A stretch of 64,000 nucleotides of DNA from assembly GCA_028711115.1 (NCBI GenBank), contig JAQTSV010000001.1, positions 518,032-582,031 on the forward strand, given 5' to 3'. The notes under the pieces are model-generated. The model was not told where the DNA came from, searched no databases, and worked only from the letters and a program-made list of their open reading frames with translations. A program made the translations under genes and the position numbers. Below, piece by piece: positions 1 through 64,000 of the stretch. How positions within the stretch are numbered: position 1 is the stretch's first letter; each line of letters starts with the position of its first letter. Source of the DNA: Candidatus Omnitrophota bacterium (lineage in GTDB: Bacteria > Omnitrophota > Gorgyraeia > Velamenicoccales > JABMQK01).

Positions 1-79
1 TACTGTATGGGAAAGCCGGCACTGTAAAGCCAGCTATTATGAGTAGGATTTCCCGCGTTCACTAGTTCGATGGCGATAA

Positions 80-733
80 ATGAAAAAGGCAGTTGTTTTA
101 CTCTCGGGAGGATTGGATTCGGCGACAACATTATTCTATGCCAGGAAAAAAGGTTATAAAGTTTATTGCCTGATATTTGACTATAACCAAAGGCATAAAA
201 GAGAAATCAAATCCGCTAGAAGAATTGCCCAAGAAGCAAATTGCGATTATAAAGTTATAAAGATTAACCTGCTCTGGAAAGGTTCTGCTCTTTTGGATAA
301 AAATATTTCTATTCCTAAACTAGCTACGTCGGGAATTCCGGTTACCTATGTGCCGGCAAGAAATACGATTTTTTTAAGTTTTGCCTTGTCTTATGCGGAA
401 ACCATCGGCGCAGACCAGATATTTATCGGAGCAAATGCAATTGATTTTTCCGGTTATCCGGATTGCCGGACGCCTTACTACAGAGTTTTCAATAAACTCA
501 GCAAGTTAGCCACAAAAGTCGGCGTAGAAAATAAATCCATAAGAATAAATACACCGCTGATTAAAAAAACCAAGAGAGAAATTGTTTTGCTGGCTAAAAA
601 ATTAAAAGTACCTTTTGAATTGACTTGGTCTTGTTATAAAGGCGGTGAAAAACCCTGCGGTGTATGCGACAGTTGCAGATTGCGGGCAAAAGGTTTTACG
701 CAGGCGCATACTAAAGATACTTTATTAGGTTAG
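80..733 (+). CDS. queC: 7-cyano-7-deazaguanine synthase QueC
   Basis: PP-loop motif LLSGGLDS at the N-terminus and a C-terminal Cys cluster (SCYKGGEKPCGVCDSC). Followed by queE and queF. Confidence 0.9.
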   Translation: MKKAVVLLSGGLDSATTLFYARKKGYKVYCLIFDYNQRHKREIKSARRIAQEANCDYKVIKINLLWKGSALLDKNISIPKLATSGIPVTYVPARNTIFLSFALSYAETIGADQIFIGANAIDFSGYPDCRTPYYRVFNKLSKLATKVGVENKSIRINTPLIKKTKREIVLLAKKLKVPFELTWSCYKGGEKPCGVCDSCRLRAKGFTQAHTKDTLLG

Positions 734-734
734 A

Positions 735-1415
735 ATGATTAAAGCAAAAATTAGCGATATCTTTGTCAGTATCCAGGGCGAAGGCAAATATCTTGACCAG
801 GAACAGTGCTTCGTAAGATTTTATGACTGCAGTTTAAAATGTGATTTCTGCGATACAAAAATTTATACCTTTCAGGAATATACGCCTGTTGAATTGATAG
901 ATAAGATAAAAAGTGTAATTGGCAAAAGGAATATAAAGTCTATTTCCATAACCGGAGGAGAACCGTTAGAGCAGCGGGATTTTCTTCTGGAATTTCTTCC
1001 CAAATTAAAATCCGAATGCTTTGAGGTTTATCTTGAGACCAACGGAGTGCTTGTCGATGAACTGTTTGATGTCATAGAACATATCGACGTAATCTCTATG
1101 GATATTAAGCTCCCCAGTTCTACCAAACAAAAGTCTTTCTGGCAGGAGCACAAAGAATTCCTAAAAATCGCCAAAGGCAAGGATGTTTTTGTCAAGACCG
1201 TAATTTGCATTGATACGACATGGGAAGATTTTAAACAGGCCGTGGATCTGGTCTGTAAAATAAATCCCGCGATAACTTTTGTCTTGCAGCCGAATTCCGA
1301 GCAGCTGGGCAAAGAGCTGGCTGAGAAATTGCACGAATTTAAAAAATATAGCAAAGACTACCTTTCAGATGTGAGAGCGATTCCGCAGATTCATAAAGCG
1401 ATGGGAGTGAAATGA
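735..1415 (+). CDS. queE: 7-carboxy-7-deazaguanine synthase QueE (radical SAM)
   Basis: N-terminal SIQGEG motif and a Cys triad CSLKCDFCDT. Starts 1 nt after the queC stop. Confidence 0.85.
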   Translation: MIKAKISDIFVSIQGEGKYLDQEQCFVRFYDCSLKCDFCDTKIYTFQEYTPVELIDKIKSVIGKRNIKSISITGGEPLEQRDFLLEFLPKLKSECFEVYLETNGVLVDELFDVIEHIDVISMDIKLPSSTKQKSFWQEHKEFLKIAKGKDVFVKTVICIDTTWEDFKQAVDLVCKINPAITFVLQPNSEQLGKELAEKLHEFKKYSKDYLSDVRAIPQIHKAMGVK

Positions 1416-1819
1416 TGCAGAGACAAATAAATAAATCTTCATACGAAGGGTTGCAGAAGAATATACGCAATCTAAAAACTCCCCGGATTGAGGTCTGGAA
1501 GAATCAATATCCGGATAAAGAAGAGATGGTTGCTTTGGAAACGAATGAACTGACCTGTATTTGCCCCAAGACAGGTTTACCGGATTTCGCCAACATAACA
1601 ATCCAATACATACCGGATAAACTTTGCGTAGAATTGAAATCCTTCAAAATGTATCTGCATTCTTTCCGTAACATAGGAATTTTCCATGAACATCTCACGA
1701 ATAAAATCCTGGATGATTTTGTAAAAGCCTGTAAACCGCGTTTTGCGCGAATAGAAATAGAAATGAACATCCGCGGCGGAATCAAAACAGTGGTTTCGGC
1801 AATTTATCAACAAAGATGA
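1412..1819 (+). CDS. queF: NADPH-dependent preQ0 reductase QueF (type I)
   Basis: Catalytic Cys context ELTCICPKTGLPDF and the QueF motif ELKSFKMYL. 4-nt overlap with queE. Confidence 0.85.
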   Translation: MMQRQINKSSYEGLQKNIRNLKTPRIEVWKNQYPDKEEMVALETNELTCICPKTGLPDFANITIQYIPDKLCVELKSFKMYLHSFRNIGIFHEHLTNKILDDFVKACKPRFARIEIEMNIRGGIKTVVSAIYQQR

Positions 1820-2637
1820 AAAGAATAAATAGTAATATTATAACCAAAACAATAATTAATCTTTGCGTAGAAGCAAATTTGAATTTGCGCCGTGATGTTT
1901 TAAGCGCGCTTAAGTCGGCTTGTCGCAAAGAAAATAATTCACGGGCAAAAAATATTTTAGGAGATATCATTCAAAATGCCGCAATTGCCAGAAAAGAACG
2001 CCTGGCGATTTGTCAGGATACTGGTATGCCTTTAGTTTTTGCAGAAATCGGTCAGGATGTAAAAATAATCGGCGATTTAAAGAAAGCAATAAATAAAGGC
2101 ATAGATAAAGGCTACAAAAAAGCAAGTTTAAGAAATTCTATAGTAGGCGACCCGTTATTAAGAGGAAATTCTAAATATTCTCCGGCAGTAATTCACATTG
2201 ATTTAGTCAAAGGTAATAAATTAAAATTGACAGTCTTGCCAAAAGGTTTTGGCTGTGAAAATAAAAGCGCATTAAAGATGTTTAATCCCACTGTAAGTAT
2301 AGATGAAGTAGGGAAATTTATCATCAATACAGTTAAAGCTGCAGGCCCAAATGCCTGTCCGCCTTATGTAGTTGGCGTAGGAATTGGCGGGACAGCAGAT
2401 TACGCGTGTTTATTAGCAAAGAAGGCATTATTGAGAAAGATCCGAAACCCAAAATCCAAATTAGAAAAAGATTTATTGGCCAGCATAAATAAATTAAACA
2501 TTGGACCAATGGGTTTAGGCGGAGACACAACTGCGCTAGCCGTAAATATCGAGACTTACCCGACACACATTGCGGGCTTGCCCGTAGCGGTAAATATTTC
2601 CTGCCATGCGCTTCGCAGTGCAACAGAAGTTTTATGA
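1816..2637 (+). CDS. Fe-S type hydro-lyase, alpha subunit (class I fumarate hydratase / tartrate dehydratase family)
   Basis: Motifs CQDTGMP and GVGIGGT are typical of the class I fumarase N-terminal domain. Overlaps the beta subunit gene by 4 nt. Confidence 0.8.
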   Translation: MKRINSNIITKTIINLCVEANLNLRRDVLSALKSACRKENNSRAKNILGDIIQNAAIARKERLAICQDTGMPLVFAEIGQDVKIIGDLKKAINKGIDKGYKKASLRNSIVGDPLLRGNSKYSPAVIHIDLVKGNKLKLTVLPKGFGCENKSALKMFNPTVSIDEVGKFIINTVKAAGPNACPPYVVGVGIGGTADYACLLAKKALLRKIRNPKSKLEKDLLASINKLNIGPMGLGGDTTALAVNIETYPTHIAGLPVAVNISCHALRSATEVL

Positions 2638-3161
2638 GAAGAATATCCACGCCACTCACTAAAGAAATAATCAAAACTTTAAGATGCGGCCAGGAAATTT
2701 TATTAAGCGGTACAATTTATACCGCACGCGACCAGGCGCATAAAAGATTAAGAGAGGCAATCAAGAAACACAAAAAGCTGCCTTTTGGTCTGAATAATCA
2801 GATTATTTATTATTGTGGTCCGACAAATACGCCCAGAGGAAAGATTATCGGCTCCTGCGGCCCCACGACAAGTTCGAGAATGGATTCTTTTACGCCTTTA
2901 TTGCTTAAAAAAGGATTAAAAGGAATAGTCGGCAAGGGCGAGCGTTCCCGAGAAGTTGTAGGAGCAATTAAAAAATCCAAGGCGGTTTATTTCTTGGCGC
3001 CGGCCGGATGTGGAGCATTATTAGCAAAAAAAGTGAAAAGCTCAAAAATAATCGCCTATAAAGACTTGGGCCCGGAAGCGATTAGAAAATTAGAAGTAAA
3101 AGATTTTCCTTTAATTGTAGGAATTGATTCGCAAGGAAGGAGCGTTTATGCTGCGCAGTGA
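2634..3161 (+). CDS. Fe-S type hydro-lyase, beta subunit (class I fumarate hydratase C-terminal domain)
   Basis: [16 protein letters not shown] and GPTTSSRMD motifs. Translationally coupled to the alpha subunit. Confidence 0.8.
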
Positions 3162-3864
3162 CGGAAGAGGACTGGACAAGTTAAGAAAAGTTAGCATAAC
3201 AAGAAATTATATAAAGTATGCCGAAGGTTCTTGTTTGATAGAATTGGGTAATACCAAAGTGATATGCACAGCGTCCGTTGAGGAATCCGTGCCGCCATTT
3301 TTAAAAAACACCGGCACAGGCTGGGTGACAGCCGAGTATGGAATGCTTCCGCGTTCCTGCCAGACGCGCATTCAGCGCGGAAAAGATTCAGGCAGGACTT
3401 ATGAGATTCAACGTTTGGTGGGCCGCTCTTTACGCACAGTTACAGAAATGAAATTCCTGGGTGAGCGCACAATCTGGCTTGACTGCGATGTAATCCAGGC
3501 AGACGGCGGCACGCGCACCGCAAGCATTACCGGAAGTTTTATCGCCTTGGTCGATGCGCTTTACAAAATAAAAAAGGATGGCTTAATCGGCAAAATGCCT
3601 CTGAAGGATTATGTGGCTGCGACAAGCGTTGGTATCGTCGACAATAATTTATTGCTTGATTTGAATTACGAAGAAGATTCCAAGGCGCAGGTCGATATGA
3701 ATATTATTATGACCAGCCAAGGAAAATTTATTGAAATCCAGGGGACCGCAGAAAGAGAACCTTTCTCCAAAGAAGAGATGGACAAATTACTGGTTTTGGC
3801 ACAACAGGGAATCGGGCAATTAATCGATGTCCAGAAACAAGCCGTAGGAAAATATTTGGAATAA
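3148..3864 (+). CDS. rph: Ribonuclease PH
   Basis: [29 protein letters not shown] and [17 protein letters not shown] motifs. I prefer the ATG at 3148 (RBS GGAAGGAG) over the track start at 3124. Confidence 0.9.
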
Positions 3865-3869
3865 AATAA

Positions 3870-4493
3870 ATGATTAAGGAATTAGTCGTAGCCACGCGTA
3901 ACAAAAAAAAGTTAGAAGAAATAAAATACATGCTAAAGGATTTGAATTTTATGATTACATCTTTAGCTGATTATGATAATCTTCCCAAAATAATTGAAGA
4001 CGGCCTCACCTTCAAAGAGAATGCCATAAAGAAATCCGCCACAATCGCCCAGTATCTTGGAAAATTCACCTTAGGCGAGGATTCGGGATTGGAGGTGGAG
4101 GCATTAGGTAACCGGCCCGGTGTTTATTCGGCCAGATATTCCGGCAAAAATTCCACCGATAGAAGAAATAATCAGAAGTTACTCAAAGAATTAGCAAAAG
4201 TTCCTCTAAAAAAGAGAAAAGCAAAATATACCTGCAGCGTTGCTGTTTGTGACAGCCATGGATTGTTAGGAGTTTTTGAGGGGACCTGCCGAGGCATTAT
4301 TGCCAGTCGCGAAAGAGGACAGTTCGGCTTTGGTTATGATCCTATATTTCTTATACCGAAATATAATAAGACGTTTGGAGAGTTAGGAGAAGGAATAAAA
4401 CATAAGATGAGCCACCGTTATAAGGCTTTTGTAAAAGTACGCAACTTTATTCTTGGTCTTGACCGCCAAAGATTAAATCCGCAACACCTTTAA
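3870..4493 (+). CDS. rdgB: dITP/XTP pyrophosphatase (RdgB/HAM1 family)
   Basis: Motifs VATRNKKKLEE, EDSGLEVEALGNRPGVYSARY and FGYDPIF. Its 3' end overlaps the convergent gene by 47 nt. Confidence 0.85.
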   Translation: MIKELVVATRNKKKLEEIKYMLKDLNFMITSLADYDNLPKIIEDGLTFKENAIKKSATIAQYLGKFTLGEDSGLEVEALGNRPGVYSARYSGKNSTDRRNNQKLLKELAKVPLKKRKAKYTCSVAVCDSHGLLGVFEGTCRGIIASRERGQFGFGYDPIFLIPKYNKTFGELGEGIKHKMSHRYKAFVKVRNFILGLDRQRLNPQHL

Positions 4494-7017
4494 CCTTTTT
4501 TAAAGTTCCTTTAATGCCTTCTGTTACTTTGTTGAATATCTCTTTTGTGACCATTTTTATTTCTACTTTGGGATTTTGGATTGTGCCTTTGACCTGCACT
4601 ACGGAGATGCCTGCCAGTTTCGCCATTTCTTCGCTAAAGATACCTTGATATTGATTGGAGCTTTGTGTATTTTCTGCGGTTTGCTGTGAGCCTTCCGTTG
4701 CGTTTTGATTGACAGGATAAGGGGCGACTTCAAAGTCCAGATTTCCCGCAAAATCAATACTACCATCGCAGGATAAAGAGATGACATTGGAATTCAATAC
4801 AAGGTTGTCCGTGGATATCTTTCTCCCGCCGATATTAAAATCTGCTTTGGCCTCTTTAAAAACCAGAGTTTGATACCGCGGAATAAATAAAAAATCTCCT
4901 AATTTAGCCAAGGGATTAAATTCCCACAAATAGCCGTTTTTAATTAAGAAGCTTCCGTTTCCTTTTATGTCCTGCAGCGATGTCAAAGGACCGCTTAATA
5001 TTACGGCAGCGGTCAGAATACCTTCGAACTCTTTATCTTTCATAGGGGTGTCTAGTTTTAATTTGGAAAGGTCGATATTGTCGGTGGCAACATTAAAGGC
5101 GTAAGGATTATTTTCTTTTTCCAGGTCTATTAAGCCATTTGCTGAAATAGCGCCGTCATAGAATACGCAATTAGCTTGAGGAATTTTTATCTGTTGATTT
5201 TCCTGGGCTAACTGCATCTCTAAATTATTGAGGCTAAGCCCGTATAATTTTAATCTGCTGCTAGTCAGATTCAGTGAGGCATTGAGCAACTTGGGATTTT
5301 TTATGTTGCCCTGGATTTTTCCCGTAATATCACAAATTCCTTCGGGTTTTATGAGAGAGATATTTTCCTGAGGCAGATATTTTATTTGTTTGAGATCCTC
5401 CATGTCAAACTGTGATTGAATTTTTAAGTCCACTTCATAATCGTCGGGGTTTTTTATCTGAACATTTCCGTTTAGAGCCAGATTAGAATTATAGTAGCCC
5501 AGATTTAAAGAGTCTATACTGTATGTATTTTCCTTGATTGTGTTTATTTTGGTGGCTATATTTATTTTGTCGCTGGTCAGTTCCAGATTAATCGATGGTG
5601 ATTTAAAATTTGTTATCTTTGCTTTGGAGCTGAAATTTATATCGAGCAGGTTAAAGGAAAGGTTAGTCCAGCTGATACTTTGTTGGTCAAAATTCAAAGG
5701 GCCGTTTATGGCATTAATCTGGTAGGGGATATTTTCGGCCTTGAGAGAGGCATTTTCCAGGCCTAAAGACCCTTGAAATTTGAAATCTTTTTCGCCGGTA
5801 AGCTTTGAGACATTGATATCTAAAGCTGCCTTGCCTTCGGCGGTTACCGAGTTGACAAAGTCATAATAATTTTTTATGAAATCTTTGGCTACTGGGATAT
5901 CCATCCGGGATTTCAGGTTAAGGTTGATAGCTGGATCGGAGAAATTCTCCAAATTTCCCTTAATTTCAAAAAGTGTCTGCAGCATTTCTACTCTCGCTGC
6001 ATTGATATCTATGCGATTGGGGGATATTTCTAAATTCGCGTATTTAATCTTGGTATTCCCGGGAAGCTGCGGGTCTTTCAAATCAGCAACCAGGTTATCC
6101 GCATTAATAAGGTAATCAAAATTCGCTATATTTGTGATATTTACAGTAAGAGAGGTTTTTAACTTCGCGCTGGCATCAGAAAGAGAAGTTTTGTCTTTGG
6201 CTAAAGATACATTCGCGACGTCCATATTAGTGTTTATGGTAAGGTCATTGCCTATAAGAGTGCATTCACTGTTAATTTTGTTAATGAAGAAGGTATTTAT
6301 GGTGAAAGGCAGGTCTTTTACATATCCTAAGAACGGCATGATATCTAACTTGTCGATGTTAAAGTTTATCTTCAGTTCTTTATTTTTAAATTTATACTTA
6401 CCGTAAATATCAAGGCCAAAGGATTGTTTTTTGTATATCAATGCCCCCTGCAAGTTGAAGTTAACTCCGGAAGAATCTATTTTTGCTTTTACAGTATCAA
6501 GTTTTAAGGTTTGCGTAACACTGGAAGGAATTGTTTTGTCCAGGAAATCAACCCGGCAGTCATAGATATTGATTTTATAGATAAGAAAAGGAAGCGATGA
6601 TTGTTTACCGCCTGACTGTAATTGCACAGGCAGTAATTCCTGGATATTTAATTTGTTATCTTCGTAACGGATGATATCCAGTTTGGGACTGTCGATATTT
6701 ATGGAAGGAATTAATATCTTTCCGTTTTGGAAAAATGGCAAGATGAGGAAATTTGCCGTGATGCGTTCCACCTGAAGTATCGGCGCGAGGTCTTTCTTGT
6801 TCGCTATGCTAAGATCGGAAAGAACAATACCCTTAAAAATGTTAAATTTTACGTCTTTTAACTCTACGGCGACTCCCAGTTTATTTGAGATTTCCTGGAT
6901 TATGCGTGCCTTTATTATCTTTGGCAAATAGTAGCTGTTAAGATAATATATCCCCAAAGAGGAGACGGTAATCAATATAATAATAGTGAATAAAATAATC
7001 TTTATTTTCTTCTTCAT
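4447..7017 (-). CDS. Large N-terminally anchored AsmA/TamB-like (DUF748-type) envelope protein
   Basis: Single N-terminal TM helix (KIKIILFTIIILITVSSLGIYYL) followed by about 800 aa of beta-rich, Asn/Lys-rich repeats, as in the AsmA family. The ATG at 7017 is preferred to the TTG at 7041. Confidence 0.5.
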   Translation of the reverse strand: MKKKIKIILFTIIILITVSSLGIYYLNSYYLPKIIKARIIQEISNKLGVAVELKDVKFNIFKGIVLSDLSIANKKDLAPILQVERITANFLILPFFQNGKILIPSINIDSPKLDIIRYEDNKLNIQELLPVQLQSGGKQSSLPFLIYKINIYDCRVDFLDKTIPSSVTQTLKLDTVKAKIDSSGVNFNLQGALIYKKQSFGLDIYGKYKFKNKELKINFNIDKLDIMPFLGYVKDLPFTINTFFINKINSECTLIGNDLTINTNMDVANVSLAKDKTSLSDASAKLKTSLTVNITNIANFDYLINADNLVADLKDPQLPGNTKIKYANLEISPNRIDINAARVEMLQTLFEIKGNLENFSDPAINLNLKSRMDIPVAKDFIKNYYDFVNSVTAEGKAALDINVSKLTGEKDFKFQGSLGLENASLKAENIPYQINAINGPLNFDQQSISWTNLSFNLLDINFSSKAKITNFKSPSINLELTSDKINIATKINTIKENTYSIDSLNLGYYNSNLALNGNVQIKNPDDYEVDLKIQSQFDMEDLKQIKYLPQENISLIKPEGICDITGKIQGNIKNPKLLNASLNLTSSRLKLYGLSLNNLEMQLAQENQQIKIPQANCVFYDGAISANGLIDLEKENNPYAFNVATDNIDLSKLKLDTPMKDKEFEGILTAAVILSGPLTSLQDIKGNGSFLIKNGYLWEFNPLAKLGDFLFIPRYQTLVFKEAKADFNIGGRKISTDNLVLNSNVISLSCDGSIDFAGNLDFEVAPYPVNQNATEGSQQTAENTQSSNQYQGIFSEEMAKLAGISVVQVKGTIQNPKVEIKMVTKEIFNKVTEGIKGTLKKVKGVADLIFGGQDQE

Positions 7018-7143
7018 AGTTTGATTATTTTCTCGTAACAACTGTTTATCGACAAATTATAATAGCATATCTTTTTTAAGAAGTAAACCCTGATTGGGAC
7101 TTAGATTCGTGCCTGTTTGAGTTTTTAACTTATTGCCAAAAAA

Positions 7144-7172
7144 AGATTTGAATGTTATAATTAAACACCTAT
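7144..7172 (+). promoter_or_regulatory. sigma70-like promoter upstream of tRNA-Pro
   Basis: TTGCCA - 17 nt - TATAAT (ttgccaaaaaaagatttgaatgttataat), about 27 nt upstream of the tRNA. Confidence 0.45.
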
Positions 7173-7198
7173 AAAAGTAATAATTAGAGTAGGTGATT

Positions 7199-7274
7199 CG
7201 GGGAGTAGCGCAGTTTGGTTCAGCGCGTTTGGTTTGGGACCAAAAGGTCGTGGGTTCGAGTCCCACCTCCCCGA
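7199..7274 (+). tRNA. tRNA-Pro (anticodon TGG)
   Basis: Manual cloverleaf: CGGGGAG/CTCCCCG acceptor, GCGC D-stem, anticodon stem TTTGG/CCAAA with loop TTTGGGA, T-arm GTGGG-TTCGAGT-CCCAC. 76 nt, no encoded CCA. Confidence 0.85.
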
Positions 7275-7376
7275 CTAAAATTAAATAAGATAAAGAGCGC
7301 AAGAGTTAAAAGCTTGGCCTGACCGGGTATAATTTTCAATAATATTTTTTGCGATAATATGATACAATAGAAAAAG

Positions 7377-8291
7377 ATGGAGCCAAGAAATCCAGAGACA
7401 ACAGGGAATAATATTTACCGGATAAATCCGCTAAAATATCTTGTTTTTTTATTTATAGCTATAATTTTAAGCATTTCTTTTCCTGCTCAGCTTAGGGCAG
7501 ATTGTCGTCTTTGGGCTGCAGTTTCCCGTGATAAAATACCCGAGGAAGTGACGCTGGACCAGCTTTTAAGGGCGCCCCGTTCTTTAAAAGTCTTGGGAGC
7601 ATTTAATAGGGACGGCTGGGGAATCGGATATTATCTTGGCAAAGACGCATTGCTTATAAAAGGAATGCTCTCTGCGGATAAGGATGAGAAATATAATCAA
7701 GCGGTAATAAAGGTAGCCCATCTTGAGCCCAAGATTATTGTGGCGCATGTAAGAATAGCAGTTTCCGGATGCAGGAACAATGCGGTGAATCCGCATCCTT
7801 TCACGAGAGATAAGGGCGGCAAGCATTGGCTTTTCGGTCACAACGGTATCGTCGGCAAAGCAAAACTAATTGATCTTATCGGAGACAAATATTTAAAGGC
7901 CAATCCTCCCAATACTTGCACTTATGATCCGCCGGATTCTTGGGTGGGTTCTGAACTGTATTTCATTTTCTTGCTTAAATGTATCGAAGAAAGCAACTGG
8001 GATGTGGAGAAAGGTATAAAAAAAGCTATTTCTATATTGGAATCTGTGGTACGCAAGGGCAATTTAGGGTTCAATTTCTTTCTCACAGACGGCGAGACGA
8101 TTTGGGCTTTTCGTAAAGGGCGCTCGCTTTATTATTACTATCAGTCGTCTCCTCAATATTCAGTGGTGGCGTCAGAATGCCCCTATGCTGATAAGGGGAA
8201 ATGGACAGAGGTTCCCGAGGGGTCTTTGGTTATAATGAAACCAGGAGCCCCTGTAGTTTTGAAATCGATCTCTGCGCCCGTAGCTCAATAG
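7377..8291 (+). CDS. Class II (Ntn-type) glutamine amidotransferase-like protein with an N-terminal signal/anchor
   Basis: Hydrophobic segment YLVFLFIAIILSISFPAQLRA is followed directly by CRLWAAVS, the position of the nucleophilic Cys in class II GATases. HNG motif (FGHNGIV). The last 18 nt overlap tRNA-Arg. Confidence 0.5.
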   Translation: MEPRNPETTGNNIYRINPLKYLVFLFIAIILSISFPAQLRADCRLWAAVSRDKIPEEVTLDQLLRAPRSLKVLGAFNRDGWGIGYYLGKDALLIKGMLSADKDEKYNQAVIKVAHLEPKIIVAHVRIAVSGCRNNAVNPHPFTRDKGGKHWLFGHNGIVGKAKLIDLIGDKYLKANPPNTCTYDPPDSWVGSELYFIFLLKCIEESNWDVEKGIKKAISILESVVRKGNLGFNFFLTDGETIWAFRKGRSLYYYYQSSPQYSVVASECPYADKGKWTEVPEGSLVIMKPGAPVVLKSISAPVAQ

Positions 8292-8347
8292 GACAGAGCA
8301 TCTGCCTTCTAAGCAGAGGGTTGCCCGTTCGATTCGGGCCGGGCGCG
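8274..8347 (+). tRNA. tRNA-Arg (anticodon TCT)
   Basis: Manual cloverleaf: GCGCCCG/CGGGCGC acceptor, GCTC/GAGC D-stem, TCTGC-CTTCTAA-GCAGA anticodon arm, GCCCG-TTCGATT-CGGGC T-arm. 74 nt. Confidence 0.85.
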
Positions 8348-8377
8348 AGTTATTTAAATTAGGGCAATTAGTTATAA

Positions 8378-9550
8378 ATGAAGATATTAAAACGCATTAT
8401 TTTAGGAATTTTTATTTTCTTGGCCGTTGTTTATTTGGGCCTGAACATTTTTATTTCTACTAAAGGTAAGACTTTGCTTTGTGAAATATTAAGCCAGGTA
8501 ATCGGCAAAAAAGTTACTGTTGGTTCGTTGAATCTTGTTCCTCTTTATGGCGTTTCCGTAAATAATCTAAACATTGAAGGATTGTTTGCTGCAGAAAAAA
8601 TAAACGCTGAACCCAGCCTTATGGGATTATTTTTTGGCAAAGTGGGATTTAATAAAATTATTGTAACAAAACCCAGGGTTTTCATAGTGCGCACAGGAGG
8701 TGCCAGATTTAACGTAAATGAAATTATCGATCATGTGATGGCGCAGAATAATCCCAATCAGAAAATCAATTTCTTTGTCAAGAAATTACTGGTGAAAAAT
8801 GGGAAAGTATCTTTCCAGGACAATATAAATAATTTATCTTTTGATATTACTCCTGTAGAGCTGTCTGTAATTACCAGCACGTTAAATTTTAGAACAGCAG
8901 TGGGCTTAAAGGCGAAAGCCGTGTCTAGCGATAGAAGAAATGTGGCTGACATTTCTGCAGACGGCTGGTTGAATTTTCTCAGAAAAGATATGGATGCAAA
9001 GTTTTCCGTGCAGGATATAGATGCAGCATATTTTTCCTCGTATTTCGGAAATTTAATTAAGAAGGTTGTTTCCGGAAAGTTGTTTTTTACCGCCGATATG
9101 GTTTCACGCAATAACGATTTGGCCATAGATTGCCATTTGGAGACGCGCGACATAAGATTCAGCGACGAGCCTTTACTGGCAGATCTTAACAATAAGCAGA
9201 TTACCTTATTCGGCAATATTTCAGAGATTGTTCTGGATACATTGTTTGGGCCCGGCAGCGGCGGAATCTTTGATTTTTCCATTCATACTAAGTTTGACAG
9301 GCCAAAGTTAGAAGGTTTGCAATTCAAGGGCAATATTTTTAAAGAACCCCTGAAAAATCTTATCCAGGGTAACATTGGTAAAGAGGGAGTGGAGGCGGTT
9401 AAAAAGGTAGGCGAAGATTTTAAAGCCATAGGCAAAGAATTAAAAGAGCAGTTTAAAGATGTAAAGGATATTTTTAAGGTTTTTAAAGAAAAAAAAGAGG
9501 TTGAGGCACCTGATCCCCAGGAGTCTCAAACAGTGTCAGATAATCAATAA
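8378..9550 (+). CDS. N-terminally anchored DUF748/AsmA-like protein
   Basis: N-terminal TM helix. The start (CEILSQVIGKKVTVGSLNLVP) resembles that of the 4447-7017 protein. Lys/Glu-rich tail. Confidence 0.4.
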   Translation: MKILKRIILGIFIFLAVVYLGLNIFISTKGKTLLCEILSQVIGKKVTVGSLNLVPLYGVSVNNLNIEGLFAAEKINAEPSLMGLFFGKVGFNKIIVTKPRVFIVRTGGARFNVNEIIDHVMAQNNPNQKINFFVKKLLVKNGKVSFQDNINNLSFDITPVELSVITSTLNFRTAVGLKAKAVSSDRRNVADISADGWLNFLRKDMDAKFSVQDIDAAYFSSYFGNLIKKVVSGKLFFTADMVSRNNDLAIDCHLETRDIRFSDEPLLADLNNKQITLFGNISEIVLDTLFGPGSGGIFDFSIHTKFDRPKLEGLQFKGNIFKEPLKNLIQGNIGKEGVEAVKKVGEDFKAIGKELKEQFKDVKDIFKVFKEKKEVEAPDPQESQTVSDNQ

Positions 9551-9569
9551 GAAAGGAGGCGAGGAAAAT

Positions 9570-10013
9570 ATGAAGATAAAAGGAATTTTTAAAACAGGTT
9601 TTACGCTGATGGAGATAATGATAGTCATAATTATTATTGGCATTTTGGTCCGCTTGGCTATTCCGAGATACACGCATACTATAGAGAATTCAAGGACAGC
9701 TGAGGCGCTGGATGTGCTTGGTGCCATCCGCAATGCGCAAATGCGTTACGTTTTAGACAACGATGGATATACCAACAGTTTGACTAATCTTGATATAAAT
9801 ATGAGCAGCGCCGGTCGATTTTTCACTTTTTCAGCAGTGTCAGGAGGAAATCCTTTTAATGCAGTCAATGATATTATTGCCACGGCAGTAAGAACCGGTG
9901 GTTCCTATACTATTTCTATGACTGAAAACGGCACATATTCTACGGCGGGTGGCTCTGGTTACATACCACCTACGCAGTCACAAGAAATGGGATATACGCC
10001 ACCACAGAGTTAG
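9570..10013 (+). CDS. Prepilin-type N-terminal cleavage/methylation domain protein (type IV pilin/pseudopilin-like)
   Basis: KTGFTLMEIMIVIIIIGIL matches the G|FTL(I/M)E prepilin signature. RBS GAAAGGAGG lies upstream of the ATG at 9570. Confidence 0.7.
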   Translation: MKIKGIFKTGFTLMEIMIVIIIIGILVRLAIPRYTHTIENSRTAEALDVLGAIRNAQMRYVLDNDGYTNSLTNLDINMSSAGRFFTFSAVSGGNPFNAVNDIIATAVRTGGSYTISMTENGTYSTAGGSGYIPPTQSQEMGYTPPQS

Positions 10014-10091
10014 AGTTTACGGAAAGCTTAAAACAGATTTTTTAGAAAGTGGTGTAGCCAATTTTCAGATAAGGCACAGAAACAATTTTAT

Positions 10092-10181
10092 GGTGGGTGT
10101 AGCTCAACTTGGTTAGAGCATCCGCCATTGAATCTTCGGCGGATGGCCGCTGACGCTTTAGTAGCGGCCACTTGACTATGG
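10092..10181 (+). pseudogene. Truncated, interrupted copy of the tRNA-His 5' half
   Basis: 10092-10120 is identical to the first 29 nt of the intact tRNA-His at 10437. A 50-nt insert with two hairpins follows (ATCCGCC..GGCGGAT; GGCCGCT..AGCGGCC). Then comes CTTGACTATGG, versus CTTGACTGTGG in the real anticodon arm. No T-arm or 3' acceptor follows. Confidence 0.55.
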
Positions 10182-10182
10182 T

Positions 10183-10428
10183 ATGTATTACGTTTATATT
10201 TTACAAAGCGAAAAAGACGGTAGTTTGTATGTAGGATCGACAAAAAATCTTATTGAAAGACTGCGTATTCATAACGCCGGGCATAACCGTTCTACTAAAA
10301 GCAGGATTCCTTGGAAGCTTATTGAGTGTGAAGACTATAGTAATTTTTCTCTTGCTCTAAAACGAGAGAAGTTTTTAAAGACTGGTGATGGCAGGAGGGT
10401 TTTAAAGAACCTTTTGAAGTTTAATTGA
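10183..10428 (+). CDS. Small GIY-YIG (URI-domain) nuclease family protein
   Basis: YVYILQSEKDGSLYVGSTKNLIERLRIHN matches the GIY..YIG..R..H signature of stand-alone COG2827-type GIY-YIG proteins. 81 aa. Confidence 0.8.
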   Translation: MYYVYILQSEKDGSLYVGSTKNLIERLRIHNAGHNRSTKSRIPWKLIECEDYSNFSLALKREKFLKTGDGRRVLKNLLKFN

Positions 10429-10436
10429 AATAGCAT

Positions 10437-10512
10437 GGTGGGTGTAGCTCAACTTGGTTAGAGCACTTGACTGTGGCTCAAGTGGCTGCGGGTTCAAATC
10501 CCGTCACCCACC
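10437..10512 (+). tRNA. tRNA-His (anticodon GTG) with encoded G-1
   Basis: G(-1)+GTGGGTG/CACCCAC acceptor with discriminator C, CTTGA-CTGTGGC-TCAAG anticodon arm, GCGGG-TTCAAAT-CCCGT T-arm. Confidence 0.9.
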
Positions 10513-10587
10513 CTTTTAAAATTTTAATGTAAAATTTGAAAGATACTTTAAGTGCTGCCTGAATTAATCCAAGTAGCATGGAAAGTA

Positions 10588-10679
10588 GGGCCTCAAATAA
10601 AATAAACCCGTAACAATCCGTTATGGGTTTATTATTTGTTTAAACTACATATGGAGAAAACGTCCACCTATCGAATATT
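10588..10679 (+). repeat. Copy 1 of a roughly 90-nt structured intergenic repeat (terminator hairpin plus a second small hairpin)
   Basis: Aligns with 29947-30036 at about three quarters identity by eye: GCCTCAAATAA..AAACCCGTA..TA(T/C)GGGTTT..TTATTTG.TTAA..TGG.GAA..GTCC.CCT..CGAATATT. Confidence 0.6.
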
Positions 10680-10717
10680 GCCGCTGGTTTTTATAGAAAT
10701 ATTTTAAAATAAAAAAC

Positions 10718-10769
10718 TTGACAAGAAAGGGTTAGTGCTGTATATTTAAAAATGGAAATCATTTTCATT
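10718..10769 (+). promoter_or_regulatory. sigma70-like promoter plus a 19-bp inverted repeat (candidate Fur-family operator) upstream of the fur-like gene
   Basis: TTGACA (10718) - 17 nt - TATATT (10741), then AATGGAAA-TCA-TTTTCATT (10751-10769, 7/8 arm complementarity). The half-site AATGGAAA recurs at 11276-11283, upstream of the next gene. Confidence 0.5.
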
Positions 10770-10779
10770 AAGGAGACAT

Positions 10780-11253
10780 ATGCCAAGAGGTAATTGCAGA
10801 GGGCAGGGTTGGTGGCATGGTAAATTCAGGGGTTGTGGCTATAGGCTTACACTAGGCCGCGAGGTAATACTTGATGTTTTATCTAAAGCCGAAGGTCACT
10901 TAAGCGCCGAAGATATCTATATGAAGATTCATCCCAGGTATCCTAACGTCGGACTGACTACTATTTATAGGACATTAGATGTTTTATCGGATCTGGGTAT
11001 GGTTTTCAAACTTGATTTCGGCGATGGTAGAGCGCGGTATGAGTTTGCTGAAGGCCCAAAGGGGGCGCATCACCATCACCATTTAGTTTGTACTGGCTGT
11101 AACAAGGTTATAGATTATACCGATTTTATAGATGACGAAGTCGAACTTCTTAACCAGACAGAGAAGGGTTTATCAAAAAAATACAATTTTAAAATTACTA
11201 ATCACCTTATTCAGTTTTACGGTTTATGTGAAAAATGCAGCGAGAAGAAATAA
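10780..11253 (+). CDS. Fur-family metalloregulator (Fur/Zur/PerR type)
   Basis: Winged-helix segment GLTTIYRTLDVLSDLGMV, His cluster HHHHHLVCTGC and C-terminal CEKC (two CxxC pairs). Confidence 0.85.
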   Translation: MPRGNCRGQGWWHGKFRGCGYRLTLGREVILDVLSKAEGHLSAEDIYMKIHPRYPNVGLTTIYRTLDVLSDLGMVFKLDFGDGRARYEFAEGPKGAHHHHHLVCTGCNKVIDYTDFIDDEVELLNQTEKGLSKKYNFKITNHLIQFYGLCEKCSEKK

Positions 11254-11316
11254 CCGTTATATTTTTTTATTTATTAATGGAAACGGTTCTCAGTAGCAAA
11301 AGGGGAGAAGAGTGTT

Positions 11317-11838
11317 GTGCCAGGATTTGACGGAACTGGTCCTATAGGTCAAGGGCCGCTTACTGGAAGAGGAATGGGTTATTGTATAGTTAAATTGGAT
11401 TCCGACAATTCTGATAATATAGAAAGTGAAAAGATGGGGAAGGAGGTGTTTGGTATGCCAGGAGGAGATGGAACCGGACCAATGGGTTTAGGTCCAATGA
11501 CAGGTAGGGCTGCAGGTTACTGCGCTGGTTATTCTATGCCTGGTTATATAAATCCGATTCCCGGAAGAGGTTATTTTGGTAGAGGAAGAGGGTTTTTTGG
11601 CCGAGGTGGTGGCAGAGGCCGGAGGAATTGGTATCATGCTACCGGTCTTACTGGTTGGCAGAGAGCTTCAATAGGTATGCCTGCTTTTGGCGGTGTATAT
11701 CCTTATGCGCCTGAAGTTACTCCAAAACAGGAAGCGGATATCTTAAGAAATGAAGCTGATGTTTTAAAGAAGCAGCTTGAAGATATCCAGGGTCGTATTG
11801 AGACTTTAGAAAAAGCCCAGGCAGGGAAGAGTGAGTAG
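11317..11838 (+). CDS. DUF5320-like protein with a duplicated PGxDGTGP motif, a Gly/Arg-rich centre and a C-terminal coiled coil
   Basis: MPGFDGTGPIGQGPLTGRGMGYC (aa 1-23) is repeated as MPGGDGTGPMGLGPMTGRAAGYC (aa 47-69). GRGYFGRGRGFFGRGGGRGRR tract. GTG start with RBS GGGGAG. Confidence 0.6.
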   Translation: MPGFDGTGPIGQGPLTGRGMGYCIVKLDSDNSDNIESEKMGKEVFGMPGGDGTGPMGLGPMTGRAAGYCAGYSMPGYINPIPGRGYFGRGRGFFGRGGGRGRRNWYHATGLTGWQRASIGMPAFGGVYPYAPEVTPKQEADILRNEADVLKKQLEDIQGRIETLEKAQAGKSE

Positions 11839-11848
11839 TTGCTATAGT

Positions 11849-11882
11849 GTGAGGGGATAGATTTTAATTTTTATCCCCTCAC
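11849..11882 (+). terminator. Strong hairpin (possible partial terminator/attenuator) between the DUF5320 gene and the nifX-like genes
   Basis: GTGAGGGGATA-(12 nt)-TATCCCCTCAC, 11-bp perfect stem followed by CTAATTTTATT. Confidence 0.45.
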
Positions 11883-11911
11883 CTAATTTTATTAGAAAAA
11901 AAGGAGTTGTT

Positions 11912-12328
11912 ATGCGTGTAGCTATATCTACAGATGGAAATCTTGTATCTGCTCATTTTGGCAGATGCCCTTCTTTTACTCTTATTGATATTGAAGGCGG
12001 CGAGGTAACTAAGAGGATAGAAATAGCAAATCCTGGCCATCAGCCGGGGGCTATACCACAGTTTTTACATCAAAAAGGTGTCAATTGCATAGTTGCCGGA
12101 GGAATGGGTATGCGGGCAACATCATTCTTTGAAGAATATGGTATTAAGACGATTGTGGGGGTCGGCGGAAAGATCGATGAAGTTATAGAACAGCTTAAAA
12201 AAGGTGTTTTAGAAGGCGGCGAAAGCCTTTGTAAGCCTGGAGCGGGTAAAGGTTATGGTTTAGAAAAAGAAGAATGCGATCATCCGCATAAAGAAGATTG
12301 TGACCATTCAGGAGGCGAGAATATATGA
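11912..12328 (+). CDS. NifX/NifB-C-terminal-type (dinitrogenase FeMo-cofactor-binding fold) protein
   Basis: MRVAISTDG..VSAHFGRCPSFTLIDIE and the GMGMRA motif are typical of the Nitro_FeMo-Co family. His/Cys/Asp-rich tail (ECDHPHKEDCDH). Confidence 0.7.
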   Translation: MRVAISTDGNLVSAHFGRCPSFTLIDIEGGEVTKRIEIANPGHQPGAIPQFLHQKGVNCIVAGGMGMRATSFFEEYGIKTIVGVGGKIDEVIEQLKKGVLEGGESLCKPGAGKGYGLEKEECDHPHKEDCDHSGGENI

Positions 12329-12702
12329 AAATATGCGTGACTTCAGAGGGTAGTAGTTTGGATTCTAATGTAGATCCCCGATTCGGCAGGTGCCAATATT
12401 TTATTATCGTCGATACTGATACTTTAGAATTTGAATCCATTGGAAATCCTAATATTGAATCTATGGGCGGTGCAGGAATTCAGTCAGCGCAATTAGTTGC
12501 TTCTAAAAAGATTAAAGTTGTAGTTACGGGTAATATTGGGCCCAATGCTTTTCAAACATTGCAAGCGGCAGGGATAGAAGTTTTTACCGGAGCTTCAGGC
12601 ACTGTTAAAGAGGCGGTTAATAAATATAAAAAAGGAGAATTTAAAGCAGTGTCTAACCCCACAGTGGGTTCAAAATCAGGCATACTGGGTAAAAATAAGT
12701 AG
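12325..12702 (+). CDS. NifX/NifB-C-terminal-type protein (paralog)
   Basis: MKICVTSEG..VDPRFGRCQYFIIVDTDT and the GNIGPNAFQTLQAAGIEV motif. ATGA overlap with the previous gene. Confidence 0.7.
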   Translation: MKICVTSEGSSLDSNVDPRFGRCQYFIIVDTDTLEFESIGNPNIESMGGAGIQSAQLVASKKIKVVVTGNIGPNAFQTLQAAGIEVFTGASGTVKEAVNKYKKGEFKAVSNPTVGSKSGILGKNK

Positions 12703-12714
12703 GAAGGAAGAGGT

Positions 12715-12882
12715 ATGGCAGTGAAAGTAGATAAAAAGGGATGCAATGGTTGTGGCATATACAAAGACACCCGCACTGTTAATATGATAAAGATAGAGAA
12801 TGATAAGGCCATTATCAGTGCTGATTCTATAGAATGCGAAGTTTGTGCAAATCAATGCCCGAATGAAGCAATTTCAATTTAG
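12715..12882 (+). CDS. 55-aa ferredoxin-like mini-protein (not in the supplied ORF track)
   Basis: My translation: MAVKVDKKGCNGCGIYKDTRTVNMIKIENDKAIISADSIECEVCANQCPNEAISI. Contains CxxC and CxxCxxxCP. RBS GGAAGGAAGAGG lies upstream. Confidence 0.55.
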   Translation: MAVKVDKKGCNGCGIYKDTRTVNMIKIENDKAIISADSIECEVCANQCPNEAISI

Positions 12883-12894
12883 GAGGTAATTAAT

Positions 12895-13119
12895 ATGCCA
12901 AGAGGAGATGGCACAGGTCCTTTAGGTCAAGGCCCAGGTACAGGCAGGAGGAGAGGTATGGGTAGAGGCCGTGGGAAAATGGGCGGCGGACGTATAGGAG
13001 TAGGGTCAACAGGAAATTGCGTTTGTCCGAGTTGTGGAGTTATAGTTGCGCATCAAGCAGGTATTCCCTGCGCTTCAATGGATTGCCCTAAATGCGGTAT
13101 GAGAATGGTAAGGGAGTAA
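12895..13119 (+). CDS. DUF5320-like N-terminus fused to a 4-Cys zinc-ribbon-like C-terminus
   Basis: MPRGDGTGPLGQGPGTGRRRGMGRGRG, then CVCPSCG..(18 aa)..CPKCG. RBS AGGAGG. Confidence 0.6.
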   Translation: MPRGDGTGPLGQGPGTGRRRGMGRGRGKMGGGRIGVGSTGNCVCPSCGVIVAHQAGIPCASMDCPKCGMRMVRE

Positions 13120-13740
13120 TTGGCTGCCTTGGATAAAGAAATATTAGAAAACCATAAAAAATATTTAGAGCGGAAAGCTCTATATAAAAGCCTCGGTTAT
13201 GATGTAGACAAGGAAAGAGATTTTGTCCTTGAGCAGGCAAAGCCTGTTTATGGAAAAATCCTTGAAGCCGGAACCGGCAAAGGGCATTTTGCGCTCGAGC
13301 TGGCAAAGGCCGGATACAATTTTACCACCTTTGATATTTCGGAAACCGAGCAGGCGTTTGCGAAGCTTAATTTTCGCTATTTTAATTTGTATAAACAGGT
13401 TGATTTCCGTATTGAAAACGGCGAGTCTTTAAGTTTTAAGGATAAAAGTTTCGACGTTATATTCTCGGTCAATACCCTGCACCATTTAACCAACCCCCAT
13501 AAAGTCATAGATGAGCTTTTGCGCGTACTTTCTTTGGGAGGCAAACTCGTCCTAAGCGACTTTACCAAAGAAGGCCTTGATTTAATGGATAAAATCCATG
13601 CCAACGAAGGCAACAAACACGAAGCCGGCAAAATCACATTATCCGATATAGAACGATATTTAATAGAAAAGGGATTTAAGGTCGATAAAATGAACAGTAA
13701 ATTCCAGGGACTTTTGATAGCGCATCAGCAATCAATATGA
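13120..13740 (+). CDS. Class I SAM-dependent methyltransferase
   Basis: Motif I ILEAGTGKGHFA and post-I/II pattern FDVIFSVNTLHH. TTG start abuts the previous stop. Confidence 0.75.
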   Translation: MAALDKEILENHKKYLERKALYKSLGYDVDKERDFVLEQAKPVYGKILEAGTGKGHFALELAKAGYNFTTFDISETEQAFAKLNFRYFNLYKQVDFRIENGESLSFKDKSFDVIFSVNTLHHLTNPHKVIDELLRVLSLGGKLVLSDFTKEGLDLMDKIHANEGNKHEAGKITLSDIERYLIEKGFKVDKMNSKFQGLLIAHQQSI

Positions 13741-14588
13741 TTATTTCGGTTGCCAGTGGTAAAGGCGGAACAGGAAAAACAACGGTCGCGGTTAATTTGG
13801 CGCTGTCGCTTAACAATGTCCAGTTTCTTGATTGTGATGTTGAAGAGCCTAACGCGCATATTTTCTTAAAGCCGCAGATAAAAAAACAAAACAAGGCATT
13901 TATTCCCGTTCCTGAAATTGACGAATCAAAATGTAATTATTGCGGAAAGTGTGCCAAGGTTTGTGTTTACAATGCCATAGCAGTGCTGCCGGGGCAGGAC
14001 GGTAAAAAAGGAAGTAATTTAATATTCGCGCATTTGTGCCACGGCTGCGGCGCCTGCAGCGCCCTTTGCCCCCAAGGCGCAATAAAAGAAGTAAATAGAG
14101 AAATCGGCATAGTCGAATCAGGCAACTGCGGGAAAATAGAATTTGTCCATGGCAAACTCAATATCGGTGAAGCGATGTCTCCGCCTGTTATCCGCCAGGT
14201 CAAAGAGCATATCAATTCCAATAAAACTGTAATCATCGATGCCCCTCCAGGCACATCTTGCCCGGTAGTCGCTTCAGTTAAAGGAAGTGATTTTTGCGTA
14301 TTAGTGACTGAGCCCACACCTTTTGGTTTAAATGATTTGATTTTAGCGGTAGAAGTATTAGGAAAATTAAAAATTCCTTTTGGAGTGGTAATTAACCGCT
14401 CAGATTTAGGAAATAATAAAACCGAGGGATACTGCAAGCAGGAAAATATTTTAGTATTGATGAGAATACCATTTAAAAAAGAAATTGCCATGGCTTATTC
14501 AAAGGGAGAACCTATGGTTAAAGTATTCCCCGAGTATAAAAAAGATTTTGTGACATTATACAAACGGATTATAGAGAAGAAAAGATGA
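13737..14588 (+). CDS. MinD/Mrp-like P-loop ATPase with an inserted 2x[4Fe-4S] ferredoxin domain
   Basis: Deviant Walker A SGKGGTGKTT. CNYCGKCAKVC and CHGCGACSALCP motifs. ATGA overlap on both sides. Confidence 0.8.
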   Translation: MIISVASGKGGTGKTTVAVNLALSLNNVQFLDCDVEEPNAHIFLKPQIKKQNKAFIPVPEIDESKCNYCGKCAKVCVYNAIAVLPGQDGKKGSNLIFAHLCHGCGACSALCPQGAIKEVNREIGIVESGNCGKIEFVHGKLNIGEAMSPPVIRQVKEHINSNKTVIIDAPPGTSCPVVASVKGSDFCVLVTEPTPFGLNDLILAVEVLGKLKIPFGVVINRSDLGNNKTEGYCKQENILVLMRIPFKKEIAMAYSKGEPMVKVFPEYKKDFVTLYKRIIEKKR

Positions 14589-15436
14589 AGCAAATTGTAG
14601 TTATTAGCGGAAAAGGCGGGACGGGAAAGACCGTAATCACGGGGGCATTCGCCGCTTTAGCGAAAAATAAAGTTATGGCTGATTGCGATGTGGACGCAGC
14701 GGATTTGCATTTATTGTTGCAGCCAAAAATTAAGGAACGACATGACTTTAGAAGCGGTTTAAGCGCAGTAGTAGACAAAAAGATATGCCAGCAATGCGGT
14801 AAGTGTATCGCCGTATGCCGTTTTAATGCCATAAGCGACAGTTTTGTTATCGACCCTGTGTCTTGCGAAGGATGCGCTTTTTGCAGTCATATCTGCCCGG
14901 TTGGCGCTATTAGGATGGAAGAGAATCTTGCAGGAGAGTGGTTTATTTCCGAGACGCGCTTTGGGCCTATGGTGCACGCAAAGCTTGGCATTGCGGAAGA
15001 AAATTCGGGCAAATTAGTGTCTTTAGTAAGGAAACAGGCAAAAGAATTGGCAGAGAAGAATAATTGCGATTGGGTTATTATTGACGGCGCTCCGGGCATA
15101 GGTTGTCCGGTTATTGCTTCACTTTCCGGCATAGATTGCGCGGTAGTGGTAACTGAACCTACATTATCCGGTCTGCATGATGCGTTAAGGGTTATAGAAG
15201 TGACCAAACATTTTAACGTTTTCTCGCAGCTCGTAATTAATAAATATGATTTAAACCCGGATATGTCAGAAAAAATAGAAGAACATTGCGCAAAAAACAG
15301 GATTTCATTAATCGGCAAAGTCAGGTTTGATAAAACGGTGGTAGAAGCCATGGTTAGAGGTAAGACTATTATGGAATATAAGGATACGGCAGTTAAAGAT
15401 GAGATTTGCAGAATTTGGGAAAAACTACAAGTTTAA
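14585..15436 (+). CDS. MinD/Mrp-like P-loop ATPase with an inserted ferredoxin domain (paralog)
   Basis: SGKGGTGKTV, CQQCGKCIAVC and CEGCAFCSHICP motifs. Confidence 0.8.
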   Translation: MKQIVVISGKGGTGKTVITGAFAALAKNKVMADCDVDAADLHLLLQPKIKERHDFRSGLSAVVDKKICQQCGKCIAVCRFNAISDSFVIDPVSCEGCAFCSHICPVGAIRMEENLAGEWFISETRFGPMVHAKLGIAEENSGKLVSLVRKQAKELAEKNNCDWVIIDGAPGIGCPVIASLSGIDCAVVVTEPTLSGLHDALRVIEVTKHFNVFSQLVINKYDLNPDMSEKIEEHCAKNRISLIGKVRFDKTVVEAMVRGKTIMEYKDTAVKDEICRIWEKLQV

Positions 15437-15439
15437 AAT

Positions 15440-16438
15440 ATGGATTCTATGGATAGGCGGGATATCCACGTATTAAAATATTTTTCATCGTTTGTGAGTG
15501 TATCTTGCGGGAAGGTTATCAATATTACCGAGCCAACGCTTACTTTTTGCCCATTGGCAAAACATTTATATAAAGATTTTAGCGGTGTGCGAGGCAATGA
15601 TAAAAAAGCTATCAAGAACGCTATAAAAAGCGCGATTGAGTCAAAGATAAAAAATTATGGTTTTTTCACTGATGAGAGAAAAATTTCATGCACAGATGTT
15701 TCAATACCATATGGTGCTTCGGAAATGCTTAGTTTCGCGTTAAGAAAAAAGGCGATTGATGCGGCAGTCGTAGTTTGCGAAGGCGCGGGGACAATTATTA
15801 CAGATACGCCGGAAGTTGTCCAAGGTATAGGCGCCCGAATGAATAGTCTATTATTAACATCGCCCATTAAAGGAATTATCAAAAAGCTGAAAGCTGCTGG
15901 TTGCCAGATAATATTTGAAAACGCGTTTATTGATCAGCCCTTGGGGGTCAAGGAAGCGATGGAAATAGGGTATAAGACTATTGCTGTTACTATAAGCGGT
16001 CGTTCGGCCAAGAATTTAGAGATATTGCGTTTATTAGGAAAAGAAAATGGCGTTAAAATAATTTCATTGGTGGTATGTACGACTGGTATAACAAAAGATA
16101 AAATTGCATTGATACGCGATTACGCTGATTTGGTTTGGAGCTGCGCTTCTTTCGATGTGCGCCGGACGATCGGGCCTTTGGCTAAATGTCAACTTTCAAA
16201 ACAAATACCTGTTTTTGTTTTGACTAAAAAGGGAATGGATTTTGTTTCTGCCTACGCTGATGAGAGTGAATTAATCAAAAGTCTCGACACAAGAAAACAA
16301 TACCTTTTTTCAAACGAATTCAGCGGGCAATGTGTCCACTTGGGTAATTTTAAGACATTTATCAGCGAGTACAGGCTTCCGGTTAGCTCTAGGAAAGTAC
16401 CGAGTTTTAAAGATAAGAACGAACAGGTTTGTGTATAG
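15440..16438 (+). CDS. Conserved uncharacterised protein (possibly DUF2099 / methanogenesis-marker-8-like)
   Basis: Family assignment is from memory of general sequence character only (CPL near the N-terminus, VVCEGAGT segment). It is a long, unambiguous ORF inside the operon. Confidence 0.35.
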   Translation: MDSMDRRDIHVLKYFSSFVSVSCGKVINITEPTLTFCPLAKHLYKDFSGVRGNDKKAIKNAIKSAIESKIKNYGFFTDERKISCTDVSIPYGASEMLSFALRKKAIDAAVVVCEGAGTIITDTPEVVQGIGARMNSLLLTSPIKGIIKKLKAAGCQIIFENAFIDQPLGVKEAMEIGYKTIAVTISGRSAKNLEILRLLGKENGVKIISLVVCTTGITKDKIALIRDYADLVWSCASFDVRRTIGPLAKCQLSKQIPVFVLTKKGMDFVSAYADESELIKSLDTRKQYLFSNEFSGQCVHLGNFKTFISEYRLPVSSRKVPSFKDKNEQVCV

Positions 16439-16450
16439 AAAGGAAGTTTC

Positions 16451-16861
16451 GTGGGAGATGCTCAAATGGAAAATGGAAGTAATAAAGAAGAAGCCACTGG
16501 TTGCCCTGAAGAGGTTATAAATTCTTTAAACGATCCGAAGTTTTTCGGCAGAATGAACGATCCTACAAGTTCGGCATATTTAAAGGGTCCTTGCGGGGAT
16601 TCTATGGAGTTTTATTTGATAATAGAAGACGATAAGATTACAGATGTCAAATATTACACAGATGGATGCGGTGCCACAAGGGTATGTGCTGCTGTGGTTG
16701 CGCGTATGGCTTATGATAAAACAATCAATGAGGCATTGGCGATTTCTGCGGGAGAAGTGATTGCAAGATTGAAAGGTTTGCCGGAAGACCATTTACACTG
16801 TTCAATCCTGGCGGTAAGTACTTTATATCGTGCTATTGCAGATTATCTTTTGCAATTATAG
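16451..16861 (+). CDS. IscU/NifU N-terminal-type Fe-S scaffold protein
   Basis: GPCGDSMEFYL..I.DVKYYTDGCGA..and..HCSILA give the three conserved scaffold cysteines in canonical spacing. Confidence 0.75.
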   Translation: MGDAQMENGSNKEEATGCPEEVINSLNDPKFFGRMNDPTSSAYLKGPCGDSMEFYLIIEDDKITDVKYYTDGCGATRVCAAVVARMAYDKTINEALAISAGEVIARLKGLPEDHLHCSILAVSTLYRAIADYLLQL

Positions 16862-16881
16862 AAGGAGCCGTAGAAGTTATT

Positions 16882-17670
16882 ATGATTGAATATAAATATA
16901 TTTATGGCCCGGTACCTTCCTGGAGATTGGGAAGTTCTTTAGGTATAGACTTGCTTTCACAGAAAGAGAAAATTTGTAATTTTGATTGCGTTTATTGTCA
17001 GCTGGGGCCGACAAAAAAATATACTGTTGAAAGAAAGATTTATGTGCCGGTTGAAAAAGTTATTGAAGAATTAGGAAAATTACCCGGTACAAACATAGAT
17101 TATATTACTTTCTCTGGCAGAGGCGAGCCTACTTTAGCAGCCAATTTAGGAGAAGCGATAAAAGCAGTAAAATTATCCCGTAAAGAGCCGATTGCGGTTT
17201 TAACCAATAGTTCTTTAATGGAGCTGGATGAAGTAAGAAAAGAGCTTATTTGGGCGGATTTTGTCGTTGCCAAGTTAGATGCCTATTCTCCGGAATCCTT
17301 GCGGGAAATTAACCGTCCGGTTGAAGGAATAGAGTTCGGCAGTATTTTGGAAGGCATAAAAGCGTTTAAAAAAAATTACAAGGGGAAATTAGCTTTACAG
17401 ATAATGTTCATGGATAACAATAAAAATGACGTTAATAAATTTATTTACCTGGCAAATTATATCAAGCCGGATGAAATACAGCTTAATATCCCTTTAAGGT
17501 CGTGTGGCGTCAAGCCATTAGCAAGAGAAGAAATCGCCAAGATAAAAGATGGTTTCACTTCTGTTTGCAAGGGGGTTAATATGGTTTCTGTTTATGACGA
17601 AAGAAAAGAGAAAGATATTTTGTCAATAAGCGACGAAGATACACTGAAAAGAAGAGGAAAGGTAAAATGA
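16882..17670 (+). CDS. Radical SAM protein (function unknown)
   Basis: YGPVPSWRLGSSLGIDL followed by CNFDCVYCQ (CxxxCxxC). GEPT motif FSGRGEPT. Confidence 0.8.
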   Translation: MIEYKYIYGPVPSWRLGSSLGIDLLSQKEKICNFDCVYCQLGPTKKYTVERKIYVPVEKVIEELGKLPGTNIDYITFSGRGEPTLAANLGEAIKAVKLSRKEPIAVLTNSSLMELDEVRKELIWADFVVAKLDAYSPESLREINRPVEGIEFGSILEGIKAFKKNYKGKLALQIMFMDNNKNDVNKFIYLANYIKPDEIQLNIPLRSCGVKPLAREEIAKIKDGFTSVCKGVNMVSVYDERKEKDILSISDEDTLKRRGKVK

Positions 17671-17671
17671 G

Positions 17672-18565
17672 GTGAAGACTTATTTAGATTGTATCCCTTG
17701 TTTTTTCCGGCAGGTGCTTGAAGGCGCGCGAGTTGTTAAGGCATCGCCAAAACAGCAAAAGCAAATTATAGATGAATTTGCCAGGAAAATACCGGAAATT
17801 TCGCTTAAAGTCTATCCTTCTGAAATAGCCAGAATTGGGTACGCTCTTTTAAAAAAGATAAGCCCTAGCGGAGATCCATATAAAGATATAAAGCAAAAAA
17901 GCAACCGCATTGCTTTAAGGATGTTGGGTAAGTTAAGGAATAAGGTCAATCATTCGCAGGATAGGCTTTTGACAGCATTGGAGTTGGCTATTGCCGGCAA
18001 TATCATAGATTTTGGCGTCAAAAATAATTTAAATGTAAAGATGGAGTTAAAAAAGATAATTGCTGAAGAAAATAAAAATATCCCTAAGAAATCTATATTT
18101 CATTATTTGGAATTTAGGCGGGTGTTGAAAGAAGCAAAAAATATTCTATATTTGGCTGATAATGCCGGCGAGGTGGTATTCGATCGGATTTTGGTCGAAG
18201 AAATAAAAAAAGAATATCCCAACAAGAATATTTATTATGCTGTTAAGGCCAAGCCTGTTATAAACGATGCGTTGTTTGAAGACGCAAAAGCCTGCGGGAT
18301 TGATAATTCAGCACGGGTAATTTCTAACGGTACGGACGCGCCGGGAACAGTTCTTGCTTTATGCTCAAAAGAGTTCAAGCGAATCTACAAGAACGCTGAT
18401 ATGGTAATTAGCAAAGGACAGGGAAATTTCGAGTCTTTATCACAAGAGAAGAGGCCTATTTTCTTTTTATTTATGGTGAAATGCCCGGTGGTGGCTAAGG
18501 AAACCGGATGTAAGCTGGGGAATATAGTATTATTTTACAATTTAAAGAAAAATGGAACCGCTTGA
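17672..18565 (+). CDS. DUF89 (ARMT1-like, damage-control phosphatase family) protein
   Basis: N-terminal LDCIPCFFRQ and C-terminal ISKGQGNFE motifs are as I recall for DUF89 subfamily I. GTG start 1 nt after the previous stop. Confidence 0.6.
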   Translation: MKTYLDCIPCFFRQVLEGARVVKASPKQQKQIIDEFARKIPEISLKVYPSEIARIGYALLKKISPSGDPYKDIKQKSNRIALRMLGKLRNKVNHSQDRLLTALELAIAGNIIDFGVKNNLNVKMELKKIIAEENKNIPKKSIFHYLEFRRVLKEAKNILYLADNAGEVVFDRILVEEIKKEYPNKNIYYAVKAKPVINDALFEDAKACGIDNSARVISNGTDAPGTVLALCSKEFKRIYKNADMVISKGQGNFESLSQEKRPIFFLFMVKCPVVAKETGCKLGNIVLFYNLKKNGTA

Positions 18566-19055
18566 AATAAAGAAATATCCTGATAGCGTTTTAAGAAAAA
18601 AGTGTATTGTGGTAGAACGGATTACCGAAACCGAAGTGCAACTTTTTGAGGAGATGCTTTTCACTATGCGTCATTTCGCGGGCATAGGTTTAGCGGCTCC
18701 GCAGATCGGGATTACCAGAAATATGGTAGTTGCTGATATTGGTGAGGGGCCGATTATGCTGGCGAATCCTAAAATCTTGAACTTGAGGGGTGCCGAAAAG
18801 ATGGAAGAGGGATGTTTAAGTATTCCCGGCGTAGAAGTTGTTGTTGAGAGGGCGGATGAAATTATGATATCCGGCTTAAATGAGAAAGACGAAGCGATCA
18901 AACTGAAGGCACGGGGGCTTTTGGCAAGAGTTTTGCAACATGAGATAGACCATTTACAAGGAAAACTGATTATTGATTATGTGGGTTTGTTAGAAAAAAT
19001 GATGTTGTTTAAATTTAAGTTTAAAAAACCCAATGATAAATATGCCAATTTATAA
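18552..19055 (+). CDS. def: Peptide deformylase
   Basis: All three signature motifs are present: GIGLAAPQIG, EGCLSIPG and HEIDHLQG. 14-nt overlap with the DUF89 gene. Confidence 0.9.
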   Translation: MEPLEIKKYPDSVLRKKCIVVERITETEVQLFEEMLFTMRHFAGIGLAAPQIGITRNMVVADIGEGPIMLANPKILNLRGAEKMEEGCLSIPGVEVVVERADEIMISGLNEKDEAIKLKARGLLARVLQHEIDHLQGKLIIDYVGLLEKMMLFKFKFKKPNDKYANL

Positions 19056-19060
19056 TATAA

Positions 19061-19486
19061 ATGAAATTAGTCACTAAAAATATTCATTACGCGATTAAAT
19101 CGCTGCTTTATTTTGCTAAAGATTCTACCAGGGTGGTTTCTGTCAATGAACTGGTAAAGAAATTAAATATGCGCAGGGCTTTTTTGAGAAGAATCCTGCA
19201 GGCTTTAAGTAAATATGGGGTATTAAAGTCTTTAAAAGGATATAACGGCGGGTTTATGTTAAATAGAAAGCCGGATAAAATACGAATTATAGATATAGTA
19301 AGTATCTTTCATGATGAAACGGATATCATCGGTTGCTTATCAGAGAAAGATGTTTGCCCTCAGCCTGATAAATGCCTGTTAATGCAGAAAATGAAAGAAA
19401 TTGAGTTTCAATTTAATAGCACATTAAGATTGCTTACCGTAGCGAAATTACTTAAGAGTATTGGCAGGCAGGTTAGAAAAGATTGA
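19061..19486 (+). CDS. Rrf2-family transcriptional regulator
   Basis: N-terminal wHTH pattern (HYAIKSLLYFAK...VSVNELVKKLNM) and Cys residues in the C-terminal half (C..C..C). Confidence 0.7.
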   Translation: MKLVTKNIHYAIKSLLYFAKDSTRVVSVNELVKKLNMRRAFLRRILQALSKYGVLKSLKGYNGGFMLNRKPDKIRIIDIVSIFHDETDIIGCLSEKDVCPQPDKCLLMQKMKEIEFQFNSTLRLLTVAKLLKSIGRQVRKD

Positions 19487-19513
19487 ATTTATCAAGAAGG
19501 ATGGTTTTTTAAA

Positions 19514-20227
19514 ATGCGGATAAAAGTAATTTTTGATAAAGGCGCTTTGGATAAAAAACTCAATACCGGATGGGGTGTTTCATTCTTGGTTGATGATAAA
19601 ATTTTATTCGATACCGGAGAAAAAGGTCCATGGCTTATTAAGAATATGGATAATTTGGGGGTGGATATTGCGGGAATCGAAGCGGTGGTAATTTCTCACG
19701 ACCATTGGGACCATTGGGGAGGGCTTTGGGAAATACTAAAAGAAAAAAAAGGGCTTAAAGTGTATTCCTGCCCCGGATTTAGCAAGGAATTCAAAGATAA
19801 AGTAAAAGAAGCGCAGACTGAATTAATTGAATCCGGAAAGTTTAGGAGAATTTCGCAAAATATCTTTATCACGGGAGAAATTCCCGGAGCCTATCGGGGT
19901 AAATATATGCCTGAACAGGCTATTGTGTTAAAAACAGAAAACGGTCTTACTATAATTACGGGATGCGCTCACCCCGGGATTTTAAAAATGGTAAAGAAAG
20001 TAAAAACAAAGTTTTCCCGCGAGCGGATTTATTTTGTATTAGGCGGGTTTCATTTGATGGAATCAGATAAACGGGCGATAGAAATAGTCGCCGAAAATTT
20101 TAAGAAGATGGGCATACTAAAAGCCGGGCCTACGCATTGTTCCGGAGATGTAGCGGAGAATATTTTTAAAACATCCTATGGAGCAAATTTCGTTTTGGTA
20201 AAGGCAGGCCAAGAAATCGAGGTTTAA
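19514..20227 (+). CDS. MBL-fold metallo-hydrolase
   Basis: ISHDHWDHWGG (HxHxDH motif), with downstream GCAHPG and HCSG. Confidence 0.75.
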   Translation: MRIKVIFDKGALDKKLNTGWGVSFLVDDKILFDTGEKGPWLIKNMDNLGVDIAGIEAVVISHDHWDHWGGLWEILKEKKGLKVYSCPGFSKEFKDKVKEAQTELIESGKFRRISQNIFITGEIPGAYRGKYMPEQAIVLKTENGLTIITGCAHPGILKMVKKVKTKFSRERIYFVLGGFHLMESDKRAIEIVAENFKKMGILKAGPTHCSGDVAENIFKTSYGANFVLVKAGQEIEV

Positions 20228-20231
20228 TTAT

Positions 20232-20867
20232 ATGCCAGGGCAGATTTTAAGGGAATTAAGAGCGCATGCACCTTTTACGCTATTTGGAACTATCACCGGG
20301 GTAATTATTATGTTATTTTCTTTAAAATTGCCTTATAAGGTTTCATACGATATCTTTTATGTGCTGCATCCTTTGCATGTATTCTTAAGCGCGTTGGTTA
20401 CAGCGGCAATGTATAAACTTCATACATGCCCCAGTATCGGCATTAATTGTATTAAAGGAAAATGTAACTTGTGGGCCTTAATTATCATAGGCTATATCGG
20501 GTCTGTAGGCATAGCGACTATTAGCGATTCTCTTATCCCTTATATGGCCGAATTCCTATTGGGTATGCCTAATAGAGGAATACATCTTGGTTTCATTGAG
20601 AAATGGCGGTTGGTTAATCTTTTGGCTATTTTAGGCATAGTTATTGCTTACTTTAGGCCAAGGACAAAATTTACCCATGCCGGGCATGTATTGTTAAGCA
20701 CCTGGGCGTCTTTGTTCCATATGATTATGGCAAAGATAGAAATTCTAAATTGGTTTTCTTTCGTTACTATTTTTATATTCTTGTTCTTAGCAGTTTGGAT
20801 TCCTTGTTGTGTAAGCGATATAGTTTTCCCGTTACTATTTATAAATAAAAAAGGAGGAGAAAGGTGA
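20232..20867 (+). CDS. Multi-pass membrane protein with conserved His/Cys (function unknown, possibly metal-related)
   Basis: About 6 hydrophobic segments. Translationally coupled (GTGA) to the next gene. Confidence 0.4.
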   Translation: MPGQILRELRAHAPFTLFGTITGVIIMLFSLKLPYKVSYDIFYVLHPLHVFLSALVTAAMYKLHTCPSIGINCIKGKCNLWALIIIGYIGSVGIATISDSLIPYMAEFLLGMPNRGIHLGFIEKWRLVNLLAILGIVIAYFRPRTKFTHAGHVLLSTWASLFHMIMAKIEILNWFSFVTIFIFLFLAVWIPCCVSDIVFPLLFINKKGGER

Positions 20868-21223
20868 AGGCTAAAATCTTCGGGTATGAGTTGATTCTTG
20901 ATTTGTACGATTGCGATTTGGAAGTGATGAGTTCAAGAAAGAAGTTAAAAGAATATGTAGATAAGCTTTGCCCGCTTATAAAAATGGAAAAGTACGGCAA
21001 AACGCTTCTTGAATATTTTGGAACCAAGAAACCCCATACCAAAGGTTATTCGCTTTTGCAATTTATCGAAACAAGTTCTATCACAGCACATTTTAGCGAA
21101 CATTGGCGCATTACTTATGTAAATATTTTTTCCTGCAAATCGTTTAACCCGGAAATAGCGAAAGAATTCACCAAAGAATTTTTTAAGGCAAAACATTTTA
21201 AAGCGCGGTTTATCGTAAGATAA
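20864..21223 (+). CDS. S-adenosylmethionine decarboxylase-related (small pyruvoyl AdoMetDC family) protein
   Basis: GYELILDLYDCD and FIETSSITAHFSE align with GxHLxxxFYxCD and SESHLTIHTWPE of the SpeD/SpeH type. The self-cleavage dipeptide reads E-T-S rather than E-S. Confidence 0.45.
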   Translation: MKAKIFGYELILDLYDCDLEVMSSRKKLKEYVDKLCPLIKMEKYGKTLLEYFGTKKPHTKGYSLLQFIETSSITAHFSEHWRITYVNIFSCKSFNPEIAKEFTKEFFKAKHFKARFIVR

Positions 21224-21242
21224 ATCAAAGAAAAAAATCAGC

Positions 21243-21611
21243 ATGGTTAATTTAAGGAAATTTATATTGTATTTATTAAGATGGCAGCTTAGTACTCCTA
21301 TTTTGTGGCTTGTGGTAAAAAACTTAGGAGTAGGCGTTTGGTCTACGGTATTGGCGAATTTTATCGGTGGTGCGATCTTTTTCTGGGTAGATAGGTTTAT
21401 ATTTACCAGCTATGCAGTCGAGGTTTGGCAATTTAAAGATAAAGGAAGGTGTGATGAATGCGGGAAAGAAGAAAACCTCTGGAGGCTTGTAAAAGCCCCT
21501 AATTATGATAAAAGTAATTCCAAGCCGCACTTTTTGTGTATGCAATGTTCTAAGAAGAAAACCGACGAATTAAGGACGCAGGGAATTAAGATTAGGGGTA
21601 AGAGTTTATAG
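21243..21611 (+). CDS. Small membrane protein with a C-terminal CxxC..CxxC zinc-ribbon-like motif
   Basis: Two hydrophobic helices, then CDECG...CMQCS. No recognisable family. Confidence 0.35.
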   Translation: MVNLRKFILYLLRWQLSTPILWLVVKNLGVGVWSTVLANFIGGAIFFWVDRFIFTSYAVEVWQFKDKGRCDECGKEENLWRLVKAPNYDKSNSKPHFLCMQCSKKKTDELRTQGIKIRGKSL

Positions 21612-21644
21612 AGAAAATTGTTTGCAAAGAAAGGAAATCAGAAA

Positions 21645-21965
21645 ATGGGGATTAATATAAATGATGCTAATTTTAAACAAGAGGTATTGGAAGTGGATAT
21701 TCCTGTCTTGGTTGATTTTTGGGCTGTGTGGTGCGGGCCTTGCCTTAGACTTGCTCCGGTAATCGAACAGATTGCCAAGGAGTATAAAGGGAAATTAAAA
21801 GTCTGTAAATTAAACGTGGATGATGCTTCTAATACAGCTTCTAACTATGATATTATGAGCATACCGACGTTAGCGATTTTTAAAAAAGGCAAAATAGTGG
21901 ATAGGATCGTAGGCGCGCTTCCTAAAGCAGAGATTGAAACTACAATTAAAAAGTATATTAATTAA
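21645..21965 (+). CDS. trxA: Thioredoxin
   Basis: VDFWAVWCGPC active site and the MSIPTL motif. The ATG at 21645 is preferred. Confidence 0.9.
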   Translation: MGININDANFKQEVLEVDIPVLVDFWAVWCGPCLRLAPVIEQIAKEYKGKLKVCKLNVDDASNTASNYDIMSIPTLAIFKKGKIVDRIVGALPKAEIETTIKKYIN

Positions 21966-21982
21966 TAAAACAGGAATGTGCT

Positions 21983-22300
21983 ATGATGAATTTTAAGCAG
22001 ATTGATGAGGCAAGAAGAATTTTAGGATTAGGCGAAGAGGCAAGTATAGAAGAGATTAAAGATGCCTTTAGGAGTTTAATCCTCAAATACCATCCTGATA
22101 GATGCAAGGATGAAGATAAGAAACGCTGCGAAGAGATGTCTAAAAAGATAAACCATGCAAAGGACATTATCGCAAGTTATTGCGCAAATTACCGGTATTC
22201 TTTTAAAGAAAAAGATGTTAAGAAAAATATTATGTCGAAAGAGGAGTATGAACATCTGAAAAGGTTTTATGACGGTTGGTTCGGAGATTTGGATTTATGA
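21983..22300 (+). CDS. J-domain (DnaJ-like) protein
   Basis: LGLGEEASIEEIKDAFRSLILKYHPDR contains the HPD tripeptide. Confidence 0.7.
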   Translation: MMNFKQIDEARRILGLGEEASIEEIKDAFRSLILKYHPDRCKDEDKKRCEEMSKKINHAKDIIASYCANYRYSFKEKDVKKNIMSKEEYEHLKRFYDGWFGDLDL

Positions 22301-22920
22301 GCGATGTTTTTGATAGATATTATAAGAAATATGACGCCTGGTATGATAAGCATAAATTCGCTTTTTTGTCGGAATTGGAAGCAATAAAAAAAGTCCTACC
22401 GCGAAATAAAAAAGGGCTTGAAATCGGCGTGGGCACAGGCAGGTTTGCCGCTGAATTAGGAATTACAACAGGAATAGACCCTTCGCGCAATATGCTCGAG
22501 ATTGCCCAAAAAAGAGGCGTGAATGCCCGTTTAGGTTTTGGCGAAAACATTTCTTTTTTGAATGAGGTTTTTGATTACGTCGCGGTTATTATTACTTTAT
22601 GTTTTGTAAAAGACCCGCAAAAAGTCCTTAAAGAAGCGTTTCGGGTTTTAAAAAGAAATGGCAGAATAATAATTGGCATAGTTGATAAAGAGAGCTTCCT
22701 GGGTAAATTTTGCCAAAGGAAGAAGAGCGCGTTTTATAAGCAGGCAAAATTCTTGAGTACGAAAGAAGTGACGGATTTGCTTAAGGAAACGGGTTTCGGC
22801 TCTTTTTCTTATTATCAGACAATATCTATTTTACCCGACAAGATGGATTCGCTTGAAAAACCTAGAAAGGGCTTCGGCAAGGGCGGTTTTGTAGTTATTA
22901 GCGCTGGAAAGGATTTTTGA
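22297..22920 (+). CDS. Class I SAM-dependent methyltransferase
   Basis: GLEIGVGTGRFA motif I. ATGA overlap with the J-domain gene, so the start is at 22297 rather than 22276. Confidence 0.7.
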   Translation: MSDVFDRYYKKYDAWYDKHKFAFLSELEAIKKVLPRNKKGLEIGVGTGRFAAELGITTGIDPSRNMLEIAQKRGVNARLGFGENISFLNEVFDYVAVIITLCFVKDPQKVLKEAFRVLKRNGRIIIGIVDKESFLGKFCQRKKSAFYKQAKFLSTKEVTDLLKETGFGSFSYYQTISILPDKMDSLEKPRKGFGKGGFVVISAGKDF

Positions 22921-22921
22921 A

Positions 22922-23404
22922 ATGAGAAAAGAAATTAAAATAAAACCTATTGGAATAATCCATACGCCATACAAAGAGCCCAAAGGCATGCCTATCCAGG
23001 GTAAATTCAAAAAAGGCGTCAAGGGCACAATTCGGCTGTTTTCGAAATATCAAGCGGGGCTAAAGGACATCGGAGGATTCTCGCACCTCATTTTAATTTA
23101 CTATTTTAATCGTTCAAAAGAAGAGAGGCTTTTGGGAAGGCCGTTTCTTGAGGATAAAGAGCACGGCATATTCGCCATACGCAGCCCTCATCGGCCTAAC
23201 CATATCGGTTTTTCAATAGTAAAGCTTGAAAAAGTCCAGGGCAATACCATTGCATTCTCGGAAGTTGATATTTTAGACGGCACGCCATTATTAGATGTAA
23301 AGCCTTACGTCAAGCATTTTGATAGCCGTAACAACGTAAAGAATGGATGGATAGAAAAGTATTTCAAAAAAGGCAAGGTGCCAGGCAGAATTAAATTGGG
23401 ATAA
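22922..23404 (+). CDS. tsaA: tRNA (m6t6A37) methyltransferase TrmO/TsaA family
   Basis: IGIIHTPY...PIQG, SHLILIYYF, RSPHRPNHIGFSIVKL and GTPLLDVKPY motifs. Confidence 0.8.
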   Translation: MRKEIKIKPIGIIHTPYKEPKGMPIQGKFKKGVKGTIRLFSKYQAGLKDIGGFSHLILIYYFNRSKEERLLGRPFLEDKEHGIFAIRSPHRPNHIGFSIVKLEKVQGNTIAFSEVDILDGTPLLDVKPYVKHFDSRNNVKNGWIEKYFKKGKVPGRIKLG

Positions 23405-23469
23405 AATTGAAATATTTTATCATAGAGAGTTTTTATTCTGGGTAGAATATAAGAAAAGGAGGAAAAGCT

Positions 23470-23868
23470 ATGAAAGGATTTAGGGGGAATATCGAAAAAG
23501 ATACTTTAGAAAACAGCAAGTTTCGTAAAGTGTTATACACCGGTAAACACAGCCAATTGGTGCTGATGAGCCTTCGCCCAAAAGAAGAAATCGGTATGGA
23601 AACACACACGGAAAACGATCAATTCTTCCGCTTTGAAGAAGGCCAAGGCAAAGTAATTATTGACGGAAACGTTTATGAAGTCGGCGATGGTATAGCGATA
23701 GTTGTGCCAGCCGGAGCCAAGCATAATATTATCAATACATCAGATTCAAAAGAATTGAAATTGTATACTATCTATTCTCCGGCACATCACAAAGACGGCA
23801 TAGTTCGGGAAACCAAAAAAGAGGCCGAAGCTAACGAAGCAGAGTTTGATGGCGAAACTACAGAATAG
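23470..23868 (+). CDS. Cupin-domain protein
   Basis: Two-motif cupin pattern (HTENDQFFRFEEGQG ... VPAGAKHNIIN). Confidence 0.7.
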   Translation: MKGFRGNIEKDTLENSKFRKVLYTGKHSQLVLMSLRPKEEIGMETHTENDQFFRFEEGQGKVIIDGNVYEVGDGIAIVVPAGAKHNIINTSDSKELKLYTIYSPAHHKDGIVRETKKEAEANEAEFDGETTE

Positions 23869-24067
23869 GTAACCAGCATTGAAAGTTCGAATCCCTTAGT
23901 GGAGCCCGGTTTCATCGTGAGACAAGACTTCCCAAGTTAAATAATAGATTTAATTTCCAAAAAACTTGAGAGTTGCAAAGTTAAATTGAAGGAGGATTAA
24001 TTAAGCAGGATTAAGTTTGGTTAAGTCCGGTTAAATTTAGAGCGATAAATACGAATAGGGTTAAGCC

Positions 24068-24095
24068 CCGGGTTCAAGTCCCGTCAGGTACCCCA
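24068..24095 (+). other. Isolated tRNA 3'-end-like fragment (T-arm + acceptor 3' strand + CCA)
   Basis: CCGGG-TTCAAGT-CCCGT-CAGGTAC-C-CCA. I could not find a matching 5' acceptor strand (GTACCTG or G:U variants) in the 200 nt upstream. Confidence 0.45.
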
Positions 24096-24132
24096 GTAAT
24101 ATAAGTCTCCTTGCAGCATTGGAGAGTTTAAT

Positions 24133-24166
24133 GGCTATGATCGGAATACCGGTCGTAGCCTTTTTT
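24133..24166 (+). terminator. Rho-independent terminator
   Basis: GGCTATGATCGG-aata-CCGGTCGTAGCC (12-bp stem including two G:U pairs) followed by TTTTTT. Confidence 0.6.
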
Positions 24167-24333
24167 ATCTCGCGCCGTGTTGAAGATTTAGAAGGTCGTC
24201 TCCTTGTGTAATATTACTACCCGTACTCATAGTAGTTGCCCTCTTCAATCTATGCCGGAGAGAAATTAACCAATCAATTAGCCTTATTTGTTGTATAATA
24301 TGTTTATCAGATAAATTATAGAGGGCTATCGTT

Positions 24334-26610
24334 ATGGCAGATAAAATAAAAGATCCAATTTGTGGTATGGAAATTAAAGAAACTAAAGCCATCAAGCTTA
24401 CGCAAGACGGTCTTATTTATTATTTCTGTAGCGAAAATTGCAGACAAAAGTTTTTAAAGCAATCTTCTGCAGTAAAATCCGTAACTTTTGGAAATAAAGC
24501 TATGTATACCTGCCCTATGCACCCTGAGATTGAGCGGGATAAACCCGGCGATTGTCCGAAGTGCGGTATGCATCTTGAACAAAAGGCTGTCCCTGCCGGA
24601 GAAGAAGACAATAAAGAAGCGCGTATTCTAGCGCGTAAATTCTGGCTTGGATTGATTTTGGCTCTTCCCGTTTTATTCCTGGCGCTTAGTGAAATGATTC
24701 CGATTTTTAATCTGAAAGCGCTTGTTCCTTCCAAACTTTCGCGTTGGCTGCAGTTTATTTTCGCGACACCAGTTGTGTTGTGGGCAGGAAACATTTTCTT
24801 TGTAAAAGCCTGGAAGTCAGTTTTGAATAGGAGCCTCAATATGTTCACCTTAATCGCTATGGGCGTTGGGGCGGCATACGGTTTTAGCGCGATAGCTATA
24901 CTTTTGCCGAATATTTTCCCCGAATCATTAAAACAGCATGGTGAGATAGGATTGTATTTTGAAGCAGCTGCTGTTATTACGGTCTTGGTGCTTATGGGGC
25001 AGCTTCTTGAAGCAAAAGCGCGTCGTAGAACTGGCCAGGCGATTAAAGCATTGCTTGGTCTTGCCGCAAATGTTGCACACCGTATTCGAGATGGTAAAGA
25101 AGAAAATGTTGCTATTGATCAAATTCAAAAGGGTAATCTATTGCGTGTTCGTCCGGGAGAAAAAGTACCCCTGGATGGTATTATTACCGAAGGCAAGAGC
25201 ACGATTGATGAATCGATGATTTCAGGTGAACCAGTCCCGGTTGCCAAGAAAGAAGGAGACCGGGTCATCGGCGCGACCGTTAATCAGACAGGTGCTTTTG
25301 TGATGAGGACCGAAAAGATAGGCTCTGAAACTCTTCTTTCCCAAATTGTGAAAATGGTAGCTGATGCCCAGCGCAGCCGAGCCCCTATTCAGAAACTTGC
25401 AGATCGAGTTTCCGGATATTTTGTTCCTGCTGTGTTGGGGTGCGCAGTAATTGCTTTTATCATCTGGTCAATATTCGGGCCTGCGCCGGCTTTAGCGTAT
25501 GCCTTAATTAGCGCTATTTCGGTTTTGATCATTGCCTGTCCTTGTGCTCTGGGCCTGGCAACACCAATGTCAATTATGGTTGGCGTTGGGAAAGGCGCGC
25601 AATCAGGTATATTGATTAAAAATGCCGAGGCTGTTGAAAAGTGCGAAAAAGTAACCTATATTCTTACGGACAAAACAGGGACTTTAACAGCTGGCAAGCC
25701 GCAGGTAGCCGCCACCATTACGGCAAATGGTTGGAATGAGAAATCTTTGTTGAGCGTAGCGGCTTCAATAGAACAGAGCAGCGAACATCCATTAGCTCGC
25801 TGTGTAGTTGATTACGCAAAAGAGAAAGGCTATGAATTAGCGTCAGTCGATGACTTCCAATCTGTAACGGGTGGAGGGGTTAAAGGTAAAGTTAATGGTA
25901 AGGTGATTTTACTTGGAAAACAAAAATTTATCGAAGATCAAAAGATAGGTTTATCCGAGGAATTAAAAAAGAAGTCTGGAGAGCTTCAAGAGAAGGCTGA
26001 GACAGTTGTTTGGGTAGCTGTTGATAGACAAACAGTAGGAATATTAGGGATTTCAGATCCTATAAAGAGAACAACGCCTGATGCTATCCGCGCTTTGCAT
26101 AAAATGGGCTTGAAGGTTGTTATGCTGACAGGCGATAATGAAAAGACTGCGAAGGCCATTGCAAAAGAATTAGGCATTACTGATGTGTATGCCGGACTAG
26201 AGCCCAAAGGTAAACAGGAAATCGTAAAGAAGTTAAAGAGTGAAGGCGCAAAGGTAATGATGGCCGGAGATGGTATTAATGATGCGCCGGCATTGGCTGA
26301 AGCGGATGTCGGTGTTGCTATGGGTACAGGAACGGATGTGGCAATTGAGAGTGCAGGGATTACCTTAATTAAGGGGGATCTTAATGGAATTGTTAAGGCG
26401 CTCAGGCTTAGCCGGGGAGTTATGAGAAATATCCGTCAAAACCTGTTTTTTGCTTTTATTTACAACGCTTTAGGCGTTCCTATTGCTGCCGGCATACTTT
26501 ATCCATTTTGGGGGTTGCTTTTGAGCCCTATGATTGCCGGTGCGGCAATGAGTTTTAGTTCGGTCTCAGTAATCGGGAATTCCCTCAGACTGCGTAACAT
26601 AAAACTATAG
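24334..26610 (+). CDS. copA: Copper-translocating P1B-type ATPase
   Basis: CPC motif ([13 protein letters not shown]), DKTGTLT, TGDN and GDGINDAP. The N-terminus has a TRASH/YHS-like segment CGMEI..FCSENC and a [14 protein letters not shown] metal-binding motif. Confidence 0.9.
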
Positions 26611-26689
26611 AAATAGAGATAAATTACCAATGTTCGGACAAAACGGACAAATTACACGAGGAAATGACTTCTCTGAATCCCGAATTTCC

Positions 26690-26718
26690 TTGATAGCCTC
26701 CATATTCAGTCTTATAAT
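26690..26718 (+). promoter_or_regulatory. Consensus-like sigma70 promoter upstream of the TPR gene pair
   Basis: TTGATA - 17 nt - TATAAT. The same hexamers and spacing occur at 29862-29890. Confidence 0.5.
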
Positions 26719-26914
26719 GTATACCTGTAAATAGAGAGGGGTTTTCCCTCATAAAATACGAGAGGTCCCCTTGATTAGGCAAGAAGGTATTTTTGCTATT
26801 ACGTTTATAGGGCTTGAATTAGAATTGACACAAAAGAGGGGGTATTCCTATGTTTCGTGAATATCGAAAAATAGCGAGTATCCCCGATTTTATTTAAAGC
26901 TGTTTTAGTAACAG

Positions 26915-28300
26915 ATGAAAAGAGAAAAGATAATTATTTTATTATCAACAATAGTCAGCATAATTTTTCTGGGTAAGGCTTTTGCCTGGACAGGTGGCTC
27001 TACAGGAATCTGCTCTGATCAGTATGGGAATAATTTTCCCTGTTCTGACGGCCCAAGCCAGGAGAGCAGTAGCGATAGCGACAGCGGTTGGAGCCCATGG
27101 CGATCAAGTGACAGCAGCTCAAGTGAAGGTTATAAAGAAAAAGGGCCTTCAATCTGGGAGATACGCAGGCAGGAGCGGGCAGCAGCATCAACTGCGGCGA
27201 ATGAAATGGGTGTAGCCTGTTTTAACCAACGGGACTATGACTGCGCGATCAGTAACTACGAAGAGGCCTTGAGACAGGATTCCGGCAATGAAGTGGCGCG
27301 CATGAATCTAAGGTTAGCCAAAGCCAGGAAAGCCAATAAGCTGGCTGTGGAATATTACAATCAGGGTAATTGGAAGATGGCGGTTCAGTATTTTAAGGAG
27401 GCCTTAAGCTTTGAAGACCATGAGCAGTATAGAAAAAACCTGGCTGAGGCCCAGAGATATCTGGATGAAGAGCAGCAGGAAGAGAAATTAGCGCAGGCTA
27501 AAAAGAATATTAACAATATGCTTGATGAAGTGGTTTCAGAGGTGAGCGACAAGAAAACATCCGGGGCAATTTCTGGCCTGGATTTTATGCCTGGTAATGA
27601 TCCCTTATATTCTCAAGGAGATAAAACTTCTGCGCCGGTTGATTTAAGTTTTATGGATATGTCTAAAACCGAATTAAAAGATGCGCCTGTTGCGGAAAAG
27701 GGGGTAAAGTTTAAGGAAGTCCCGGTGCCTAAGCCGCCACTTGGCCGTTATGTCAATAAAGAAGTAGAGGAAATCATCATGAATGCCCTGGATGTCGGCA
27801 GATTAGGCGATAAGTATGCCGCTGCTAATTTGGATGTGAGCATCAGGGATTTGGAAAGATATCTGAAAGATGAGAATCCGCATGATGTCAATGTCAAGCA
27901 GGCGATAAGTTATTTGGAAGGGATGCGCGCCCGGGCAGCTATGGAGAAAAGTATGGAAGAAGAGTTATTTGCCGCAGGCGATCATGATGCAGATGCACTA
28001 TTAGAGGTTGTTGCCGGCAAGAAGATTCCTGAGAAAAAAGTTTCAGTTTTTCCTAAAAATCCTGAACCTGGTCCGCCGGGAATGAACCCTGATGACTGGC
28101 GCTCCTTAAGAACAGAAGCGCTTCTGACTGCTTTTGAAAAAGGAAATAAAGATTGGCAGAAGAGCATGGACTATCTGGAGAAACAGATAGAGGCAGAACC
28201 GCCTAATTATTCTTGCCGTAACGCCCTGCAGTTCCTGCAGGCATATTACGCCTACGACCAGTTTGTAGCGGAGCAGAATAAAGCTAAAGATAAAAAATGA
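26915..28300 (+). CDS. Secreted TPR-repeat protein
   Basis: Signal peptide (IIILLSTIVSIIFLGKAFA), a Ser/Asp-rich linker, TPR-like units (GVACFNQRDYDCAISNYEEALRQD; AVEYYNQGNWKMAVQYFKEAL) and a coiled-coil region. Confidence 0.55.
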   Translation: MKREKIIILLSTIVSIIFLGKAFAWTGGSTGICSDQYGNNFPCSDGPSQESSSDSDSGWSPWRSSDSSSSEGYKEKGPSIWEIRRQERAAASTAANEMGVACFNQRDYDCAISNYEEALRQDSGNEVARMNLRLAKARKANKLAVEYYNQGNWKMAVQYFKEALSFEDHEQYRKNLAEAQRYLDEEQQEEKLAQAKKNINNMLDEVVSEVSDKKTSGAISGLDFMPGNDPLYSQGDKTSAPVDLSFMDMSKTELKDAPVAEKGVKFKEVPVPKPPLGRYVNKEVEEIIMNALDVGRLGDKYAAANLDVSIRDLERYLKDENPHDVNVKQAISYLEGMRARAAMEKSMEEELFAAGDHDADALLEVVAGKKIPEKKVSVFPKNPEPGPPGMNPDDWRSLRTEALLTAFEKGNKDWQKSMDYLEKQIEAEPPNYSCRNALQFLQAYYAYDQFVAEQNKAKDKK

Positions 28301-28317
28301 TAGATAAAGGAGATAGG

Positions 28318-29826
28318 ATGAGACGAGCGAGTTTGTTTATCCTGGCGATTTTTTTCGGGGTTTTAGTTTTTGGTGGACGCGCCTCTGCGCAAACAAATGA
28401 AGCCATGGAGCGCGGGCTGCTAGCTGCCAAAGAAAAAGAGTGGGTCTTGGCGATTAAGTATTTTAAGGAAGCCCAAGAAAAGGCGCCCCTTGAGCCGAAA
28501 ATACTTTTTAATCTCGCGCTTGCCTCGGATAAAACTGGAGACAGACTTTTATTCAGTTTGGCTTATTATCGCGTCTACTTGGTTTTGGCTCCGGATGCTG
28601 AAAATGCCAAGCAGGTAGCTACAAGGATAAGAGAATTAGAAGTTAAACTTGAAGCTGAGGCACAGAATTTTATACGCAAGGCCAAAGAGGCCCTGAAGCA
28701 AGTGGAAGTTAAAGATAGCGGCGTCTGTTACGCAGGAATTGCCAGGGCAATGATTGGCGTCGGAGATATCCCGGGAGCTTTATCTTTTGCCTTGACCAAT
28801 CCCCTGGATGTGTATACTAAAGGCTACGATTTTGGCCTTATTGCTGCAGCTCAGGCGCAGGCAGGGAATTTTGAAGATGCCAAGGACACAGCCAGAAAAT
28901 TAGCCAGTGCAGCAACCGATGATTTAGCCCGGAGTTCAGCTCTGGATCGGATCTTGGGCGTAGTCAGCGATGGGCAGGCGAATAAAAATGATTTTTCCGC
29001 AGCGAAAAAAACCACAGAGAGTATCTCCGGCATTGCCACGCGTAATTATTGCTATGAACATATTGCGGAATCTCAAGCTGAGGCCGGAGATTTTGCTGCG
29101 GCTGAACAGACCGTCACTTTTATCAAAGATGATGATGATTGTTTATCCCAAACTTATAGCTTTATTGCCAAGGCAAAAGCTGAGGCAGGGGATTTGGCTG
29201 GCGCAAAAAAATATATCCAGCTGGCTAAAGAGAGCGTTGTCAAGGCAGCTGCTTCTGTGTATCTCGAAGCCTCAAGCCACGATGGTCCTAGACTGAAGAT
29301 AGCTATTGCTGAGTTAGCTGCTGGTGAAATCGACGCTGCCAAAAAAACATTCGATACACTAACCAAAGAAGAATACACCATAAGATCTTATACTCTGGAT
29401 TTCAATCGGGCGTTAGCCCTGGCTTTAGCTAAATCCGGAAAAGTTTCCGAAGCCAAAAAGGTTGTCTCTGGGATGTCCGATTTCTATTTCAAAGCTAAGA
29501 CTTACAAAATGATTGTTGAATTACAGATTAAAAATAAAGATATCCCAGGAGCTCAGAGTACGGTCGATATTATTGAGCCTAAAGATATTAAGTATGCTGC
29601 GCAAGGGTTGGTTGAACAGGCAGCAGGAAGAACTAAACAGGCCAAGGCTTATGCTATCTATGCCTTAATGAATGACCCGGCTTTTAAGGAGATGGAGGAT
29701 TTTCCTGATTTTATTCAGTCGTTTAAGGCCAAGGAACCCAAATGGGTCTGTTGGTCGCTGGCCAATACCGCTACTAACCTGGCGCTTTTTTCAAGGCAAT
29801 TGCGTGAAATTGGGGAGAAGAAATAA
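28318..29826 (+). CDS. Secreted repeat protein (TPR/HEAT-like units carrying an AxAGxFxxAKxT motif)
   Basis: Signal peptide (ASLFILAIFFGVLVFGGRASA). Recurring units AQAGNFEDAKDT, GQANKNDFSAAKKT, AEAGDFAAAEQT, AEAGDLAGAKKY, ELAAGEIDAAKKT and KSGKVSEAKKV. Start chosen at 28318 (RBS AAGGAG). Confidence 0.45.
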   Translation: MRRASLFILAIFFGVLVFGGRASAQTNEAMERGLLAAKEKEWVLAIKYFKEAQEKAPLEPKILFNLALASDKTGDRLLFSLAYYRVYLVLAPDAENAKQVATRIRELEVKLEAEAQNFIRKAKEALKQVEVKDSGVCYAGIARAMIGVGDIPGALSFALTNPLDVYTKGYDFGLIAAAQAQAGNFEDAKDTARKLASAATDDLARSSALDRILGVVSDGQANKNDFSAAKKTTESISGIATRNYCYEHIAESQAEAGDFAAAEQTVTFIKDDDDCLSQTYSFIAKAKAEAGDLAGAKKYIQLAKESVVKAAASVYLEASSHDGPRLKIAIAELAAGEIDAAKKTFDTLTKEEYTIRSYTLDFNRALALALAKSGKVSEAKKVVSGMSDFYFKAKTYKMIVELQIKNKDIPGAQSTVDIIEPKDIKYAAQGLVEQAAGRTKQAKAYAIYALMNDPAFKEMEDFPDFIQSFKAKEPKWVCWSLANTATNLALFSRQLREIGEKK

Positions 29827-29861
29827 AAACAGAGAAGTATCCTTTTTAAACCCAAAATATC

Positions 29862-29890
29862 TTGATATAATAAAGTATTGTGTATATAAT
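29862..29890 (+). promoter_or_regulatory. Consensus-like sigma70 promoter (twin of 26690-26718)
   Basis: TTGATA - 17 nt - TATAAT, followed by TGTAAAT..AGAGAGG as in the upstream copy, and about 70 nt later by a terminator hairpin. Confidence 0.45.
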
Positions 29891-29946
29891 TGCCTTTGTA
29901 AATTCAGAGAGGCCCCGGTTCATATGAAAGTGCTTATATATCCATA

Positions 29947-30036
29947 GAGCCTCAAATAAGTTAAACCCGTAAATCCGCTACGGGTTTTTTATTTGCTTAA
30001 GCTGTGTGGGAATAAACTGTCCCCTTGCCGAATATT
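29947..30036 (+). repeat. Copy 2 of the roughly 90-nt structured intergenic repeat
   Basis: See 10588-10679. Hairpin AAACCCGTA-aatccgc-TACGGGTTT + T6, then GGGA-ataaactg-TCCC. Confidence 0.6.
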
Positions 30037-30124
30037 TCTGTCCTTATTTAATGGAGATACCTCTTGAGATATTAATTGAAAGTAGTATAATATTATCATA
30101 AAGAAATAAAAGTTAATAAGCGGT

Positions 30125-30208
30125 CTGGAAATGCGAGAGTATTTCCGGAGGGTTATTTAGATGGTCGGGCCGCCATCTTGCATGTGAATGTGAGATGACG
30201 GTTTTTTT
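30125..30208 (+). promoter_or_regulatory. Riboswitch-like attenuator, copy A (5' hairpin, conserved GATGG-TCGGGCCG-CCATC hairpin, overlapping terminator)
   Basis: CTGGAAAT/ATTTCCGG hairpin, then AGATGG-TCGGGCCG-CCATCT. The competing terminator is CCGCCATCT..AGATGACGG + T7. Lies immediately upstream of the MscS RBS. Confidence 0.5.
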
Positions 30209-30224
30209 AAAAGGAGTAATAAAA

Positions 30225-31277
30225 ATGAATATTTTTTCGGTGTCTTCTTTTCAATATTTATTTGAAATCTTGATTCCCGCTTCAATATTACTAATAACCC
30301 TAATCTTCGGGTTTATTATAAGAAAGATTATTTTTGCCCGGCTTAACCGTTGGTCAAGACATACCAAAACCCAGGTCGACGATATTATTATAGATTCAAT
30401 AAAAGGGCCGTTCATAATCTGGTTTTTGATGCTGGGTATTTATTTTGCCCTTGAATATTCAAAACTTCCGGAAAATTTAGTTCATATAATTGACAAATTC
30501 TTGCTTGTATTGGGTATTTTTTCTATTACCTTTGTTTTGGCCAATATCTCGGCTAAATTGATTAGTGTATATTCCCGTAAAGTTGAAACTGCCCTGCCGG
30601 TTACTTCGCTTACCCAAAACATCAGTCGCATAATTATATTTACGATTGGAATCTTGGTAGTCCTCCATAGCTTAGGGGTTTCTATAACACCAATCTTGGC
30701 TACTTTGGGAGTAGGCGGTTTGGCAGTGGCATTGGCTCTGCAAGATACTCTTTCAAATCTTTTTTCCGGATTTTATATTATCGTATCCAAACAAATTAAA
30801 ATAGGTGACTATATAAAATTGGATTCAGGGGAAGAGGGATATGTTACGGATATTACCTGGCGCACAACCAAGATAAAAATGCTGCCTAATAATGTCGTTT
30901 TGGTTCCCAATGAGAAGCTAACCAAAGCTATAGTGACCAACTATTATCTTCCGGATAAAGAGATGGCGGTTTTAGTCAATTTAGGGGTTCACTACAAAAG
31001 CGATTTAAAGAAAGTAGAAAAAATTACCTGTGAAGTTGCCCGGGAGGTAATGAAGGAAGTTCTGGGAGGAGTGCCGGAATTCGAGCCGTTTATACGTTAC
31101 GGCAGCTTTGCAGATTCCAGCGTTAATCTTACTGTAATTTTAAGAGCCAAGGAATTTGTTGACCAGTATTTAATAAAACACGAATTCATAAAGAGGCTTC
31201 ATGAGCGTTATGCCAAAGAGGGCATTGTGATTCCTTATCCGATAAGAGCAATAAATTACGGACAAGAGAAAGAATAG
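30225..31277 (+). CDS. Small-conductance mechanosensitive channel (MscS family)
   Basis: N-terminal TM helices, then the pore/beta-domain signature LGVGGLAVALALQDTLSNLFSG..IKIGDYI. The ATG at 30225 (RBS AAGGAG) is preferred, because the track start at 30195 lies inside the terminator stem. Confidence 0.8.
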   Translation: MNIFSVSSFQYLFEILIPASILLITLIFGFIIRKIIFARLNRWSRHTKTQVDDIIIDSIKGPFIIWFLMLGIYFALEYSKLPENLVHIIDKFLLVLGIFSITFVLANISAKLISVYSRKVETALPVTSLTQNISRIIIFTIGILVVLHSLGVSITPILATLGVGGLAVALALQDTLSNLFSGFYIIVSKQIKIGDYIKLDSGEEGYVTDITWRTTKIKMLPNNVVLVPNEKLTKAIVTNYYLPDKEMAVLVNLGVHYKSDLKKVEKITCEVAREVMKEVLGGVPEFEPFIRYGSFADSSVNLTVILRAKEFVDQYLIKHEFIKRLHERYAKEGIVIPYPIRAINYGQEKE

Positions 31278-33509
31278 ATGAGACGATTACTCATATTTAT
31301 TTTGCCGATTTTAATTATCGTTGCCATTGGGTTTACGGTATTTGGCATTATGCAGATCCGTTTTACTCAGGATAAATTTATGGATGACCTTCAAAGGAAA
31401 GCCAGGTCTGTGGCTGAGGGAATAGAGTTTTCTGCTAAGGCAATCCTTATAAATAATGACTTAAAGTCAGCAGGCCGCCTTGTGGAAACTTTTCAGAGGA
31501 GGGAAAGGCTGCAGGGATGCGTTATTTATGACAGGGAAGGCAAAGTCCTCGCGATTACCGAAAGATTTTCTGACTGGAGAGAACAGGAAAGGCCGTATCT
31601 TAAAGATATATTGGTTAACAAAACTCCACGCGGAGCATTGGAGAATTTTAAAGATTATTCGGTATATAGCTATATTATCCCTGTAAGCGATGATGAAAAT
31701 AACATTTTAGGCATGGTCGAAGTCATTTATGATACTTCTTATGTCCTTACAACTATGGCTGATCTTTGGAAGCGCTTAAGCATATCCTTGATATCCCTGC
31801 TGGTCTTTATAGTACTGATTATGCTTTTAATCCAAAGGCAGATTTTTGTTCTGCCTGTACGCAGACTCACTCAGTGGTTTACTCATTTTCAAAAAGGAGA
31901 AATCGAAAAGTTAAAACCTTTTGAAGAAAAGGGCGAGTTCGGAAAGCTGGTAAGCGAGGTCGAACAGGTCGCCTTGGGCTTAAGGGTTGCGCGCAAGGTT
32001 GTTACCGAAGAAGCGCACGTTCGTATTAAAGAGGAATTATGGACAGAAAATAAGCTAAGGGATCTCATTCACACTAAATTAGGAGAAAATGCCTTCTTTG
32101 TGGTTTCGAACCGAGAGCCTTATATGCATGTTCTAGATGATATAACAGGTGCGCCTAAATGCATCCGGCCGGCAAGCGGCGTTGTTACCGCAATAGACCC
32201 AATACTGCGCGCCTGCGGTGGAACGTGGATTGCACATGGAAGCGCCAATGCGGATAAAAAGTTTGTGAATTCCAAGAATAAGCTCGGCGTACCGCCAGAA
32301 GATAATCGCTATATCCTAAAGAGGGTATGGCTGACCAAAGAAGAAGAAGATGGATATTACTATGGTTTTGCCAATGAAGGGTTATGGCCGCTTTGCCATG
32401 TTACGCATACCCGGCCGATATTCCGGGAAACTGACTGGCAGATGTATAAAAAAGTTAATCAGAAATTTGCCGATAGTGTTTTAGAAGAGCTTCCGGCAAA
32501 GAATCCGTTTATTTTTATTCAAGACTATCATTTTACATTGCTTGCCCAGATGATTAAGGAAAAGAGACCGGATGCAACAATAGCTTTATTTTGGCATATT
32601 CCCTGGCCTAATCCGGAGGTTTTCGCGATTTGCCCTTATCAGCAGGAGATTCTTGATGGAATGCTGGCTTGCGATTTAATTGGATTTCATGTGCAAGTCC
32701 ATTGCAATAACTTTTTGGATACTGCAAACAGGCTGATTGAATGCCGCGTTGATACCGAAAAGTTCAGCGTCGTCAGGGCAAATAAGGAAACATTTATCAG
32801 GGCTTTCCCGATTAGCGTTGACGGATATATGAGCGCTGATTCGGTCAAAGCTGAATTCGGTCAAATAGATAAAATCCGCCAAGAATTTCAATTGCAGGAT
32901 AAGCTGGTTGCGGTGGGAGTAGATAGGATTGATTATACCAAAGGCATAATTGAAAGGATACTTGCTATCGATAGATTTCTGGAGAAATACCCGGAATATA
33001 AAAACAAATTTGTATTTATTCAACTAGCTGCTCCGAGTAGGACTCATATTAAGCGGTACCATGAGCTTATAGGAGAAATTGATGAGCTGGTGGAAAAAAA
33101 GAACTGGAAATATTTGGATGGAGACTGGAAGCCGATAATTTACCTAAAAAGGCATTTTTCACCGGAAGATATAAAGCCGTATTATTTGCTTGCGGATCTT
33201 TGTATTGTAAGCTCTTTGCACGATGGAATGAATCTAGTTGCAAAAGAATATGTAGCATCAAAAACTGATTTAAGCGGCAGTTTGATTTTAAGTCGTTTTA
33301 CCGGGGCTGCTAGGGAATTGACGGATGCGGTTCAGATAAATCCCTATTCAATAGAAGAATTTGCTGATGCAATAAAACTTGCTATTGAAATGCCCCCTGC
33401 GGAAAAAAGAAAACGCATGGTAAATATGCGAAAGATTGTTTCCGAAAACAATATTTATCGTTGGGCAGGCAATATTATTACGGAATTGACCGCGCTAAAA
33501 AAAGTTTAG
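31278..33509 (+). CDS. otsA: Trehalose-6-phosphate synthase (GT20, OtsA) with an N-terminal TM-sensor-TM-HAMP extension of about 270 aa
   Basis: GT20 core motifs are present (VVSNREPY, FANEGLWPLCH, IQDYHF, LFWHIPWP, GVDRIDYTKG, SSLHDGMNLVAKEY). The N-terminus has two TM helices and a HAMP-like linker. Confidence 0.85.
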   Translation: MRRLLIFILPILIIVAIGFTVFGIMQIRFTQDKFMDDLQRKARSVAEGIEFSAKAILINNDLKSAGRLVETFQRRERLQGCVIYDREGKVLAITERFSDWREQERPYLKDILVNKTPRGALENFKDYSVYSYIIPVSDDENNILGMVEVIYDTSYVLTTMADLWKRLSISLISLLVFIVLIMLLIQRQIFVLPVRRLTQWFTHFQKGEIEKLKPFEEKGEFGKLVSEVEQVALGLRVARKVVTEEAHVRIKEELWTENKLRDLIHTKLGENAFFVVSNREPYMHVLDDITGAPKCIRPASGVVTAIDPILRACGGTWIAHGSANADKKFVNSKNKLGVPPEDNRYILKRVWLTKEEEDGYYYGFANEGLWPLCHVTHTRPIFRETDWQMYKKVNQKFADSVLEELPAKNPFIFIQDYHFTLLAQMIKEKRPDATIALFWHIPWPNPEVFAICPYQQEILDGMLACDLIGFHVQVHCNNFLDTANRLIECRVDTEKFSVVRANKETFIRAFPISVDGYMSADSVKAEFGQIDKIRQEFQLQDKLVAVGVDRIDYTKGIIERILAIDRFLEKYPEYKNKFVFIQLAAPSRTHIKRYHELIGEIDELVEKKNWKYLDGDWKPIIYLKRHFSPEDIKPYYLLADLCIVSSLHDGMNLVAKEYVASKTDLSGSLILSRFTGAARELTDAVQINPYSIEEFADAIKLAIEMPPAEKRKRMVNMRKIVSENNIYRWAGNIITELTALKKV

Positions 33510-33527
33510 AATCTAAGGAGTGAAAAT

Positions 33528-33998
33528 ATGCAGGTAAAAGAGGTGATGTCAAAAGAAGTAATTACCGTAAAACGCTCCACGACTCTAAAGCGGCTGTTGG
33601 AGATATTTGCTAAGTTTCATATATTTCCTTTGGTGCCTGTGATCGGAGAGGATAATCTTCTTATAGGCATTGTTTCTTTCCGTAATCTCGTTAATGTATT
33701 CCAGTTGCGTCAGCCAGAAATACTGAAAGCCGTACCTTTTTTGGATGAGGGAGAGGAAGACATATTCAAAGTAGAGTTTACTGAAGAGATAGGTAGCTTA
33801 GTGGTGGCTGAAGATATTATGGAAAATAAGTTTATCACTATACAAGAAGACGCTTCTTTAGAAGAGGCCTATAAACTGATGAAGTTGCACCTTAAAGAAG
33901 AATTTCCTGTGGTTGATAGATTCGGAAAATTAGCAGGAATGATTGGTATATTTGATATCATCCGGTATGTTTTTCGTCACAGAGGCGTTATTAAATGA
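33528..33998 (+). CDS. CBS-pair domain protein
   Basis: Two CBS-like units (VKEVMSKEVITV...PLVPVIGEDNLLIGIVS and AEDIMENKFITIQ...FPVVDRFGKLAGMIG). Confidence 0.75.
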   Translation: MQVKEVMSKEVITVKRSTTLKRLLEIFAKFHIFPLVPVIGEDNLLIGIVSFRNLVNVFQLRQPEILKAVPFLDEGEEDIFKVEFTEEIGSLVVAEDIMENKFITIQEDASLEEAYKLMKLHLKEEFPVVDRFGKLAGMIGIFDIIRYVFRHRGVIK

Positions 33999-35188
33999 AT
34001 ACAATCTTAGGACTCGGTTTTATTCTGCTTATAGGTTTATTTTCAGCCCGACTGATAAACAAAATCAAGTTTCCCGCAGTAACCGCCTATCTTTTATCGG
34101 GCATTCTTATTGGGCCATCGGTTTTTAAACTCATTCCGAATGATGTTATAAGTGCTTCAGGTTTAATTTCCAATATAGTCTTAGGCATAATTGCCTTTGG
34201 CATAGGTCAGAATTTTTCCAGAGATAACTTCCGCAAGATCGGCAGATCAGTTATTTGGATTTCGGTCCTAGAGGCTTGTGGTGCCTGGATTTTTGTTACT
34301 TTAGTATTTTTAATTATCTTAAGGCAGCCTTTTTATCTTTCTCTTTTATTTGGAGCACTTTCCTCAGCTACTGCCCCCGCAGCAACCGTAATGGTTATTA
34401 GGGAATACCGCGCCAAAGGAAATTTTACCGATACACTTTTAGGCGTAGTTGCGATTGACGATGCCTGGTGTCTTATCATATTTGCAATTTCATTGGCAAT
34501 ATCGCAGGCCATATATGCGCATATGTTAGCCACCTTTTTCTTGATAAAAGTATTTTTAAATTCCATCTTAAGTATATTTGGCGCCTTTATTTTAGGAGGC
34601 ATTGTAGCGACGTTGTTGGCTTATCTTTCTCGATACCTGCGCACGCAGACAGAGCTCTTAATTTTTACTCTGGGATTCGTTTTTTTGAATATAGGGATTG
34701 CTATCTGGTTGAATCTATCAGTGCTTTTAGCAAATATGTTTTTGGGAGCGACGTTAGTTAATATTAATAAATCTTCGTTTAATTTCTTCGATAGCATAAA
34801 AACACTTGATCCACCGCTGTTTCTACTTTTCTTTGTTTTAGCAGGAGCAAATTTAGAGATAAGTATTCTGGGTAAATTAGGCTTAATTGGTTTGGTATAT
34901 CTTATTTTTAGAGTTATGGGGAAGATGATAGGTGCTGGTATCGGTGCTCGTATTTCGGGCGCCTCCAGAAGTATAAAGAGGTATTTAGGATTGGGTTTAG
35001 TGCCTCAGGCCGGAGTTGCATTGGGTTGCGCCCTCATTGCCAAAAATGATTTTCCCAACGTAGGAAGCATGATTTTTACCACTATTATTGCCACCACAGT
35101 TATTTATGAATTGATCGGCCCCTTGTGCACAAAATATGCGTTACAGAAAGCAGGAGAGATACTTATTGAGCCTCCCAAAAATATATGA
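33995..35188 (+). CDS. Cation:proton antiporter (CPA/Na+-H+ exchanger family membrane domain)
   Basis: About 11-12 TM segments. N-terminus (GLGFILLIGLFSARLINKIKFPAVTAYLLSGILIGP) is typical of KefB/NapA-type exchangers. 4-nt overlap with the CBS gene. Confidence 0.7.
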   Translation: MNTILGLGFILLIGLFSARLINKIKFPAVTAYLLSGILIGPSVFKLIPNDVISASGLISNIVLGIIAFGIGQNFSRDNFRKIGRSVIWISVLEACGAWIFVTLVFLIILRQPFYLSLLFGALSSATAPAATVMVIREYRAKGNFTDTLLGVVAIDDAWCLIIFAISLAISQAIYAHMLATFFLIKVFLNSILSIFGAFILGGIVATLLAYLSRYLRTQTELLIFTLGFVFLNIGIAIWLNLSVLLANMFLGATLVNINKSSFNFFDSIKTLDPPLFLLFFVLAGANLEISILGKLGLIGLVYLIFRVMGKMIGAGIGARISGASRSIKRYLGLGLVPQAGVALGCALIAKNDFPNVGSMIFTTIIATTVIYELIGPLCTKYALQKAGEILIEPPKNI

Positions 35189-35973
35189 AAAATCTTTTTA
35201 GGCACTGGGATAATTTGGAAAAAGAGTTAAGCAATAAGTATATTATGCTATTTTTAGATTATGATGGTACCTTGACTCCTATTGTTAGTACGCCAGAAAA
35301 GGCATTTATTTCGCGAGAAGTAAAGGAATTGCTGATCGGATTATCAAAAAGCCCCAAGTGCAAATTAGCCATTATTAGCGGCCGGGCCTTAAAAGATATT
35401 AAGAATATTATAGGATTAAAGAATATTATTTATTCCGGAAATCATGGATTAGAAATAGAAGGGCCAAAGATTAAGTTTGAACCTTTGGTTTCTCCAAAAT
35501 ACAGGATGATTTTAAGGCACATAAAAAACAATTTGCAGCAAAAAATATCTTATATCCGGGGAGCCTTTGTAGAAGATAAAGGGTTTTCTTTGAGCCTACA
35601 TTATCGCTTGGTAGATAAAAAACAGATTCCGCAAATTAAAACAATCTTTCATGAAACAGTAATTTCATATCTTGTGTGCAATAAAATAAAGATTAAACCC
35701 GGGAAAATGGTTTTAGAAATCAGGCCTCCTATAAAATGGGATAAGGGCAGGGTGGTCTTATGGCTTTTGACAAGACAGATTTTCGCTGCCCAAAAAGGTA
35801 TGGTCTTTCCGATTTATATAGGGGATGACGCTACCGATGAAGACGCATTTAAGGCATTAAAGAATAAAGGGTTGACTATATTTGTGGGCAAGCCCAAAGA
35901 ATCTTACGCACAATACTATTTAAAGAATCCGAAGGAAGTAGTTGGTTTCTTAAGAAGAATATCAGAAATATAA
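35185..35973 (+). CDS. otsB: Trehalose-6-phosphate phosphatase (HAD family)
   Basis: LFLDYDGTL (DxDGT nucleophile motif), ISGR and YIGDDATDEDAF. Confidence 0.85.
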   Translation: MKNLFRHWDNLEKELSNKYIMLFLDYDGTLTPIVSTPEKAFISREVKELLIGLSKSPKCKLAIISGRALKDIKNIIGLKNIIYSGNHGLEIEGPKIKFEPLVSPKYRMILRHIKNNLQQKISYIRGAFVEDKGFSLSLHYRLVDKKQIPQIKTIFHETVISYLVCNKIKIKPGKMVLEIRPPIKWDKGRVVLWLLTRQIFAAQKGMVFPIYIGDDATDEDAFKALKNKGLTIFVGKPKESYAQYYLKNPKEVVGFLRRISEI

Positions 35974-35980
35974 ACGAGAT

Positions 35981-36652
35981 ATGCCCGAATTAATAAAAGC
36001 AAAAGAGCCGTTTAAGTTTTGCACGAGATTACACTTATCAGAGTTGACCGGATTGCGAGCCACCAACTTGGGCCAGCTTTTGGCTCTTATCAAGGAAGTG
36101 TCCGGTTCATGCATTTATCACCATACCCATAGATTCCTGCAACAGCACCAGTTCCTTTCTCCGGAGCCCCCTAATGACTTTGCTTACTGGGTAACGGATA
36201 CTCTGGGAGAAGATGAGCTTGGGGAAAGGCTGGTTAGTATTGATACAATTCAATATTCAACTATCCGGGATTTGCGCGAAGAGATTGCCTTAACCATTGA
36301 AAACTATCTGAATGATAACCCATTGGCCAAATTGAAATTTGCCAAATCAGGGGAAGAGTTTCATTTTATTAAGTCAGTAAGTTTTATTCTGCCGACAAAC
36401 TATATTGTTTATGATTTAAAGGAGTTTGTGGAGATTCTAAAGAAAATCACCATTGATTCTATTTATTTTCATATTTTTGAAGCGCGCTTAAGGCTTGAGA
36501 AGCCGACTAATGACTTTTCATTTTGGATAGAAAACTCTTTAGGCGATAAAGAATTGGCGCATAAGATTTCCGGTTTTGATCCCTATACCCTCACATTAGA
36601 GGATTTAAGAAATAAAATTATACAAATAGTTGAAAGAAGGATAGCTGGCTAG
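35981..36652 (+). CDS. Uncharacterised protein made of two homologous halves
   Basis: Half 1 reads F.F...HLSELTG..A.NL.QLL.LIKEV...SIYHH...FL......P.NDFAYWV.DTLGEDELGE.L. It repeats as FHF...ILPT.Y.V.DLKEFVEILKKI...SIYFH.FE..L....PTNDFSFWIENSLGDKELA.KI. Confidence 0.4.
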   Translation: MPELIKAKEPFKFCTRLHLSELTGLRATNLGQLLALIKEVSGSCIYHHTHRFLQQHQFLSPEPPNDFAYWVTDTLGEDELGERLVSIDTIQYSTIRDLREEIALTIENYLNDNPLAKLKFAKSGEEFHFIKSVSFILPTNYIVYDLKEFVEILKKITIDSIYFHIFEARLRLEKPTNDFSFWIENSLGDKELAHKISGFDPYTLTLEDLRNKIIQIVERRIAG

Positions 36653-37867
36653 ATGGCAAGAATAGAAGAATATATCCCTTTGGTAGGGCAGGCTGTTATT
36701 GACGATTTGAGATTGCTCGGCGAGCGGTTAAAGGGCAAGGTCATCCAGCATATAAATTCTACCCCTGTGGGTGGCGGAGTCGCCGAGATATTAAACCGCA
36801 TGATTCCCTTATTGAGAGAATTGGGTGTGGATACAAAATGGGATGTTATAAAAGGCGGAGAGCAATTTTTTGATGTGACAAAGAAGTTCCATAATGCCCT
36901 GCATGGCAGAGCTGAAGAGATAACTCAAAGGGATTTTGAAATATTTTTGGAAACAAGCCAGCAGAATATCGAAAGCGTTGATACCTGCGAAGACATAGTT
37001 TTTATCCATGATCCGCAGCCAATAGCCCTGATAAAAAAGAAATCCTCTAATAAATGGCTTTGGCGCTGTCATATTGACGTGTCTAATCCTAATGAAAGAG
37101 TTTGGGGATTTCTTAGAGATTTTATCGTTCAATACGATTCAGCAGTATTTTCTGCTCCTGTTTTCTCACGGAAGTTGCCTATTAGACAATTTTTGATTCC
37201 TCCTTCCATTGACCCTTTAAGCGATAAAAATAAAGAATTACCTCAGGAAACAATAAATTCTGTCTTGAGAAAATACGATATCAAAAAAGATAAACCAATT
37301 GTCATTCAGATATCTCGCTTTGACCGCTTGAAAGACCCAATAGGCGTAATCGAAGCATATCTACAGGTTAAAAAATATATTAATTGCCAGTTGGTTTTAG
37401 CTGGTGGCACCGCAGAGGATGATCCGGAAGGATTTAAAGTTTTAGGGGAAGTCAAAGAAAGAGCCAAGAGCGACCCTGACATCCATATTTTACTATTGCC
37501 ACAGAATGATTTGGAGGTTAACGCATTACAAAGGGCATCAGATATAATTGTTCAGAAGTCTCTCAAGGAAGGATTCGGTTTAACGGTTGCAGAGGCTTTA
37601 TGGAAAGCAAAACCTGTTGTAGCTTCAAATGTCGGGGGTATTCCTTTGCAAATAAAACATAAATATTCAGGATTGTTGTGTCATTCCGTCGAAGGAGCCA
37701 GTTTCGCCATAAAACAATTCCTAAGCAGTCCCGAATACGCCAAAAAATTAGGAGAAAATGGGCGTGAACATATAAAAAATAATTTTTTAATTACACGTCA
37801 TTTAAGAGATTATATGTTATTGTTTCTTTCTTTATATCATCCTGAAGATATTGTTCATCTGTGTTAA
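36653..37867 (+). CDS. treT: Trehalose glycosyltransferring synthase-like GT4 glycosyltransferase (TreT-like)
   Basis: The N-terminus (HINSTPVGGGVAEILNRMIPLLRELGVDTKWDVIKGGEQFFDVTKKFHNALHG) closely resembles archaeal TreT as I recall it. The GT4 C-terminal E(x7)E region is present (KEGFGLTVAEALWKAKPVV). Confidence 0.7.
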   Translation: MARIEEYIPLVGQAVIDDLRLLGERLKGKVIQHINSTPVGGGVAEILNRMIPLLRELGVDTKWDVIKGGEQFFDVTKKFHNALHGRAEEITQRDFEIFLETSQQNIESVDTCEDIVFIHDPQPIALIKKKSSNKWLWRCHIDVSNPNERVWGFLRDFIVQYDSAVFSAPVFSRKLPIRQFLIPPSIDPLSDKNKELPQETINSVLRKYDIKKDKPIVIQISRFDRLKDPIGVIEAYLQVKKYINCQLVLAGGTAEDDPEGFKVLGEVKERAKSDPDIHILLLPQNDLEVNALQRASDIIVQKSLKEGFGLTVAEALWKAKPVVASNVGGIPLQIKHKYSGLLCHSVEGASFAIKQFLSSPEYAKKLGENGREHIKNNFLITRHLRDYMLLFLSLYHPEDIVHLC

Positions 37868-37960
37868 TTTATGGTATGGAATTTTGAAAAACTAAAATCC
37901 CAGCCACTGAAATTCGTTTAAAAGTTATTGTAGATAAATTTTTTTGTTAATACAAGGGTT

Positions 37961-38035
37961 CGGAAGTTTCTTATTTCCGGAGGATTTGTGATGGTCGGGC
38001 CGCCATCTGGCTTTGTAAGCCAGGTGGCGTTTTTA
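37961..38035 (+). promoter_or_regulatory. Riboswitch-like attenuator, copy B
   Basis: CGGAAGT/ATTTCCG hairpin, then GATGG-TCGGGCCG-CCATC. The competing terminator is CGCCATCTGGCT-ttgta-AGCCAGGTGGCG + T5. Lies upstream of the first mini-ORF. Confidence 0.5.
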
Positions 38036-38053
38036 TTAATAAAGGGAGAGAGT

Positions 38054-38152
38054 ATGGATAGGACAATGTGGTTTATATTTATAATAATGGGAGTATGTAT
38101 TTTGGCGGGGATATTATGCGTAATTTTTACAATTACCCATAATATTGGATAA
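38054..38152 (+). CDS. 32-aa single-TM mini-protein
   Basis: My translation: MDRTMWFIFIIMGVCILAGILCVIFTITHNIG. RBS AAGGGAGAG. Not in the ORF track because it is under 60 aa. Confidence 0.4.
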   Translation: MDRTMWFIFIIMGVCILAGILCVIFTITHNIG

Positions 38153-38163
38153 GGAGGAGTGGA

Positions 38164-38298
38164 TTGAAACCGGGCAATTGGATACTTATGATAATTTTGT
38201 GGGCTTGTATTTTGAGCCCCCTGATTTTTTTTGTTTTAGATAAATATTTTAAGAGGAAAAGTTGGATTAATTATAAGTTTGCAAGAAGGAGAGGATAA
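38164..38298 (+). CDS. 44-aa single-TM mini-protein (TTG start)
   Basis: MKPGNWILMIILWACILSPLIFFVLDKYFKRKSWINYKFARRRG. Perfect AGGAGG lies 6 nt upstream of the TTG. Confidence 0.4.
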   Translation: MKPGNWILMIILWACILSPLIFFVLDKYFKRKSWINYKFARRRG

Positions 38299-38300
38299 AA

Positions 38301-38435
38301 ATGTTAAAGGTAGATCCCGTGAATATCTTTGTATTTATTATAGTTGTTGTCTTTCTTTCTTTCGTTATCTATGTTGCGGTTCAGGGCAGGATTGAAGAAC
38401 GAAAGGGCAAAAAGGAACAGGAAAATAAAAAGTAA
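38301..38435 (+). CDS. 44-aa single-TM mini-protein
   Basis: MLKVDPVNIFVFIIVVVFLSFVIYVAVQGRIEERKGKKEQENKK. RBS AAGGAGAGG. Starts 2 nt after the previous stop. Confidence 0.45.
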   Translation: MLKVDPVNIFVFIIVVVFLSFVIYVAVQGRIEERKGKKEQENKK

Positions 38436-38500
38436 AGGAATAGGTGCGCATTGAAGCGATATCCTGAACATTAAAGCGGATTAAGAAATAGGAGATATGG

Positions 38501-38599
38501 ATGTCAGTAGGAATATGGCAACAATTAGGAGCATTGGTTCTTGCGGTTTTGTTCTCGCTATTATTTAATTCTATGAATAGTAGAGGATCAAGAAGATAA
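38501..38599 (+). CDS. 32-aa single-TM mini-protein
   Basis: MSVGIWQQLGALVLAVLFSLLFNSMNSRGSRR. RBS AGGAG. Confidence 0.35.
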   Translation: MSVGIWQQLGALVLAVLFSLLFNSMNSRGSRR

Positions 38600-38866
38600 A
38601 GAATCAAGTTAAGCAAAAGATAAAAAGTAATTTGCAAAGCAAAGAAAATAAGCAAGAGTAAAATAAAGAACAAGATAAATCTCAACAAAAGAAATAATTA
38701 AAGAGGGGAGAATGATCCTGATTTGATTAAAATTTGCTATTTGTATAGCAATAATTTTCTTTAGTGGCAAACGAGTAGCAAAATATGGTAAAGATATCCA
38801 GCTAAAAGAGGATGGCGTTTTTACATATATTTATGAATCATGCATTAAACACGGAAGAAACAAAAC

Positions 38867-38958
38867 TTGACAATTCGGGAAAACATGCTATACTTTCTAT
38901 AACAATGAAGTTTAGTTAGGCAAAGAAGCCCCAAAATAAATTTGGGGTTTTCGCATTT
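38867..38958 (+). ncRNA. Candidate short transcript: sigma70-like promoter followed about 35 nt later by an intrinsic terminator
   Basis: TTGACA (38867) - 16 nt - TATACT (38889). Terminator CCCCAAA-ataaa-TTTGGGG + TTTTCGCATTTT (38929-38958). Confidence 0.3.
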
Positions 38959-39087
38959 TAGGGACAAAGACGCCCTTTTTAGAGCAGAGAATGCTTTGAA
39001 AAGGGTTTAATTTTTTTATAGACAGAGGCGTCTTCTATCCAATGGCGGGATGAGGACGCCTTTTCTTTTTTAAAATGGCGGTAAAAT

Positions 39088-39600
39088 ATGGATTTTAAAA
39101 TATTGTTAGAGAAAATAACACCCGCGCTTAAACATATCGCACGCAAACACTTGTTCCGTGGTTTTTACAGCGAGGAAGACCTTTATCAGGAGATGTGCCT
39201 TTATCTGTGGCAACATTACGGACAAGGACTGCCCATAGGTATAAATGAGGCCTATGTAATCAAGGGATGCGAATTTCATATACAGAATTTCCTGAGAAAA
39301 GGAAGACCAAGGGTAATGCTCTCGAGCCTTGATGAGCTTATAACCCCTGAAGGGCTGACGCTGGGCGATATCCTCGAAGATAAAAAAGAGGATTTTCGTT
39401 CAGGCGTAGAAAACAAGCTTACGGTTGATGAAATAATAAATTTGGGTTTAAGCGATAGAGAGAAATCGGTACTTTTTTGCCTGCTTAAAGGACAGACGGT
39501 GCGTGAGGCAGCGAAGGAGTTGGGAGTTTCGCATGTTATGATTTTAAAGTACAAAAAGAGCATAATAAAAAAATGGCGCAAAAGAGGTTACCAAAGATAA
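39088..39600 (+). CDS. Sigma-70 family (ECF-like, regions 2 and 4) RNA polymerase sigma factor
   Basis: Region-2-like EEDLYQEMCLYLW. C-terminal HTH LSDREKSVLFCLLKGQTVREAAKELGVSHVMI. Confidence 0.65.
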   Translation: MDFKILLEKITPALKHIARKHLFRGFYSEEDLYQEMCLYLWQHYGQGLPIGINEAYVIKGCEFHIQNFLRKGRPRVMLSSLDELITPEGLTLGDILEDKKEDFRSGVENKLTVDEIINLGLSDREKSVLFCLLKGQTVREAAKELGVSHVMILKYKKSIIKKWRKRGYQR

Positions 39601-39661
39601 GCTATTTTTACTTAATATAAAGTAAGAAGTTGAACGAAGACACGCAGGTGTGTTAATACAA

Positions 39662-39696
39662 AGGTGTTCTTAGGGCAAGAACACCTTTAATGTTTT
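39662..39696 (+). terminator. Rho-independent terminator after the sigma gene
   Basis: AGGTGTTCTT-agggc-AAGAACACCT (10-bp perfect stem) followed by TTAATGTTTT. Confidence 0.6.
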
Positions 39697-39749
39697 AGGC
39701 ATATGCAGGCGTCTTTATTATAGGTAAGAATTGTAAGGAGTAAAGACAG

Positions 39750-40535
39750 GTGAAAAGATTCAGTATTTTGGTTATCGGTATTTTTAGTTTTTACTTTTTG
39801 ATTTTAGGTATTACCTTAGTTTATGCTACTCCTTCAACTCATATCTGGTCACCATCAACGGATATCCAGCCTTATAGAAAAGTCCATGTTACCTCGGATT
39901 TTTATTTTCCTGTTGATAAAAAGGATTTAAACGACAACCGAGTCTACACAGGAGAGGTTTATGGCTTGACTTTTAGTTTATTATCTGATGACCCAAACAA
40001 GAATCCTCTCGGAAAAGTTATGGCCGAGGCAGGATTCGACTATAAAAAAGGTTTTGGTTCTTTTCTGGATACCTATCCCTGGTATTTTCATTTTAAATTA
40101 GGTGTTCCCGAAGATGCCTATTTTAAAAATATGCCGGCTTTGGCTTTCGGTGGTTATGATTTAGGCATTAAACACAATGTGACCGATTATGATATTTGGT
40201 ATGCAAAAACCGCAAAGACATTTGTCATAGATAAGTTGAATCTGGGTAGATTTTCAGTAGGTTATTTCAAAGGTAGCAAACCCCTTCTTCTTAATAAAGA
40301 CAGAGAGAGAGATAACAAAGGTATTATGCTTGCCTGGGAACGTACTATGTCAGAAATTTCTGACAGGCTTTGGATATGTGCTGATTATCAGGCTACGCAG
40401 TCTTCTTACGGTGCGATGAACTACGGATTTGCCTGGAAGTTTACCGATAATATTTCGGCAATAGCAGGTTATGAAATATACAATAATCCGAATTTGAGAG
40501 ACACCATAACATTTCAGTTGGATGTCGATTTCTAA
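39750..40535 (+). CDS. Secreted beta-rich protein, probable outer-membrane porin-like protein
   Basis: Signal peptide (ILVIGIFSFYFLILGITLVYA), alternating aromatic/polar pattern and a C-terminal ...TFQLDVDF (terminal Phe). Lies directly upstream of amtB. Confidence 0.4.
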   Translation: MKRFSILVIGIFSFYFLILGITLVYATPSTHIWSPSTDIQPYRKVHVTSDFYFPVDKKDLNDNRVYTGEVYGLTFSLLSDDPNKNPLGKVMAEAGFDYKKGFGSFLDTYPWYFHFKLGVPEDAYFKNMPALAFGGYDLGIKHNVTDYDIWYAKTAKTFVIDKLNLGRFSVGYFKGSKPLLLNKDRERDNKGIMLAWERTMSEISDRLWICADYQATQSSYGAMNYGFAWKFTDNISAIAGYEIYNNPNLRDTITFQLDVDF

Positions 40536-40558
40536 AGGCAGAGAAAAAGGGAGGGAAA

Positions 40559-41788
40559 ATGATTAATGCAGGAGATACGGCGTGGGTTTTGATTTCAGCG
40601 GCTTTGGTAATGTTGATGACGCCTGGTTTGGCTTTCTTTTATGGAGGCATGGTCCGCAAAAAGAATGTGCTGAGTGTTTTAATGCAATGTTTCATTGTAT
40701 TGTGTTTGCTGAGCGTGCAGTGGGTTTTATACGGCTACAGCATTTCTTTTGCTCCAGGCGAAGGTTTTTGGGGCGGCTTTAAATGGTTTGGTTTAAATGG
40801 CGTGGGTTTAGAGCCTTATTCTGACTATGCCGCAACCATTCCGCATCAGGCGTTTATGATTTTTCAGGCAATGTTTGCCATTATTACCCCGGCTCTAATA
40901 ATCGGGGCATTTGCCGAAAGAATGAAATTTTCTGCTTTTTTGATTTTTATATTACTCTGGTCGACCTTTGTGTATGGGCCGGTCTGCCATTGGGTTTGGG
41001 GCGTAGGCGGATGGTTAAGAAAATTAGGCGCACTTGATTTTGCCGGCGGCACAGTTGTCCATATTAATGCCGGTATTGCCGCTTTAGCCACTGCTTTGGT
41101 AATCGGAAAAAGAAAGAATATTGAGAAAAACATACCAGCTCCGCATAATATGTCTTTTGTGGTTTTGGGCACGGCGTTACTTTGGTTCGGATGGTTTGGG
41201 TTTAATGCAGGAAGCGCCTTGGCAGCAAACGGTTTGGCGGTGAATGCCTTTGTAGTAACCAATACTGCTGCAGCAGCTGCGGGTTTGAGCTGGGCATTTA
41301 TAGAATGGATACGCAATGGCAAACCTACAATATTTGGAGCAGCCAGCGGGGCTGTGGCGGGTTTGGTGGCAATTACTCCTGCTGCAGGTTTTGTGAGCGT
41401 AATCCCGGCGATACTAATTGGTATATTGGTAAGCGTATTTTGTTTTATTTCCGTCGGTATTGTTAAGCCCAGGATGGGCTATGATGATGCCTTAGATGCA
41501 TTTGGCGTGCATTGTATAGGCGGAATCTGGGGGGCATTGGCAACCGGTTTATTTGCCTCCAAGGCAGTAAACTCGGCAGGCGCAGACGGTTTGTTTTTCG
41601 GTAATCCGAAGCAATTCATAATCCAGCTCGCCGCAGTTGGCGCTACGCTTATATATTCATTTGTGGCGACTACGATAATTTATAAAGTAATCGATTTAAT
41701 CATGGTTGTGCGGGTGAACGAAAAAGAAGAAGCCATGGGTCTGGATCTTACCCAGCATCATGAAAGAGCCTGTACTGTATTGGAATAG
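40559..41788 (+). CDS. amtB: Ammonium transporter
   Basis: Motifs DTAWVLISAALVMLMTPGLAFFYGG, DFAGGTVVHINAG and VHCIGGIWGAL. Confidence 0.9.
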   Translation: MINAGDTAWVLISAALVMLMTPGLAFFYGGMVRKKNVLSVLMQCFIVLCLLSVQWVLYGYSISFAPGEGFWGGFKWFGLNGVGLEPYSDYAATIPHQAFMIFQAMFAIITPALIIGAFAERMKFSAFLIFILLWSTFVYGPVCHWVWGVGGWLRKLGALDFAGGTVVHINAGIAALATALVIGKRKNIEKNIPAPHNMSFVVLGTALLWFGWFGFNAGSALAANGLAVNAFVVTNTAAAAAGLSWAFIEWIRNGKPTIFGAASGAVAGLVAITPAAGFVSVIPAILIGILVSVFCFISVGIVKPRMGYDDALDAFGVHCIGGIWGALATGLFASKAVNSAGADGLFFGNPKQFIIQLAAVGATLIYSFVATTIIYKVIDLIMVVRVNEKEEAMGLDLTQHHERACTVLE

Positions 41789-41884
41789 TAACTTTACTCC
41801 TTGCCTATACACTGCAAAAATCTCTACGATATTTTTGCAGTAGGCTTCGGAGTGATTTGCAGGTAAAGAAAGCGAGGGCAAATC

Positions 41885-42226
41885 ATGAAATTAATCATTG
41901 CTATAATTCAGCCGGATAAATTGGAAGAAGTAAAAGAGGAACTTTACAGGGTAGAGGTTAACCTGATTACAGTGAGTGAGGTTTTAGGGCACGGCCGCCA
42001 AAAAGGAGTTACGGAGATTTATCGCGGCGCAAAAGAATCCGGCAACCTCTTAAGGAAAGTACGGCTTGAAATTGCTGTAAATGAGAATTTTGTTGAGCCG
42101 ACAGTTAATGCAATCATAAAAGGCGCAAAGACCGGGGAAACTGGTGACGGAAAAATATTCATCCTGGATCTCAAAGAATGCATTCGTATCCGTACCGAAG
42201 AACGTGGTTCTTTAGCCATAGGTTAA
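41885..42226 (+). CDS. glnB: Nitrogen regulatory protein P-II
   Basis: [20 protein letters not shown]-loop GRQKG.TEIYRGA and GDGKIFI. Confidence 0.9.
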
Positions 42227-42413
42227 AAGGTCATGGAAGGAAATTTTTCTTTAAATAGTTATCTTGATCCCATTGCCAAGATTTGGGGTAATAATAAAGT
42301 CCAGCTTCCGTTATTCAGCAAGCGGGCCAAGACAGGGCTCAAGAAAGCAAGGCATAAAAAATTAAAAAAATAGGTTACCAAAACATACTGTTTTTTACTT
42401 ATATATAAAGTAG

Positions 42414-42429
42414 TGGTAACATTATTGCA
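42414..42429 (+). promoter_or_regulatory. sigma54-type (-24/-12) promoter candidate upstream of glnA
   Basis: TGGTAACATTATTGCA has GG and GC separated by exactly 10 nt and a TTGCA -12 element, compared with the consensus TGGCACG-N4-TTGCA. Confidence 0.45.
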
Positions 42430-42471
42430 GCGAGGTATGCACAAGGTTTGTGCAAAGACAGATTAAAACAA

Positions 42472-42518
42472 GGGCGTTTTAAAGCGGATAAGACTTTTAA
42501 AAACGCCCTTTTTATTTT
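42472..42518 (+). terminator. Terminator-like hairpin in the glnA leader
   Basis: GGGCGTTTT-(19 nt)-AAAACGCCC followed by TTTTTATTTT. Ends 33 nt before the glnA ATG. Confidence 0.5.
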
Positions 42519-42550
42519 ATGGTCAGGAATTAGAAAAAAGGAGGAATAAA

Positions 42551-43882
42551 ATGGCAAAAAAGACTAAACAGGATATTCTGAAATTAGTAAAGGAAAAAGA
42601 CGTAAAATTCATGCGCTTGTGGTTTACTGACATATTAGGCCAGGTTAAGAGTTTTGCGATTACGGATAAGGAACTGGAAGGTGCATTAGAAAACGGCATG
42701 GGCTTTGATGGTTCTTCCATTACAGGTTATCAGGATATAGAGGAATCCGATATGATTGCTATGCCTGATCCGGAAACATTTACTCTTCTTCCGTGGCGGC
42801 CAAGCGAGAAAGCAGTGGGAAGAATGATATGCGATATATTGAATCCCGATAAGACGCCGTATGAAGGCGACCCGCGCTACGTGCTAAAGAGAGCGTTACA
42901 GCGGGCAAATAAAATGGGGTTTGACCATTATTATTTAGGCCCGGAGCTTGAATATTTCTATTTCAAGGCAGACACGGCTACAGATATATTGGATAAGGGA
43001 GGATATTTTGACCTTACCACGCTGGATGTGGCAAGCGACCTAAGAAGAGAAACTGTATTGGCCCTTGAAAAGATGGGCATAGATGTGGAATATTCCCATC
43101 ATGAGGTAGCTCCCTCGCAACACGAGGTTGATATGCGTTACAAGGATGCGCTGCAGATGGCAGATAGCGTGATAACCTATAAGGTTGTTGTAAAAGAAAT
43201 TGCTAGTAAGTTCGGCGTATACGCTACATTTATGCCAAAACCTATTTTTGGCGAGAATGGATCAGGCATGCATACGCACCAGTCTTTATTTAAGGGAAGC
43301 AAGAATGCATTCTTTGATGCAAAAGCAGATGATTACCTTTCGGATACAGCTCGCAGTTACATAGCCGGGCTCTTAAAACACGCAAAGGAAATATGCTCTA
43401 TCTTTGCACAGACCACAAACTCATACAAAAGGTTAGTGCCTGGTTATGAGGCGCCTGTATATGTGGCGTGGAGCCGCAGGAACAGGAGCGCGCTGGTAAG
43501 GGTGCCGCTTTATTATCCGGGTAAAGAAAAGGCCACAAGGTGTGAATTCAGGGCGTGCGACCCAGCATGCAATCCATATCTTGCATTTGCAGCTATGCTT
43601 CATGCTGGATTAGACGGGATAGAAAAAAAGTATAAGGCGCCGAAGCCTATGGATCAGAATTTATACCATTTAACCGACGAGGAAAGGAAGGAAAAAGGCA
43701 TCGAAACACTCCCGGATAATTTGGGGTATGCAATTGCCATAACCGAAAAGAGCGAGCTTGTAAAAAAGGTTCTGGGCAATCACATATTTCCGAGGTTTGT
43801 TGAATTAAAGAAGAAAGAATGGGATGAATACAGAATTCAAGTTTCGCAATTCGAGCTTGATAAATATCTTTCGGTTGTATAG
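42551..43882 (+). CDS. glnA: Glutamine synthetase, type I (443 aa, short alpha-type)
   Basis: Motifs FTDILG, GFDGSSI, GPELEYF, HHEVAPSQHEVD, KP..G.NGSGMHTH, NSYKRLVPGYEAP and the SALVRVP region. Confidence 0.9.
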   Translation: MAKKTKQDILKLVKEKDVKFMRLWFTDILGQVKSFAITDKELEGALENGMGFDGSSITGYQDIEESDMIAMPDPETFTLLPWRPSEKAVGRMICDILNPDKTPYEGDPRYVLKRALQRANKMGFDHYYLGPELEYFYFKADTATDILDKGGYFDLTTLDVASDLRRETVLALEKMGIDVEYSHHEVAPSQHEVDMRYKDALQMADSVITYKVVVKEIASKFGVYATFMPKPIFGENGSGMHTHQSLFKGSKNAFFDAKADDYLSDTARSYIAGLLKHAKEICSIFAQTTNSYKRLVPGYEAPVYVAWSRRNRSALVRVPLYYPGKEKATRCEFRACDPACNPYLAFAAMLHAGLDGIEKKYKAPKPMDQNLYHLTDEERKEKGIETLPDNLGYAIAITEKSELVKKVLGNHIFPRFVELKKKEWDEYRIQVSQFELDKYLSVV

Positions 43883-43971
43883 GGAGCTTTATGAATTCAG
43901 CCGGAAGGTAATTTCGCGGCGAGCTTGAAATATTTTTTAAAAGCGAATGCATAAAATTTGGGCATAAAAAG

Positions 43972-44226
43972 ATGGAATATAATGCAAATAAGAAAAATCA
44001 TTTAGAGACGTTATCTGAAGAATTGGACGATATGTTTATAAACGCCAAATTGGGTACCGTATATAAGATTGTTGTCGAGACTATTGAGAAGCCGCTGATT
44101 GAGAAGGCGCTCGCGAGAACTTTCGGGAATCAGTTAAAGGCTGCCAAAATTTTAGGTATAAATCGTAACACCTTAAGAACAAAGATCAGCAAGTTCGGCA
44201 TCAAGCCGCAAATATGGAAGATTTAA
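43972..44226 (+). CDS. Stand-alone Fis-type HTH DNA-binding protein
   Basis: C-terminus EKPLIEKALARTFGNQLKAAKILGINRNTLRTKISKFGI matches the HTH_8 (Fis/NtrC C-terminal) pattern. 84 aa. Overlaps the gltB start. Confidence 0.65.
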   Translation: MEYNANKKNHLETLSEELDDMFINAKLGTVYKIVVETIEKPLIEKALARTFGNQLKAAKILGINRNTLRTKISKFGIKPQIWKI

Positions 44227-47200
44227 TGAAATATTCTCATTTTCCCAAGAAACAGGGGCTCTACGATCCGCAATTTGAACATGATTCCTGTGGTGTGGGG
44301 TTTGTCTGTAATATTAAAGGCCAGAAATCCAATGCTATCATAAAGCAGGGTATCGAGGTTCTGCACCGTTTGTCACATCGCGGAGCAGTTGGCGCAGACC
44401 CGAAAACCGGAGATGGCGCAGGAATTTTGATTCAGACTCCGCACGAATTCTTCAAAAAGGTTGCGGGAGATTCCGGAATTAATCTGCCGAATCAAGGATT
44501 ATATGGCACGGGATTGATATTTTTACCACAAGACAGCAAAGAACGCGAATTCTGCAAGGAAGTGTTTGATAAGGTTATACAGGAACACGGTCAAATTCTT
44601 TTAGGGTGGCGCAGTGTAGCTATAGATGATTCTGATATCGGAAAAGGCGCTAAAGCCACTCAGCCTGTTTTTGAACAGGTTTTTATCGGGAGAAATAAAG
44701 ATTCTAATGATGAATTAGGTTTTGAAAGAAAACTTTATATCATCAGAAAACAAATAGAAAATATTATCCGTGCAGTTAATTTAAAACAAAAAAATTATTT
44801 TTATATCACCAATATTTCCAGCCGCACATTTTCTTATAAAGGTCTGCTTATGCCTGAACAGCTTGAAAATTTCTTCCTTGATCTTCAGGATGAAAGTATA
44901 AAGAGCGCCTTATGCATGGTGCATTCGCGTTACTCAACCAATACCTTTCCTACTTGGGATTTGGCGCAGCCTTTTAGATTCTTAGCACACAACGGAGAAA
45001 TAAATACCTTACGCGGCAATATAAACGGAGTGAGGGCGAGGGAACGGTTGCTTGCAAGTGAACTGTTCGGCACGGATATAGAAAAACTGAAACCGGTTAT
45101 TGTCGAGGGAGGAAGCGATTCTGCTGCAATCGATAACGTTTTTGAGCTTTTGGTGTTATCAGGCAGGTCTCTTGAGCATACTATGATGATGCTTATTCCC
45201 GCAGCCTGGGAGCATAATAAATTTATGAGTAAAGAGCTCAGAGATTTTTACAAATATCACGCCTGTTTTATGGAGCCATGGGACGGCCCGGCTGCCATAG
45301 CCTTTACAGACGGGAAGAATATCGGAGCAGTGCTCGATAGGAATGGTTTGCGTCCTGCCCGCTATATCGTAACCAATAGCGATTTTGTGGTAATGGCATC
45401 GGAAGTCGGTGTTTTGGATATAGATCCGGCAGATATCAAGATTTCCGGCAGGCTTGAGCCGGGCAAAATATTTTTTATCGATACGGAGTCAGGTTGCATA
45501 GTGGAAGATTCCGAAATAAAGAAGAGGGTGTCCAGTCGTTGTCCATATGGAAAATGGAATGCCGAGAATATGGTTGATTTCGATAGACTTGTCACTAGCG
45601 GTGTTAGCAACCAGAAATCCGATGACATAATATCTCATTTCAAGGTTTTCGGCTATTCGCGGGAGGATCTTAAAGTAATAATAAAGCCTATGGCGCAAGA
45701 CGGCAAAGAACCCGTGGGCTCTATGGGAAATGATACTCCCCATGCATTTTTGTCAAAAAGTCCCCAGCTTCTCTACAATTATTTCAAACAACTGTTTGCG
45801 CAGGTAACCAATCCGGCCATAGATTCCATTAGGGAAAAACTCGTGATGAGTCTGGAAAGTTTTATAGGGCCAGAGAAGAATATTTTGGAAGAAACCCCTA
45901 AACATAGCCATAAGCTTAGGGTGAAAAACCCCATATTGGCAGATGAGGAACTCCAGAATTTACGCGATATCAGCATAAACGGTTTTAAAACAAAGACAAT
46001 ATATACTTTTTTCGACGCAGCAAGCGGTAAAGAAGGTTTTTTGCGTGCGTTAGAAAGGATTTGTTTTGAAGCAGAATACGCCATTGAAAAAGGTTTCTCT
46101 TTTATAATACTGAGCGATCGCGGAGTGGATAAAGACAATATTGCCCTCCCGGCACTTTTAGCCACCAGCGCTATCCATCAGTATCTTGTAAAAAAGACCA
46201 TACGTTCACAAGTTGCCTTAATCGTGGAAAGTGCAGAGCCCAGAGAAGTGCATCATCTTGCCTTACTTTTCGGTTACGGTGCAGATTGTATAAATCCATA
46301 TTTGGCTTATGAAGCCATAGAATATCTTGTCGAAGAAAAAGAAATTTCTTTGAATTACAAAAAGGCAAAAGAGAATTACAACAAGGCATTAACCGACGGT
46401 ATATTAAAAATATTGTCAAAAATGGGAATATCCACTCTGGCTAGTTACCGCGGCGCGCAGATATTTGAGGCGTTGGGTTTAGATGAGGAGTTTATAGACA
46501 GATATTTCACCGGGACTGTATCGCGTATCGGAGGTGTAGGTTTGGAAGGGATAGTAGATGAGACCATAAAAAGGCACAGAGAGGCTTATAGCCAGAGAGA
46601 TATAGATAAACCGTATTTGGCAAGCGGCGGAATTTATCAATGGAAAAAAGACGGAGAATTTCACCTCTGGAATCCTGAAAGCATAGCAGCTTTACAGGAT
46701 GCCGCGCGCGATAACGATTACGATAGGTACAGAAAATTTAGCCAGATGATAAATGATCAATCAGCCAATCCTACAACCTTGAGGAGTTTGCTTGAGTTTA
46801 AGAAGAGAGAGCCGATTTCTATCGATGAAGTTGAGTCCGTTGAAAATATTATGAAACGTTTCGTCACAGGGGCGATGAGCTTTGGTTCCATAAGCGGAGT
46901 TGCGCATGAGACAATCGCTATTGCCATGAACAGGATAGGCGGTAAGTCCAATACCGGCGAAGGCGGCGAAGACCCCAACAGATTTGTAATTTTACCGAAT
47001 GGAGATTCCAGGAGAAGCGCTATAAAACAGGTTGCTTCCGGAAGGTTCGGCGTGACCATAAACTATCTTGTTAATTCGGATGAAATACAGATAAAGATTG
47101 CGCAGGGAGCAAAGCCGGGTGAAGGAGGTCAGTTGCCCGGGCATAAAGTAAGCGAAATAATTGCACGGACCAGATATACAACTCCCGGTGTTACTCTGAT

Positions 47201-48758
47201 ATCGCCACCGCCGCATCATGACATATATTCTATTGAGGATCTTGCACAATTGATATTTGATTTAAAAAATGCCAATCCTCATGCGCGTATAAGCGTAAAA
47301 CTTGTTTCAGAGGTAGGCGTGGGAACAGTCGCCGCAGGCGTTGCCAAAGGTCATGCTGATATGATTCTTATTTCCGGCGGAGATGGCGGCACAGGCGCAT
47401 CGCCAAGAAGTTCTATAAGATACGCCGGGCTTCCCTGGGAATTAGGCCTTTCCGAGACGCACCAGACGCTTTTACTTAATAATTTACGTTCCAGAGTCCG
47501 CCTACAAACAGATGGGCAGATGCGCACAGGCCGCGATGTGGCGATCGCAGCTTTATTGGGAGCCGAGGAGTATGGTTTCTGCACAGCCGTGCTTATTGTA
47601 ATCGGTTGTGTTATGTTGAGACACTGCCATCTCAATAACTGCTCAGTCGGCGTGGCTACGCAGGAAGATATTCTGCAGAAGAGGTTTAGAGGAAGGCCGG
47701 AGTTTATAGTCAATTATTTTCATTTTGTAGCAGAAGAACTCCGCCAGATTATGGCAGGTCTGGGTTTAAAAACAATAGATGAAATGATAGGTAGAGTAGA
47801 CTTCCTCGAAGTCAACAGAGATATTATTCCTTTGAAAGCAAAGGGGCTGGATTATTCCAGGATTCTCTATAAGCCGGATGTTTCCCAAGATGTCGGGCGA
47901 TACTGTCAGGCCAAACAAGAGAGCGGATTGGATTATGTCCTTGATAAAGAATTGATAAAGATGTGCGAGGATTCTTTTGAAAAGAATAAACCAGCAAAGA
48001 TTTCAATGGAGATTAATAATACCAATAGAACCACGGGCGCAATGTTGAGCGGTGAAGTCTGCAGAAGATGTGGCGACGGTGTGTTGCTGGAAGATACTAT
48101 AGTGTGTAAATTCAAAGGCACAGCCGGACAGAGTTTCGGTGCATTCCTGGCAAAAGGCATTACATTTGAATTAGAGGGGATGACTAACGACTACGTGGGA
48201 AAGGGAATTTCCGGCGGAAAGATTATAATCTATCCGGATAGAAAAGCGCATTATAAACCCGAAGAGAATATAATTATTGGTAATACTACTTTCTATGGAG
48301 CCATATCGGGTGAGGCTTATATATGCGGTGTGGCAGGAGAAAGATTTTGCATAAGAAACTCTGGTCTGCATGCCGTTGTGGAAGGCGTGGGTGACCACGG
48401 TTGCGAATATATGACTGGTGGAAGAGTACTTGTTTTGGGAAAGACAGGCAGGAACTTCGCCGCCGGAATGTCAGGCGGGATAGCCTATGTATATGACGAA
48501 GATAAAACCTTCAAAGAGAACTGCAACACAGATATGGTTGAATTGGGCCAGGTTAAAGAAGAAGATAAAGATACAATATATAATTTACTCCATAATCACT
48601 TCAAATATACAAAAAGTAAAAAAGCAAAGAGAATTATTGATAATATGGATGATGAACTTAAAAAGTTCGTGAGAGTAATACCCATAGAGTATAAGCGCAT
48701 TTTGGAAGGGGTAAAAATAGAAGAAGAACTTGATTTGGCGGAGGCATCTGATGGGTGA
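44214..48758 (+). CDS. gltB: Glutamate synthase large subunit
   Basis: Ntn amidotransferase start (FEHDSCGVGF), FMN/Fe-S central domains (e.g. GEGGEDP, KIAQGAKPGEGGQLPG, SGGDGGTGASP) and a C-terminal GXGXG domain. Confidence 0.9.
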   Translation: MEDLMKYSHFPKKQGLYDPQFEHDSCGVGFVCNIKGQKSNAIIKQGIEVLHRLSHRGAVGADPKTGDGAGILIQTPHEFFKKVAGDSGINLPNQGLYGTGLIFLPQDSKEREFCKEVFDKVIQEHGQILLGWRSVAIDDSDIGKGAKATQPVFEQVFIGRNKDSNDELGFERKLYIIRKQIENIIRAVNLKQKNYFYITNISSRTFSYKGLLMPEQLENFFLDLQDESIKSALCMVHSRYSTNTFPTWDLAQPFRFLAHNGEINTLRGNINGVRARERLLASELFGTDIEKLKPVIVEGGSDSAAIDNVFELLVLSGRSLEHTMMMLIPAAWEHNKFMSKELRDFYKYHACFMEPWDGPAAIAFTDGKNIGAVLDRNGLRPARYIVTNSDFVVMASEVGVLDIDPADIKISGRLEPGKIFFIDTESGCIVEDSEIKKRVSSRCPYGKWNAENMVDFDRLVTSGVSNQKSDDIISHFKVFGYSREDLKVIIKPMAQDGKEPVGSMGNDTPHAFLSKSPQLLYNYFKQLFAQVTNPAIDSIREKLVMSLESFIGPEKNILEETPKHSHKLRVKNPILADEELQNLRDISINGFKTKTIYTFFDAASGKEGFLRALERICFEAEYAIEKGFSFIILSDRGVDKDNIALPALLATSAIHQYLVKKTIRSQVALIVESAEPREVHHLALLFGYGADCINPYLAYEAIEYLVEEKEISLNYKKAKENYNKALTDGILKILSKMGISTLASYRGAQIFEALGLDEEFIDRYFTGTVSRIGGVGLEGIVDETIKRHREAYSQRDIDKPYLASGGIYQWKKDGEFHLWNPESIAALQDAARDNDYDRYRKFSQMINDQSANPTTLRSLLEFKKREPISIDEVESVENIMKRFVTGAMSFGSISGVAHETIAIAMNRIGGKSNTGEGGEDPNRFVILPNGDSRRSAIKQVASGRFGVTINYLVNSDEIQIKIAQGAKPGEGGQLPGHKVSEIIARTRYTTPGVTLISPPPHHDIYSIEDLAQLIFDLKNANPHARISVKLVSEVGVGTVAAGVAKGHADMILISGGDGGTGASPRSSIRYAGLPWELGLSETHQTLLLNNLRSRVRLQTDGQMRTGRDVAIAALLGAEEYGFCTAVLIVIGCVMLRHCHLNNCSVGVATQEDILQKRFRGRPEFIVNYFHFVAEELRQIMAGLGLKTIDEMIGRVDFLEVNRDIIPLKAKGLDYSRILYKPDVSQDVGRYCQAKQESGLDYVLDKELIKMCEDSFEKNKPAKISMEINNTNRTTGAMLSGEVCRRCGDGVLLEDTIVCKFKGTAGQSFGAFLAKGITFELEGMTNDYVGKGISGGKIIIYPDRKAHYKPEENIIIGNTTFYGAISGEAYICGVAGERFCIRNSGLHAVVEGVGDHGCEYMTGGRVLVLGKTGRNFAAGMSGGIAYVYDEDKTFKENCNTDMVELGQVKEEDKDTIYNLLHNHFKYTKSKKAKRIIDNMDDELKKFVRVIPIEYKRILEGVKIEEELDLAEASDG

Positions 48759-50196
48759 TTTAAGAGGTTTTTTAAAATTAGCGCGGCAAAACAGCCAGTA
48801 CAGGGAAGTTTGCGAGCGTATAGAGGATTTCAAGGATATTTACAAATTGCGCCCTGAAAAGCAATCGCAAGAGCAGGCTTCGCGCTGTATGGACTGCGGT
48901 ACGCCTTTTTGCCATTGGGCCTGCCCTATAGGAAACTATATTCCCGAATGGAATGATTATGTTTTTCATGGTAATTGGAAAGCAGCGCTTGTGTTATTGG
49001 AAGCCACAAACAATTTGGCTGAGATAACAGGAAGGGTTTGCCCGGCGTTATGCGAATATGCCTGTGTATTGGGTTTAAACGATGATGCCGTGACCATCCG
49101 CGAAAACGAACTTGCGGTTATAGAGTTTGGTTTCAAAAATGGTTTGATTAAGTCAAATCACATAGAACATAGGACGGGAAAGAAGATAGCTGTTGTCGGT
49201 TCAGGCCCTGCAGGGCTATCCTGCGCAGCGCAACTTAACAGGGCCGGGCATAACGTAGTTATTTTTGAACGGGACGATAAACCCGGAGGCATATTGCGCT
49301 ATGGTATACCTGATTTCAAGCTGGAAAAAAACCTTTTAGACAGACGCATTGATTTGTGGCAGGAAGAGGGGATTGTTTTCAAAACAGGAATAGATGTAGG
49401 GAAAGATTATCCGGCCAAAAAGCTTCTGGATGAATTCGATGCGGTTTGTTTGGCAGGCGGCTCTCGCGTCCCCAGAGACCTTAAAATAGAAGGCAGAGAA
49501 TTAAAAGGTATTTATTTTGCCATGGATTATTTGATGCAATCAAACAGGCGCGTAGCCGGACATAAAATTCCCAAAAACGAATTAATCGAAGCCAAAGGTA
49601 AAAAGGTGATGGTGATTGGCGGAGGCGATACCGGCGCAGATTGCGTGGGTACAGCGCATCGTCAGGGAGCAAGTTGCGTGGTGCAGATTGAAGTTTTGCC
49701 CAAGCCTTTTGAATGCAGGACCAAAGATTATCCCTGGCCGAAATATCCTTTACTATTGAAGACATCTTCAAGCCATGAGGAAGGCGGAGAGCGCCATTGG
49801 GCAGTGTTGACAAAACGCTTTATCGGCGAGGGTGGTTTTGTAAAAAAGATTTCTTGTGCAAAAGTGGAATTCGAAGAAGCAAATGGTAAAACGTGTCCTG
49901 TTATGAAAGAAATTTCAGGAAGCGAGTTTGAAATCGAAGCGGACTTAGTTATTCTTGCGGTGGGTTTTTTACATCCCGAACATTCAGGTTTGCTCGGCGA
50001 CCTTGGCGTTGAATTTGACAAGTGTGGCAATGTTAAGACAGACGAAAATTATAAGACCTCTGTTAAGAATGTATTTTCTGCAGGAGATATGAGGCGCGGA
50101 CAGTCATTAGTGGTCTGGGCTATTTCAGAAGGCCGGCGCTCAGCATATTTTATGGATAAGTACTTAATGGGCGACAGTAATTTGCCGATAATGTAA
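48751..50196 (+). CDS. gltD: Glutamate synthase small subunit (NADPH)
   Basis: Cys clusters CMDCGTPFC and CPALCEYAC. Dinucleotide folds VVGSGPAGLSCA and VIGGGDTGADC. The ATG at 48751 overlaps the gltB stop. Confidence 0.9.
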   Translation: MGDLRGFLKLARQNSQYREVCERIEDFKDIYKLRPEKQSQEQASRCMDCGTPFCHWACPIGNYIPEWNDYVFHGNWKAALVLLEATNNLAEITGRVCPALCEYACVLGLNDDAVTIRENELAVIEFGFKNGLIKSNHIEHRTGKKIAVVGSGPAGLSCAAQLNRAGHNVVIFERDDKPGGILRYGIPDFKLEKNLLDRRIDLWQEEGIVFKTGIDVGKDYPAKKLLDEFDAVCLAGGSRVPRDLKIEGRELKGIYFAMDYLMQSNRRVAGHKIPKNELIEAKGKKVMVIGGGDTGADCVGTAHRQGASCVVQIEVLPKPFECRTKDYPWPKYPLLLKTSSSHEEGGERHWAVLTKRFIGEGGFVKKISCAKVEFEEANGKTCPVMKEISGSEFEIEADLVILAVGFLHPEHSGLLGDLGVEFDKCGNVKTDENYKTSVKNVFSAGDMRRGQSLVVWAISEGRRSAYFMDKYLMGDSNLPIM

Positions 50197-50208
50197 AGGA
50201 TTATTAAG

Positions 50209-52800
50209 ATGATAAGCACAGGCATAAAAGGTTTGGATGATGTAATTACAGGTTTGAGGGCAGGGGACAATGTAGTCTGGCAGATAGACGACATAGAGGA
50301 TTATGTTGATCTTGTTAAGTCTTTTGTGGAACAGGCGCAGAAGGAGCGCAAGAAAATTATATACATAAGATTTGCCTCGCATAAAGAGCTGCTTAAGCCT
50401 TCGAAACAGATAAAGCGGTACGAACTTAATGCCTACGCTGGATTTGAATCTTTTACTACAAAGGTAAATAATATTATCACGCAGGAAGGCGAAGGCACAT
50501 ATTATGTGTTTGATTGTTTATCAGAACTTCTTTCGGCATGGGCTACAGATCTTATGATAGGTAATTTCTTTATGGTAACTTGCCCCTATCTTTACGAACT
50601 TAAGACTGTCACGTATTTTTCCATATTGCGCAATAATCATTCTTTTAAATCCATAGCTATCATACGTGAGACTACGCAGTTGTTAATGGATGTGTACCAT
50701 AGCGAAGACGGTTGTTACATACACCCTTTGAAGGTATGGAATCGCTATTCGCCGACCATGTTCTTACCTCATCAAAAAGAAGGTGACAGGTTTATTCCCA
50801 TTACAGACAGCGTTAATGCCGTAAAGATACTGTCGTATATTTACGAAAAAGGAACAGAAGGCGCAAAAAGAAATTTGGATTATTGGGACCGTTTATTCAT
50901 TGAAGCAGAGGACTTGATTAAGAATAAGGTTCCCAAGAGCCAGATAAAAGATATGTTAAAAAAGTTATGCAGTATAATGATAACGAAGAATAAAAAAATT
51001 TTATCCCTTGCAATAAACAACTTCTCGCTGGAAGAAGTTGTAGATATAAAATCCAGATTGATAGGGACAGGTTTTATCGGCGGAAAGACCGCAGGCATGC
51101 TTCTGGCTAGAAAAATCCTGTCAAAAAGCAAGCTTTTGGACTGGCAGAAACTTTCGGAATCTCACGATTCATTCTACATAGGCTCAGATATATTCTATTC
51201 ATATATTGTGCAGAACCGCTGGTGGAAGTTGCATATACAGCAGAAGACTGAGGAAGGATATTTCAATATTGCAAAAGTTCTAAAGGAGAAAATGCTTTTT
51301 GGGGTATTTTCTGATGAAATTATGGAGCACTTTCAGCAGATTATAGAATATTTTGGTTCGTCCCCTATCATAATACGTTCGAGTTCGCTTTTGGAGGATG
51401 GATTTGGAAACGCATTTGCCGGCAAATACGAGAGTGTGTTTTTGGCAAATCAAGGCACGCCAGAGCAGAGGTATATTCAATTCGCCGAAGCTGTGAGAAG
51501 AATTTATGCAAGTACTATGAACGAAGACGCACTCGTATATAGGAAACAGAGAGGGTTGGATAAGTCAGATGAGCAGATGGCGCTATTGGTGCAGCGGGTT
51601 TCAGGGGCGTATCACAAACATTATTTCTTCCCCGACCTCGCAGGAGTTGGTGTCTCCTACAATACTTATGTATGGAATAAAAATATTGATCCGCAGGCAG
51701 GCATGCTCAGGCTCGTATTCGGTCTGGGCACAAGGGCGGTCAATCGCGTTGAAGGCGATTATCCCAGGATGGTTGCGCTCGACGATCCTTTACGCAGGCC
51801 ATATACGGAGAAAGACGATTTAAGAAAATTTTCACAGCACGAAGTTGATCTTATAAATACAAAAGAAAATATTCTTGAGGCTATTTCTTTCCAGAAGCTT
51901 ATGAGCGATAAGTCGTACGTAGACATAGACCGCATAGCCATAAAGGATCATGAAGCTATGCGTATGATGAGCGAGCGGGGCGCAAGAGATAAAGATTACT
52001 GGATATTGACATTGGATAATTTGTTTAGCGACGATAAACTGGCAGATTCGTTCAGGAAGATATTAGAATCTCTTGAGGAGATTTATAATTATCCCGTAGA
52101 GATAGAGTTTACAGTAAACTTTACACAGGATAATACGTTTAAAATAAACCTGCTGCAATGCAGGCCGTTGCAGACGCACAGTTTAGGCCCTAGGGTGGAG
52201 ATGCCGGATTCTATAAGCAGAGAAAACATACTCTTTGAATCACAGGGATATTTCCTGGGCGGTAATATCTCGCAGAAGATCGGACGGATTATATATGTTG
52301 ATCCGCAAGGTTATAGTAAACTTGCGTTGTCGGACAAACATGAAGTTGCCCGTATAGTGGGGAGTTTAAACAGAGATATAAAAGACAGAGAAGCGCTGCC
52401 CACTATTCTTATCGGGCCGGGAAGATGGGGGACTACAACTCCGTCTTTGGGCGTGCCGGTGAAATTTGCGGAGATAAATAATGTAACAGCCCTTGCGGAA
52501 ATTGCTTTCTCGGCTGGTAATCTCATGCCAGAATTATCTTTCGGAACGCACTTTTTCCAAGACTTGGTGGAGACGAATATATTCTATGTTGCGCTATTTC
52601 CCGAGAATAAAGATGTTATATTTAATAATCAATGGCTTACGCAGTTAAATAATTTGTTCGTAGAACTTATGCCGCAATCCAAGAAATATGAAGATATTAT
52701 CAGTGTCTATGATACAAGCGACAGAGGTTTAAAAATAATATCGGATGTGGTATCGCAGAAAGTTATATGTTTTTCAGGCGGGGAGAAAATATCTAGATGA
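50209..52800 (+). CDS. PEP/pyruvate-binding (PPDK N-terminal ATP-grasp type) domain protein with a degenerate KaiC/RecA-like N-terminal domain
   Basis: N-terminus STGIKGLDDVITGLRAGDNVVWQ resembles the KaiC/RadA lead-in, but no GxxGxGKT follows. The central part has PPDK_N-like motifs (IGGKTAGML, IIIRSSSLLEDG, FAGKYES, MALLVQR). I saw no GGxTSHAA swivel-His motif. Confidence 0.55.
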   Translation: MISTGIKGLDDVITGLRAGDNVVWQIDDIEDYVDLVKSFVEQAQKERKKIIYIRFASHKELLKPSKQIKRYELNAYAGFESFTTKVNNIITQEGEGTYYVFDCLSELLSAWATDLMIGNFFMVTCPYLYELKTVTYFSILRNNHSFKSIAIIRETTQLLMDVYHSEDGCYIHPLKVWNRYSPTMFLPHQKEGDRFIPITDSVNAVKILSYIYEKGTEGAKRNLDYWDRLFIEAEDLIKNKVPKSQIKDMLKKLCSIMITKNKKILSLAINNFSLEEVVDIKSRLIGTGFIGGKTAGMLLARKILSKSKLLDWQKLSESHDSFYIGSDIFYSYIVQNRWWKLHIQQKTEEGYFNIAKVLKEKMLFGVFSDEIMEHFQQIIEYFGSSPIIIRSSSLLEDGFGNAFAGKYESVFLANQGTPEQRYIQFAEAVRRIYASTMNEDALVYRKQRGLDKSDEQMALLVQRVSGAYHKHYFFPDLAGVGVSYNTYVWNKNIDPQAGMLRLVFGLGTRAVNRVEGDYPRMVALDDPLRRPYTEKDDLRKFSQHEVDLINTKENILEAISFQKLMSDKSYVDIDRIAIKDHEAMRMMSERGARDKDYWILTLDNLFSDDKLADSFRKILESLEEIYNYPVEIEFTVNFTQDNTFKINLLQCRPLQTHSLGPRVEMPDSISRENILFESQGYFLGGNISQKIGRIIYVDPQGYSKLALSDKHEVARIVGSLNRDIKDREALPTILIGPGRWGTTTPSLGVPVKFAEINNVTALAEIAFSAGNLMPELSFGTHFFQDLVETNIFYVALFPENKDVIFNNQWLTQLNNLFVELMPQSKKYEDIISVYDTSDRGLKIISDVVSQKVICFSGGEKISR

Positions 52801-52812
52801 AGAAAAAAATAG

Positions 52813-54462
<1,650 letters not shown>

Positions 54463-54480
54463 ATTTATCCCGGAGGGCAA

Positions 54481-55626
54481 GTGGAATTAGAAAGATGTGT
54501 TAGATGTACTTTGCCAATTACCTGGGAAACGCTCTATTTTGACGATAAGGGAGTCTGTAATATATGCAAGAATTGGGATGCCAAGCAGAAAGTAATCAAT
54601 TGGAAGACAAGAGAAAAACAGCTCCTTAGAATTTTTGAAGATGCAAAGAAAACGAAAAGAGCTTATGATTGCATTGTGCCATTCAGCGGAGGAAAGGATT
54701 CCACATTTACGCTCTGGGCGATTATTAAGAGATATAAGATAAAACCTTTGGTTGTGTCTTTTGACCACGGATTCTACAGGCCTAAAACGATTGAGAACAG
54801 AACAAGAACTTTCAGAAAGCTGGGAGTTGATGTTATTACCTTTACTCCAAACTGGCATATAGTAAAGAAATTGATGCTTGAGTCTCTTATCAGAAAAGGT
54901 GATTTTTGTTGGCATTGCCATGCAGGTATTTTTGCTTATCCTATGCAGATAGCAGTCAAGTTTAAGATACCGCTGATAATATGGGGAGAAGGCGGTGGTG
55001 AATATGAGGGTTATTTCAAATTTGAAGACATCGAAGAAACAGATGAGTGGAAATTTAATCGCAGAATAATTCTTGGTATGCGCGCAGAAGATATGGCTGG
55101 ATTTATAGGAGCAGAGCTCAAAGATTTACAACCGTATTTATTTCCTTCGAAAGAAGAATTAGATGAGATAGGCGTTAAGAGTCTTCCGCTGGGAAAATTT
55201 ATCCAATGGGATCAGCAGAAACAAGTTGAAATAATTAAAAGTGAGTTAGGATGGCAAGAGGATGAAGTAGAAAGCAATCTTCCCGGCCCGAGTTTTGATA
55301 AAGTAGAGTGTATGTTTGCCGGAATCAGAGATTATATCAAATACCTAAAAAGAGGTTTTTCAAGAATAACCCACAGAACGACAATTGACATTAGAAATGG
55401 CAAGATGAGCCGTGAAGCGGCGATGGAACTTATAAGGAAGTATGAAGCAAGAAAGCCCAAAAGTTTAACAGTATTTTTAGAATATTTAGGTATATGCGAA
55501 GAAGAATTTAATGACATAGTTTCAAAGCATCTGATACCGCCGGCTAAGCCAGTTGACCCTAAGACACTAATAGAGGGGCCGAAATTGCATGATCAGGATT
55601 TATGGTTTAGGGAGAACAAAATATAA
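54481..55626 (+). CDS. N-acetyl sugar amidotransferase (PP-loop ATP pyrophosphatase, WbuX/PseA-like)
   Basis: N-terminal zinc ribbon C.RC...C.IC. PP-loop motif PFSGGKDS. Followed by hisH/hisF paralogs as in wbuXYZ-type cassettes. GTG start. Confidence 0.65.
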   Translation: MELERCVRCTLPITWETLYFDDKGVCNICKNWDAKQKVINWKTREKQLLRIFEDAKKTKRAYDCIVPFSGGKDSTFTLWAIIKRYKIKPLVVSFDHGFYRPKTIENRTRTFRKLGVDVITFTPNWHIVKKLMLESLIRKGDFCWHCHAGIFAYPMQIAVKFKIPLIIWGEGGGEYEGYFKFEDIEETDEWKFNRRIILGMRAEDMAGFIGAELKDLQPYLFPSKEELDEIGVKSLPLGKFIQWDQQKQVEIIKSELGWQEDEVESNLPGPSFDKVECMFAGIRDYIKYLKRGFSRITHRTTIDIRNGKMSREAAMELIRKYEARKPKSLTVFLEYLGICEEEFNDIVSKHLIPPAKPVDPKTLIEGPKLHDQDLWFRENKI

Positions 55627-55645
55627 TAATAGTAAATAGAATAAT

Positions 55646-56257
55646 ATGAAGATAGGTATAGTGAATTATAAGTTAGGAAATCTGGGGTCTGTATATAGTG
55701 CATTTAAGTTTTATAATTATGATGTCAATTTGATTAACGAAATCAAAGATTTTAAGAAAAACGACTTGATTGTGCTTGCCGGGGTAGGCAATTTTAAAAC
55801 CGCGGTATCAAAACTTAAAGAATTAAAATTTTGGGATAAACTTAACGAAGAAATTATCATCTGCAAGAAACCAGTCCTTGGTATTTGTTTAGGAATGCAG
55901 TTATTTGCAGGCGTAAGCTATGAAGAAGAAAAAGAAAATGGTTTTGGATGGATTAAAGGTAAGGTAGTAAAAATCGAGGGTGTTTCTCTGAGAGTTCCTC
56001 ATATAGGCTGGGATGCAGTAGGGCCTTTGGATAATCAGCTTTTTCAAGGGATGCGAGACAACTTCTTCTATTTTATGCATAGTTATCATTTTATACCAGA
56101 AGACAAGAATACAATAATTGCCACAACAAAATATGGCGAGTTGGAAATAGTATCTGTTGTAAGAAAAGACAATATAACGGGTGTTCAATTTCATCCAGAA
56201 AAAAGCCAGGGCGACGGCTTAAGATTTCTTAAGAACTTTTTGATGACGATATCATGA
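55646..56257 (+). CDS. Imidazole glycerol phosphate synthase HisH-like glutaminase subunit (WbuY-like)
   Basis: Class I GATase: GICLGMQLF with the nucleophilic Cys, HIGW and a C-terminal FHPEKS. Confidence 0.8.
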   Translation: MKIGIVNYKLGNLGSVYSAFKFYNYDVNLINEIKDFKKNDLIVLAGVGNFKTAVSKLKELKFWDKLNEEIIICKKPVLGICLGMQLFAGVSYEEEKENGFGWIKGKVVKIEGVSLRVPHIGWDAVGPLDNQLFQGMRDNFFYFMHSYHFIPEDKNTIIATTKYGELEIVSVVRKDNITGVQFHPEKSQGDGLRFLKNFLMTIS

Positions 56258-57015
56258 CTTCTTTAAGAATAATTCCGTTTTTTCTGCTAAAAGGAAAACG
56301 TTTAGTAAAAGGGACTCAATTTAAAGATTTTAAAGACGTTGGCGATCCTCTGTCGCAAGCAATGATTTATGATGCACAGGGAGCTGATGAAATAATCATT
56401 GTTGACATAGAGGCATCAAGGGGCAATAAAATAATAGATACGAATATAATTAATCGAATGATAAGCAAATGTAGATTGCCTATCGGGGCTGGGGGAGGTA
56501 TTAAGACTGTACAAGACGCCGATGAATGTTTCAGGGCAGGCGCAGATAAGATAATCGTAAATACCCACGCTATTCTTAGGCCACCGTTAGTTAAAGAATT
56601 AGTTAAAGAGTTTGGTTCTCAATCTGTAGTTGTTTCTTTGGATGTGAGAAAGAATAAAGGCAGTGGCTATGATGTATATGTTTTTTCCGGAGAAAAGAAA
56701 GTTGATAACGATTTCAATACGCTTATAAAAAAGTTAATTGATTGTGGCGCAGGAGAATTCATTATAACCTCTATAGATAAAGAAGGAACGTTATCAGGTT
56801 TTGATTATGATTTATATGCGGTGGTCAGAAATCTGATTCCAGTCCCTTTGATAGCTTCAGGGGGTTGCGGTTGCTATGAAGACATAGTCAAGCTACATCA
56901 ACAAACTGATTGCGATGCTTGCGCTATAGGTAAGTTGTTATTCTTAAGGGATTACGATATTGTAAGGATTAAATCCTATATAAAAGGAAAAAAAGTTTTA
57001 ACAAGAGAAGCTTAA
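56254..57015 (+). CDS. HisF-like cyclase subunit (WbuZ-like)
   Basis: TIM-barrel HisA/HisF pattern: RIIPFFLLKG..LVKG, GADEIIIVDI, GGGI, GADKIIVNT, SIDKEGT and ASGG. Confidence 0.8.
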   Translation: MTSLRIIPFFLLKGKRLVKGTQFKDFKDVGDPLSQAMIYDAQGADEIIIVDIEASRGNKIIDTNIINRMISKCRLPIGAGGGIKTVQDADECFRAGADKIIVNTHAILRPPLVKELVKEFGSQSVVVSLDVRKNKGSGYDVYVFSGEKKVDNDFNTLIKKLIDCGAGEFIITSIDKEGTLSGFDYDLYAVVRNLIPVPLIASGGCGCYEDIVKLHQQTDCDACAIGKLLFLRDYDIVRIKSYIKGKKVLTREA

Positions 57016-57054
57016 CTTGGAATCATTAGATATTTAACTGATTGAAGGAGAAAG

Positions 57055-58140
57055 ATGAATGCGCTGCTTGTTTTAGAAGACGGGAAAATATTTAAAGGGA
57101 AATCTTTTGGTGCCGCCGGCGAAAGATACGGCGAAGTCGTATTCAATACCAGCATGACCGGTTATCAGGAGATTCTCACTGATCCATCATATAAAGGTCA
57201 AATTGTAATGATGACTTATCCTTTGATTGGTAACTACGGTATAAATAAAGAAGACGTGGAATCAAGACAACCTTTTGTGGAAGGTTTTGTGGTCAAGGAA
57301 TGCAGTAAGATTGCCAGCAATTGGCGAAAAGAAAAATCGCTGGGAGATTATCTTAAAGAAAATAATATTTTGGGTATTGAAGGCATAGATACGAGGGCGC
57401 TTACTTTACATATCAGAGAAGCTGGTGCAATGAAGGCGGTTTTGTCGACCGAGGATTTGGACGAAAAAAAATTAGTCCAGAAAGCCAGAAATTCGCCGGG
57501 ATTGATAGGTATAGATTTAGTCAAGGAAGTCGTCAATGACAAGATGTATGTATGGTCGCAGGTCAATAAAAAGGGATTTAAAGTAATCGTTTTAGATTGC
57601 GGGACAAAATATAATATTTTGCGAAAACTCGTGGAAAATAAATGCCAGGTTGTAGTTGTGCCTGCAAATACAGGAGCCAGCGAGATTTTGAAGCTCAAGC
57701 CCGACGGATTATTGCTTTCCAATGGCCCTGGCGATCCGGCGGCAGTTAAATATGTAATAGATACAACTAAAAGATTAATAGGAAAAGTTCCTATGTTTGG
57801 AATCTGCCTGGGGCATCAGATGTTGGGCCTTGCTTTGGGTGGCAAGACTTACAAACTTAAATTCGGACATCACGGTGCAAATCATCCGGTAAAAGATTTG
57901 AAGACCGGCAGAGTTTCCATTACCACGCAGAATCACGGATTTTGCGTGGATATAGGTTCTCTCAGCAAAAAAGAAATCGAGATAACACACATAAATTTAA
58001 ATGACCAGACGCTCGAGGGGATGCGGCATAAAAAATTGCCTCTATTTTCCGTGCAGTTTCATCCCGAGGCTTCTGCGGGCCCGCATGATGCCCAGTATTT
58101 GTTCGGGACGTTTATCAAAATGATGAAAAAATATGCCTAA
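57055..58140 (+). CDS. carA: Carbamoyl-phosphate synthase small (glutaminase) subunit
   Basis: [35 protein letters not shown] and QFHPEA. Confidence 0.9.
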
Positions 58141-61100
58141 AAGGACTGACATCGAAAAAATACTCATCATTGGCTCAGGGCCGATTGTTATCGGCCAGGC
58201 CTGTGAGTTTGATTATTCCGGGACGCAAGCCTGTAAGGTATTAAAACAGGAGGGATACAGGGTAATTTTGGTGAATTCAAATCCCGCAACTATCATGACT
58301 GACCCAGAGATTGCAGATAAGACCTATATAGAACCCTTGACTACTGAAGTGTTAACCAAGATTATCGCCAAAGAAAGGCCTGATGTTCTTCTTCCTACTT
58401 TAGGAGGCCAAACGGCTTTAAATTTGGCTGTAGCCCTGGCAGAAAAAGGTGTATTAAAAAAATATAAAGTGGAAACTATCGGTGCAAATATAAAGGCCAT
58501 AAAAAAAGGCGAAGACAGGCAATTATTTAAACAGGCAATGCAGAAGATTGGTTTGGATTTGCCCAAGAGCGATAAAGCCTATAATTTAAAGGAAGCCATT
58601 GTTGTTGTAGAAAAGATAGGATTCCCGGTGATTATCCGGCCGAGTTTTAATTTAGGCGGAACCGGCGGCAGCACAGCTTATAATATGGAGGAGTTTAAGG
58701 AACTGGCTGTGCGCGGCCTTGAATCAAGTATGATTAGCGAAATTCTCATCGAGGAATCAGTTATCGGCTGGAAGGAATTTGAATTAGAGGTAATGCGGGA
58801 TTTAAAGGATAATGTGGTGGTTATCTGTTCTATTGAGAATTTTGATCCCATGGGTATACACACCGGCGATAGCATTACCGTGGCACCCATACAGACATTA
58901 ACGGATAGAGAATATCAAAAGATGCGCGATGCAGCAATTGCCTGTATCAGAGAAATAGGTGTAGAAACAGGCGGTTCTAATATTCAGTTTGCCGTTCATC
59001 CCCAGACAGGAAGAATGGTTATCATTGAAATGAACCCTCGGGTTTCCCGGAGTTCTGCCTTGGCTTCTAAGGCAACGGGATTTCCTATTGCCAAGATCGC
59101 GGCAAAATTAGCTGTGGGTTACACATTGGATGAAATTCCCAATGACATCACCCAAAAGACCCCTGCCTGTTTTGAGCCGGCGATTGATTACTGCGTGGTA
59201 AAAATCCCCAGATTTACTTTCGAGAAGTTTCCGGAGGTGAAAGACATCTTGGGCATATCCATGAAATCAGTGGGGGAAACCATGGCTATTGGCCGTACCT
59301 TTAAAGAGGCATTGCAAAAAGGTTTGCGGGGGCTGGAAATGGGTAATTCCGGCCTGGATAATAAATTAAAATTTGAGGATATTCCCGACGAAGAAGTTAA
59401 ACGCAGATTAAAAGAGCCAAACGCTGCAAGGATTTTCTATATAAAATACGCCCTGCAGAAAGGCTATAGCAATGAAGAGATATCTTCGCTAACCAAAATC
59501 GATCCTTGGTTTATCGAAAACATTCGGGAGATTGTCAATTTAGAGGATTCTCTAAAAGAAGAGTTTAATAAAAATAAAAGTTTAAGCCTGGATTCGCTGC
59601 GCAGGGCAAAAGAATACGGTTTTAGCGACAAGCAAATCGCTGAATTCATTAACTCCGACGAACTTTCAGTGAGGAATTGGCGGAAGAAAAATGGCATTGA
59701 GGCTACTTTTAAATTGGTTGATACCTGTGCAGCAGAATTCCAGGCGCACACGCCTTATTATTACTCGACTTATGAACAGGAAGATGAAATCAGGATCTCC
59801 AAGAAGAAAAAGATTATGATTTTAGGCGGAGGTCCGAACAGAATCGGACAGGGAATCGAATTTGATTATTGTTGCTGCCACGCCTCGTTTATCCTCAAGG
59901 AATTGGGATACGAGACTATAATGGTTAATTCTAACCCTGAAACAGTTTCTACGGATTACGATACTTCTGATAAATTATATTTTGAGCCGCTTACTTTTGA
60001 AGACGTGATGAATATTATCGACAAAGAAAAACCCGACGGCGTGATAGTACAGTTTGGCGGGCAGACTCCTTTAAACTTAGCCAAAAGATTGGAACAGGCA
60101 GGAGCGCCCATTATCGGCACCAGCGTAGAATCGATAGATTTGGCTGAAGACCGGGAAAAATTTGCCAAGATTCTCAAGAAATTAAAAATTAACCAGGCGG
60201 AAAATGGTTCTGTGTTCTCCATGGAAGAGGCTTTGAAGGTTGTAAAAAGTATTGGTTTTCCTGTGTTGGTAAGGCCTTCTTATGTCTTGGGCGGCAGGGC
60301 CATGAGGATTGTTTATAATGAAGAGTCGCTGAAGTTATTTTTAAGAGAAGCCCACGATGTCTCTCCGGACAGCCCGATTTTAATCGATAAATTTTTGGAA
60401 GATGCCGTGGAGGTTGATGTCGATGCGGTTTCGGATGGTGAAATTACGGTTGTAGGCGCAATTATGGAACATATTGAAGAAGCCGGAGTGCATTCGGGAG
60501 ATTCTGCCTGCGTGCTTCCGCCTCATACTCTAGACGATGAAATTATTGACACTATTAGAAAATATACCCATGCTATATCAAAAGAATTACAGGTTAAGGG
60601 GTTGCTCAACATTCAATTCGCCGTAAAAAATGATACTGTATATGTTTTGGAGGTTAATCCCCGTGCCTCAAGGACCGTTCCCTTTGTGAGCAAGGCAATA
60701 GGCGCTCCTTTGGCAAAGATAGCAGCAGAAGTTATGGTGGGTAAGAAATTATCAGAGCTGAATTTTGTAAATGAAATTCAGCCGCAGCATATTTCCGTCA
60801 AGGAATCTGTGCTGCCATTTTCCAGATTCTCCGGAGTGGATATAATACTTGGACCGGAGATGAAATCCACAGGAGAGGTTATGGGCATAGATTCATCTTT
60901 TGGAATCGCGTTTTATAAATCCCAGGAGGCAGCAGGTTCTGCGCTTCCCAAGAACGGGACGGTATTTATCAGTGTGAAGAATAGCGACAAAAGAAATATA
61001 GTATTTATTGCCAAGAAGCTTTTTGATATGGGGTTTAAAATATTGGCAACAAAAGGAACGGCCAAGGTTTTACGTTCTAATAATATTGAGGTGGAGGAAG

Positions 61101-61381
61101 TGAAAAAACTAAGCAGCGGTAACGACGATATATTGCAGTTTATAAAAAAAGGAAGAATATCTCTGATTATCAATACCCCTTCGGGTTCGAAAGGCCAGTC
61201 TGATACCAGACCCATCAGAAGCCTGGCAGTTATGCACGGCGTGTCTTGTATAACTACAATTCAGGGAGCGCAGGCAGCAGTAAACGGCATAGAGGCCATA
61301 TTGAAAGGTAAATTGCAGGTAAAATCCCTCCAGGAATATCAGGCTAAACGTAAACTTCCGGGTAGTAAAACTTATAATTAG
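58133..61381 (+). CDS. carB: Carbamoyl-phosphate synthase large subunit
   Basis: Duplicated ATP-grasp halves ([24 protein letters not shown] / [21 protein letters not shown]) and a C-terminal MGS-like domain. Confidence 0.95.
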
Positions 61382-61533
61382 AGAGAGATTAAAAATGGTT
61401 GCCGAAGTTTATATTACTTTGAAAAGGACTGTTTCTGACCCGTAAGGCCTGCTACCAGTGCAAAAAAATAATCTGCCTACCCTCGACACCTTAATCTTCT
61501 TGTAGTTAGAATCGGGCGTGGTAAAATAAGAAT

Positions 61534-62574
61534 TTGATAAATATGCAAAAGTCAAAAACTCTTCTAGATAAAATTTCTCCTTATTTGATAAGCGCAGGGC
61601 TTGTTTTCATCATGACTGTGTTCGGTGAACTTGTCAAAAGAAGGCTTGAGCCGACAAATATCGTGATGTTTTATCTTCTAGCCGTCGTAATAGCTGCTAT
61701 TCGTTGGGGGCAGGGGCCGGCCATAGTAACCTCAGTATTGAGCGTCCTTGCGTTTGACTTTTTCTTAGTTCCGCCGTATCTCACCTTGAATGTCCACGAC
61801 TTTGAGTATCTTTTTACCTTTGCAGCTTTTTTAGTGGTTGGGCTTATTGTAAGCACGCTTACTTCAAAAGTCAGAGCGCAAATTATCCAACGCCAGACAG
61901 AGAAACTTCATTCAGCGCTCTTAAGCTCAATCTCTCACGATCTAAAAACACCGCTTGTTTCGATTACTGGGACTTTGAGCGCTCTTCTGGATAGTAAATC
62001 AAAACTTGACGCGCAGCAAAAGAATGAACTCTTGGAAACGGCCCGTGGTGAATCCGACAGGCTGAATCATATTGTAAATAACCTTTTGGATATGACCAGA
62101 ACAGAATCCGGTGTACTACGGATTTCTAAAAAACCGTGCGATTTGAGAGATTTCATAGGAGCGTGTTTTGAGCAGCTAAAAGATAAGATAGGCAGCAGAA
62201 ATATAAAAATAAACATCCCAAAGGACATGCCCGAAGTGGCCGTAGATTTTCCGTATATGCTCAAGGCGTTCTCGAATCTTATTGATAATGCTTTAAAGTA
62301 TTCGTCAAACGGTTCTCCCATTGAAATTGAAGCTTTTTTTATTGGCAAAAAGGCGCGCGTTTCTGTGCGAGATTATGGTTATGGAATTCCCAAGGAAGAC
62401 CTGGGGCGTATTTTTGACAAGTTCTACCGGGTGCAGCGCGCTCAAAATATATTGGGAACCGGTTTGGGTTTAAGTATTTCAAAAAATATTATTGAGGCTC
62501 ACGGCGGTCATATCAGCGCAGAGAGTATTTTTGGTAAAGGCGCTAAGTTTATTATAGAACTTCCGCTGGAGTAA
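61534..62574 (+). CDS. Sensor histidine kinase resembling the C-terminal half of KdpD (4-TM DUF4118-type module + HisKA + HATPase)
   Basis: TM module with FDFFLVPPY. H-box SSISHDLKTPL. N, G1 and G2 boxes (DNALKYS, DYGYGIP, GTGLGLSI). No N-terminal KdpD/Usp domains. Confidence 0.7.
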   Translation: MINMQKSKTLLDKISPYLISAGLVFIMTVFGELVKRRLEPTNIVMFYLLAVVIAAIRWGQGPAIVTSVLSVLAFDFFLVPPYLTLNVHDFEYLFTFAAFLVVGLIVSTLTSKVRAQIIQRQTEKLHSALLSSISHDLKTPLVSITGTLSALLDSKSKLDAQQKNELLETARGESDRLNHIVNNLLDMTRTESGVLRISKKPCDLRDFIGACFEQLKDKIGSRNIKINIPKDMPEVAVDFPYMLKAFSNLIDNALKYSSNGSPIEIEAFFIGKKARVSVRDYGYGIPKEDLGRIFDKFYRVQRAQNILGTGLGLSISKNIIEAHGGHISAESIFGKGAKFIIELPLE

Positions 62575-62581
62575 AAGTATT

Positions 62582-63289
62582 ATGGCAGAACAGAACAATT
62601 TAAGAATTCTTGTTGTAGACGACGAGAAATCCATACGCAGTTTTCTTAACACATCTCTTTCGGCATATGGTTACGGCGTTTTTGAAGCAACAAAAGGTAA
62701 AGAAGCCTTAATCGAGGCGGTTAGTGTCCATCCGGATGCCATAATTCTTGACTTGGGCCTTCCTGATATGGATGGAAGAGAAGTTATTGCAAAAATCCGT
62801 AAACGCACAAAAATTCCCATAATCATTTTATCGGTAAGGGATGATCCGCTTGAGAAGATTGCTGCGCTTGATGCCGGAGCAGACGATTATCTTACCAAGC
62901 CTTTTTCTGTCGGAGAGCTGCTGGCGCGTTTGAATGCGGTTATGAGGCGTCTGCTGCCTTTAGAAAAAGAGGAGATCTTGTGTTCAGGCAAGCTCGTTGT
63001 GGATATTACTAGCCGTCGGGTAACTGTCGATGATAATGAAATCGATTTGTCTCCGACTGAATATGACATTCTTAAACTTCTTCTTTTAAACTCCGGTAAA
63101 GTCATTACGCATAAACAAATTCTGCGTGAGATTTGGGATAAAACAGAAAATTATGAAGGCATTTTACACCTTTTACGCGTTACGATGAGTAATTTGCGCA
63201 GCAAAATCGAACCCAACCCCGATCGGCCAACCTACATCCTTACTGAGCCGGGCATAGGCTACCGTCTACATTCTGATACTAATTCCTAG
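62582..63289 (+). CDS. kdpE: OmpR/KdpE-type response regulator
   Basis: Receiver domain (ILVVDDE..., DAIILDLGLPDMDG, LTKPF) and a winged-helix output (LSPTEYDILKLL...LRVTMSNLRSKIE). Confidence 0.75.
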   Translation: MAEQNNLRILVVDDEKSIRSFLNTSLSAYGYGVFEATKGKEALIEAVSVHPDAIILDLGLPDMDGREVIAKIRKRTKIPIIILSVRDDPLEKIAALDAGADDYLTKPFSVGELLARLNAVMRRLLPLEKEEILCSGKLVVDITSRRVTVDDNEIDLSPTEYDILKLLLLNSGKVITHKQILREIWDKTENYEGILHLLRVTMSNLRSKIEPNPDRPTYILTEPGIGYRLHSDTNS

Positions 63290-63380
63290 TTTTGACCTTT
63301 TTTTGACTTGCCTTCCTTGTTTGCTAAGCGTATTGTAATCTCATAGAATAAATAAAAGATAAGTTAGGTTTTATACAGTG

Positions 63381-63407
63381 CCAGAGTGTTTTATTCTCTG
63401 GTTTTTT
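63381..63407 (+). terminator. Hairpin + T-run between kdpE and the mini-ORF/trkH
   Basis: CCAGAG-tgttttatt-CTCTGG followed by TTTTTT. Confidence 0.45.
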
Positions 63408-63446
63408 GTGTATTTGGGCCTTGTATATAAGGAGAGATTTAATACT

Positions 63447-63566
63447 ATGAAGAAAAACGCTGTTTTTTATACTGTTACGCTGGGAATATTCTGGGAAGCA
63501 GTGTATGTAGCGGTAATTATTGGAGTAGGTTCACTATTTGCATTAGCAATTCAATATATACGATGA
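63447..63566 (+). CDS. 39-aa single-TM mini-protein translationally coupled to trkH
   Basis: MKKNAVFYTVTLGIFWEAVYVAVIIGVGSLFALAIQYIR. RBS AAGGAGAG. Its stop overlaps the trkH ATG (ATGA). The longer track ORF from 63378 runs through the hairpin. Confidence 0.35.
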   Translation: MKKNAVFYTVTLGIFWEAVYVAVIIGVGSLFALAIQYIR

Positions 63567-64000
63567 TACTTAAACCTCAAGCAAACGATATCAAGAATAT
63601 CGGCTATTATCTGGGAAGAATAATAATCGGTATTGGTCTTACAATGTTTTTACCGTTTATTGCCGGACTCGTTTTGTTTAGTGAACCTAATCCTGCTTTG
63701 GATTTCTTGATAAGCGCTAATATTGCTATATTTATCGGCTTGGCTTTAAGCTGGTTATGTAAAACGGATAAGGAGCTACATACCGGCCCAGCAATGGTTG
63801 TTATTGCTCTTTCGTGGTTGGCTGCGATGGCGCTTAGCGCTATACCGTTATTCTTAAGCGGTCATTATAAATCGTTTCTTGACGCTTGTTTCGAAACCAT
63901 GTCCGGTTTTACCACAACTGGACTAACTCTTGTGCAGGATTTGGATCACCTTGCTAGAACTCATAACTTATGGCGTCACTTAGGGCCTTTTATCGGCGGG
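63563..64000 (+). CDS. trkH: TrkH/KtrB-family potassium uptake protein (5' part, truncated by the window end)
   Basis: N-terminal TM pattern and the signature FETMSGFTTTGLT (selectivity-filter-type MPM motif). Confidence 0.8.
   Translation, partial: MILKPQANDIKNIGYYLGRIIIGIGLTMFLPFIAGLVLFSEPNPALDFLISANIAIFIGLALSWLCKTDKELHTGPAMVVIALSWLAAMALSAIPLFLSGHYKSFLDACFETMSGFTTTGLTLVQDLDHLARTHNLWRHLGPFIGG

Follow-up and report, generated by a model that had tools for sequence, protein, structure and literature searches.

Two nhaA-I family RNAs of Na+-II-like architecture precede an osmoadaptation operon and a cluster of small membrane peptides in an Omnitrophota genome

Two leader elements on the plus strand of a 64,000-nucleotide stretch of Omnitrophota DNA (contig JAQTSV010000001.1, referred to here as the window) were assigned to the nhaA-I RNA family. 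Both are best explained as cation-activated ON switches acting via transcription antitermination, with Na+ as the most likely ligand and with the second element probably reached by read-through from the operon behind the first; the probability of this reading is put at roughly 80%. The window offers a clean natural case of two Na+-II-like, terminator-type switches in one organism. The first element (copy A) is located in front of a complete osmoadaptation operon encoding a mechanosensitive channel, two trehalose routes and a cation/proton exchanger, while the second (copy B) precedes a cluster of small membrane peptides.

When the whole window was compared to Rfam 15 with cmscan at gathering threshold, three tRNAs and two other hits were obtained, both to RF03057 (nhaA-I). 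Copy A was matched at 30121-30178 with 48.5 bits (E = 1.6e-6) and copy B at 37956-38008 with 52.2 bits (E = 2e-7), in each case across model positions 1-55 of 55 and above the gathering score of the family (37 bits). Besides nhaA-I, a permissive Rfam rescan of 30050-38100 returned just noise, with no other family and no DUF1646 (Na+-I) RNA at E <= 10. A third nhaA-I copy was found in the window neither at E <= 1 nor by a pattern search with three mismatches. A preliminary description of this DNA had listed the Na+ and Li+ classes among those it considered, had judged that none of these fits convincingly and had named a confident Rfam hit as the outcome that would make the element a known one; since such a hit was obtained for both copies, the claim of novelty fails. 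Judged by these full-length matches, both elements belong to the nhaA-I (Li+-I/Na+-II) family known from earlier work, with a real structure and no new class. The discovery of a new riboswitch class does not stand, and standard Rfam annotation detects both copies. The nhaA-I motif was discovered by Weinberg et al. 2017 (PMC5737381) and validated as the Li+-I riboswitch by White et al. 2022 (Sci Rep 12:19145, PMC9646797), who gave the name Na+-II to rare terminator-bearing variants. The literature searched for the time after 2022 contained no additional study of nhaA-I or Na+-II; a paper on P. putida uses "NhaA-I" as a protein name only. The copies are best filed as nhaA-I RNAs with a Na+-II-like architecture and lower P1 and a Li+-I-like U54.

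Both copies share the aptamer plan of the Na+-II riboswitch of Desulfobulbus propionicus, which consists of GGGU, P1, AGG, a U-rich linker and a P2 hairpin with a CGGGCC loop. The copy A aptamer (30121-30178, plus strand) begins with CGGU at the conserved 5' (G)GGU position (30121-30124), followed by P1 (CUGGAAAU/AUUUCCGG, 30125-30148), AGG (30149-30151), a U-rich linker of 7 nt (GUUAUUU, 30152-30158) and P2 (AGAUGGU-CGGGCC-GCCAUCU, 30159-30178, loop at 30166-30171). Folded alone, it adopts P1 and P2. The copy B aptamer (37956-38008, plus strand) is composed of GGGU (37956-37959), P1 (37960-37980), AGG (37981-37983), a linker of 6 nt (37984-37989) and P2 (37990-38007, loop at 37996-38001). P1 is an 8-bp helix in both copies, following CGGU in copy A and GGGU in copy B, and the P2 common to both, GAUGGU-CGGGCC-GCCAUC, fits the family pattern GG(U/C)-CGGGCC-GCC. 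The published mutant M2, in which GG of the AGG is changed to AA, abolishes function, and M1 and M3, which affect P2, weaken or abolish it (PMC9646797); the residues changed in M2 (GG of AGG) and M3 (CG of the loop) are intact in copies A and B.

The aptamers are followed by intrinsic terminators as expression platforms, both on the plus strand. That of copy A (30170-30208) comprises the stem CCGCCAUCUUGCAU-GUGA-AUGUGAGAUGACGG at 30170-30201 and seven T residues (30202-30208), behind which AAAGGAG and the ATG of the first gene (30225) are located. In copy B (38001-38034), a 13-bp stem (38001-38029) and five T residues (38030-38034) are followed by GGGAGAG and an ATG at 38054. The two-locus architecture given in the preliminary description (5' hairpin, AGG, U-rich linker, identical 19-nt block and overlapping terminator) is present in the sequence in all its parts, but both elements had been started four bases too late, so that the conserved (G)GGU was left out. 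Upstream of copy A, the preceding gene ends in a bidirectional terminator (29963-29987). Between this terminator and copy A lies a sigma-70-like candidate promoter on the plus strand (30064-30091; TTGAGA, 16 nt, TATAAT), proposed from its consensus match alone (11 of 12 positions), which would place the transcription start of copy A at about 30098-30100.

The 19-mer GATGGTCGGGCCGCCATCT has exactly two occurrences in the window and none in 100 dinucleotide-preserving shuffles, even when as many as three mismatches are tolerated, and the leaders fold more stably than shuffled sequences (z = -4.7 for copy A and -4.5 for copy B). Among related loci, riboswitch, position and downstream genes are kept at 70-80% nucleotide identity in five cases (L032, L096, L076, L090 and L211). 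Taken with the Rfam E-values from the whole window, these observations leave hardly any room for a chance resemblance or a degenerate relic, in which ordinary terminators and leader structure would have no regulatory role.

At least 120 GTDB species representatives carry the exact P2 18-mer in its U54 form. They belong to many phyla and groups, among them Omnitrophota, Acidobacteriota, Verrucomicrobiota, Planctomycetota, Elusimicrobiota, Myxococcota, Syntrophales and Nitrospirae, a taxonomic spread far exceeding the proteobacterial classes named in PMC9646797. The full nhaA-I layout is present in about 109 of the 124 occurrences among the matches listed, in samples that are small, stem from different collections and represent one exact P2 sequence. 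According to the lowest two base pairs of P1, the related loci split in two. The GC type (GGGU-GC…GC-AGG) is found in GC-rich taxa and, among the matches listed, almost never carries a terminator, while the Y type (GGGU-YC/CU…GR/AG-AGG) includes both window copies and D. propionicus. Terminator presence was rejected as a subtype marker, because it follows genome GC content and is confounded with it: among the matches listed, all 34 loci below 55% GC are of the Y type, 33 of them with a terminator, and at 55% GC or more a terminator is present in 4/20 Y type and 2/45 GC type loci.

In 56 Y type relatives, P1 is paired in 96.7% of cells compared to 72% in shuffles. The covariation score of 0.888, counted over pairs of which 1-4 are imposed by the selection filter and 5-7 are free, is opposed to 0.358 for shuffled sequences; none of 500 shuffles reached it, and slid controls gave 0.15-0.30. 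The pairs were counted on arms set by the GGGU and AGG anchors. A MAFFT alignment of the whole aptamer was discarded and no covariance model was made from it, as P1 and linker were misaligned owing to their variable lengths.

The same description had raised the alternative that the conserved block is a DNA operator (AGATGG-N8-CCATCT), which would be bound by a dimeric repressor. In a related version, the hairpins would be bound by a protein or an sRNA, the terminators would be constitutive and the RNA would sense no small ligand. The block is indeed an imperfect inverted repeat. Its strictly conserved part, however, is the asymmetric loop CGGGCC and not the palindromic arms, which vary in other members (e.g. 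GUUAGC/GCUAAC and GCGUUGG/CCAACGC). The covariance model is matched over its full length including P1 and linker, the element is always found on the sense strand in a 5' leader, behind the promoter and ahead of the start codon, and the compensatory changes in P1 keep the structure while the sequence varies, which is not expected of an operator. Since direct binding of Li+ or Na+ by the RNA alone has moreover been shown for family members (PMC9646797), an operator or a protein-bound hairpin is considered very improbable.

The assignment as riboswitches of the nhaA-I family is also reflected in the geometry of the leaders. The 5' arm of the terminator in both copies takes in the last part of the P2 loop together with the entire P2 3' arm, with overlaps at 30170-30178 (copy A) and 38001-38007 (copy B), and P2 and terminator are therefore mutually exclusive. 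The calculated energies of P2 alone and of the terminator are -7.7 and -15.5 kcal/mol for copy A, -7.3 and -22.1 kcal/mol for copy B, and -5.6 and -26.7 kcal/mol for the D. propionicus leader. The minimum free energy structure of the full leader is the terminator form in both copies, 8-9 kcal/mol more stable than the fold with P2 enforced, and the default state is therefore predicted to be OFF, while a P2 held by the ligand would permit read-through, as in an ON switch. In the proposed mechanism, the nascent leader would fold without ligand into the more stable terminator hairpin, consuming the P2 3' arm, and RNA polymerase would halt in the U tract that follows. A monovalent cation would be bound by the aptamer formed from P1, the AGG/U-rich linker and the GGU-CGGGCC-GCC P2 hairpin. 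The cation-bound aptamer would hold P2, sequester the 5' arm of the terminator and let transcription read through, in copy A into the operon for MscS, trehalose synthesis and Na+/H+ exchange and in copy B into the cluster of small membrane peptides. The D. propionicus riboswitch, which has the same geometry, shows cation-dependent read-through in single-round transcription (PMC9646797, Fig. 5). The suggestion in the preliminary description that a conserved aptamer and a mutually exclusive terminator form a transcription-attenuating riboswitch is borne out by this family member; for the window copies, we infer ON-switch antitermination by analogy to this relative.

Copy A is followed by seven abutting or overlapping genes on the plus strand (30225-37867), whose functions agree with those proposed earlier. 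The first encodes MscS (30225-31277), the second a sensor-fused GT20/OtsA-like synthase of 743 aa (31278-33509) with an N-terminal membrane region, in which Cache- and HAMP-like similarity is weak and falls short of the Pfam cut-offs. A CBS pair (33528-33998), a CPA-type Na+/H+ (cation/proton) exchanger (PF00999, 33995-35188), a trehalose phosphatase (35185-35973), a DUF5752 protein (35981-36652) and a TreT-like synthase (36653-37867) follow. No plus-strand terminator with a strong stem was found inside the operon. NhaA (PF06965) is absent as a target of either copy. Among the matches listed, the window operon is closest to Omnitrophota MAGs, with nucleotide identities of 80% (L032), 79% (L096) and 72% (L076). 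In L076 and L211, the same riboswitch is followed by an operon orthologous to that of copy A; the identities in L211 are 72% for MscS, 76% for OtsA, 61% for OtsB, 77% for DUF5752 and 81% for TreT. The PF00999 exchanger is absent from both orthologous operons and represents a lineage-specific insertion.

Copy B precedes four small open reading frames on the plus strand (38054-38599), each encoding a single-transmembrane peptide and each with a Shine-Dalgarno-like site in front. The first peptide after copy B comprises 32 aa (38054-38152), the second 44 aa with a TTG start (38164-38298), the third 44 aa (38301-38435) and the fourth 32 aa (38501-38599). Searches against Pfam and NCBIfam gave nothing over the cut-offs for these peptides. 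Peptides 1-3 have positional homologues behind the same riboswitch in six related loci (L032, L096, L090, L003, L104 and L036). Since no promoter-like or terminator-like site was found on the plus strand between 37238 and 38001, copy B is probably transcribed by read-through from the operon behind copy A. If so, it would act as the conditional 3' end of this operon and as a second checkpoint.

The genes behind the related loci differ between the two subtypes, with first genes assigned by a simple ORF heuristic. Among the matches listed, NhaA is the first gene in 11/46 GC type loci and DUF5670 in four, while no NhaA was found as first gene in 57 Y type loci. Instead, MscS (seven loci), GT20/OtsA (six) and Band_7/HflK (five) are found there among the matches listed, together with GpgS (glucosyl-3-phosphoglycerate synthase), NqrE, DapB, a Ca2+/Na+ antiporter, CPA2 and many membrane peptides of 30-60 aa. 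By these annotations, the Y type regulon is one of Na+ and osmotic stress and overlaps the regulon reported for Na+-I riboswitches. The ionic or osmotic signal guessed at in the preliminary description is reasonable. Likeness to the Na+-I (DUF1646) RNAs extends to the two-hairpin layout, the terminator competing with P2 and, by inference for the window copies, the ON switch, as well as to the regulated genes, which serve Na+ transport and osmoprotection and include dapB. They nevertheless form a different family, as their conserved nucleotides in the lower P1 and the P2 loop differ from those of the window copies; membership of either copy was ruled out by the missing match at E <= 10.

Most nhaA-I RNAs have U at position 54, while the Na+-II riboswitch of D. 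propionicus has C (PMC9646797). Position 54, located by means of the M4 template (Supplementary Table II of the same paper), is the 3'-terminal base of the P2 5' arm, adjoining the CGGGCC loop, and corresponds to T30165 in copy A and T37995 in copy B. Both window copies thus carry U, the state typical of Li+-I, and lack the C54 of Na+-II. The D. propionicus variant shows strong Na+-dependent read-through with a KD for Na+ of about 1.4 mM; its C54U mutant M4 responds to Na+, Li+ and NH4+ and has lost selectivity (PMC9646797). In a metagenome scan with the C54 18-mer, at least 121 occurrences were obtained, of which six are riboswitches and the rest chance matches in GC-rich DNA. All six are of the Y type, with an overlapping terminator wherever the sequence is long enough among the matches listed. 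When the 120 GTDB loci listed were searched by descriptor for further copies with a different P2 stem, only L067 and L077 were retrieved, both with U54, and the position-54 sample is for this reason not unbiased. In front of the orthologous operon, C54 is present in L211 and U54 in copy A and L076, and the HflK-type gene behind the C54 locus L205 is the same as behind five U54 loci. This interchange of U and C before orthologous genes argues for the same physiological signal in both cases. In two C54 loci (L159 and L182), nhaA comes second after the gene of a small peptide, and the regulon split between Y type and GC type is therefore not absolute.

Given the Na+ selectivity of C54 and the response to Na+ retained with U54 in M4, the most parsimonious ligand is Na+. 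By analogy, the physiological ligand of both copies is most likely Na+, under salt or osmotic stress. Li+ or mixed sensing is possible given the lost selectivity of M4, and cross-reactivity with Li+ is probable. With Na+ as the likely ligand, the copies would behave like the Na+-II branch and not like the Li+-I branch. This is in agreement with the base of P1, which reads GGU-CU…GG-AGG in copy A and GGGU-UC…GG-AGG in copy B and corresponds to GGGGU-CC…GG-AGG in D. propionicus, not to the Li+-I consensus GGGU-GC…GC-AGG. The lower P1 was named as a class-discriminating feature in PMC9646797.

In the opposite case, the copies would be true Li+-I riboswitches that selectively sense toxic Li+ and turn on its export by the CPA-type exchanger together with protective functions, the terminator being the expression platform of a low-GC genome. 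This is regarded as unlikely, although several features of the copies conform to it. The GGUCGGGCCGCC core is identical to that of Li+-I RNAs including U54, as in most of them, the covariance-model match exceeds the gathering score, and the use of terminators tracks genome GC rather than subtype. The presumed ON switch for cation-related genes and the association with otsA and mscS are likewise shared with the family. Li+ furthermore affects trehalose metabolism in some eukaryotes, and otsA-associated members were left unassigned (PMC9646797). On the other hand, the gene behind most Li+-I RNAs is nhaA (PF06965/PF07399, Na+(Li+)/H+ antiporters), and their regulation is believed to act on the ribosome-binding site (PMC9646797), while the window copies have terminators, with MscS as the first gene after copy A and a 32-aa peptide after copy B. 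The P1 base GC…GC, invariant in the nhaA-associated subtype, is replaced by CU…GG in copy A and UC…GG in copy B. There is no NhaA in the operon, and the exchanger that would export Li+ is missing from the orthologous operons in L076 and L211, the latter being under a riboswitch with C54, the Na+-selective state. The Y type regulon with MscS, OtsA, GpgS, NqrE and DapB is a classical one for Na+ and osmotic stress.

The Na+-II riboswitch of D. propionicus is among the closest known relatives of the window copies. Beyond the aptamer plan, they share with it the pyrimidine-start P1 base (GGGU-YC…GR-AGG) and an intrinsic terminator competing with P2, an arrangement that gives an ON switch there and presumably does so here, as well as targets other than nhaA. 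Na+-II variants were reported in Deltaproteobacteria only, upstream of hypothetical genes (PMC9646797); this host range is taken as a description and not as part of the definition of the class. Copy B, in front of uncharacterised small peptides, resembles this variant group; copy A is associated with MscS and OtsA. Apart from position 54, differences concern the P2 stem, which is GUUAGC/GCUAAC in D. propionicus and GAUGGU/GCCAUC in the window copies, and the host, which is deltaproteobacterial in the former case and Omnitrophota-like in the latter.

The copies and their relatives bear on a question raised by the discoverers, namely whether nhaA-I RNAs associated with otsA or mscS sense Li+ or Na+. 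In Supplementary Table I of PMC9646797, otsA is listed 16 times, mscS three times and hypothetical genes 171 times downstream of nhaA-I RNAs; the authors considered that the otsA- and mscS-associated members possibly sense Na+ and explicitly left Li+ versus Na+ undecided for the trehalose-associated ones. The distribution of P1 bases described here suggests the lower P1 as a testable sequence rule for Li+ versus Na+ sensing. Tentatively, and with the odds slightly against it, the copies might belong to a large, so far unrecognised branch of nhaA-I RNAs that is defined by the Y-start P1 base and not by C54 and constitutes the true, widespread Na+-II class. If this holds, the Na+-II branch would be neither rare nor deltaproteobacterial but would extend to Omnitrophota, Elusimicrobiota, Planctomycetota, Verrucomicrobiota, Nitrospirota and Syntrophales. 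It would govern a coherent Na+ and osmotic regulon comprising MscS, trehalose and glucosylglycerate synthesis, HflK, Na+-NQR, DapB and several small membrane peptide families. In natural members, U and C would be exchangeable at position 54, and the lower P1 would be the main natural determinant of Na+ versus Li+ sensing. Irrespective of the branch, the nhaA-I family is placed in candidate phyla such as Omnitrophota, where the small peptides linked to the riboswitch represent unannotated candidates for functions in salt stress.

Among the nhaA-I family RNAs with an identical P2 in the related loci from GTDB (L001 to L120) and from metagenomes (L121 to L240), the two lowest P1 pairs divide the RNAs into two types. 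The regulon of the GC type consists of NhaA and DUF5670, and that of the Y type, to which both copies in the window belong, of MscS, OtsA, GpgS, HflK, NqrE and DapB. Across the same loci, the family is carried by many non-proteobacterial phyla, and the occurrence of intrinsic-terminator platforms follows low genome GC and not the subtype. Among the rare terminator-bearing members of the GC type is a Planctomycetota MAG (L067, approx. 928–1062, minus strand), in which two GC-type aptamers are arranged in tandem with about 130 nt between them. Each of these aptamers is followed by a terminator-like hairpin, and the pair is located upstream of an octopine-dehydrogenase-like/NAD-binding gene.

The operon downstream of copy A has an ortholog on a metagenome contig (L211), with the gene order MscS, OtsA, OtsB, DUF5752 and TreT. 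The riboswitch ahead of it, located approximately 1.1 kb upstream of 2259–4493 (minus strand) of this contig, has a C at position 54, the end of the P2 5' arm, where the window copies have a U; therefore, U54 and C54 are exchanged at orthologous loci. The GT20/OtsA-like trehalose-6-phosphate synthase of the window (743 aa) carries an N-terminal extension of approximately 270 aa (31278–32100, plus strand), which contains a membrane anchor and matches CHASE8, Cache and HAMP weakly, no match reaching the Pfam cut-offs. Such a sensor-fused OtsA is encoded by the first or second gene behind the riboswitch in many related loci (e.g. L050, L054, L073, L103, L115 and L211). Positioned between otsA and otsB in the window are the CBS-pair gene and the gene for the PF00999 cation/proton exchanger (33528–35188, plus strand). 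Neither has an equivalent in L076 or L211, whose operons are orthologous in other respects. Within the related loci sampled, tblastn matches to the exchanger were obtained in L064 and L004 only. Both genes look like a lineage-specific insertion into the operon under riboswitch control. Three tRNA genes are encoded on the plus strand of the window (7199–7274, 8274–8347 and 10438–10512), the third of which shares 90% identity with a tRNA adjoining the riboswitch operon in L076, a likeness that hints at conserved synteny.

Downstream of copy B, four consecutive ORFs (38054–38599, plus strand), each preceded by an SD-like site, encode small single-TM peptides of 32, 44, 44 and 32 aa. No family was found for them in Pfam and NCBIfam. 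At least three peptide types (...FIFIIMGVCI..CVIF..TH..., ...GxWIxMIIxW..IL... and ...NWPxY...F.IYA.INS, the last followed by a K/E-rich tail) recur immediately 3' of the same riboswitch in other MAG loci (L032, L096, L090, L003, L104 and L036). Their genes are probably among those that have been reported as "hypothetical" in association with nhaA-I variants. The conserved second ORF (38164–38298) includes a hairpin, GGGCTTGTATTTTGAGCCC, that resembles a terminator and has a T-rich run behind it (38201–38228, plus strand); this may be a coincidence or an internal attenuation point.

Further downstream, a promoter-like site was read from the sequence (38867–38894, plus strand; TTGACA at 38867–38872, a 16-nt spacer and TGcTATACT, the last base of which is 38894). 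Behind this site lies a leader of approximately 180 nt with several hairpins, e.g. GCCCCAAAATAAATTTGGGGT and GACGCC...GGCGTC. Site and leader together (38867–39080) gave no match in Rfam. Downstream of this leader, a small GerE/LuxR-type regulator is encoded (39088–39600).

Follow-up and report, generated by a model that had tools for sequence, protein, structure and literature searches.

A kinase-type Cache-HAMP membrane sensor module fused to trehalose-6-phosphate synthase in Omnitrophota

In a Candidatus Omnitrophota bacterium, a single gene joins a histidine-kinase-type membrane sensor (two transmembrane [TM] helices, a Cache/PDC domain, and a HAMP domain) directly to an intact trehalose-6-phosphate synthase. 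The encoded fusion protein runs in the order TM1, periplasmic domain of ~140 amino acids (aa), TM2, HAMP, linker, and GT20 (Table 1). We propose that it is an inner-membrane, presumably homodimeric receptor-enzyme in which an envelope cue switches trehalose-6-phosphate synthesis via HAMP, and we put the probability of this reading at roughly 0.6. A first-pass annotation had suggested a sensor plus HAMP joined to OtsA, and every architectural claim it made survived testing; the sequence strings it quoted all lie in open reading frame (ORF) 31278..33509 where it had placed them. Positions 31278 to 32090 of the window (the whole 64-kb stretch of DNA analyzed) correspond to the first 271 codons of this ORF. 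The protein is 100% identical to P0094, from a Candidatus Omnitrophica metagenome-assembled genome, which is annotated "trehalose-6-phosphate synthase"; within the window, tblastn revealed no further GT20 domain and no duplicate of the sensor module.

Table 1. Coordinates of the fusion gene, the segments it encodes, and neighboring features in the window
Feature	Coordinates	Strand	Details
MscS-family mechanosensitive channel gene	30195..31277	+	Pfam MS_channel_1st, 2nd, 3rd
Sensor-HAMP-OtsA fusion gene	31278..33509	+	743 aa plus stop; ATG start; from ORF list
TM1	31287..31349	+	aa 4-24; N terminus inside; hydropathy maximum 3.06 at aa 4-22
Periplasmic single-Cache/PDC-like sensor domain	31350..31772	+	aa 25-165; AF2, Foldseek, PDB profile match
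TM2	31773..31835	+	aa 166-186; hydropathy maximum 3.15 at aa 167-185
HAMP domain	31836..31997	+	aa 187-240; AS1 about 190-206, connector 207-219, AS2 220-240
Fixed-length linker	31998..32093	+	aa 241-272; invariant W255-T256 and L260
GT20 (OtsA-type) catalytic domain	32094..33506	+	aa 273-743; Pfam PF00982
CBS-pair protein gene	33528..33998	+	Pfam CBS, E 3e-25, two stretches
Cation/proton exchanger (CPA family) gene	33995..35188	+	Pfam Na_H_Exchanger, E 2e-33
OtsB (trehalose-6-phosphate phosphatase) gene	35185..35973	+	Pfam Trehalose_PPase, 166.7 bits
DUF5752 gene	35981..36652	+	Pfam PF19027, 234 bits
TreT-type trehalose synthase gene	36653..37867	+	Pfam TreT_GT1, 188 bits, plus Glycos_transf_1
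Terminator-like hairpin	38001..38029	+	13-bp stem, 8 GC pairs, then TTTTT; closes seven-gene unit

The entire fusion protein contains exactly two hydrophobic segments (Kyte-Doolittle, 19-aa window), and the charges flanking them obey the positive-inside rule, with MRR before TM1 and QRQIFVLPVRR (3+/0−) after TM2; these maxima and flanks bear out the two TM helices proposed earlier. Among 70 aligned sequences, TM1 keeps L9, P10, I11, L12, and G23 invariant, while TM2 is the least conserved segment of the protein (0.56 identity). In the AlphaFold2 (AF2) model, a helix spanning aa 2-59 runs from TM1 onward into the periplasmic domain, and TM2 sits inside a continuous helix (aa 154-206). We rejected the idea that TM1 is a cleavable signal peptide: its 21-residue hydrophobic helix continues into the N-terminal helix of the sensor, as it does in kinases.

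The AF2 model of aa 1-271 has a pLDDT of 82.6, with most of the sensor domain between 80 and 92. In it, the sensor domain opens with a long helix, continues as a five-stranded sheet into which helices are inserted, and closes with a helix leading into TM2; the order of elements is H-H-E-E-H-H-E-E-E-H (H2-59, H62-74, E79-84, E90-93, H95-102, H107-114, E118-124, E127-137, and E143-152, before the TM2 helix). The central antiparallel five-stranded sheet, placed between two TM helices, that marks a single Cache/PDC domain is thus present in the model and topology. The top Foldseek match to the model was full-length WalK (model 9a5d_A; E 4e-12, 269 columns), and other matches were to the WalK extracellular domain (4ywz, E 3.6e-7, TM-score on target 0.75; also 5is1), CitA (2j80, E 3e-6, TM-score on target 0.74 to 0.76; also 1p0z), and DcuS (3by8, E 5e-5, TM-score on target 0.70). 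A profile search of the PDB likewise matched aa 31-162 to the WalK extracellular domain (E 1e-3). Together with the AF2 fold, these matches uphold the PDC/Cache-like character that had been assigned to the extracytoplasmic segment. Pfam Cache and CHASE families scored below their gathering thresholds on this domain: CHASE8 (19.9 versus 27), dCache_1 (17.5 versus 45), dCache_3 (17.4 versus 25.7), and sCache_3_2 (17.2 versus 28.4).

Across the same 70 sequences, the periplasmic domain has an identity of 0.67 and 19 invariant columns, which include Q79, G80, Y84, Y132, P135, G145, E148, D152-T153-S154-Y155, and W164. The conserved polar and aromatic residues Q79, Y84, R96, Y130, Y132, and E148 are compatible with a putative ligand pocket, although they are not diagnostic of one. 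We know of no established small-molecule ligand for WalK, the nearest structural relative of the sensor domain, so the sensor domain of the fusion may bind no ligand.

Directly after TM2, the AF2 model has one helix up to about aa 205 and another at aa 220-240, with a loop (aa 206-219) in between, that is, the helix, 13- to 14-aa connector, and helix within ~50 aa after the last TM segment that characterize HAMP. The HAMP signature is present at canonical spacing: a proline in early AS1 and a glycine 14 residues on (P193-x13-G207), a hydrophobic connector (GEIEKLKP), and the [DE]-x-G-x-L motif that opens AS2 (E220-F-G222-K-L224). We take this pattern to line up with that of the Af1503 HAMP, two structures of which (2l7i and 2y0t) gave weak PDB profile matches to aa 189-239 (E 0.03 to 0.04). 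Fourteen HAMP columns are invariant (n = 70): F190, P193, L197, T198, W200, F201, Q205, G207, G222, E227, E229, A232, L233, and R236. The fusion sequence itself does not reach the gathering score of the Pfam HAMP family PF00672 (14.4 bits versus 25, E 0.05); a precomputed PF00672 call is present in some orthologs (P0003, P0030, P0051, P0064, and P0189).

Kinship with kinase input modules is evident along the whole N-terminal region. A profile of this region matched histidine kinases P0280, P0289, P0324, P0352, P0314, and P0347 over profile positions 4-267 (~E 1e-17 to 1e-22). In all six, HAMP and HisKA are above threshold, with the kinase HAMPs scoring 44 to 58 bits; HATPase_c is present in five, and the shorter P0347 shows CusS, HAMP, and HisKA only. 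Pairwise identity between the fusion N terminus and these kinases is 21 to 25% over 251 to 279 aa. With hhalign, the N-terminal profile aligned end to end with sensor histidine kinases (99.7%, E 1.1e-26, 240 columns), and the NCBIfam model HK_WalK gave a local match over aa 4-245 (E 4e-8). Neither HisKA/DHp nor HATPase_c was matched anywhere in the 743-aa protein by Pfam or NCBIfam; the input half is all that the fusion has in common with kinases, so it is not a kinase. The HAMP-like linker of the first-pass annotation therefore stands on its motif spacing, its helix-loop-helix model, and its alignment to kinases with above-threshold HAMPs. That annotation had also held that domain searches devoid of sensor or HAMP similarity would count against it: curated Pfam thresholds indeed detect neither domain, but profile-profile, fold, and PDB comparisons reveal both, and it is this evidence, with the motifs, that supports their identity.

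Between HAMP and the enzyme, the spacing from G222 (AS2) to R279 (SNR motif) is 57 or 58 aa in all 194 sequences where both motifs were found. A WT..[KR]L motif in the linker is universal, in a nearly gap-free alignment, in fusions from other phyla as well, and W255-T256 are unchanged even in forms with only about 25% identity. AF2 predicts short linker helices at aa 243-249 and 257-267, with low confidence at aa 237-242. A full-length AF2 monomer reproduced the domains; its confidence at the HAMP-linker junction (aa 237-242) is <50, so it does not inform the geometry of coupling. A fixed length combined with the invariant W255-T256 is the pattern that would be expected of a transmission element, not of a passive tether.

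We envisage that an envelope cue (either a ligand in the periplasm or a shift in osmolarity, ionic strength, or another physical property) would alter the conformation of the sensor and TM2, and that HAMP would turn this change into altered helix packing. The second HAMP helix is predicted to be joined by the linker to the first β-strand of GT20; if rigid, the linker could relay the HAMP change to the GT-B N-lobe, whose β1 carries R279, and so affect either how the two tethered catalytic domains are arranged or how they are poised between open and closed states. Trehalose-6-phosphate synthesis would in this way be switched post-translationally, without a kinase or transcription factor, and OtsB of the seven-gene unit would then make trehalose. 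We infer the dimerization, the allosteric coupling, the direction of signaling, and the identity of the signal. To our knowledge, there is no characterized precedent for a four-helix-bundle signal that regulates a GT-B glycosyltransferase.

The N-terminal module might instead be a mere membrane anchor or scaffold that keeps OtsA on the inner membrane, perhaps close to transporters, the MscS channel, or a substrate supply; its sensor and HAMP would then be a fossil of an ancestral kinase and pass no signal. The sub-threshold Pfam scores of sensor and HAMP and the poorly modeled HAMP-linker junction would fit such a role, and membrane localization by itself could account for the association with membrane-protein genes. 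Nevertheless, we consider it unlikely: one helix is enough for an anchor, yet a 270-aa module has been conserved, and within it the purely anchoring part, TM2, is conserved least, whereas HAMP is as conserved as the enzyme (identity 0.80 versus 0.81 for GT20 in the 70 sequences) and has retained the Pro, Gly, and ExGxL of its signature. The 19 invariant periplasmic residues, and a linker whose span and W255-T256 are fixed across phyla, also argue for a receptor-enzyme over an anchor.

The enzyme half is a canonical GT20 domain. Pfam PF00982 (Glyco_transf_20) matches aa 273-738 with 403 bits (cutoff 32.5, E 2.3e-120) over profile positions 3-472 of 473, in agreement with the proposed start of the domain at FFVVSNREPY (about aa 272). 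Its PDB matches include OtsA from mycobacteria (5jij, E 7e-82) and Escherichia coli (1gz5/1uqt, E 1.5e-63). In a pairwise comparison with OtsA of E. coli K-12 (NC_000913.3), all checked residues are identical (R9, G22, W40, Y76, W85, D130, H154, R262, K267, R300, D361, and E369; E. coli numbering); we presume this list, and the catalytic or substrate-binding roles of its members, from the OtsA crystal structures. R279 of the fusion, in the SNR motif of strand β1, aligns with E. coli Arg9, which we take to bind the acceptor phosphate. Relative to E. coli OtsA, the fusion has a 9-residue insertion after β1. NCBIfam equivalog cutoffs for OtsA were not reached (TIGR02400, 418.5 versus 564.85; PRK14501, 478.5 versus 634), so naming the domain a trehalose-6-phosphate synthase rests on its residues, its best PDB relatives, and its OtsB neighbor. 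Judged by these, GT20 is predicted to be a catalytically intact trehalose-6-phosphate synthase.

The fusion gene is embedded in a unit of seven genes. The TAG stop codon of the MscS gene abuts the fusion ATG (junction ...gaatagATGaga), and an MscS gene adjoins the fusion, upstream or downstream, in about half of related loci. Upstream of the MscS gene are a hairpin (29963-29987) and a promoter-like site (30064-30091; 11/12 matches), placing the MscS, CBS, CPA, OtsB, DUF5752, and TreT genes between terminator-like hairpins. In nearly all related loci that extend far enough, OtsB comes after the fusion gene, and it also lies downstream of a fusion in an Acidobacteriota contig. The OtsB-DUF5752-TreT block is conserved across related loci, so that the conserved cluster around the fusion gene consists of MscS, OtsB, DUF5752, and TreT; of the 80 loci, just a couple have CBS and CPA genes beside the fusion (detection at E ≤ 1e-8). 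The NCBIfam model TreT_Thcocales scores 377 bits on the TreT-type gene, under its cutoff of 775, and a literature search for DUF5752 returned nothing. The unit looks like an osmotic and solute-homeostasis module, the osmotic reading coming from the gene neighborhood only.

The TreT gene gives the same unit a second route to trehalose, and roles may be split. Together with the unmet OtsA equivalog cutoffs and the 309 bits that a GgpS model scores on the fusion protein, this raises the question of whether the enzyme, though regulated, yields something other than trehalose as a compatible solute: trehalose-6-phosphate or a similar sugar phosphate, produced at the membrane and destined for a glycolipid of the envelope or for a storage pathway, or the product of another GT20 specificity, such as glucosylglycerol phosphate. 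We think this very unlikely, because trehalose-6-phosphate synthases make up all of the top-scoring models and nearest PDB structures, the acceptor and donor residues agree with OtsA, and the fusion has a Trehalose_PPase gene alongside it in both Omnitrophota and Acidobacteriota.

If the fusion is a trehalose-6-phosphate-producing receptor-enzyme, it combines features of several known systems. Its N-terminal 270 aa reproduce the order, spacing, and fold of WalK (YycG)-type sCache-HAMP kinases (TM1, ~140-aa PDC/sCache, TM2, HAMP), although identity is only 21 to 25%; unlike those kinases, it has no DHp/HisKA, HATPase, or PAS domain, its HAMP output helix enters GT20, and it implies no response regulator. 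Characterized OtsA enzymes are soluble, and their known control is transcriptional, by ions, or by metabolite allostery. The fusion shares with those of E. coli and mycobacteria the GT-B fold of GT20, the conserved residues, and the OtsB partner, but adds a 272-aa membrane sensor/HAMP extension besides the insertion after β1. In HAMP-adenylate cyclases, HAMP-GGDEF/EAL proteins, and HAMP-PP2C phosphatases, as proposed here, a transmembrane receptor drives a fused catalytic domain through HAMP in one polypeptide, and their register-sensitive linkers resemble the fixed linker length of the fusion. Their outputs, however, make or destroy signaling molecules or phosphorylate proteins, whereas the output of the fusion is a primary metabolic enzyme; since this makes the precursor of the end product directly, no downstream signaling step would be needed. 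Conceptually, the fusion is also like ProP, BetP, and OpuA, osmosensing membrane proteins that each unite sensor and effector, and like GgpS: in all of them, a physical or envelope cue acts directly and post-translationally on the accumulation of a compatible solute. GgpS, a relative in GT20, is salt activated without new transcription. ProP, BetP, and OpuA, though, are transporters that take up solutes and do most of their sensing on the cytoplasmic side, and GgpS is a soluble enzyme; a Cache-HAMP module is absent from all four, and for the fusion an osmotic signal is suggested by gene neighbors only.

LapD offers the reverse logic: it is an inside-out receptor with a TM helix, a PAS-like periplasmic domain, a second TM helix, and HAMP, followed by GGDEF-EAL. 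By analogy, GT20 of the fusion could report a cytoplasmic state (occupancy by UDP/ADP-glucose, glucose-6-phosphate, or trehalose-6-phosphate) via HAMP to the periplasmic domain, which would bind or release a periplasmic or membrane partner. The order of elements up to HAMP is the same in both proteins, and the periplasmic domain of the LapD-like protein CdgS9 (4u64) shows a weak similarity (profile E 0.054 over aa 30-100; Foldseek rank 40, E 1.7e-4). The matches to the input domains of WalK, CitA, and DcuS are far stronger, however; LapD has degenerate cyclic di-GMP receptor domains and a periplasmic output, whereas GT20 keeps every checked catalytic residue and is followed by OtsB, which argues for an enzyme; and the cluster of related loci contains no conserved gene for a periplasmic partner (e.g., a protease). 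Inside-out signaling is accordingly highly improbable.

The fusion is real and old. We detected relatives in at least 258 species-level loci or genomes, and in all 80 of the 258 that were examined the fusion is a single ORF; its N terminus is never a separate gene, the arrangement that the first-pass annotation had named as fatal to its proposal. Most related loci are from Omnitrophota, with divergent forms of the same topology in Acidobacteriota. The stretch between residues 182 and 283 of the fusion ORF contains no ATG, so an obvious internal start is lacking and a separate soluble isoform is not indicated. An assembly or gene-calling artifact that merged an ordinary otsA with a small sensor gene has next to no chance of being the explanation, since the short "cache domain-containing" database proteins that might suggest a split gene (P0061 and P0062; 210 to 232 aa) break abruptly from the consensus at their C-terminal ends and thus look like frameshifted or truncated fragments, the 80 uninterrupted loci are independent and come from different samples, and >120 full-length orthologs of about 743 to 745 aa (78 to 86% identity) likewise argue against it. 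The N-terminal profile retrieved 1,898 cluster representatives (E ≤ 1e-3) among 1.84 billion; a homolog search with a profile of HAMP plus linker returned short fragments only, as that search appears to favor matches of query length.

It is about an even bet that these fusions form a class of transmembrane receptors not described before, in which Cache and HAMP domains gate a primary metabolic enzyme through the "WT" linker, providing Omnitrophota, some Acidobacteriota, and other phyla with an envelope or osmotic switch independent of kinases and transcription. A full-text literature search found no description of a sensor/HAMP-trehalose-6-phosphate synthase architecture ("hamp" mostly matched "hamper"), nor of HAMP with a glycosyltransferase output. 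Compatible solutes must rise within seconds to minutes of stress, and post-translational switching of biosynthetic enzymes such as OtsA is poorly understood. If our reading is right, the receptor-enzyme would do for biosynthesis what osmosensing transporters do for uptake, and would extend the output repertoire of HAMP to GT-B glycosyltransferases, for which we know of no characterized precedent. The family is large, and its operon is strongly conserved. With one polypeptide and an easily assayed product, it could serve as a tractable model of how a HAMP signal becomes enzyme activity, and possibly as a part for engineering ligand-controlled sugar synthesis. Annotation by domain thresholds hides the architecture, as fusion proteins are labeled only "trehalose-6-phosphate synthase." Trehalose synthesis genes receive no more than generic mention in papers on Omnitrophota.

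The sensor-OtsA gene, which starts with ATG, encodes a 743-aa protein in which an N-terminal sensor module precedes a GT20 enzyme. Pfam places Glyco_transf_20 at aa 273 to 738 (403 bits; E = 2.3e-120); the catalytic core therefore begins at ..FFVVSNREPY, as the first-pass annotation had claimed. A 19-residue Kyte-Doolittle scan found exactly two hydrophobic segments in the entire protein, peaking at aa 4 to 22 (3.06) and aa 167 to 185 (3.15). Because basic residues lie at the outer flanks of these two segments (MRR on the N-terminal side of TM1; three positive and no negative residues at aa 185 to 205, C-terminal of TM2), the predicted topology is N-in, loop-out, C-in. A database protein with 100% identity, encoded on a 983,760-bp contig of a Candidatus Omnitrophica MAG, is labeled merely "trehalose-6-phosphate synthase."

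No Pfam domain was found in the N-terminal module at curated thresholds, only sub-threshold matches: CHASE8 (19.9 bits), dCache_1 (17.5), dCache_3 (17.4), sCache_3_2 (17.2), and HAMP (14.4); the N-terminal part of the NCBIfam WalK kinase model matched aa 4 to 245 locally (E = 4e-8). The architecture is beyond the reach of threshold-based domain annotation. We built a profile from 13 N-terminal sequences and ran it against 1.84 billion cluster representatives, obtaining 1,898 matches at E ≤ 1e-3, of which 293 had E ≤ 1e-10. Among the best 150 of the 1,898, 33 also carry GT20; others are bona fide histidine kinases that span nearly the entire profile (positions ∼4 to 267). Six of these kinases all have HAMP and HisKA above threshold, and five have HATPase_c; the sixth, P0347, is shorter and has CusS, HAMP, and HisKA only. 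The module shares 21 to 25% identity with the kinases across 251 to 279 residues with few gaps (pairwise BLASTP), and profile-profile comparison gave 99.7% probability (E = 1.1e-26; 240 columns). In the PDB, the same profile matched the Staphylococcus aureus WalK extracellular domain at aa 31 to 162 (E = 1e-3); at aa 189 to 239, it matched the Af1503 HAMP domain (E = 0.03 to 0.04).

We modeled aa 1 to 271 with AlphaFold2 from a 67-sequence alignment (mean pLDDT, 82.6). The model has helices at 2 to 59 (long) and 62 to 74, strands at 79 to 84 and 90 to 93, helices at 95 to 102 and 107 to 114, strands at 118 to 124, 127 to 137, and 143 to 152, an unbroken helix through TM2 (154 to 206), a loop (207 to 219), and a helix (220 to 253): a predicted PDC/single-Cache fold, followed by helix-connector-helix. 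Its top Foldseek match in the PDB was the full-length WalK model 9a5d_A (E = 4e-12; 269 aligned columns), followed by the sensor domains of WalK (extracellular), CitA, KinD, DcuS, and DctB. The HAMP signature comprises P193, G207 at exactly +14, the connector GEIEKLKP, and E220-F-G222-K-L224; P193, G207, and G222 are without variation in 70 sequences. Profile and PDB searches, fold prediction, and this signature all bear out the earlier TM-sensor-TM-HAMP reading. On the input side, the protein has an sCache-HAMP sensor module of the histidine-kinase kind, structurally related to those of WalK, CitA, and DcuS; on the output side, it has a GT20 enzyme of the OtsA type. Since HisKA and HATPase domains are absent (Pfam, NCBIfam), the protein is not itself a histidine kinase.

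Conservation, measured as mean identity to the window protein across 70 full-length sequences, was 0.81 for GT20 (155 invariant columns), 0.80 for HAMP (14), 0.72 for the linker between them (aa 241 to 272; 3), 0.67 for the periplasmic domain (19), and 0.56 for TM2 (none). Periplasmic invariants include Q79, G80, Y84, Y132, P135, G145, E148, D152-T153-S154-Y155, and W164. The Q79-G80-C81 motif in the first periplasmic strand also holds a single, nearly invariant cysteine, C81, which could be a redox-sensitive, metal-binding, or structural position. R279 of the SNR motif, which aligns with Escherichia coli OtsA Arg9, lies 57 or 58 residues after G222 in the second HAMP helix (AS2); this spacing holds for each of the 194 sequences that allowed both motifs to be placed. 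In an alignment that includes forms sharing only ∼25% identity, the HAMP-to-enzyme stretch is nearly gap-free, and W255-T256 and L260 are universal. Such retention across phyla of length, Trp-Thr motif, and HAMP signature would not be expected of a passive tether. That the N-terminal module serves only as anchor or scaffold is unlikely, as this conservation pattern disfavors it. A full-length monomer model, with low confidence at aa 237 to 242 between HAMP and linker and short helices (243 to 249 and 257 to 267) ahead of β1 (273 to 277), adds little on sensor-enzyme coupling.

Architecture, homology, conservation, an intact active site, and an operon are what we observed for sensor-OtsA; we infer dimerization, allostery, the direction of signaling, and the signal. 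The reading that we favor, with a probability of roughly 60%, is a dimeric receptor-enzyme: an envelope cue at the periplasmic PDC domain and TM2 would alter HAMP packing, and the fixed-length linker would pass this change on, either to the GT-B enzyme's strand β1 and N-lobe or to the way in which the two tethered catalytic domains sit relative to each other. Trehalose-6-phosphate synthesis would thereby be switched, and OtsB would then finish trehalose.

The solved structures nearest to the GT20 part are OtsA enzymes (5jij, E = 7e-82; E. coli 1gz5/1uqt, E = 1.5e-63). In pairwise alignment with E. coli K-12 OtsA, it is identical at the positions of E. coli R9, G22, W40, Y76, W85, D130, H154, R262, K267, R300, D361, and E369, which are catalytic and substrate-binding residues in the OtsA structures. 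NCBIfam equivalog cutoffs for OtsA were missed (TIGR02400, 418.5 versus 564.85; PRK14501, 478.5 versus 634); therefore, we infer trehalose-6-phosphate as the probable product from the matching residues, from the relatives that score best, and from the neighboring OtsB gene. A different specificity, or a different metabolic destination of the product, seems improbable. Weak matches to 4u64 would fit LapD-like inside-out signaling, but with the GT20 enzyme intact and no partner gene seen in the cluster, we consider this very improbable.

More than 120 full-length orthologs (743 to 745 aa) align with 100% query coverage. With one genome per GTDB species, 258 loci encode a relative of the N-terminal module, mostly in Omnitrophota and in a few MAGs labeled Elusimicrobiota, Spirochaetes, and others; more divergent fusions in Acidobacteriota/Terriglobales keep the two-TM topology and, there too, have OtsB downstream. 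Module and GT20 form one ORF in 80 of 80 loci retrieved, wherever the contig permits, and the gene has no internal ATG between residues 182 and 283: the N terminus is part of one gene, as first proposed, and an artefactual fusion is next to inconceivable. Short database proteins resembling products of stand-alone "cache" genes diverge abruptly at their ends; we rejected these as frameshifted or truncated fragments.

Enzymes driven by HAMP domains are already known (cyclases, GGDEF/EAL proteins, and phosphatases), as are osmoprotective sensor-effector fusions among transporters (ProP, BetP, and OpuA) and a salt-activated GT20 enzyme (GgpS). Full-text literature searches turned up neither a Cache-HAMP-glycosyltransferase nor a membrane-sensor OtsA, and a search on HAMP output domains and glycosyltransferases likewise yielded no such architecture; papers on Omnitrophota list trehalose synthesis only generically. 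Sensor-OtsA represents a large, conserved, unannotated family, whose regulatory hypothesis is open to direct testing.

The gene lies in a unit of seven co-directional genes, in the order MscS, fusion, CBS-pair protein, CPA-family cation/proton exchanger, OtsB, DUF5752, and TreT-type trehalose synthase.

Features of the sensor-OtsA region (window coordinates)
Feature	Position	Strand	Remark
Two TPR-repeat protein genes	26915-29826		Adjacent; upstream
Hairpin	29963-29987		Ahead of unit
Promoter-like site	30064-30091		Ahead of unit
MscS channel	30195-31277	+	First of seven genes
MscS TAG/fusion ATG junction	31275-31280		Directly abutting
Sensor-OtsA	31278-33509	+	ORF
N-terminal module	31278-32090	+	First 271 codons; flagged
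C81 codon	31518-31520
DUF5752 and TreT	35981-37867
Strong terminator-like hairpin	38001-38029		After unit
Nitrogen-assimilation block	39088-48758		Downstream
Small LuxR-type HTH protein	39088-39600
Ammonium transporter	40559-41788
Glutamine synthetase	42551-43882
Glutamate synthase large subunit	44214-48758

The MscS-fusion junction suggests translational coupling. Most of the 80 related loci contain the fusion-OtsB-DUF5752-TreT block, and in about half an MscS gene directly flanks the fusion on one side or the other; CBS and CPA genes were seldom detected beside it. This neighborhood is circumstantial evidence for a role in solute and osmotic homeostasis. At about 60 of the 80 loci, DUF5752 is always paired with the TreT-type synthase directly 3' of OtsB; our literature search returned no match for DUF5752, whose strict linkage to TreT suggests that it may be a TreT partner or regulator. 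After the unit come the nitrogen-assimilation genes; glutamate also serves as an osmolyte. The upstream TPR proteins have N-terminal hydrophobic segments, to which the first adds low-complexity stretches rich in Ser and Asp. Across the window, all 2-kb bins show positive GC skew and the cumulative curve climbs monotonically; the + strand carries all substantial ORFs in the parts inspected (26.9 to 48.8 kb), which would fit a leading-strand segment.

Three MAGs have two separate sensor-OtsA loci apiece: STB_82 (L022 and L062), K_DeepCast_150m_m1_084 (L017 and L036), and Hainich-Omni-XXI (L038 and L049). OtsB adjoins the fusion at both loci in STB_82 and Hainich-Omni-XXI, and DUF5752 and TreT are also present at three of these four; L017 is too truncated for neighboring genes to show. 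Such pairs point to paralogous receptor-enzymes, perhaps differing in signal, or to mixed bins. Variant forms occur in metagenomes: in P0224 (913 aa), the periplasmic region spans ∼300 aa, contains an SMP_2 match (E = 1.5e-6) slightly below cutoff (28.4 versus 28.9 bits), and precedes the same HAMP-linker-GT20, and P0377 and P0379 (826 to 827 aa) extend ∼80 aa beyond the standard length, with the Pfam GT20 match in two stretches.

Follow-up and report, generated by a model that had tools for sequence, protein, structure and literature searches.

Comparative genomics brought the nhaA-I motif to light in 2017 (PMC5737381), and experiments in 2022 established it as the Li+-I riboswitch; rare variants of it that bear a terminator respond to Na+ and received the name Na+-II (White et al. 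2022, PMC9646797; PMC9337991). The motif has been reported in Alpha-, Beta-, Gamma-, and Deltaproteobacteria, and its terminator variants only in Deltaproteobacteria (PMC9646797). In the terminator variant of Desulfobulbus propionicus, more full-length RNA is made in single-round transcription when Na+ is added, with a KD of ∼1.4 mM; mutations in the AGG or in the loop abolish the Na+ effect, and this Na+-selective RNA has a C at position 54, the C54U mutant having answered Li+, Na+, and NH4+ (PMC9646797). Alignment of the published template showed that the 5′ arm of its terminator, GGCCGCUAAC, consists of the loop and the 3′ arm of P2. The genes mscS, otsA, and glycosyl-transferase are already tabulated as nhaA-I associations, and of the 944 tabulated gene associations, 171 are entered as “hypothetical” and 185 as “no gene” (PMC9646797). 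Six doublets and one triplet of Li+-I have been described as tandem arrangements, and Na+-II has, according to a review, never been found in tandem (PMC9481103).

The window analyzed here is a stretch of 64,000 nucleotides (nt) from a Candidatus Omnitrophota bacterium (GCA_028711115.1, JAQTSV010000001.1:518032-582031), and the two switches, the operon, and the mini-ORFs described below lie on its + strand. When the window was compared with all 4227 Rfam families at their curated thresholds, three tRNAs and two matches to RF03057 (nhaA-I) were obtained, the latter referred to here as copy A (30121-30178; 48.5 bits, E = 1.6e-06, full model) and copy B (37956-38008; 52.2 bits, E = 2e-07, model positions 1 to 55 of 55); the gathering score of RF03057 is 37 bits, and the E values are for the whole window against all of these families. 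Fifteen related copies at other loci also score above the gathering threshold. Copy B is a member of the already described and experimentally characterized riboswitch class nhaA-I (Li+-I/Na+-II), and the RNA itself adds little, being one more member of a class for which ligands and mechanism have been in print since 2022. What goes beyond the published picture is the mini membrane-protein regulon behind it, the placement of a second switch within an operon, and an Omnitrophota host with U at the specificity position.

Anatomy of the copy B aptamer and its closest relatives

An initial annotation, made from the sequence alone, had proposed a riboswitch-like element at 37961-38035. The element is real, but its start was misplaced: the structured part begins at 37956 with the GGGU (37956-37959) that precedes P1. 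The P1 hairpin (37960-37980) has the arms 37960-37967 and 37973-37980 and the loop UUCUU; it is followed by the linker AGGAUUUGU, with the conserved AGG at 37981-37983, and by the P2 hairpin (37990-38007), with the arms 37990-37995 and 38002-38007, closed by the (U)CGGGCC loop (CGGGCC, 37996-38001). P1 was assigned from the Rfam alignment and from covariation and P2 from Rfam and folding, and the aptamer (37956-38008) folded in isolation gives P1 plus P2. All conserved nucleotides of the nhaA-I family, including the GGGU, the AGG, and the P2 loop of the consensus, are retained in copy B. Among 85 distinct relatives, aligned on the GGU and the AGG and hence independently of pairing, 85% of the P1 cells pair, versus 41 to 54% with the partner slid, and pairs 3 to 8 each occur as several Watson-Crick types. 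The two repeated blocks pointed out in the initial annotation each occur twice, exactly, in the window: the 19-mer GATGGTCGGGCCGCCATCT at 30160-30178 and 37990-38008 (0 expected, from 100 shuffles) and the upstream block ATTTCCGGAGG at 30141 and 37973 (0.06 expected).

Copy B resembles the D. propionicus Na+-II RNA in its GGGU, its P1, its GGAGG junction, and its P2 with a CGGGCC loop; it also stands upstream of “hypothetical” genes, in this case four mini-ORFs without a family match, as Na+-II was described ahead of uncharacterized genes that do not occur with Li+-I or Li+-II. It differs from that RNA in having U rather than C at the C54 equivalent (U37995, from the alignment with the validated aptamers), in its Omnitrophota host, and in being a second copy inside an operon. 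With Li+-I it shares the score above the RF03057 gathering threshold, the identical loop GGUCGGGCC including the U, and, for the operon, the mscS, otsA, and glycosyl-transferase associations. Unlike the Li+-I members, which mostly regulate nhaA and do so, as their authors speculate, at the ribosome-binding site, copy B has no nhaA and would exert control by termination, and the window copies have a GGAGG junction where the three validated Li+-I RNAs have CAGG. The Na+-I riboswitch (DUF1646 motif, PMC9337991) is likewise a two-hairpin aptamer, usually with a terminator, that is ON with Na+ and is linked to Na+ transport and osmolyte genes, but it belongs to another Rfam family, whose consensus differs at the P1 base and in the P2 loop; the Rfam scan of the window gave no match to the DUF1646 motif at copies A and B and reported nhaA-I alone there.

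Competing terminator and predicted mode of action

A terminator scan and folding identified an intrinsic terminator of copy B at 38001-38034, with the stem 38001-38013/38017-38029, the loop UGU, and five U residues at 38030-38034. The initial annotation had placed it at 38001-38029 plus T5, where it was recovered, and had given it 12 bp, whereas the stem comprises 13 pairs, one of them G-U. Its folding energy is −22.1 kcal/mol (z = −6.4), that of the P2 hairpin alone is −7.3 kcal/mol, and the minimum free energy structure of the full copy B leader is P1 plus the terminator. The complete 3′ arm of P2 (38002-38007) lies inside the 5′ arm of the terminator (38001-38013). Since the terminator occupies this whole arm, P2 and the terminator are mutually exclusive, and the claim that the two structures cannot coexist holds. 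Na+-II, too, has as its platform an intrinsic terminator that takes its 5′ arm from the 3′ arm of P2; the RF03057 match and a layout like that of the validated D. propionicus member bear out the description of the element as a riboswitch with a competing terminator.

Copy A is built in the same way, from an aptamer and a terminator, with another distal stem sequence. Its terminator and U tract (30169-30208; −15.7 kcal/mol, z = −5.2) overlap the P2 3′ arm, and the distal part of this terminator (30169-30201) shows no sequence relationship to its copy B counterpart, in line with the difference that had been noted between the two. When the GTDB representative genomes were scanned with the pattern GGAGG-N5-14-UGGUCGGGCCGCCA, at least 120 loci were obtained; among the matches listed, P1 is good in 83 aptamers, of which 40 use the P2 3′ arm for a terminator. 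The ORF and terminator detectors used are crude, and the genome-scan counts, as well as the metagenome counts given below, are approximate; loci L078 and L068, for example, have visible terminators with broken U tracts and were scored as “no terminator.” Terminator-type copies were found in metagenome-assembled genomes (MAGs) labeled Omnitrophota, Elusimicrobia, Nitrospirae, Planctomycetales, Spirochaetaceae/Treponemataceae, and Deltaproteobacteria.

We consider it highly probable that copy B is a functional nhaA-I riboswitch and a transcriptional ON switch, probably serving as a conditional operon terminator reached by read-through, with Na+ as its most likely ligand. Its expected ON direction follows the analogy with the validated D. 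propionicus RNA. The aptamer would be the first structure to form during transcription, in the order GGGU, P1, AGG linker, and P2. With a cation bound, P2 would be held and its 3′ arm withheld, so that the 13-bp terminator could not form and RNA polymerase would continue into the four small membrane-protein genes. Without ligand, the far more stable terminator would form, because it exceeds P2 by ∼15 kcal/mol, and transcription would end at the U tract. In the thermodynamic folds the terminator always wins over P2, and switching would rest on co-transcriptional kinetics. The trigger would be an increase in cytoplasmic Na+ during salt stress; a response to Li+ or NH4+ may also be possible.

So strong a terminator (−22.1 kcal/mol) would also suit a fossil, in which the hairpin and U tract constitutively terminate the trehalose operon next to an aptamer that has lost its sensing function, and there is a precedent for decay in L127, where decayed remnants of both switches are found and the terminator half alone remains. 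We regard a fossil as very unlikely, since the copy B aptamer is complete, keeps every conserved family nucleotide, and scores above copy A; since B-type aptamers persist as a lineage of their own in seven contigs or more; and since conserved genes with ribosome-binding sites begin 20 nt downstream.

The salt-stress operon and its two switches

The genes between copies A and B are a salt/osmotic-stress operon. Identified as ORFs with Pfam matches, they encode MscS (30225-31277), an OtsA-like GT20 protein with a 270-aa N-terminal extension (31278-33509), a CBS pair (33528-33998), a Na+/H+ exchanger (33995-35188), OtsB (35185-35973), a DUF5752 protein (35981-36652), and a TreT-type trehalose synthase (36653-37867). 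The copy A aptamer, identified by Rfam and folding, stands at the 5′ end of this operon, ahead of mscS-otsA-...-Na_H_Exchanger-...-treT and in the same orientation, a gene context that agrees with nhaA-I. The consensus scan found a promoter-like site for copy A, TTGAGA-16-TATAAT (30064-30091, 11/12), and a terminator (29963-29987) lies upstream of this site. The osmotic link suggested in the initial annotation fits the genes of the copy A operon (MscS, OtsA, OtsB, TreT, and Na+/H+ exchanger). A literature search for DUF5752 or for trehalose in Omnitrophota found no reports.

Copies A and B lie on the same strand, ∼7.7 to 7.8 kb apart, with the seven genes between them. From the treT stop (37867) to copy B, the terminator and sigma-70 consensus scans detected neither a terminator nor a promoter-like site. 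The distance from the treT stop to the GGAGG is 111 nt in the window and 35 to 46 nt in five other genomes, L024, L078, L117, L131, and L132, in which the aptamer begins only ∼10 to 20 nt after the treT stop. Because copy B comes immediately after the final gene of the operon and has neither a recognizable promoter of its own nor an upstream terminator, it is probably the operon's conditional terminator. It would thus apparently be fed by upstream read-through, and a missing transcript start upstream of 37961, which the initial annotation had named as a refutation, would not be a valid one.

Copy B might instead be transcribed separately, from a promoter of its own, as an ordinary 5′-UTR riboswitch, its place after treT reflecting only tight gene packing. 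An AT-rich spacer of 88 nt (37868-37955) does precede copy B in the window and holds a −10-like TGnTAATAC (37945-37953), seen by eye, and with Omnitrophota promoters being uncharacterized, the sigma-70 consensus scan could miss a site there or in the 3′ end of treT. However, a start from TGnTAATAC would fall at ∼37958 to 37962, within the conserved GGGU, and the site was rejected as the copy B promoter for placing the start inside the aptamer. Furthermore, the short gap between treT and the aptamer in the five other genomes leaves no intergenic room, the upstream operon is not closed by a terminator before copy B, and in L129/L130 the corresponding mini-ORFs are directly fused with the operon. 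On this evidence, we regard a promoter of its own as rather unlikely for copy B.

As a conditional terminator of the operon controlled by copy A, copy B would divide the genes into two groups: the trehalose, MscS, and antiporter genes would be subject to one ON decision and the mini-protein genes to two, which would give the latter a steeper or higher-threshold response. The window pair is comparable in this respect to tandem (pseudo-cooperative) riboswitches, in which one class acts in series on one transcript (here presumed to be one) and distal expression needs two ON decisions. It differs from them in the ∼7.7 kb and seven genes between the switches, by which expression would be graded along the operon rather than a single decision sharpened.

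The position of both switches, the first ahead of the operon and the second after treT, is conserved. This layout, with the switches confirmed by Rfam or by pattern, is present in at least seven contigs, comprising the window, L104 and L078 (one contig), L117, L131, L132/L133, L135, and L136. A-type aptamers start with YGGU and B-type aptamers with GGGU in 7/7 genomes compared, and copy B of the window has 87 to 89% identity to the B copies of L136 and L024 and 72% identity to its own copy A. A-type and B-type aptamers are separate orthologous lineages; the higher identity among B copies than between B and A copies, together with the YGGU/GGGU split, indicates that the duplication is old and that both copies have been maintained, and a recent duplication, which had been doubted from the outset, is not compatible with these values. 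The second switch is dispensable, as judged from relatives that manage without copy B: L129/L130 have the 5′ switch only, with the mini-ORFs directly after treT; in L122, which has no riboswitch within 5 kb, the mini-ORFs are flanked by a Na/Pi cotransporter and a Na/Ca exchanger; and L127 has the decayed remnants mentioned above. In L134, L098, and L103, a single switch is followed by a family d mini-ORF and then by otsA.

Four mini membrane-protein genes behind copy B

Behind copy B, four mini-ORFs follow one another, each preceded by a Shine-Dalgarno sequence and each with a single predicted transmembrane segment. Mini-ORF1 (38054-38152, with the start corrected to 38054) encodes 32 aa of family a (MDRTMWFIFIIMGVCILAGILCVIFTITHNIG) and has the Shine-Dalgarno sequence GGGAGAGAG at 38044-38052. 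Mini-ORF2 (38164-38298; 44 aa, TTG start), for which the Shine-Dalgarno sequence is AAGGAGGAG at 38151-38159, belongs to family b (GWIxMIIxW), mini-ORF3 (38301-38435; 44 aa) has a K/E-rich tail and is a divergent member of family d (NLAQxWPxY...NSR), and mini-ORF4 (38501-38599; 32 aa) belongs to family c (I-x-QQLG..VLAVLFSLLF).

Mini-ORF1, recognized from its homologues and codon pattern, shares 74% identity with the ORF that comes first behind the riboswitch of L024, an Omnitrophica MAG, and has further homologues in L078, L002 (Nitrospirae), L127, L117, and L135; between the window and L024, the differences are distributed over the three codon positions as 7/2/12. A profile search with mini-ORF2 gave 59 clusters of 32 to 75 aa with E values down to 4e-21. 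The identity of its N-terminal half across genomes lies within 65 to 74%, its TTG start is kept in L024 and L112, and these two differ at the codon positions by 3/3/12, corresponding to 12 synonymous and 4 nonsynonymous codons. Family d of mini-ORF3 comprises 46 database clusters, and mini-ORF3 has 48% identity over 25 residues. Mini-ORF4 is 65% identical to a mini-ORF of the same operon in L122, with further homologues in L024 and L112.

By conservation and coding pattern, all four mini-ORFs are real genes, representing four single-pass membrane families, as predicted from their sequences, that are conserved in other Omnitrophota MAGs. The initial annotation had read them as genes, and homologues behind the same riboswitch or inside the same operon elsewhere, as well as the coding substitution pattern, agree. 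One could object that only mini-ORF3 is called as a gene in the source assembly and that none of the four has a Pfam or NCBIfam match, as would be expected of chance ORFs or attenuator leader peptides, with the switch controlling a noncoding RNA. This is extremely unlikely in view of the identities of 65 to 74% (mini-ORF1, mini-ORF4, and the N-terminal half of mini-ORF2) and of 48% over 25 residues (mini-ORF3), the excess of third-position substitutions with 12 synonymous versus 4 nonsynonymous changes, the Shine-Dalgarno sequence ahead of every ORF, and the 59 and 46 database clusters of two of the families. Gene callers mostly miss the mini-protein genes or mis-extend them into the aptamer.

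Searches of Pfam and NCBIfam gave no match for mini-ORF1, -2, and -4 at E values up to 10 and, for mini-ORF3, only subthreshold low-complexity or transmembrane matches, such as oadG_fam (E = 0.042; cutoff, 36 bits). CydX, KdpF, CcmD, and OadG were considered as relatives of the mini-proteins and found no support in these searches. Homologues of mini-ORF2 bear the JGI product name “choline-glycine betaine transporter”; their BCCT match (E = 0.056) reaches 12 bits against a cutoff of 27, and the name is therefore an annotation artifact.

In look-ups seeded with the mini-proteins rather than with the RNA, the genes were always found in or directly behind the otsA-(mscS)-otsB-DUF5752-treT cluster. 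In most relatives a CitMHS/ArsB-type permease of 423 aa follows the mini-ORFs, and in other genomes such mini-ORFs precede CitMHS/ArsB-type or Na/Ca-exchanger genes; in the window, tblastn found no CitMHS/ArsB permease downstream of the mini-ORFs (best E = 0.62). Among the matches listed from the GTDB scan, an automatic ORF screen found a complete hydrophobic ORF of ≤60 aa as the first gene in 9 of the 40 terminator-type copies. By eye, a mini membrane-protein gene also comes first in L078 and behind the second L117 copy, which stand outside this count because of a missed terminator call and the end of the locus.

Small membrane proteins, such as KdpF and MgtS, accompany ion transporters. The mini-proteins are of a similar kind, as single-pass peptides of 28 to 52 aa beside Na+-coupled transporters (CitMHS/ArsB-type permease, Na/Pi cotransporter, or Na/Ca exchanger), but they have no similarity to any curated family, and no transporter follows them in the window.

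Ligand and biological meaning

Both copies have U at the specificity position (37995 and 30165), within GGUCGGGCC, as in the three Li+-I aptamers, and the C that distinguishes Na+-II at the nucleotide-54 equivalent (GCCGGGCC instead of GUCGGGCC) is present in neither. With U at this position, and with the C54U mutant of D. propionicus having answered Li+, Na+, and NH4+, strict Na+ selectivity cannot be claimed. Given the missing nhaA, the osmotic regulon, and the remark of the authors on trehalose-linked members, Na+ is the most likely trigger, and we favor it as the physiological ligand with moderate confidence; Li+ is a minor candidate, and the remaining probability falls to a broader cation response.

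With the same switch and mechanism, copy B could be a true Li+-I riboswitch that senses toxic Li+, and the operon would then be a lithium defense unit. The U at the specificity position and the exact match to the Li+-I loop consensus would speak for this, as would the remarks of the authors that otsA is occasionally associated with Li+-I and that Li+ affects eukaryotic trehalose metabolism (PMC9646797). The same authors, however, suggest that trehalose-linked members may be Na+ sensors (PMC9646797). The operon lacks nhaA and combines compatible-solute synthesis with MscS and a Na+/H+ exchanger, as is classic for an osmotic regulon, and copy B has the terminator platform and GGAGG junction in common with the D. 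propionicus RNA, whereas the three validated Li+-I RNAs all have CAGG. In addition, MAGs with neighboring accessions are labeled “Sandtown,” and several relatives are titled “groundwater,” settings assumed to be low in Li+. We judge a lithium defense unit to be improbable and keep Na+ as the favored ligand.

A metagenome sample of aptamers was drawn with either junction (GGAGG or GCAGG) and either loop base allowed. In this sample, 15 of the 29 GGAGG aptamers have terminators, versus 0 of the 24 GCAGG aptamers, and none of the 53 genuine-looking aptamers with this P2 has C at the specificity position. The only C-variants with this P2, two pattern matches, both lack GGGU and P1 and were discarded. 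Downstream genes common to both junction groups include NhaA, a Na/H exchanger, CitMHS, and a recurrent membrane protein of 110 to 125 aa; the junction nucleotide and gene context were rejected as ligand indicators because of this overlap, and the junction split, which may follow phylogeny or GC content, is not counted as evidence on the ligand.

The occurrence of U aptamers with Na+-II platforms and purely osmotic regulons outside the Proteobacteria casts doubt on a specificity rule based on a single nucleotide: if terminator-type U aptamers of osmotic regulons sense Na+, the C54 rule would not define Na+-II. Such aptamers are concrete templates for comparing Na+ with Li+ selectivity, and two switches of identical class 7.7 kb apart are a natural test case for the dose-response of serial riboswitches along an operon. 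Mini membrane-protein genes are also the likely content of some of the nhaA-I associations tabulated as “hypothetical” or “no gene.”

For the Omnitrophota and their relatives, we tentatively propose, as an idea that may well prove wrong, that the salt-stress locus is a two-stage cascade of cation riboswitches, with U-type aptamers that sense Na+ and a second switch gating four new mini-protein families, often followed by a CitMHS/ArsB-type permease. If this is true, the first nhaA-I switch would open the trehalose/MscS/antiporter operon, and the mini-proteins, for example, as subunits or modulators of Na+-coupled transporters, would be a new class of salt-stress effectors and the most stringently Na+-gated output of the locus.

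Decay of both nhaA-I switches in a relative

In a relative (locus L127; GCA_964582765.1), both nhaA-I switches are decayed (1640-1740 and 7790-7870). The 5' copy, whose loop reads GGUUGGGCC and whose junction is AGGGG, scores under the Rfam gathering score, and at the treT-distal site the terminator half is the sole remnant of the switch. The homologues of ORF1 and ORF2, the first two mini membrane-protein genes, remain intact at this locus. L127 is a natural case of riboswitch loss.

Proteins of the trehalose operons and a possible cis-regulatory leader downstream

The OtsA-type enzyme (743 amino acids; window 31278-33509) contains a GT20 domain from residue 273 onward, preceded by an N-terminal transmembrane (TM) helix and a domain of ∼250 amino acids to which no Pfam family was matched. 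A faint dCache_1 match was observed in a relative. The data suggest a membrane-anchored, possibly signal-sensing trehalose-6-phosphate synthase. DUF5752 (223 amino acids; window 35981-36652) is located between otsB and treT in all related operons examined and is probably an accessory protein of the trehalose pathway; a literature search on DUF5752 returned nothing. In some relatives, the same operons also encode a small two-TM protein family (62 to 65 amino acids; motif ...KWSxxxFxxxxVxxF...RPxYxFWxKx) that had no Pfam match, with members at L122 (3082-3270) and, 3' of the riboswitch, at L002.

Farther downstream in the window, a consensus scan yielded a promoter-like site rated strong (TTGACA-16-TATACT with TG; 38867-38894), which is separated by a 190-nt leader (38867-39087 including the site) from a GerE/LuxR-type gene (170 amino acids; 39088-39600). 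The leader is predicted to fold into three stacked terminator-like hairpins (minimum free energy, −67.7 kcal/mol; z = −6.1), and an Rfam search of it gave only subthreshold matches (BTnc201, 30 bits; PyrR site, 27.5 bits). It may be an uncharacterized cis-regulatory leader.

Other genes behind nhaA-I aptamers

A membrane protein of ∼110 to 125 amino acids with the motif GCLxRLxWMxxGN recurs as the first gene 3' of many nonterminator nhaA-I aptamers in metagenomes and metagenome-assembled genomes (MAGs) (loci L187, L201, L215, L232, L233, L241, L248, L161, L174, L179, L196, L073, and L111). Secreted or lipid-anchored proteins with pentapeptide repeat-like motifs (...CDLSGANLSGANL...) are encoded 3' of the terminator-type aptamer in deltaproteobacterial MAGs (loci L048, L056, L068, L083, L114, L115, and L193); a link of this association to cations is not obvious.

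Annotation of the mini-ORFs

Homologues of ORF2 (43 to 52 amino acids; database proteins P0009, P0015, P0017, P0019, P0024, and P0031) bear the JGI name "choline-glycine betaine transporter," which we rejected, as its source is a Pfam BCCT match of 12 bits (E = 0.056; cutoff, 27 bits). The mini-ORFs are also overextended by gene callers 5' into the aptamer: the N terminus of database protein P0001 (MVGPPS...) is the P2 hairpin in translation, and its counterpart in the window is a 54-amino-acid ORF with a GTG start (37988-38152). Such overextension into aptamers may conceal riboswitches and give wrong sizes for small proteins in MAG annotations.
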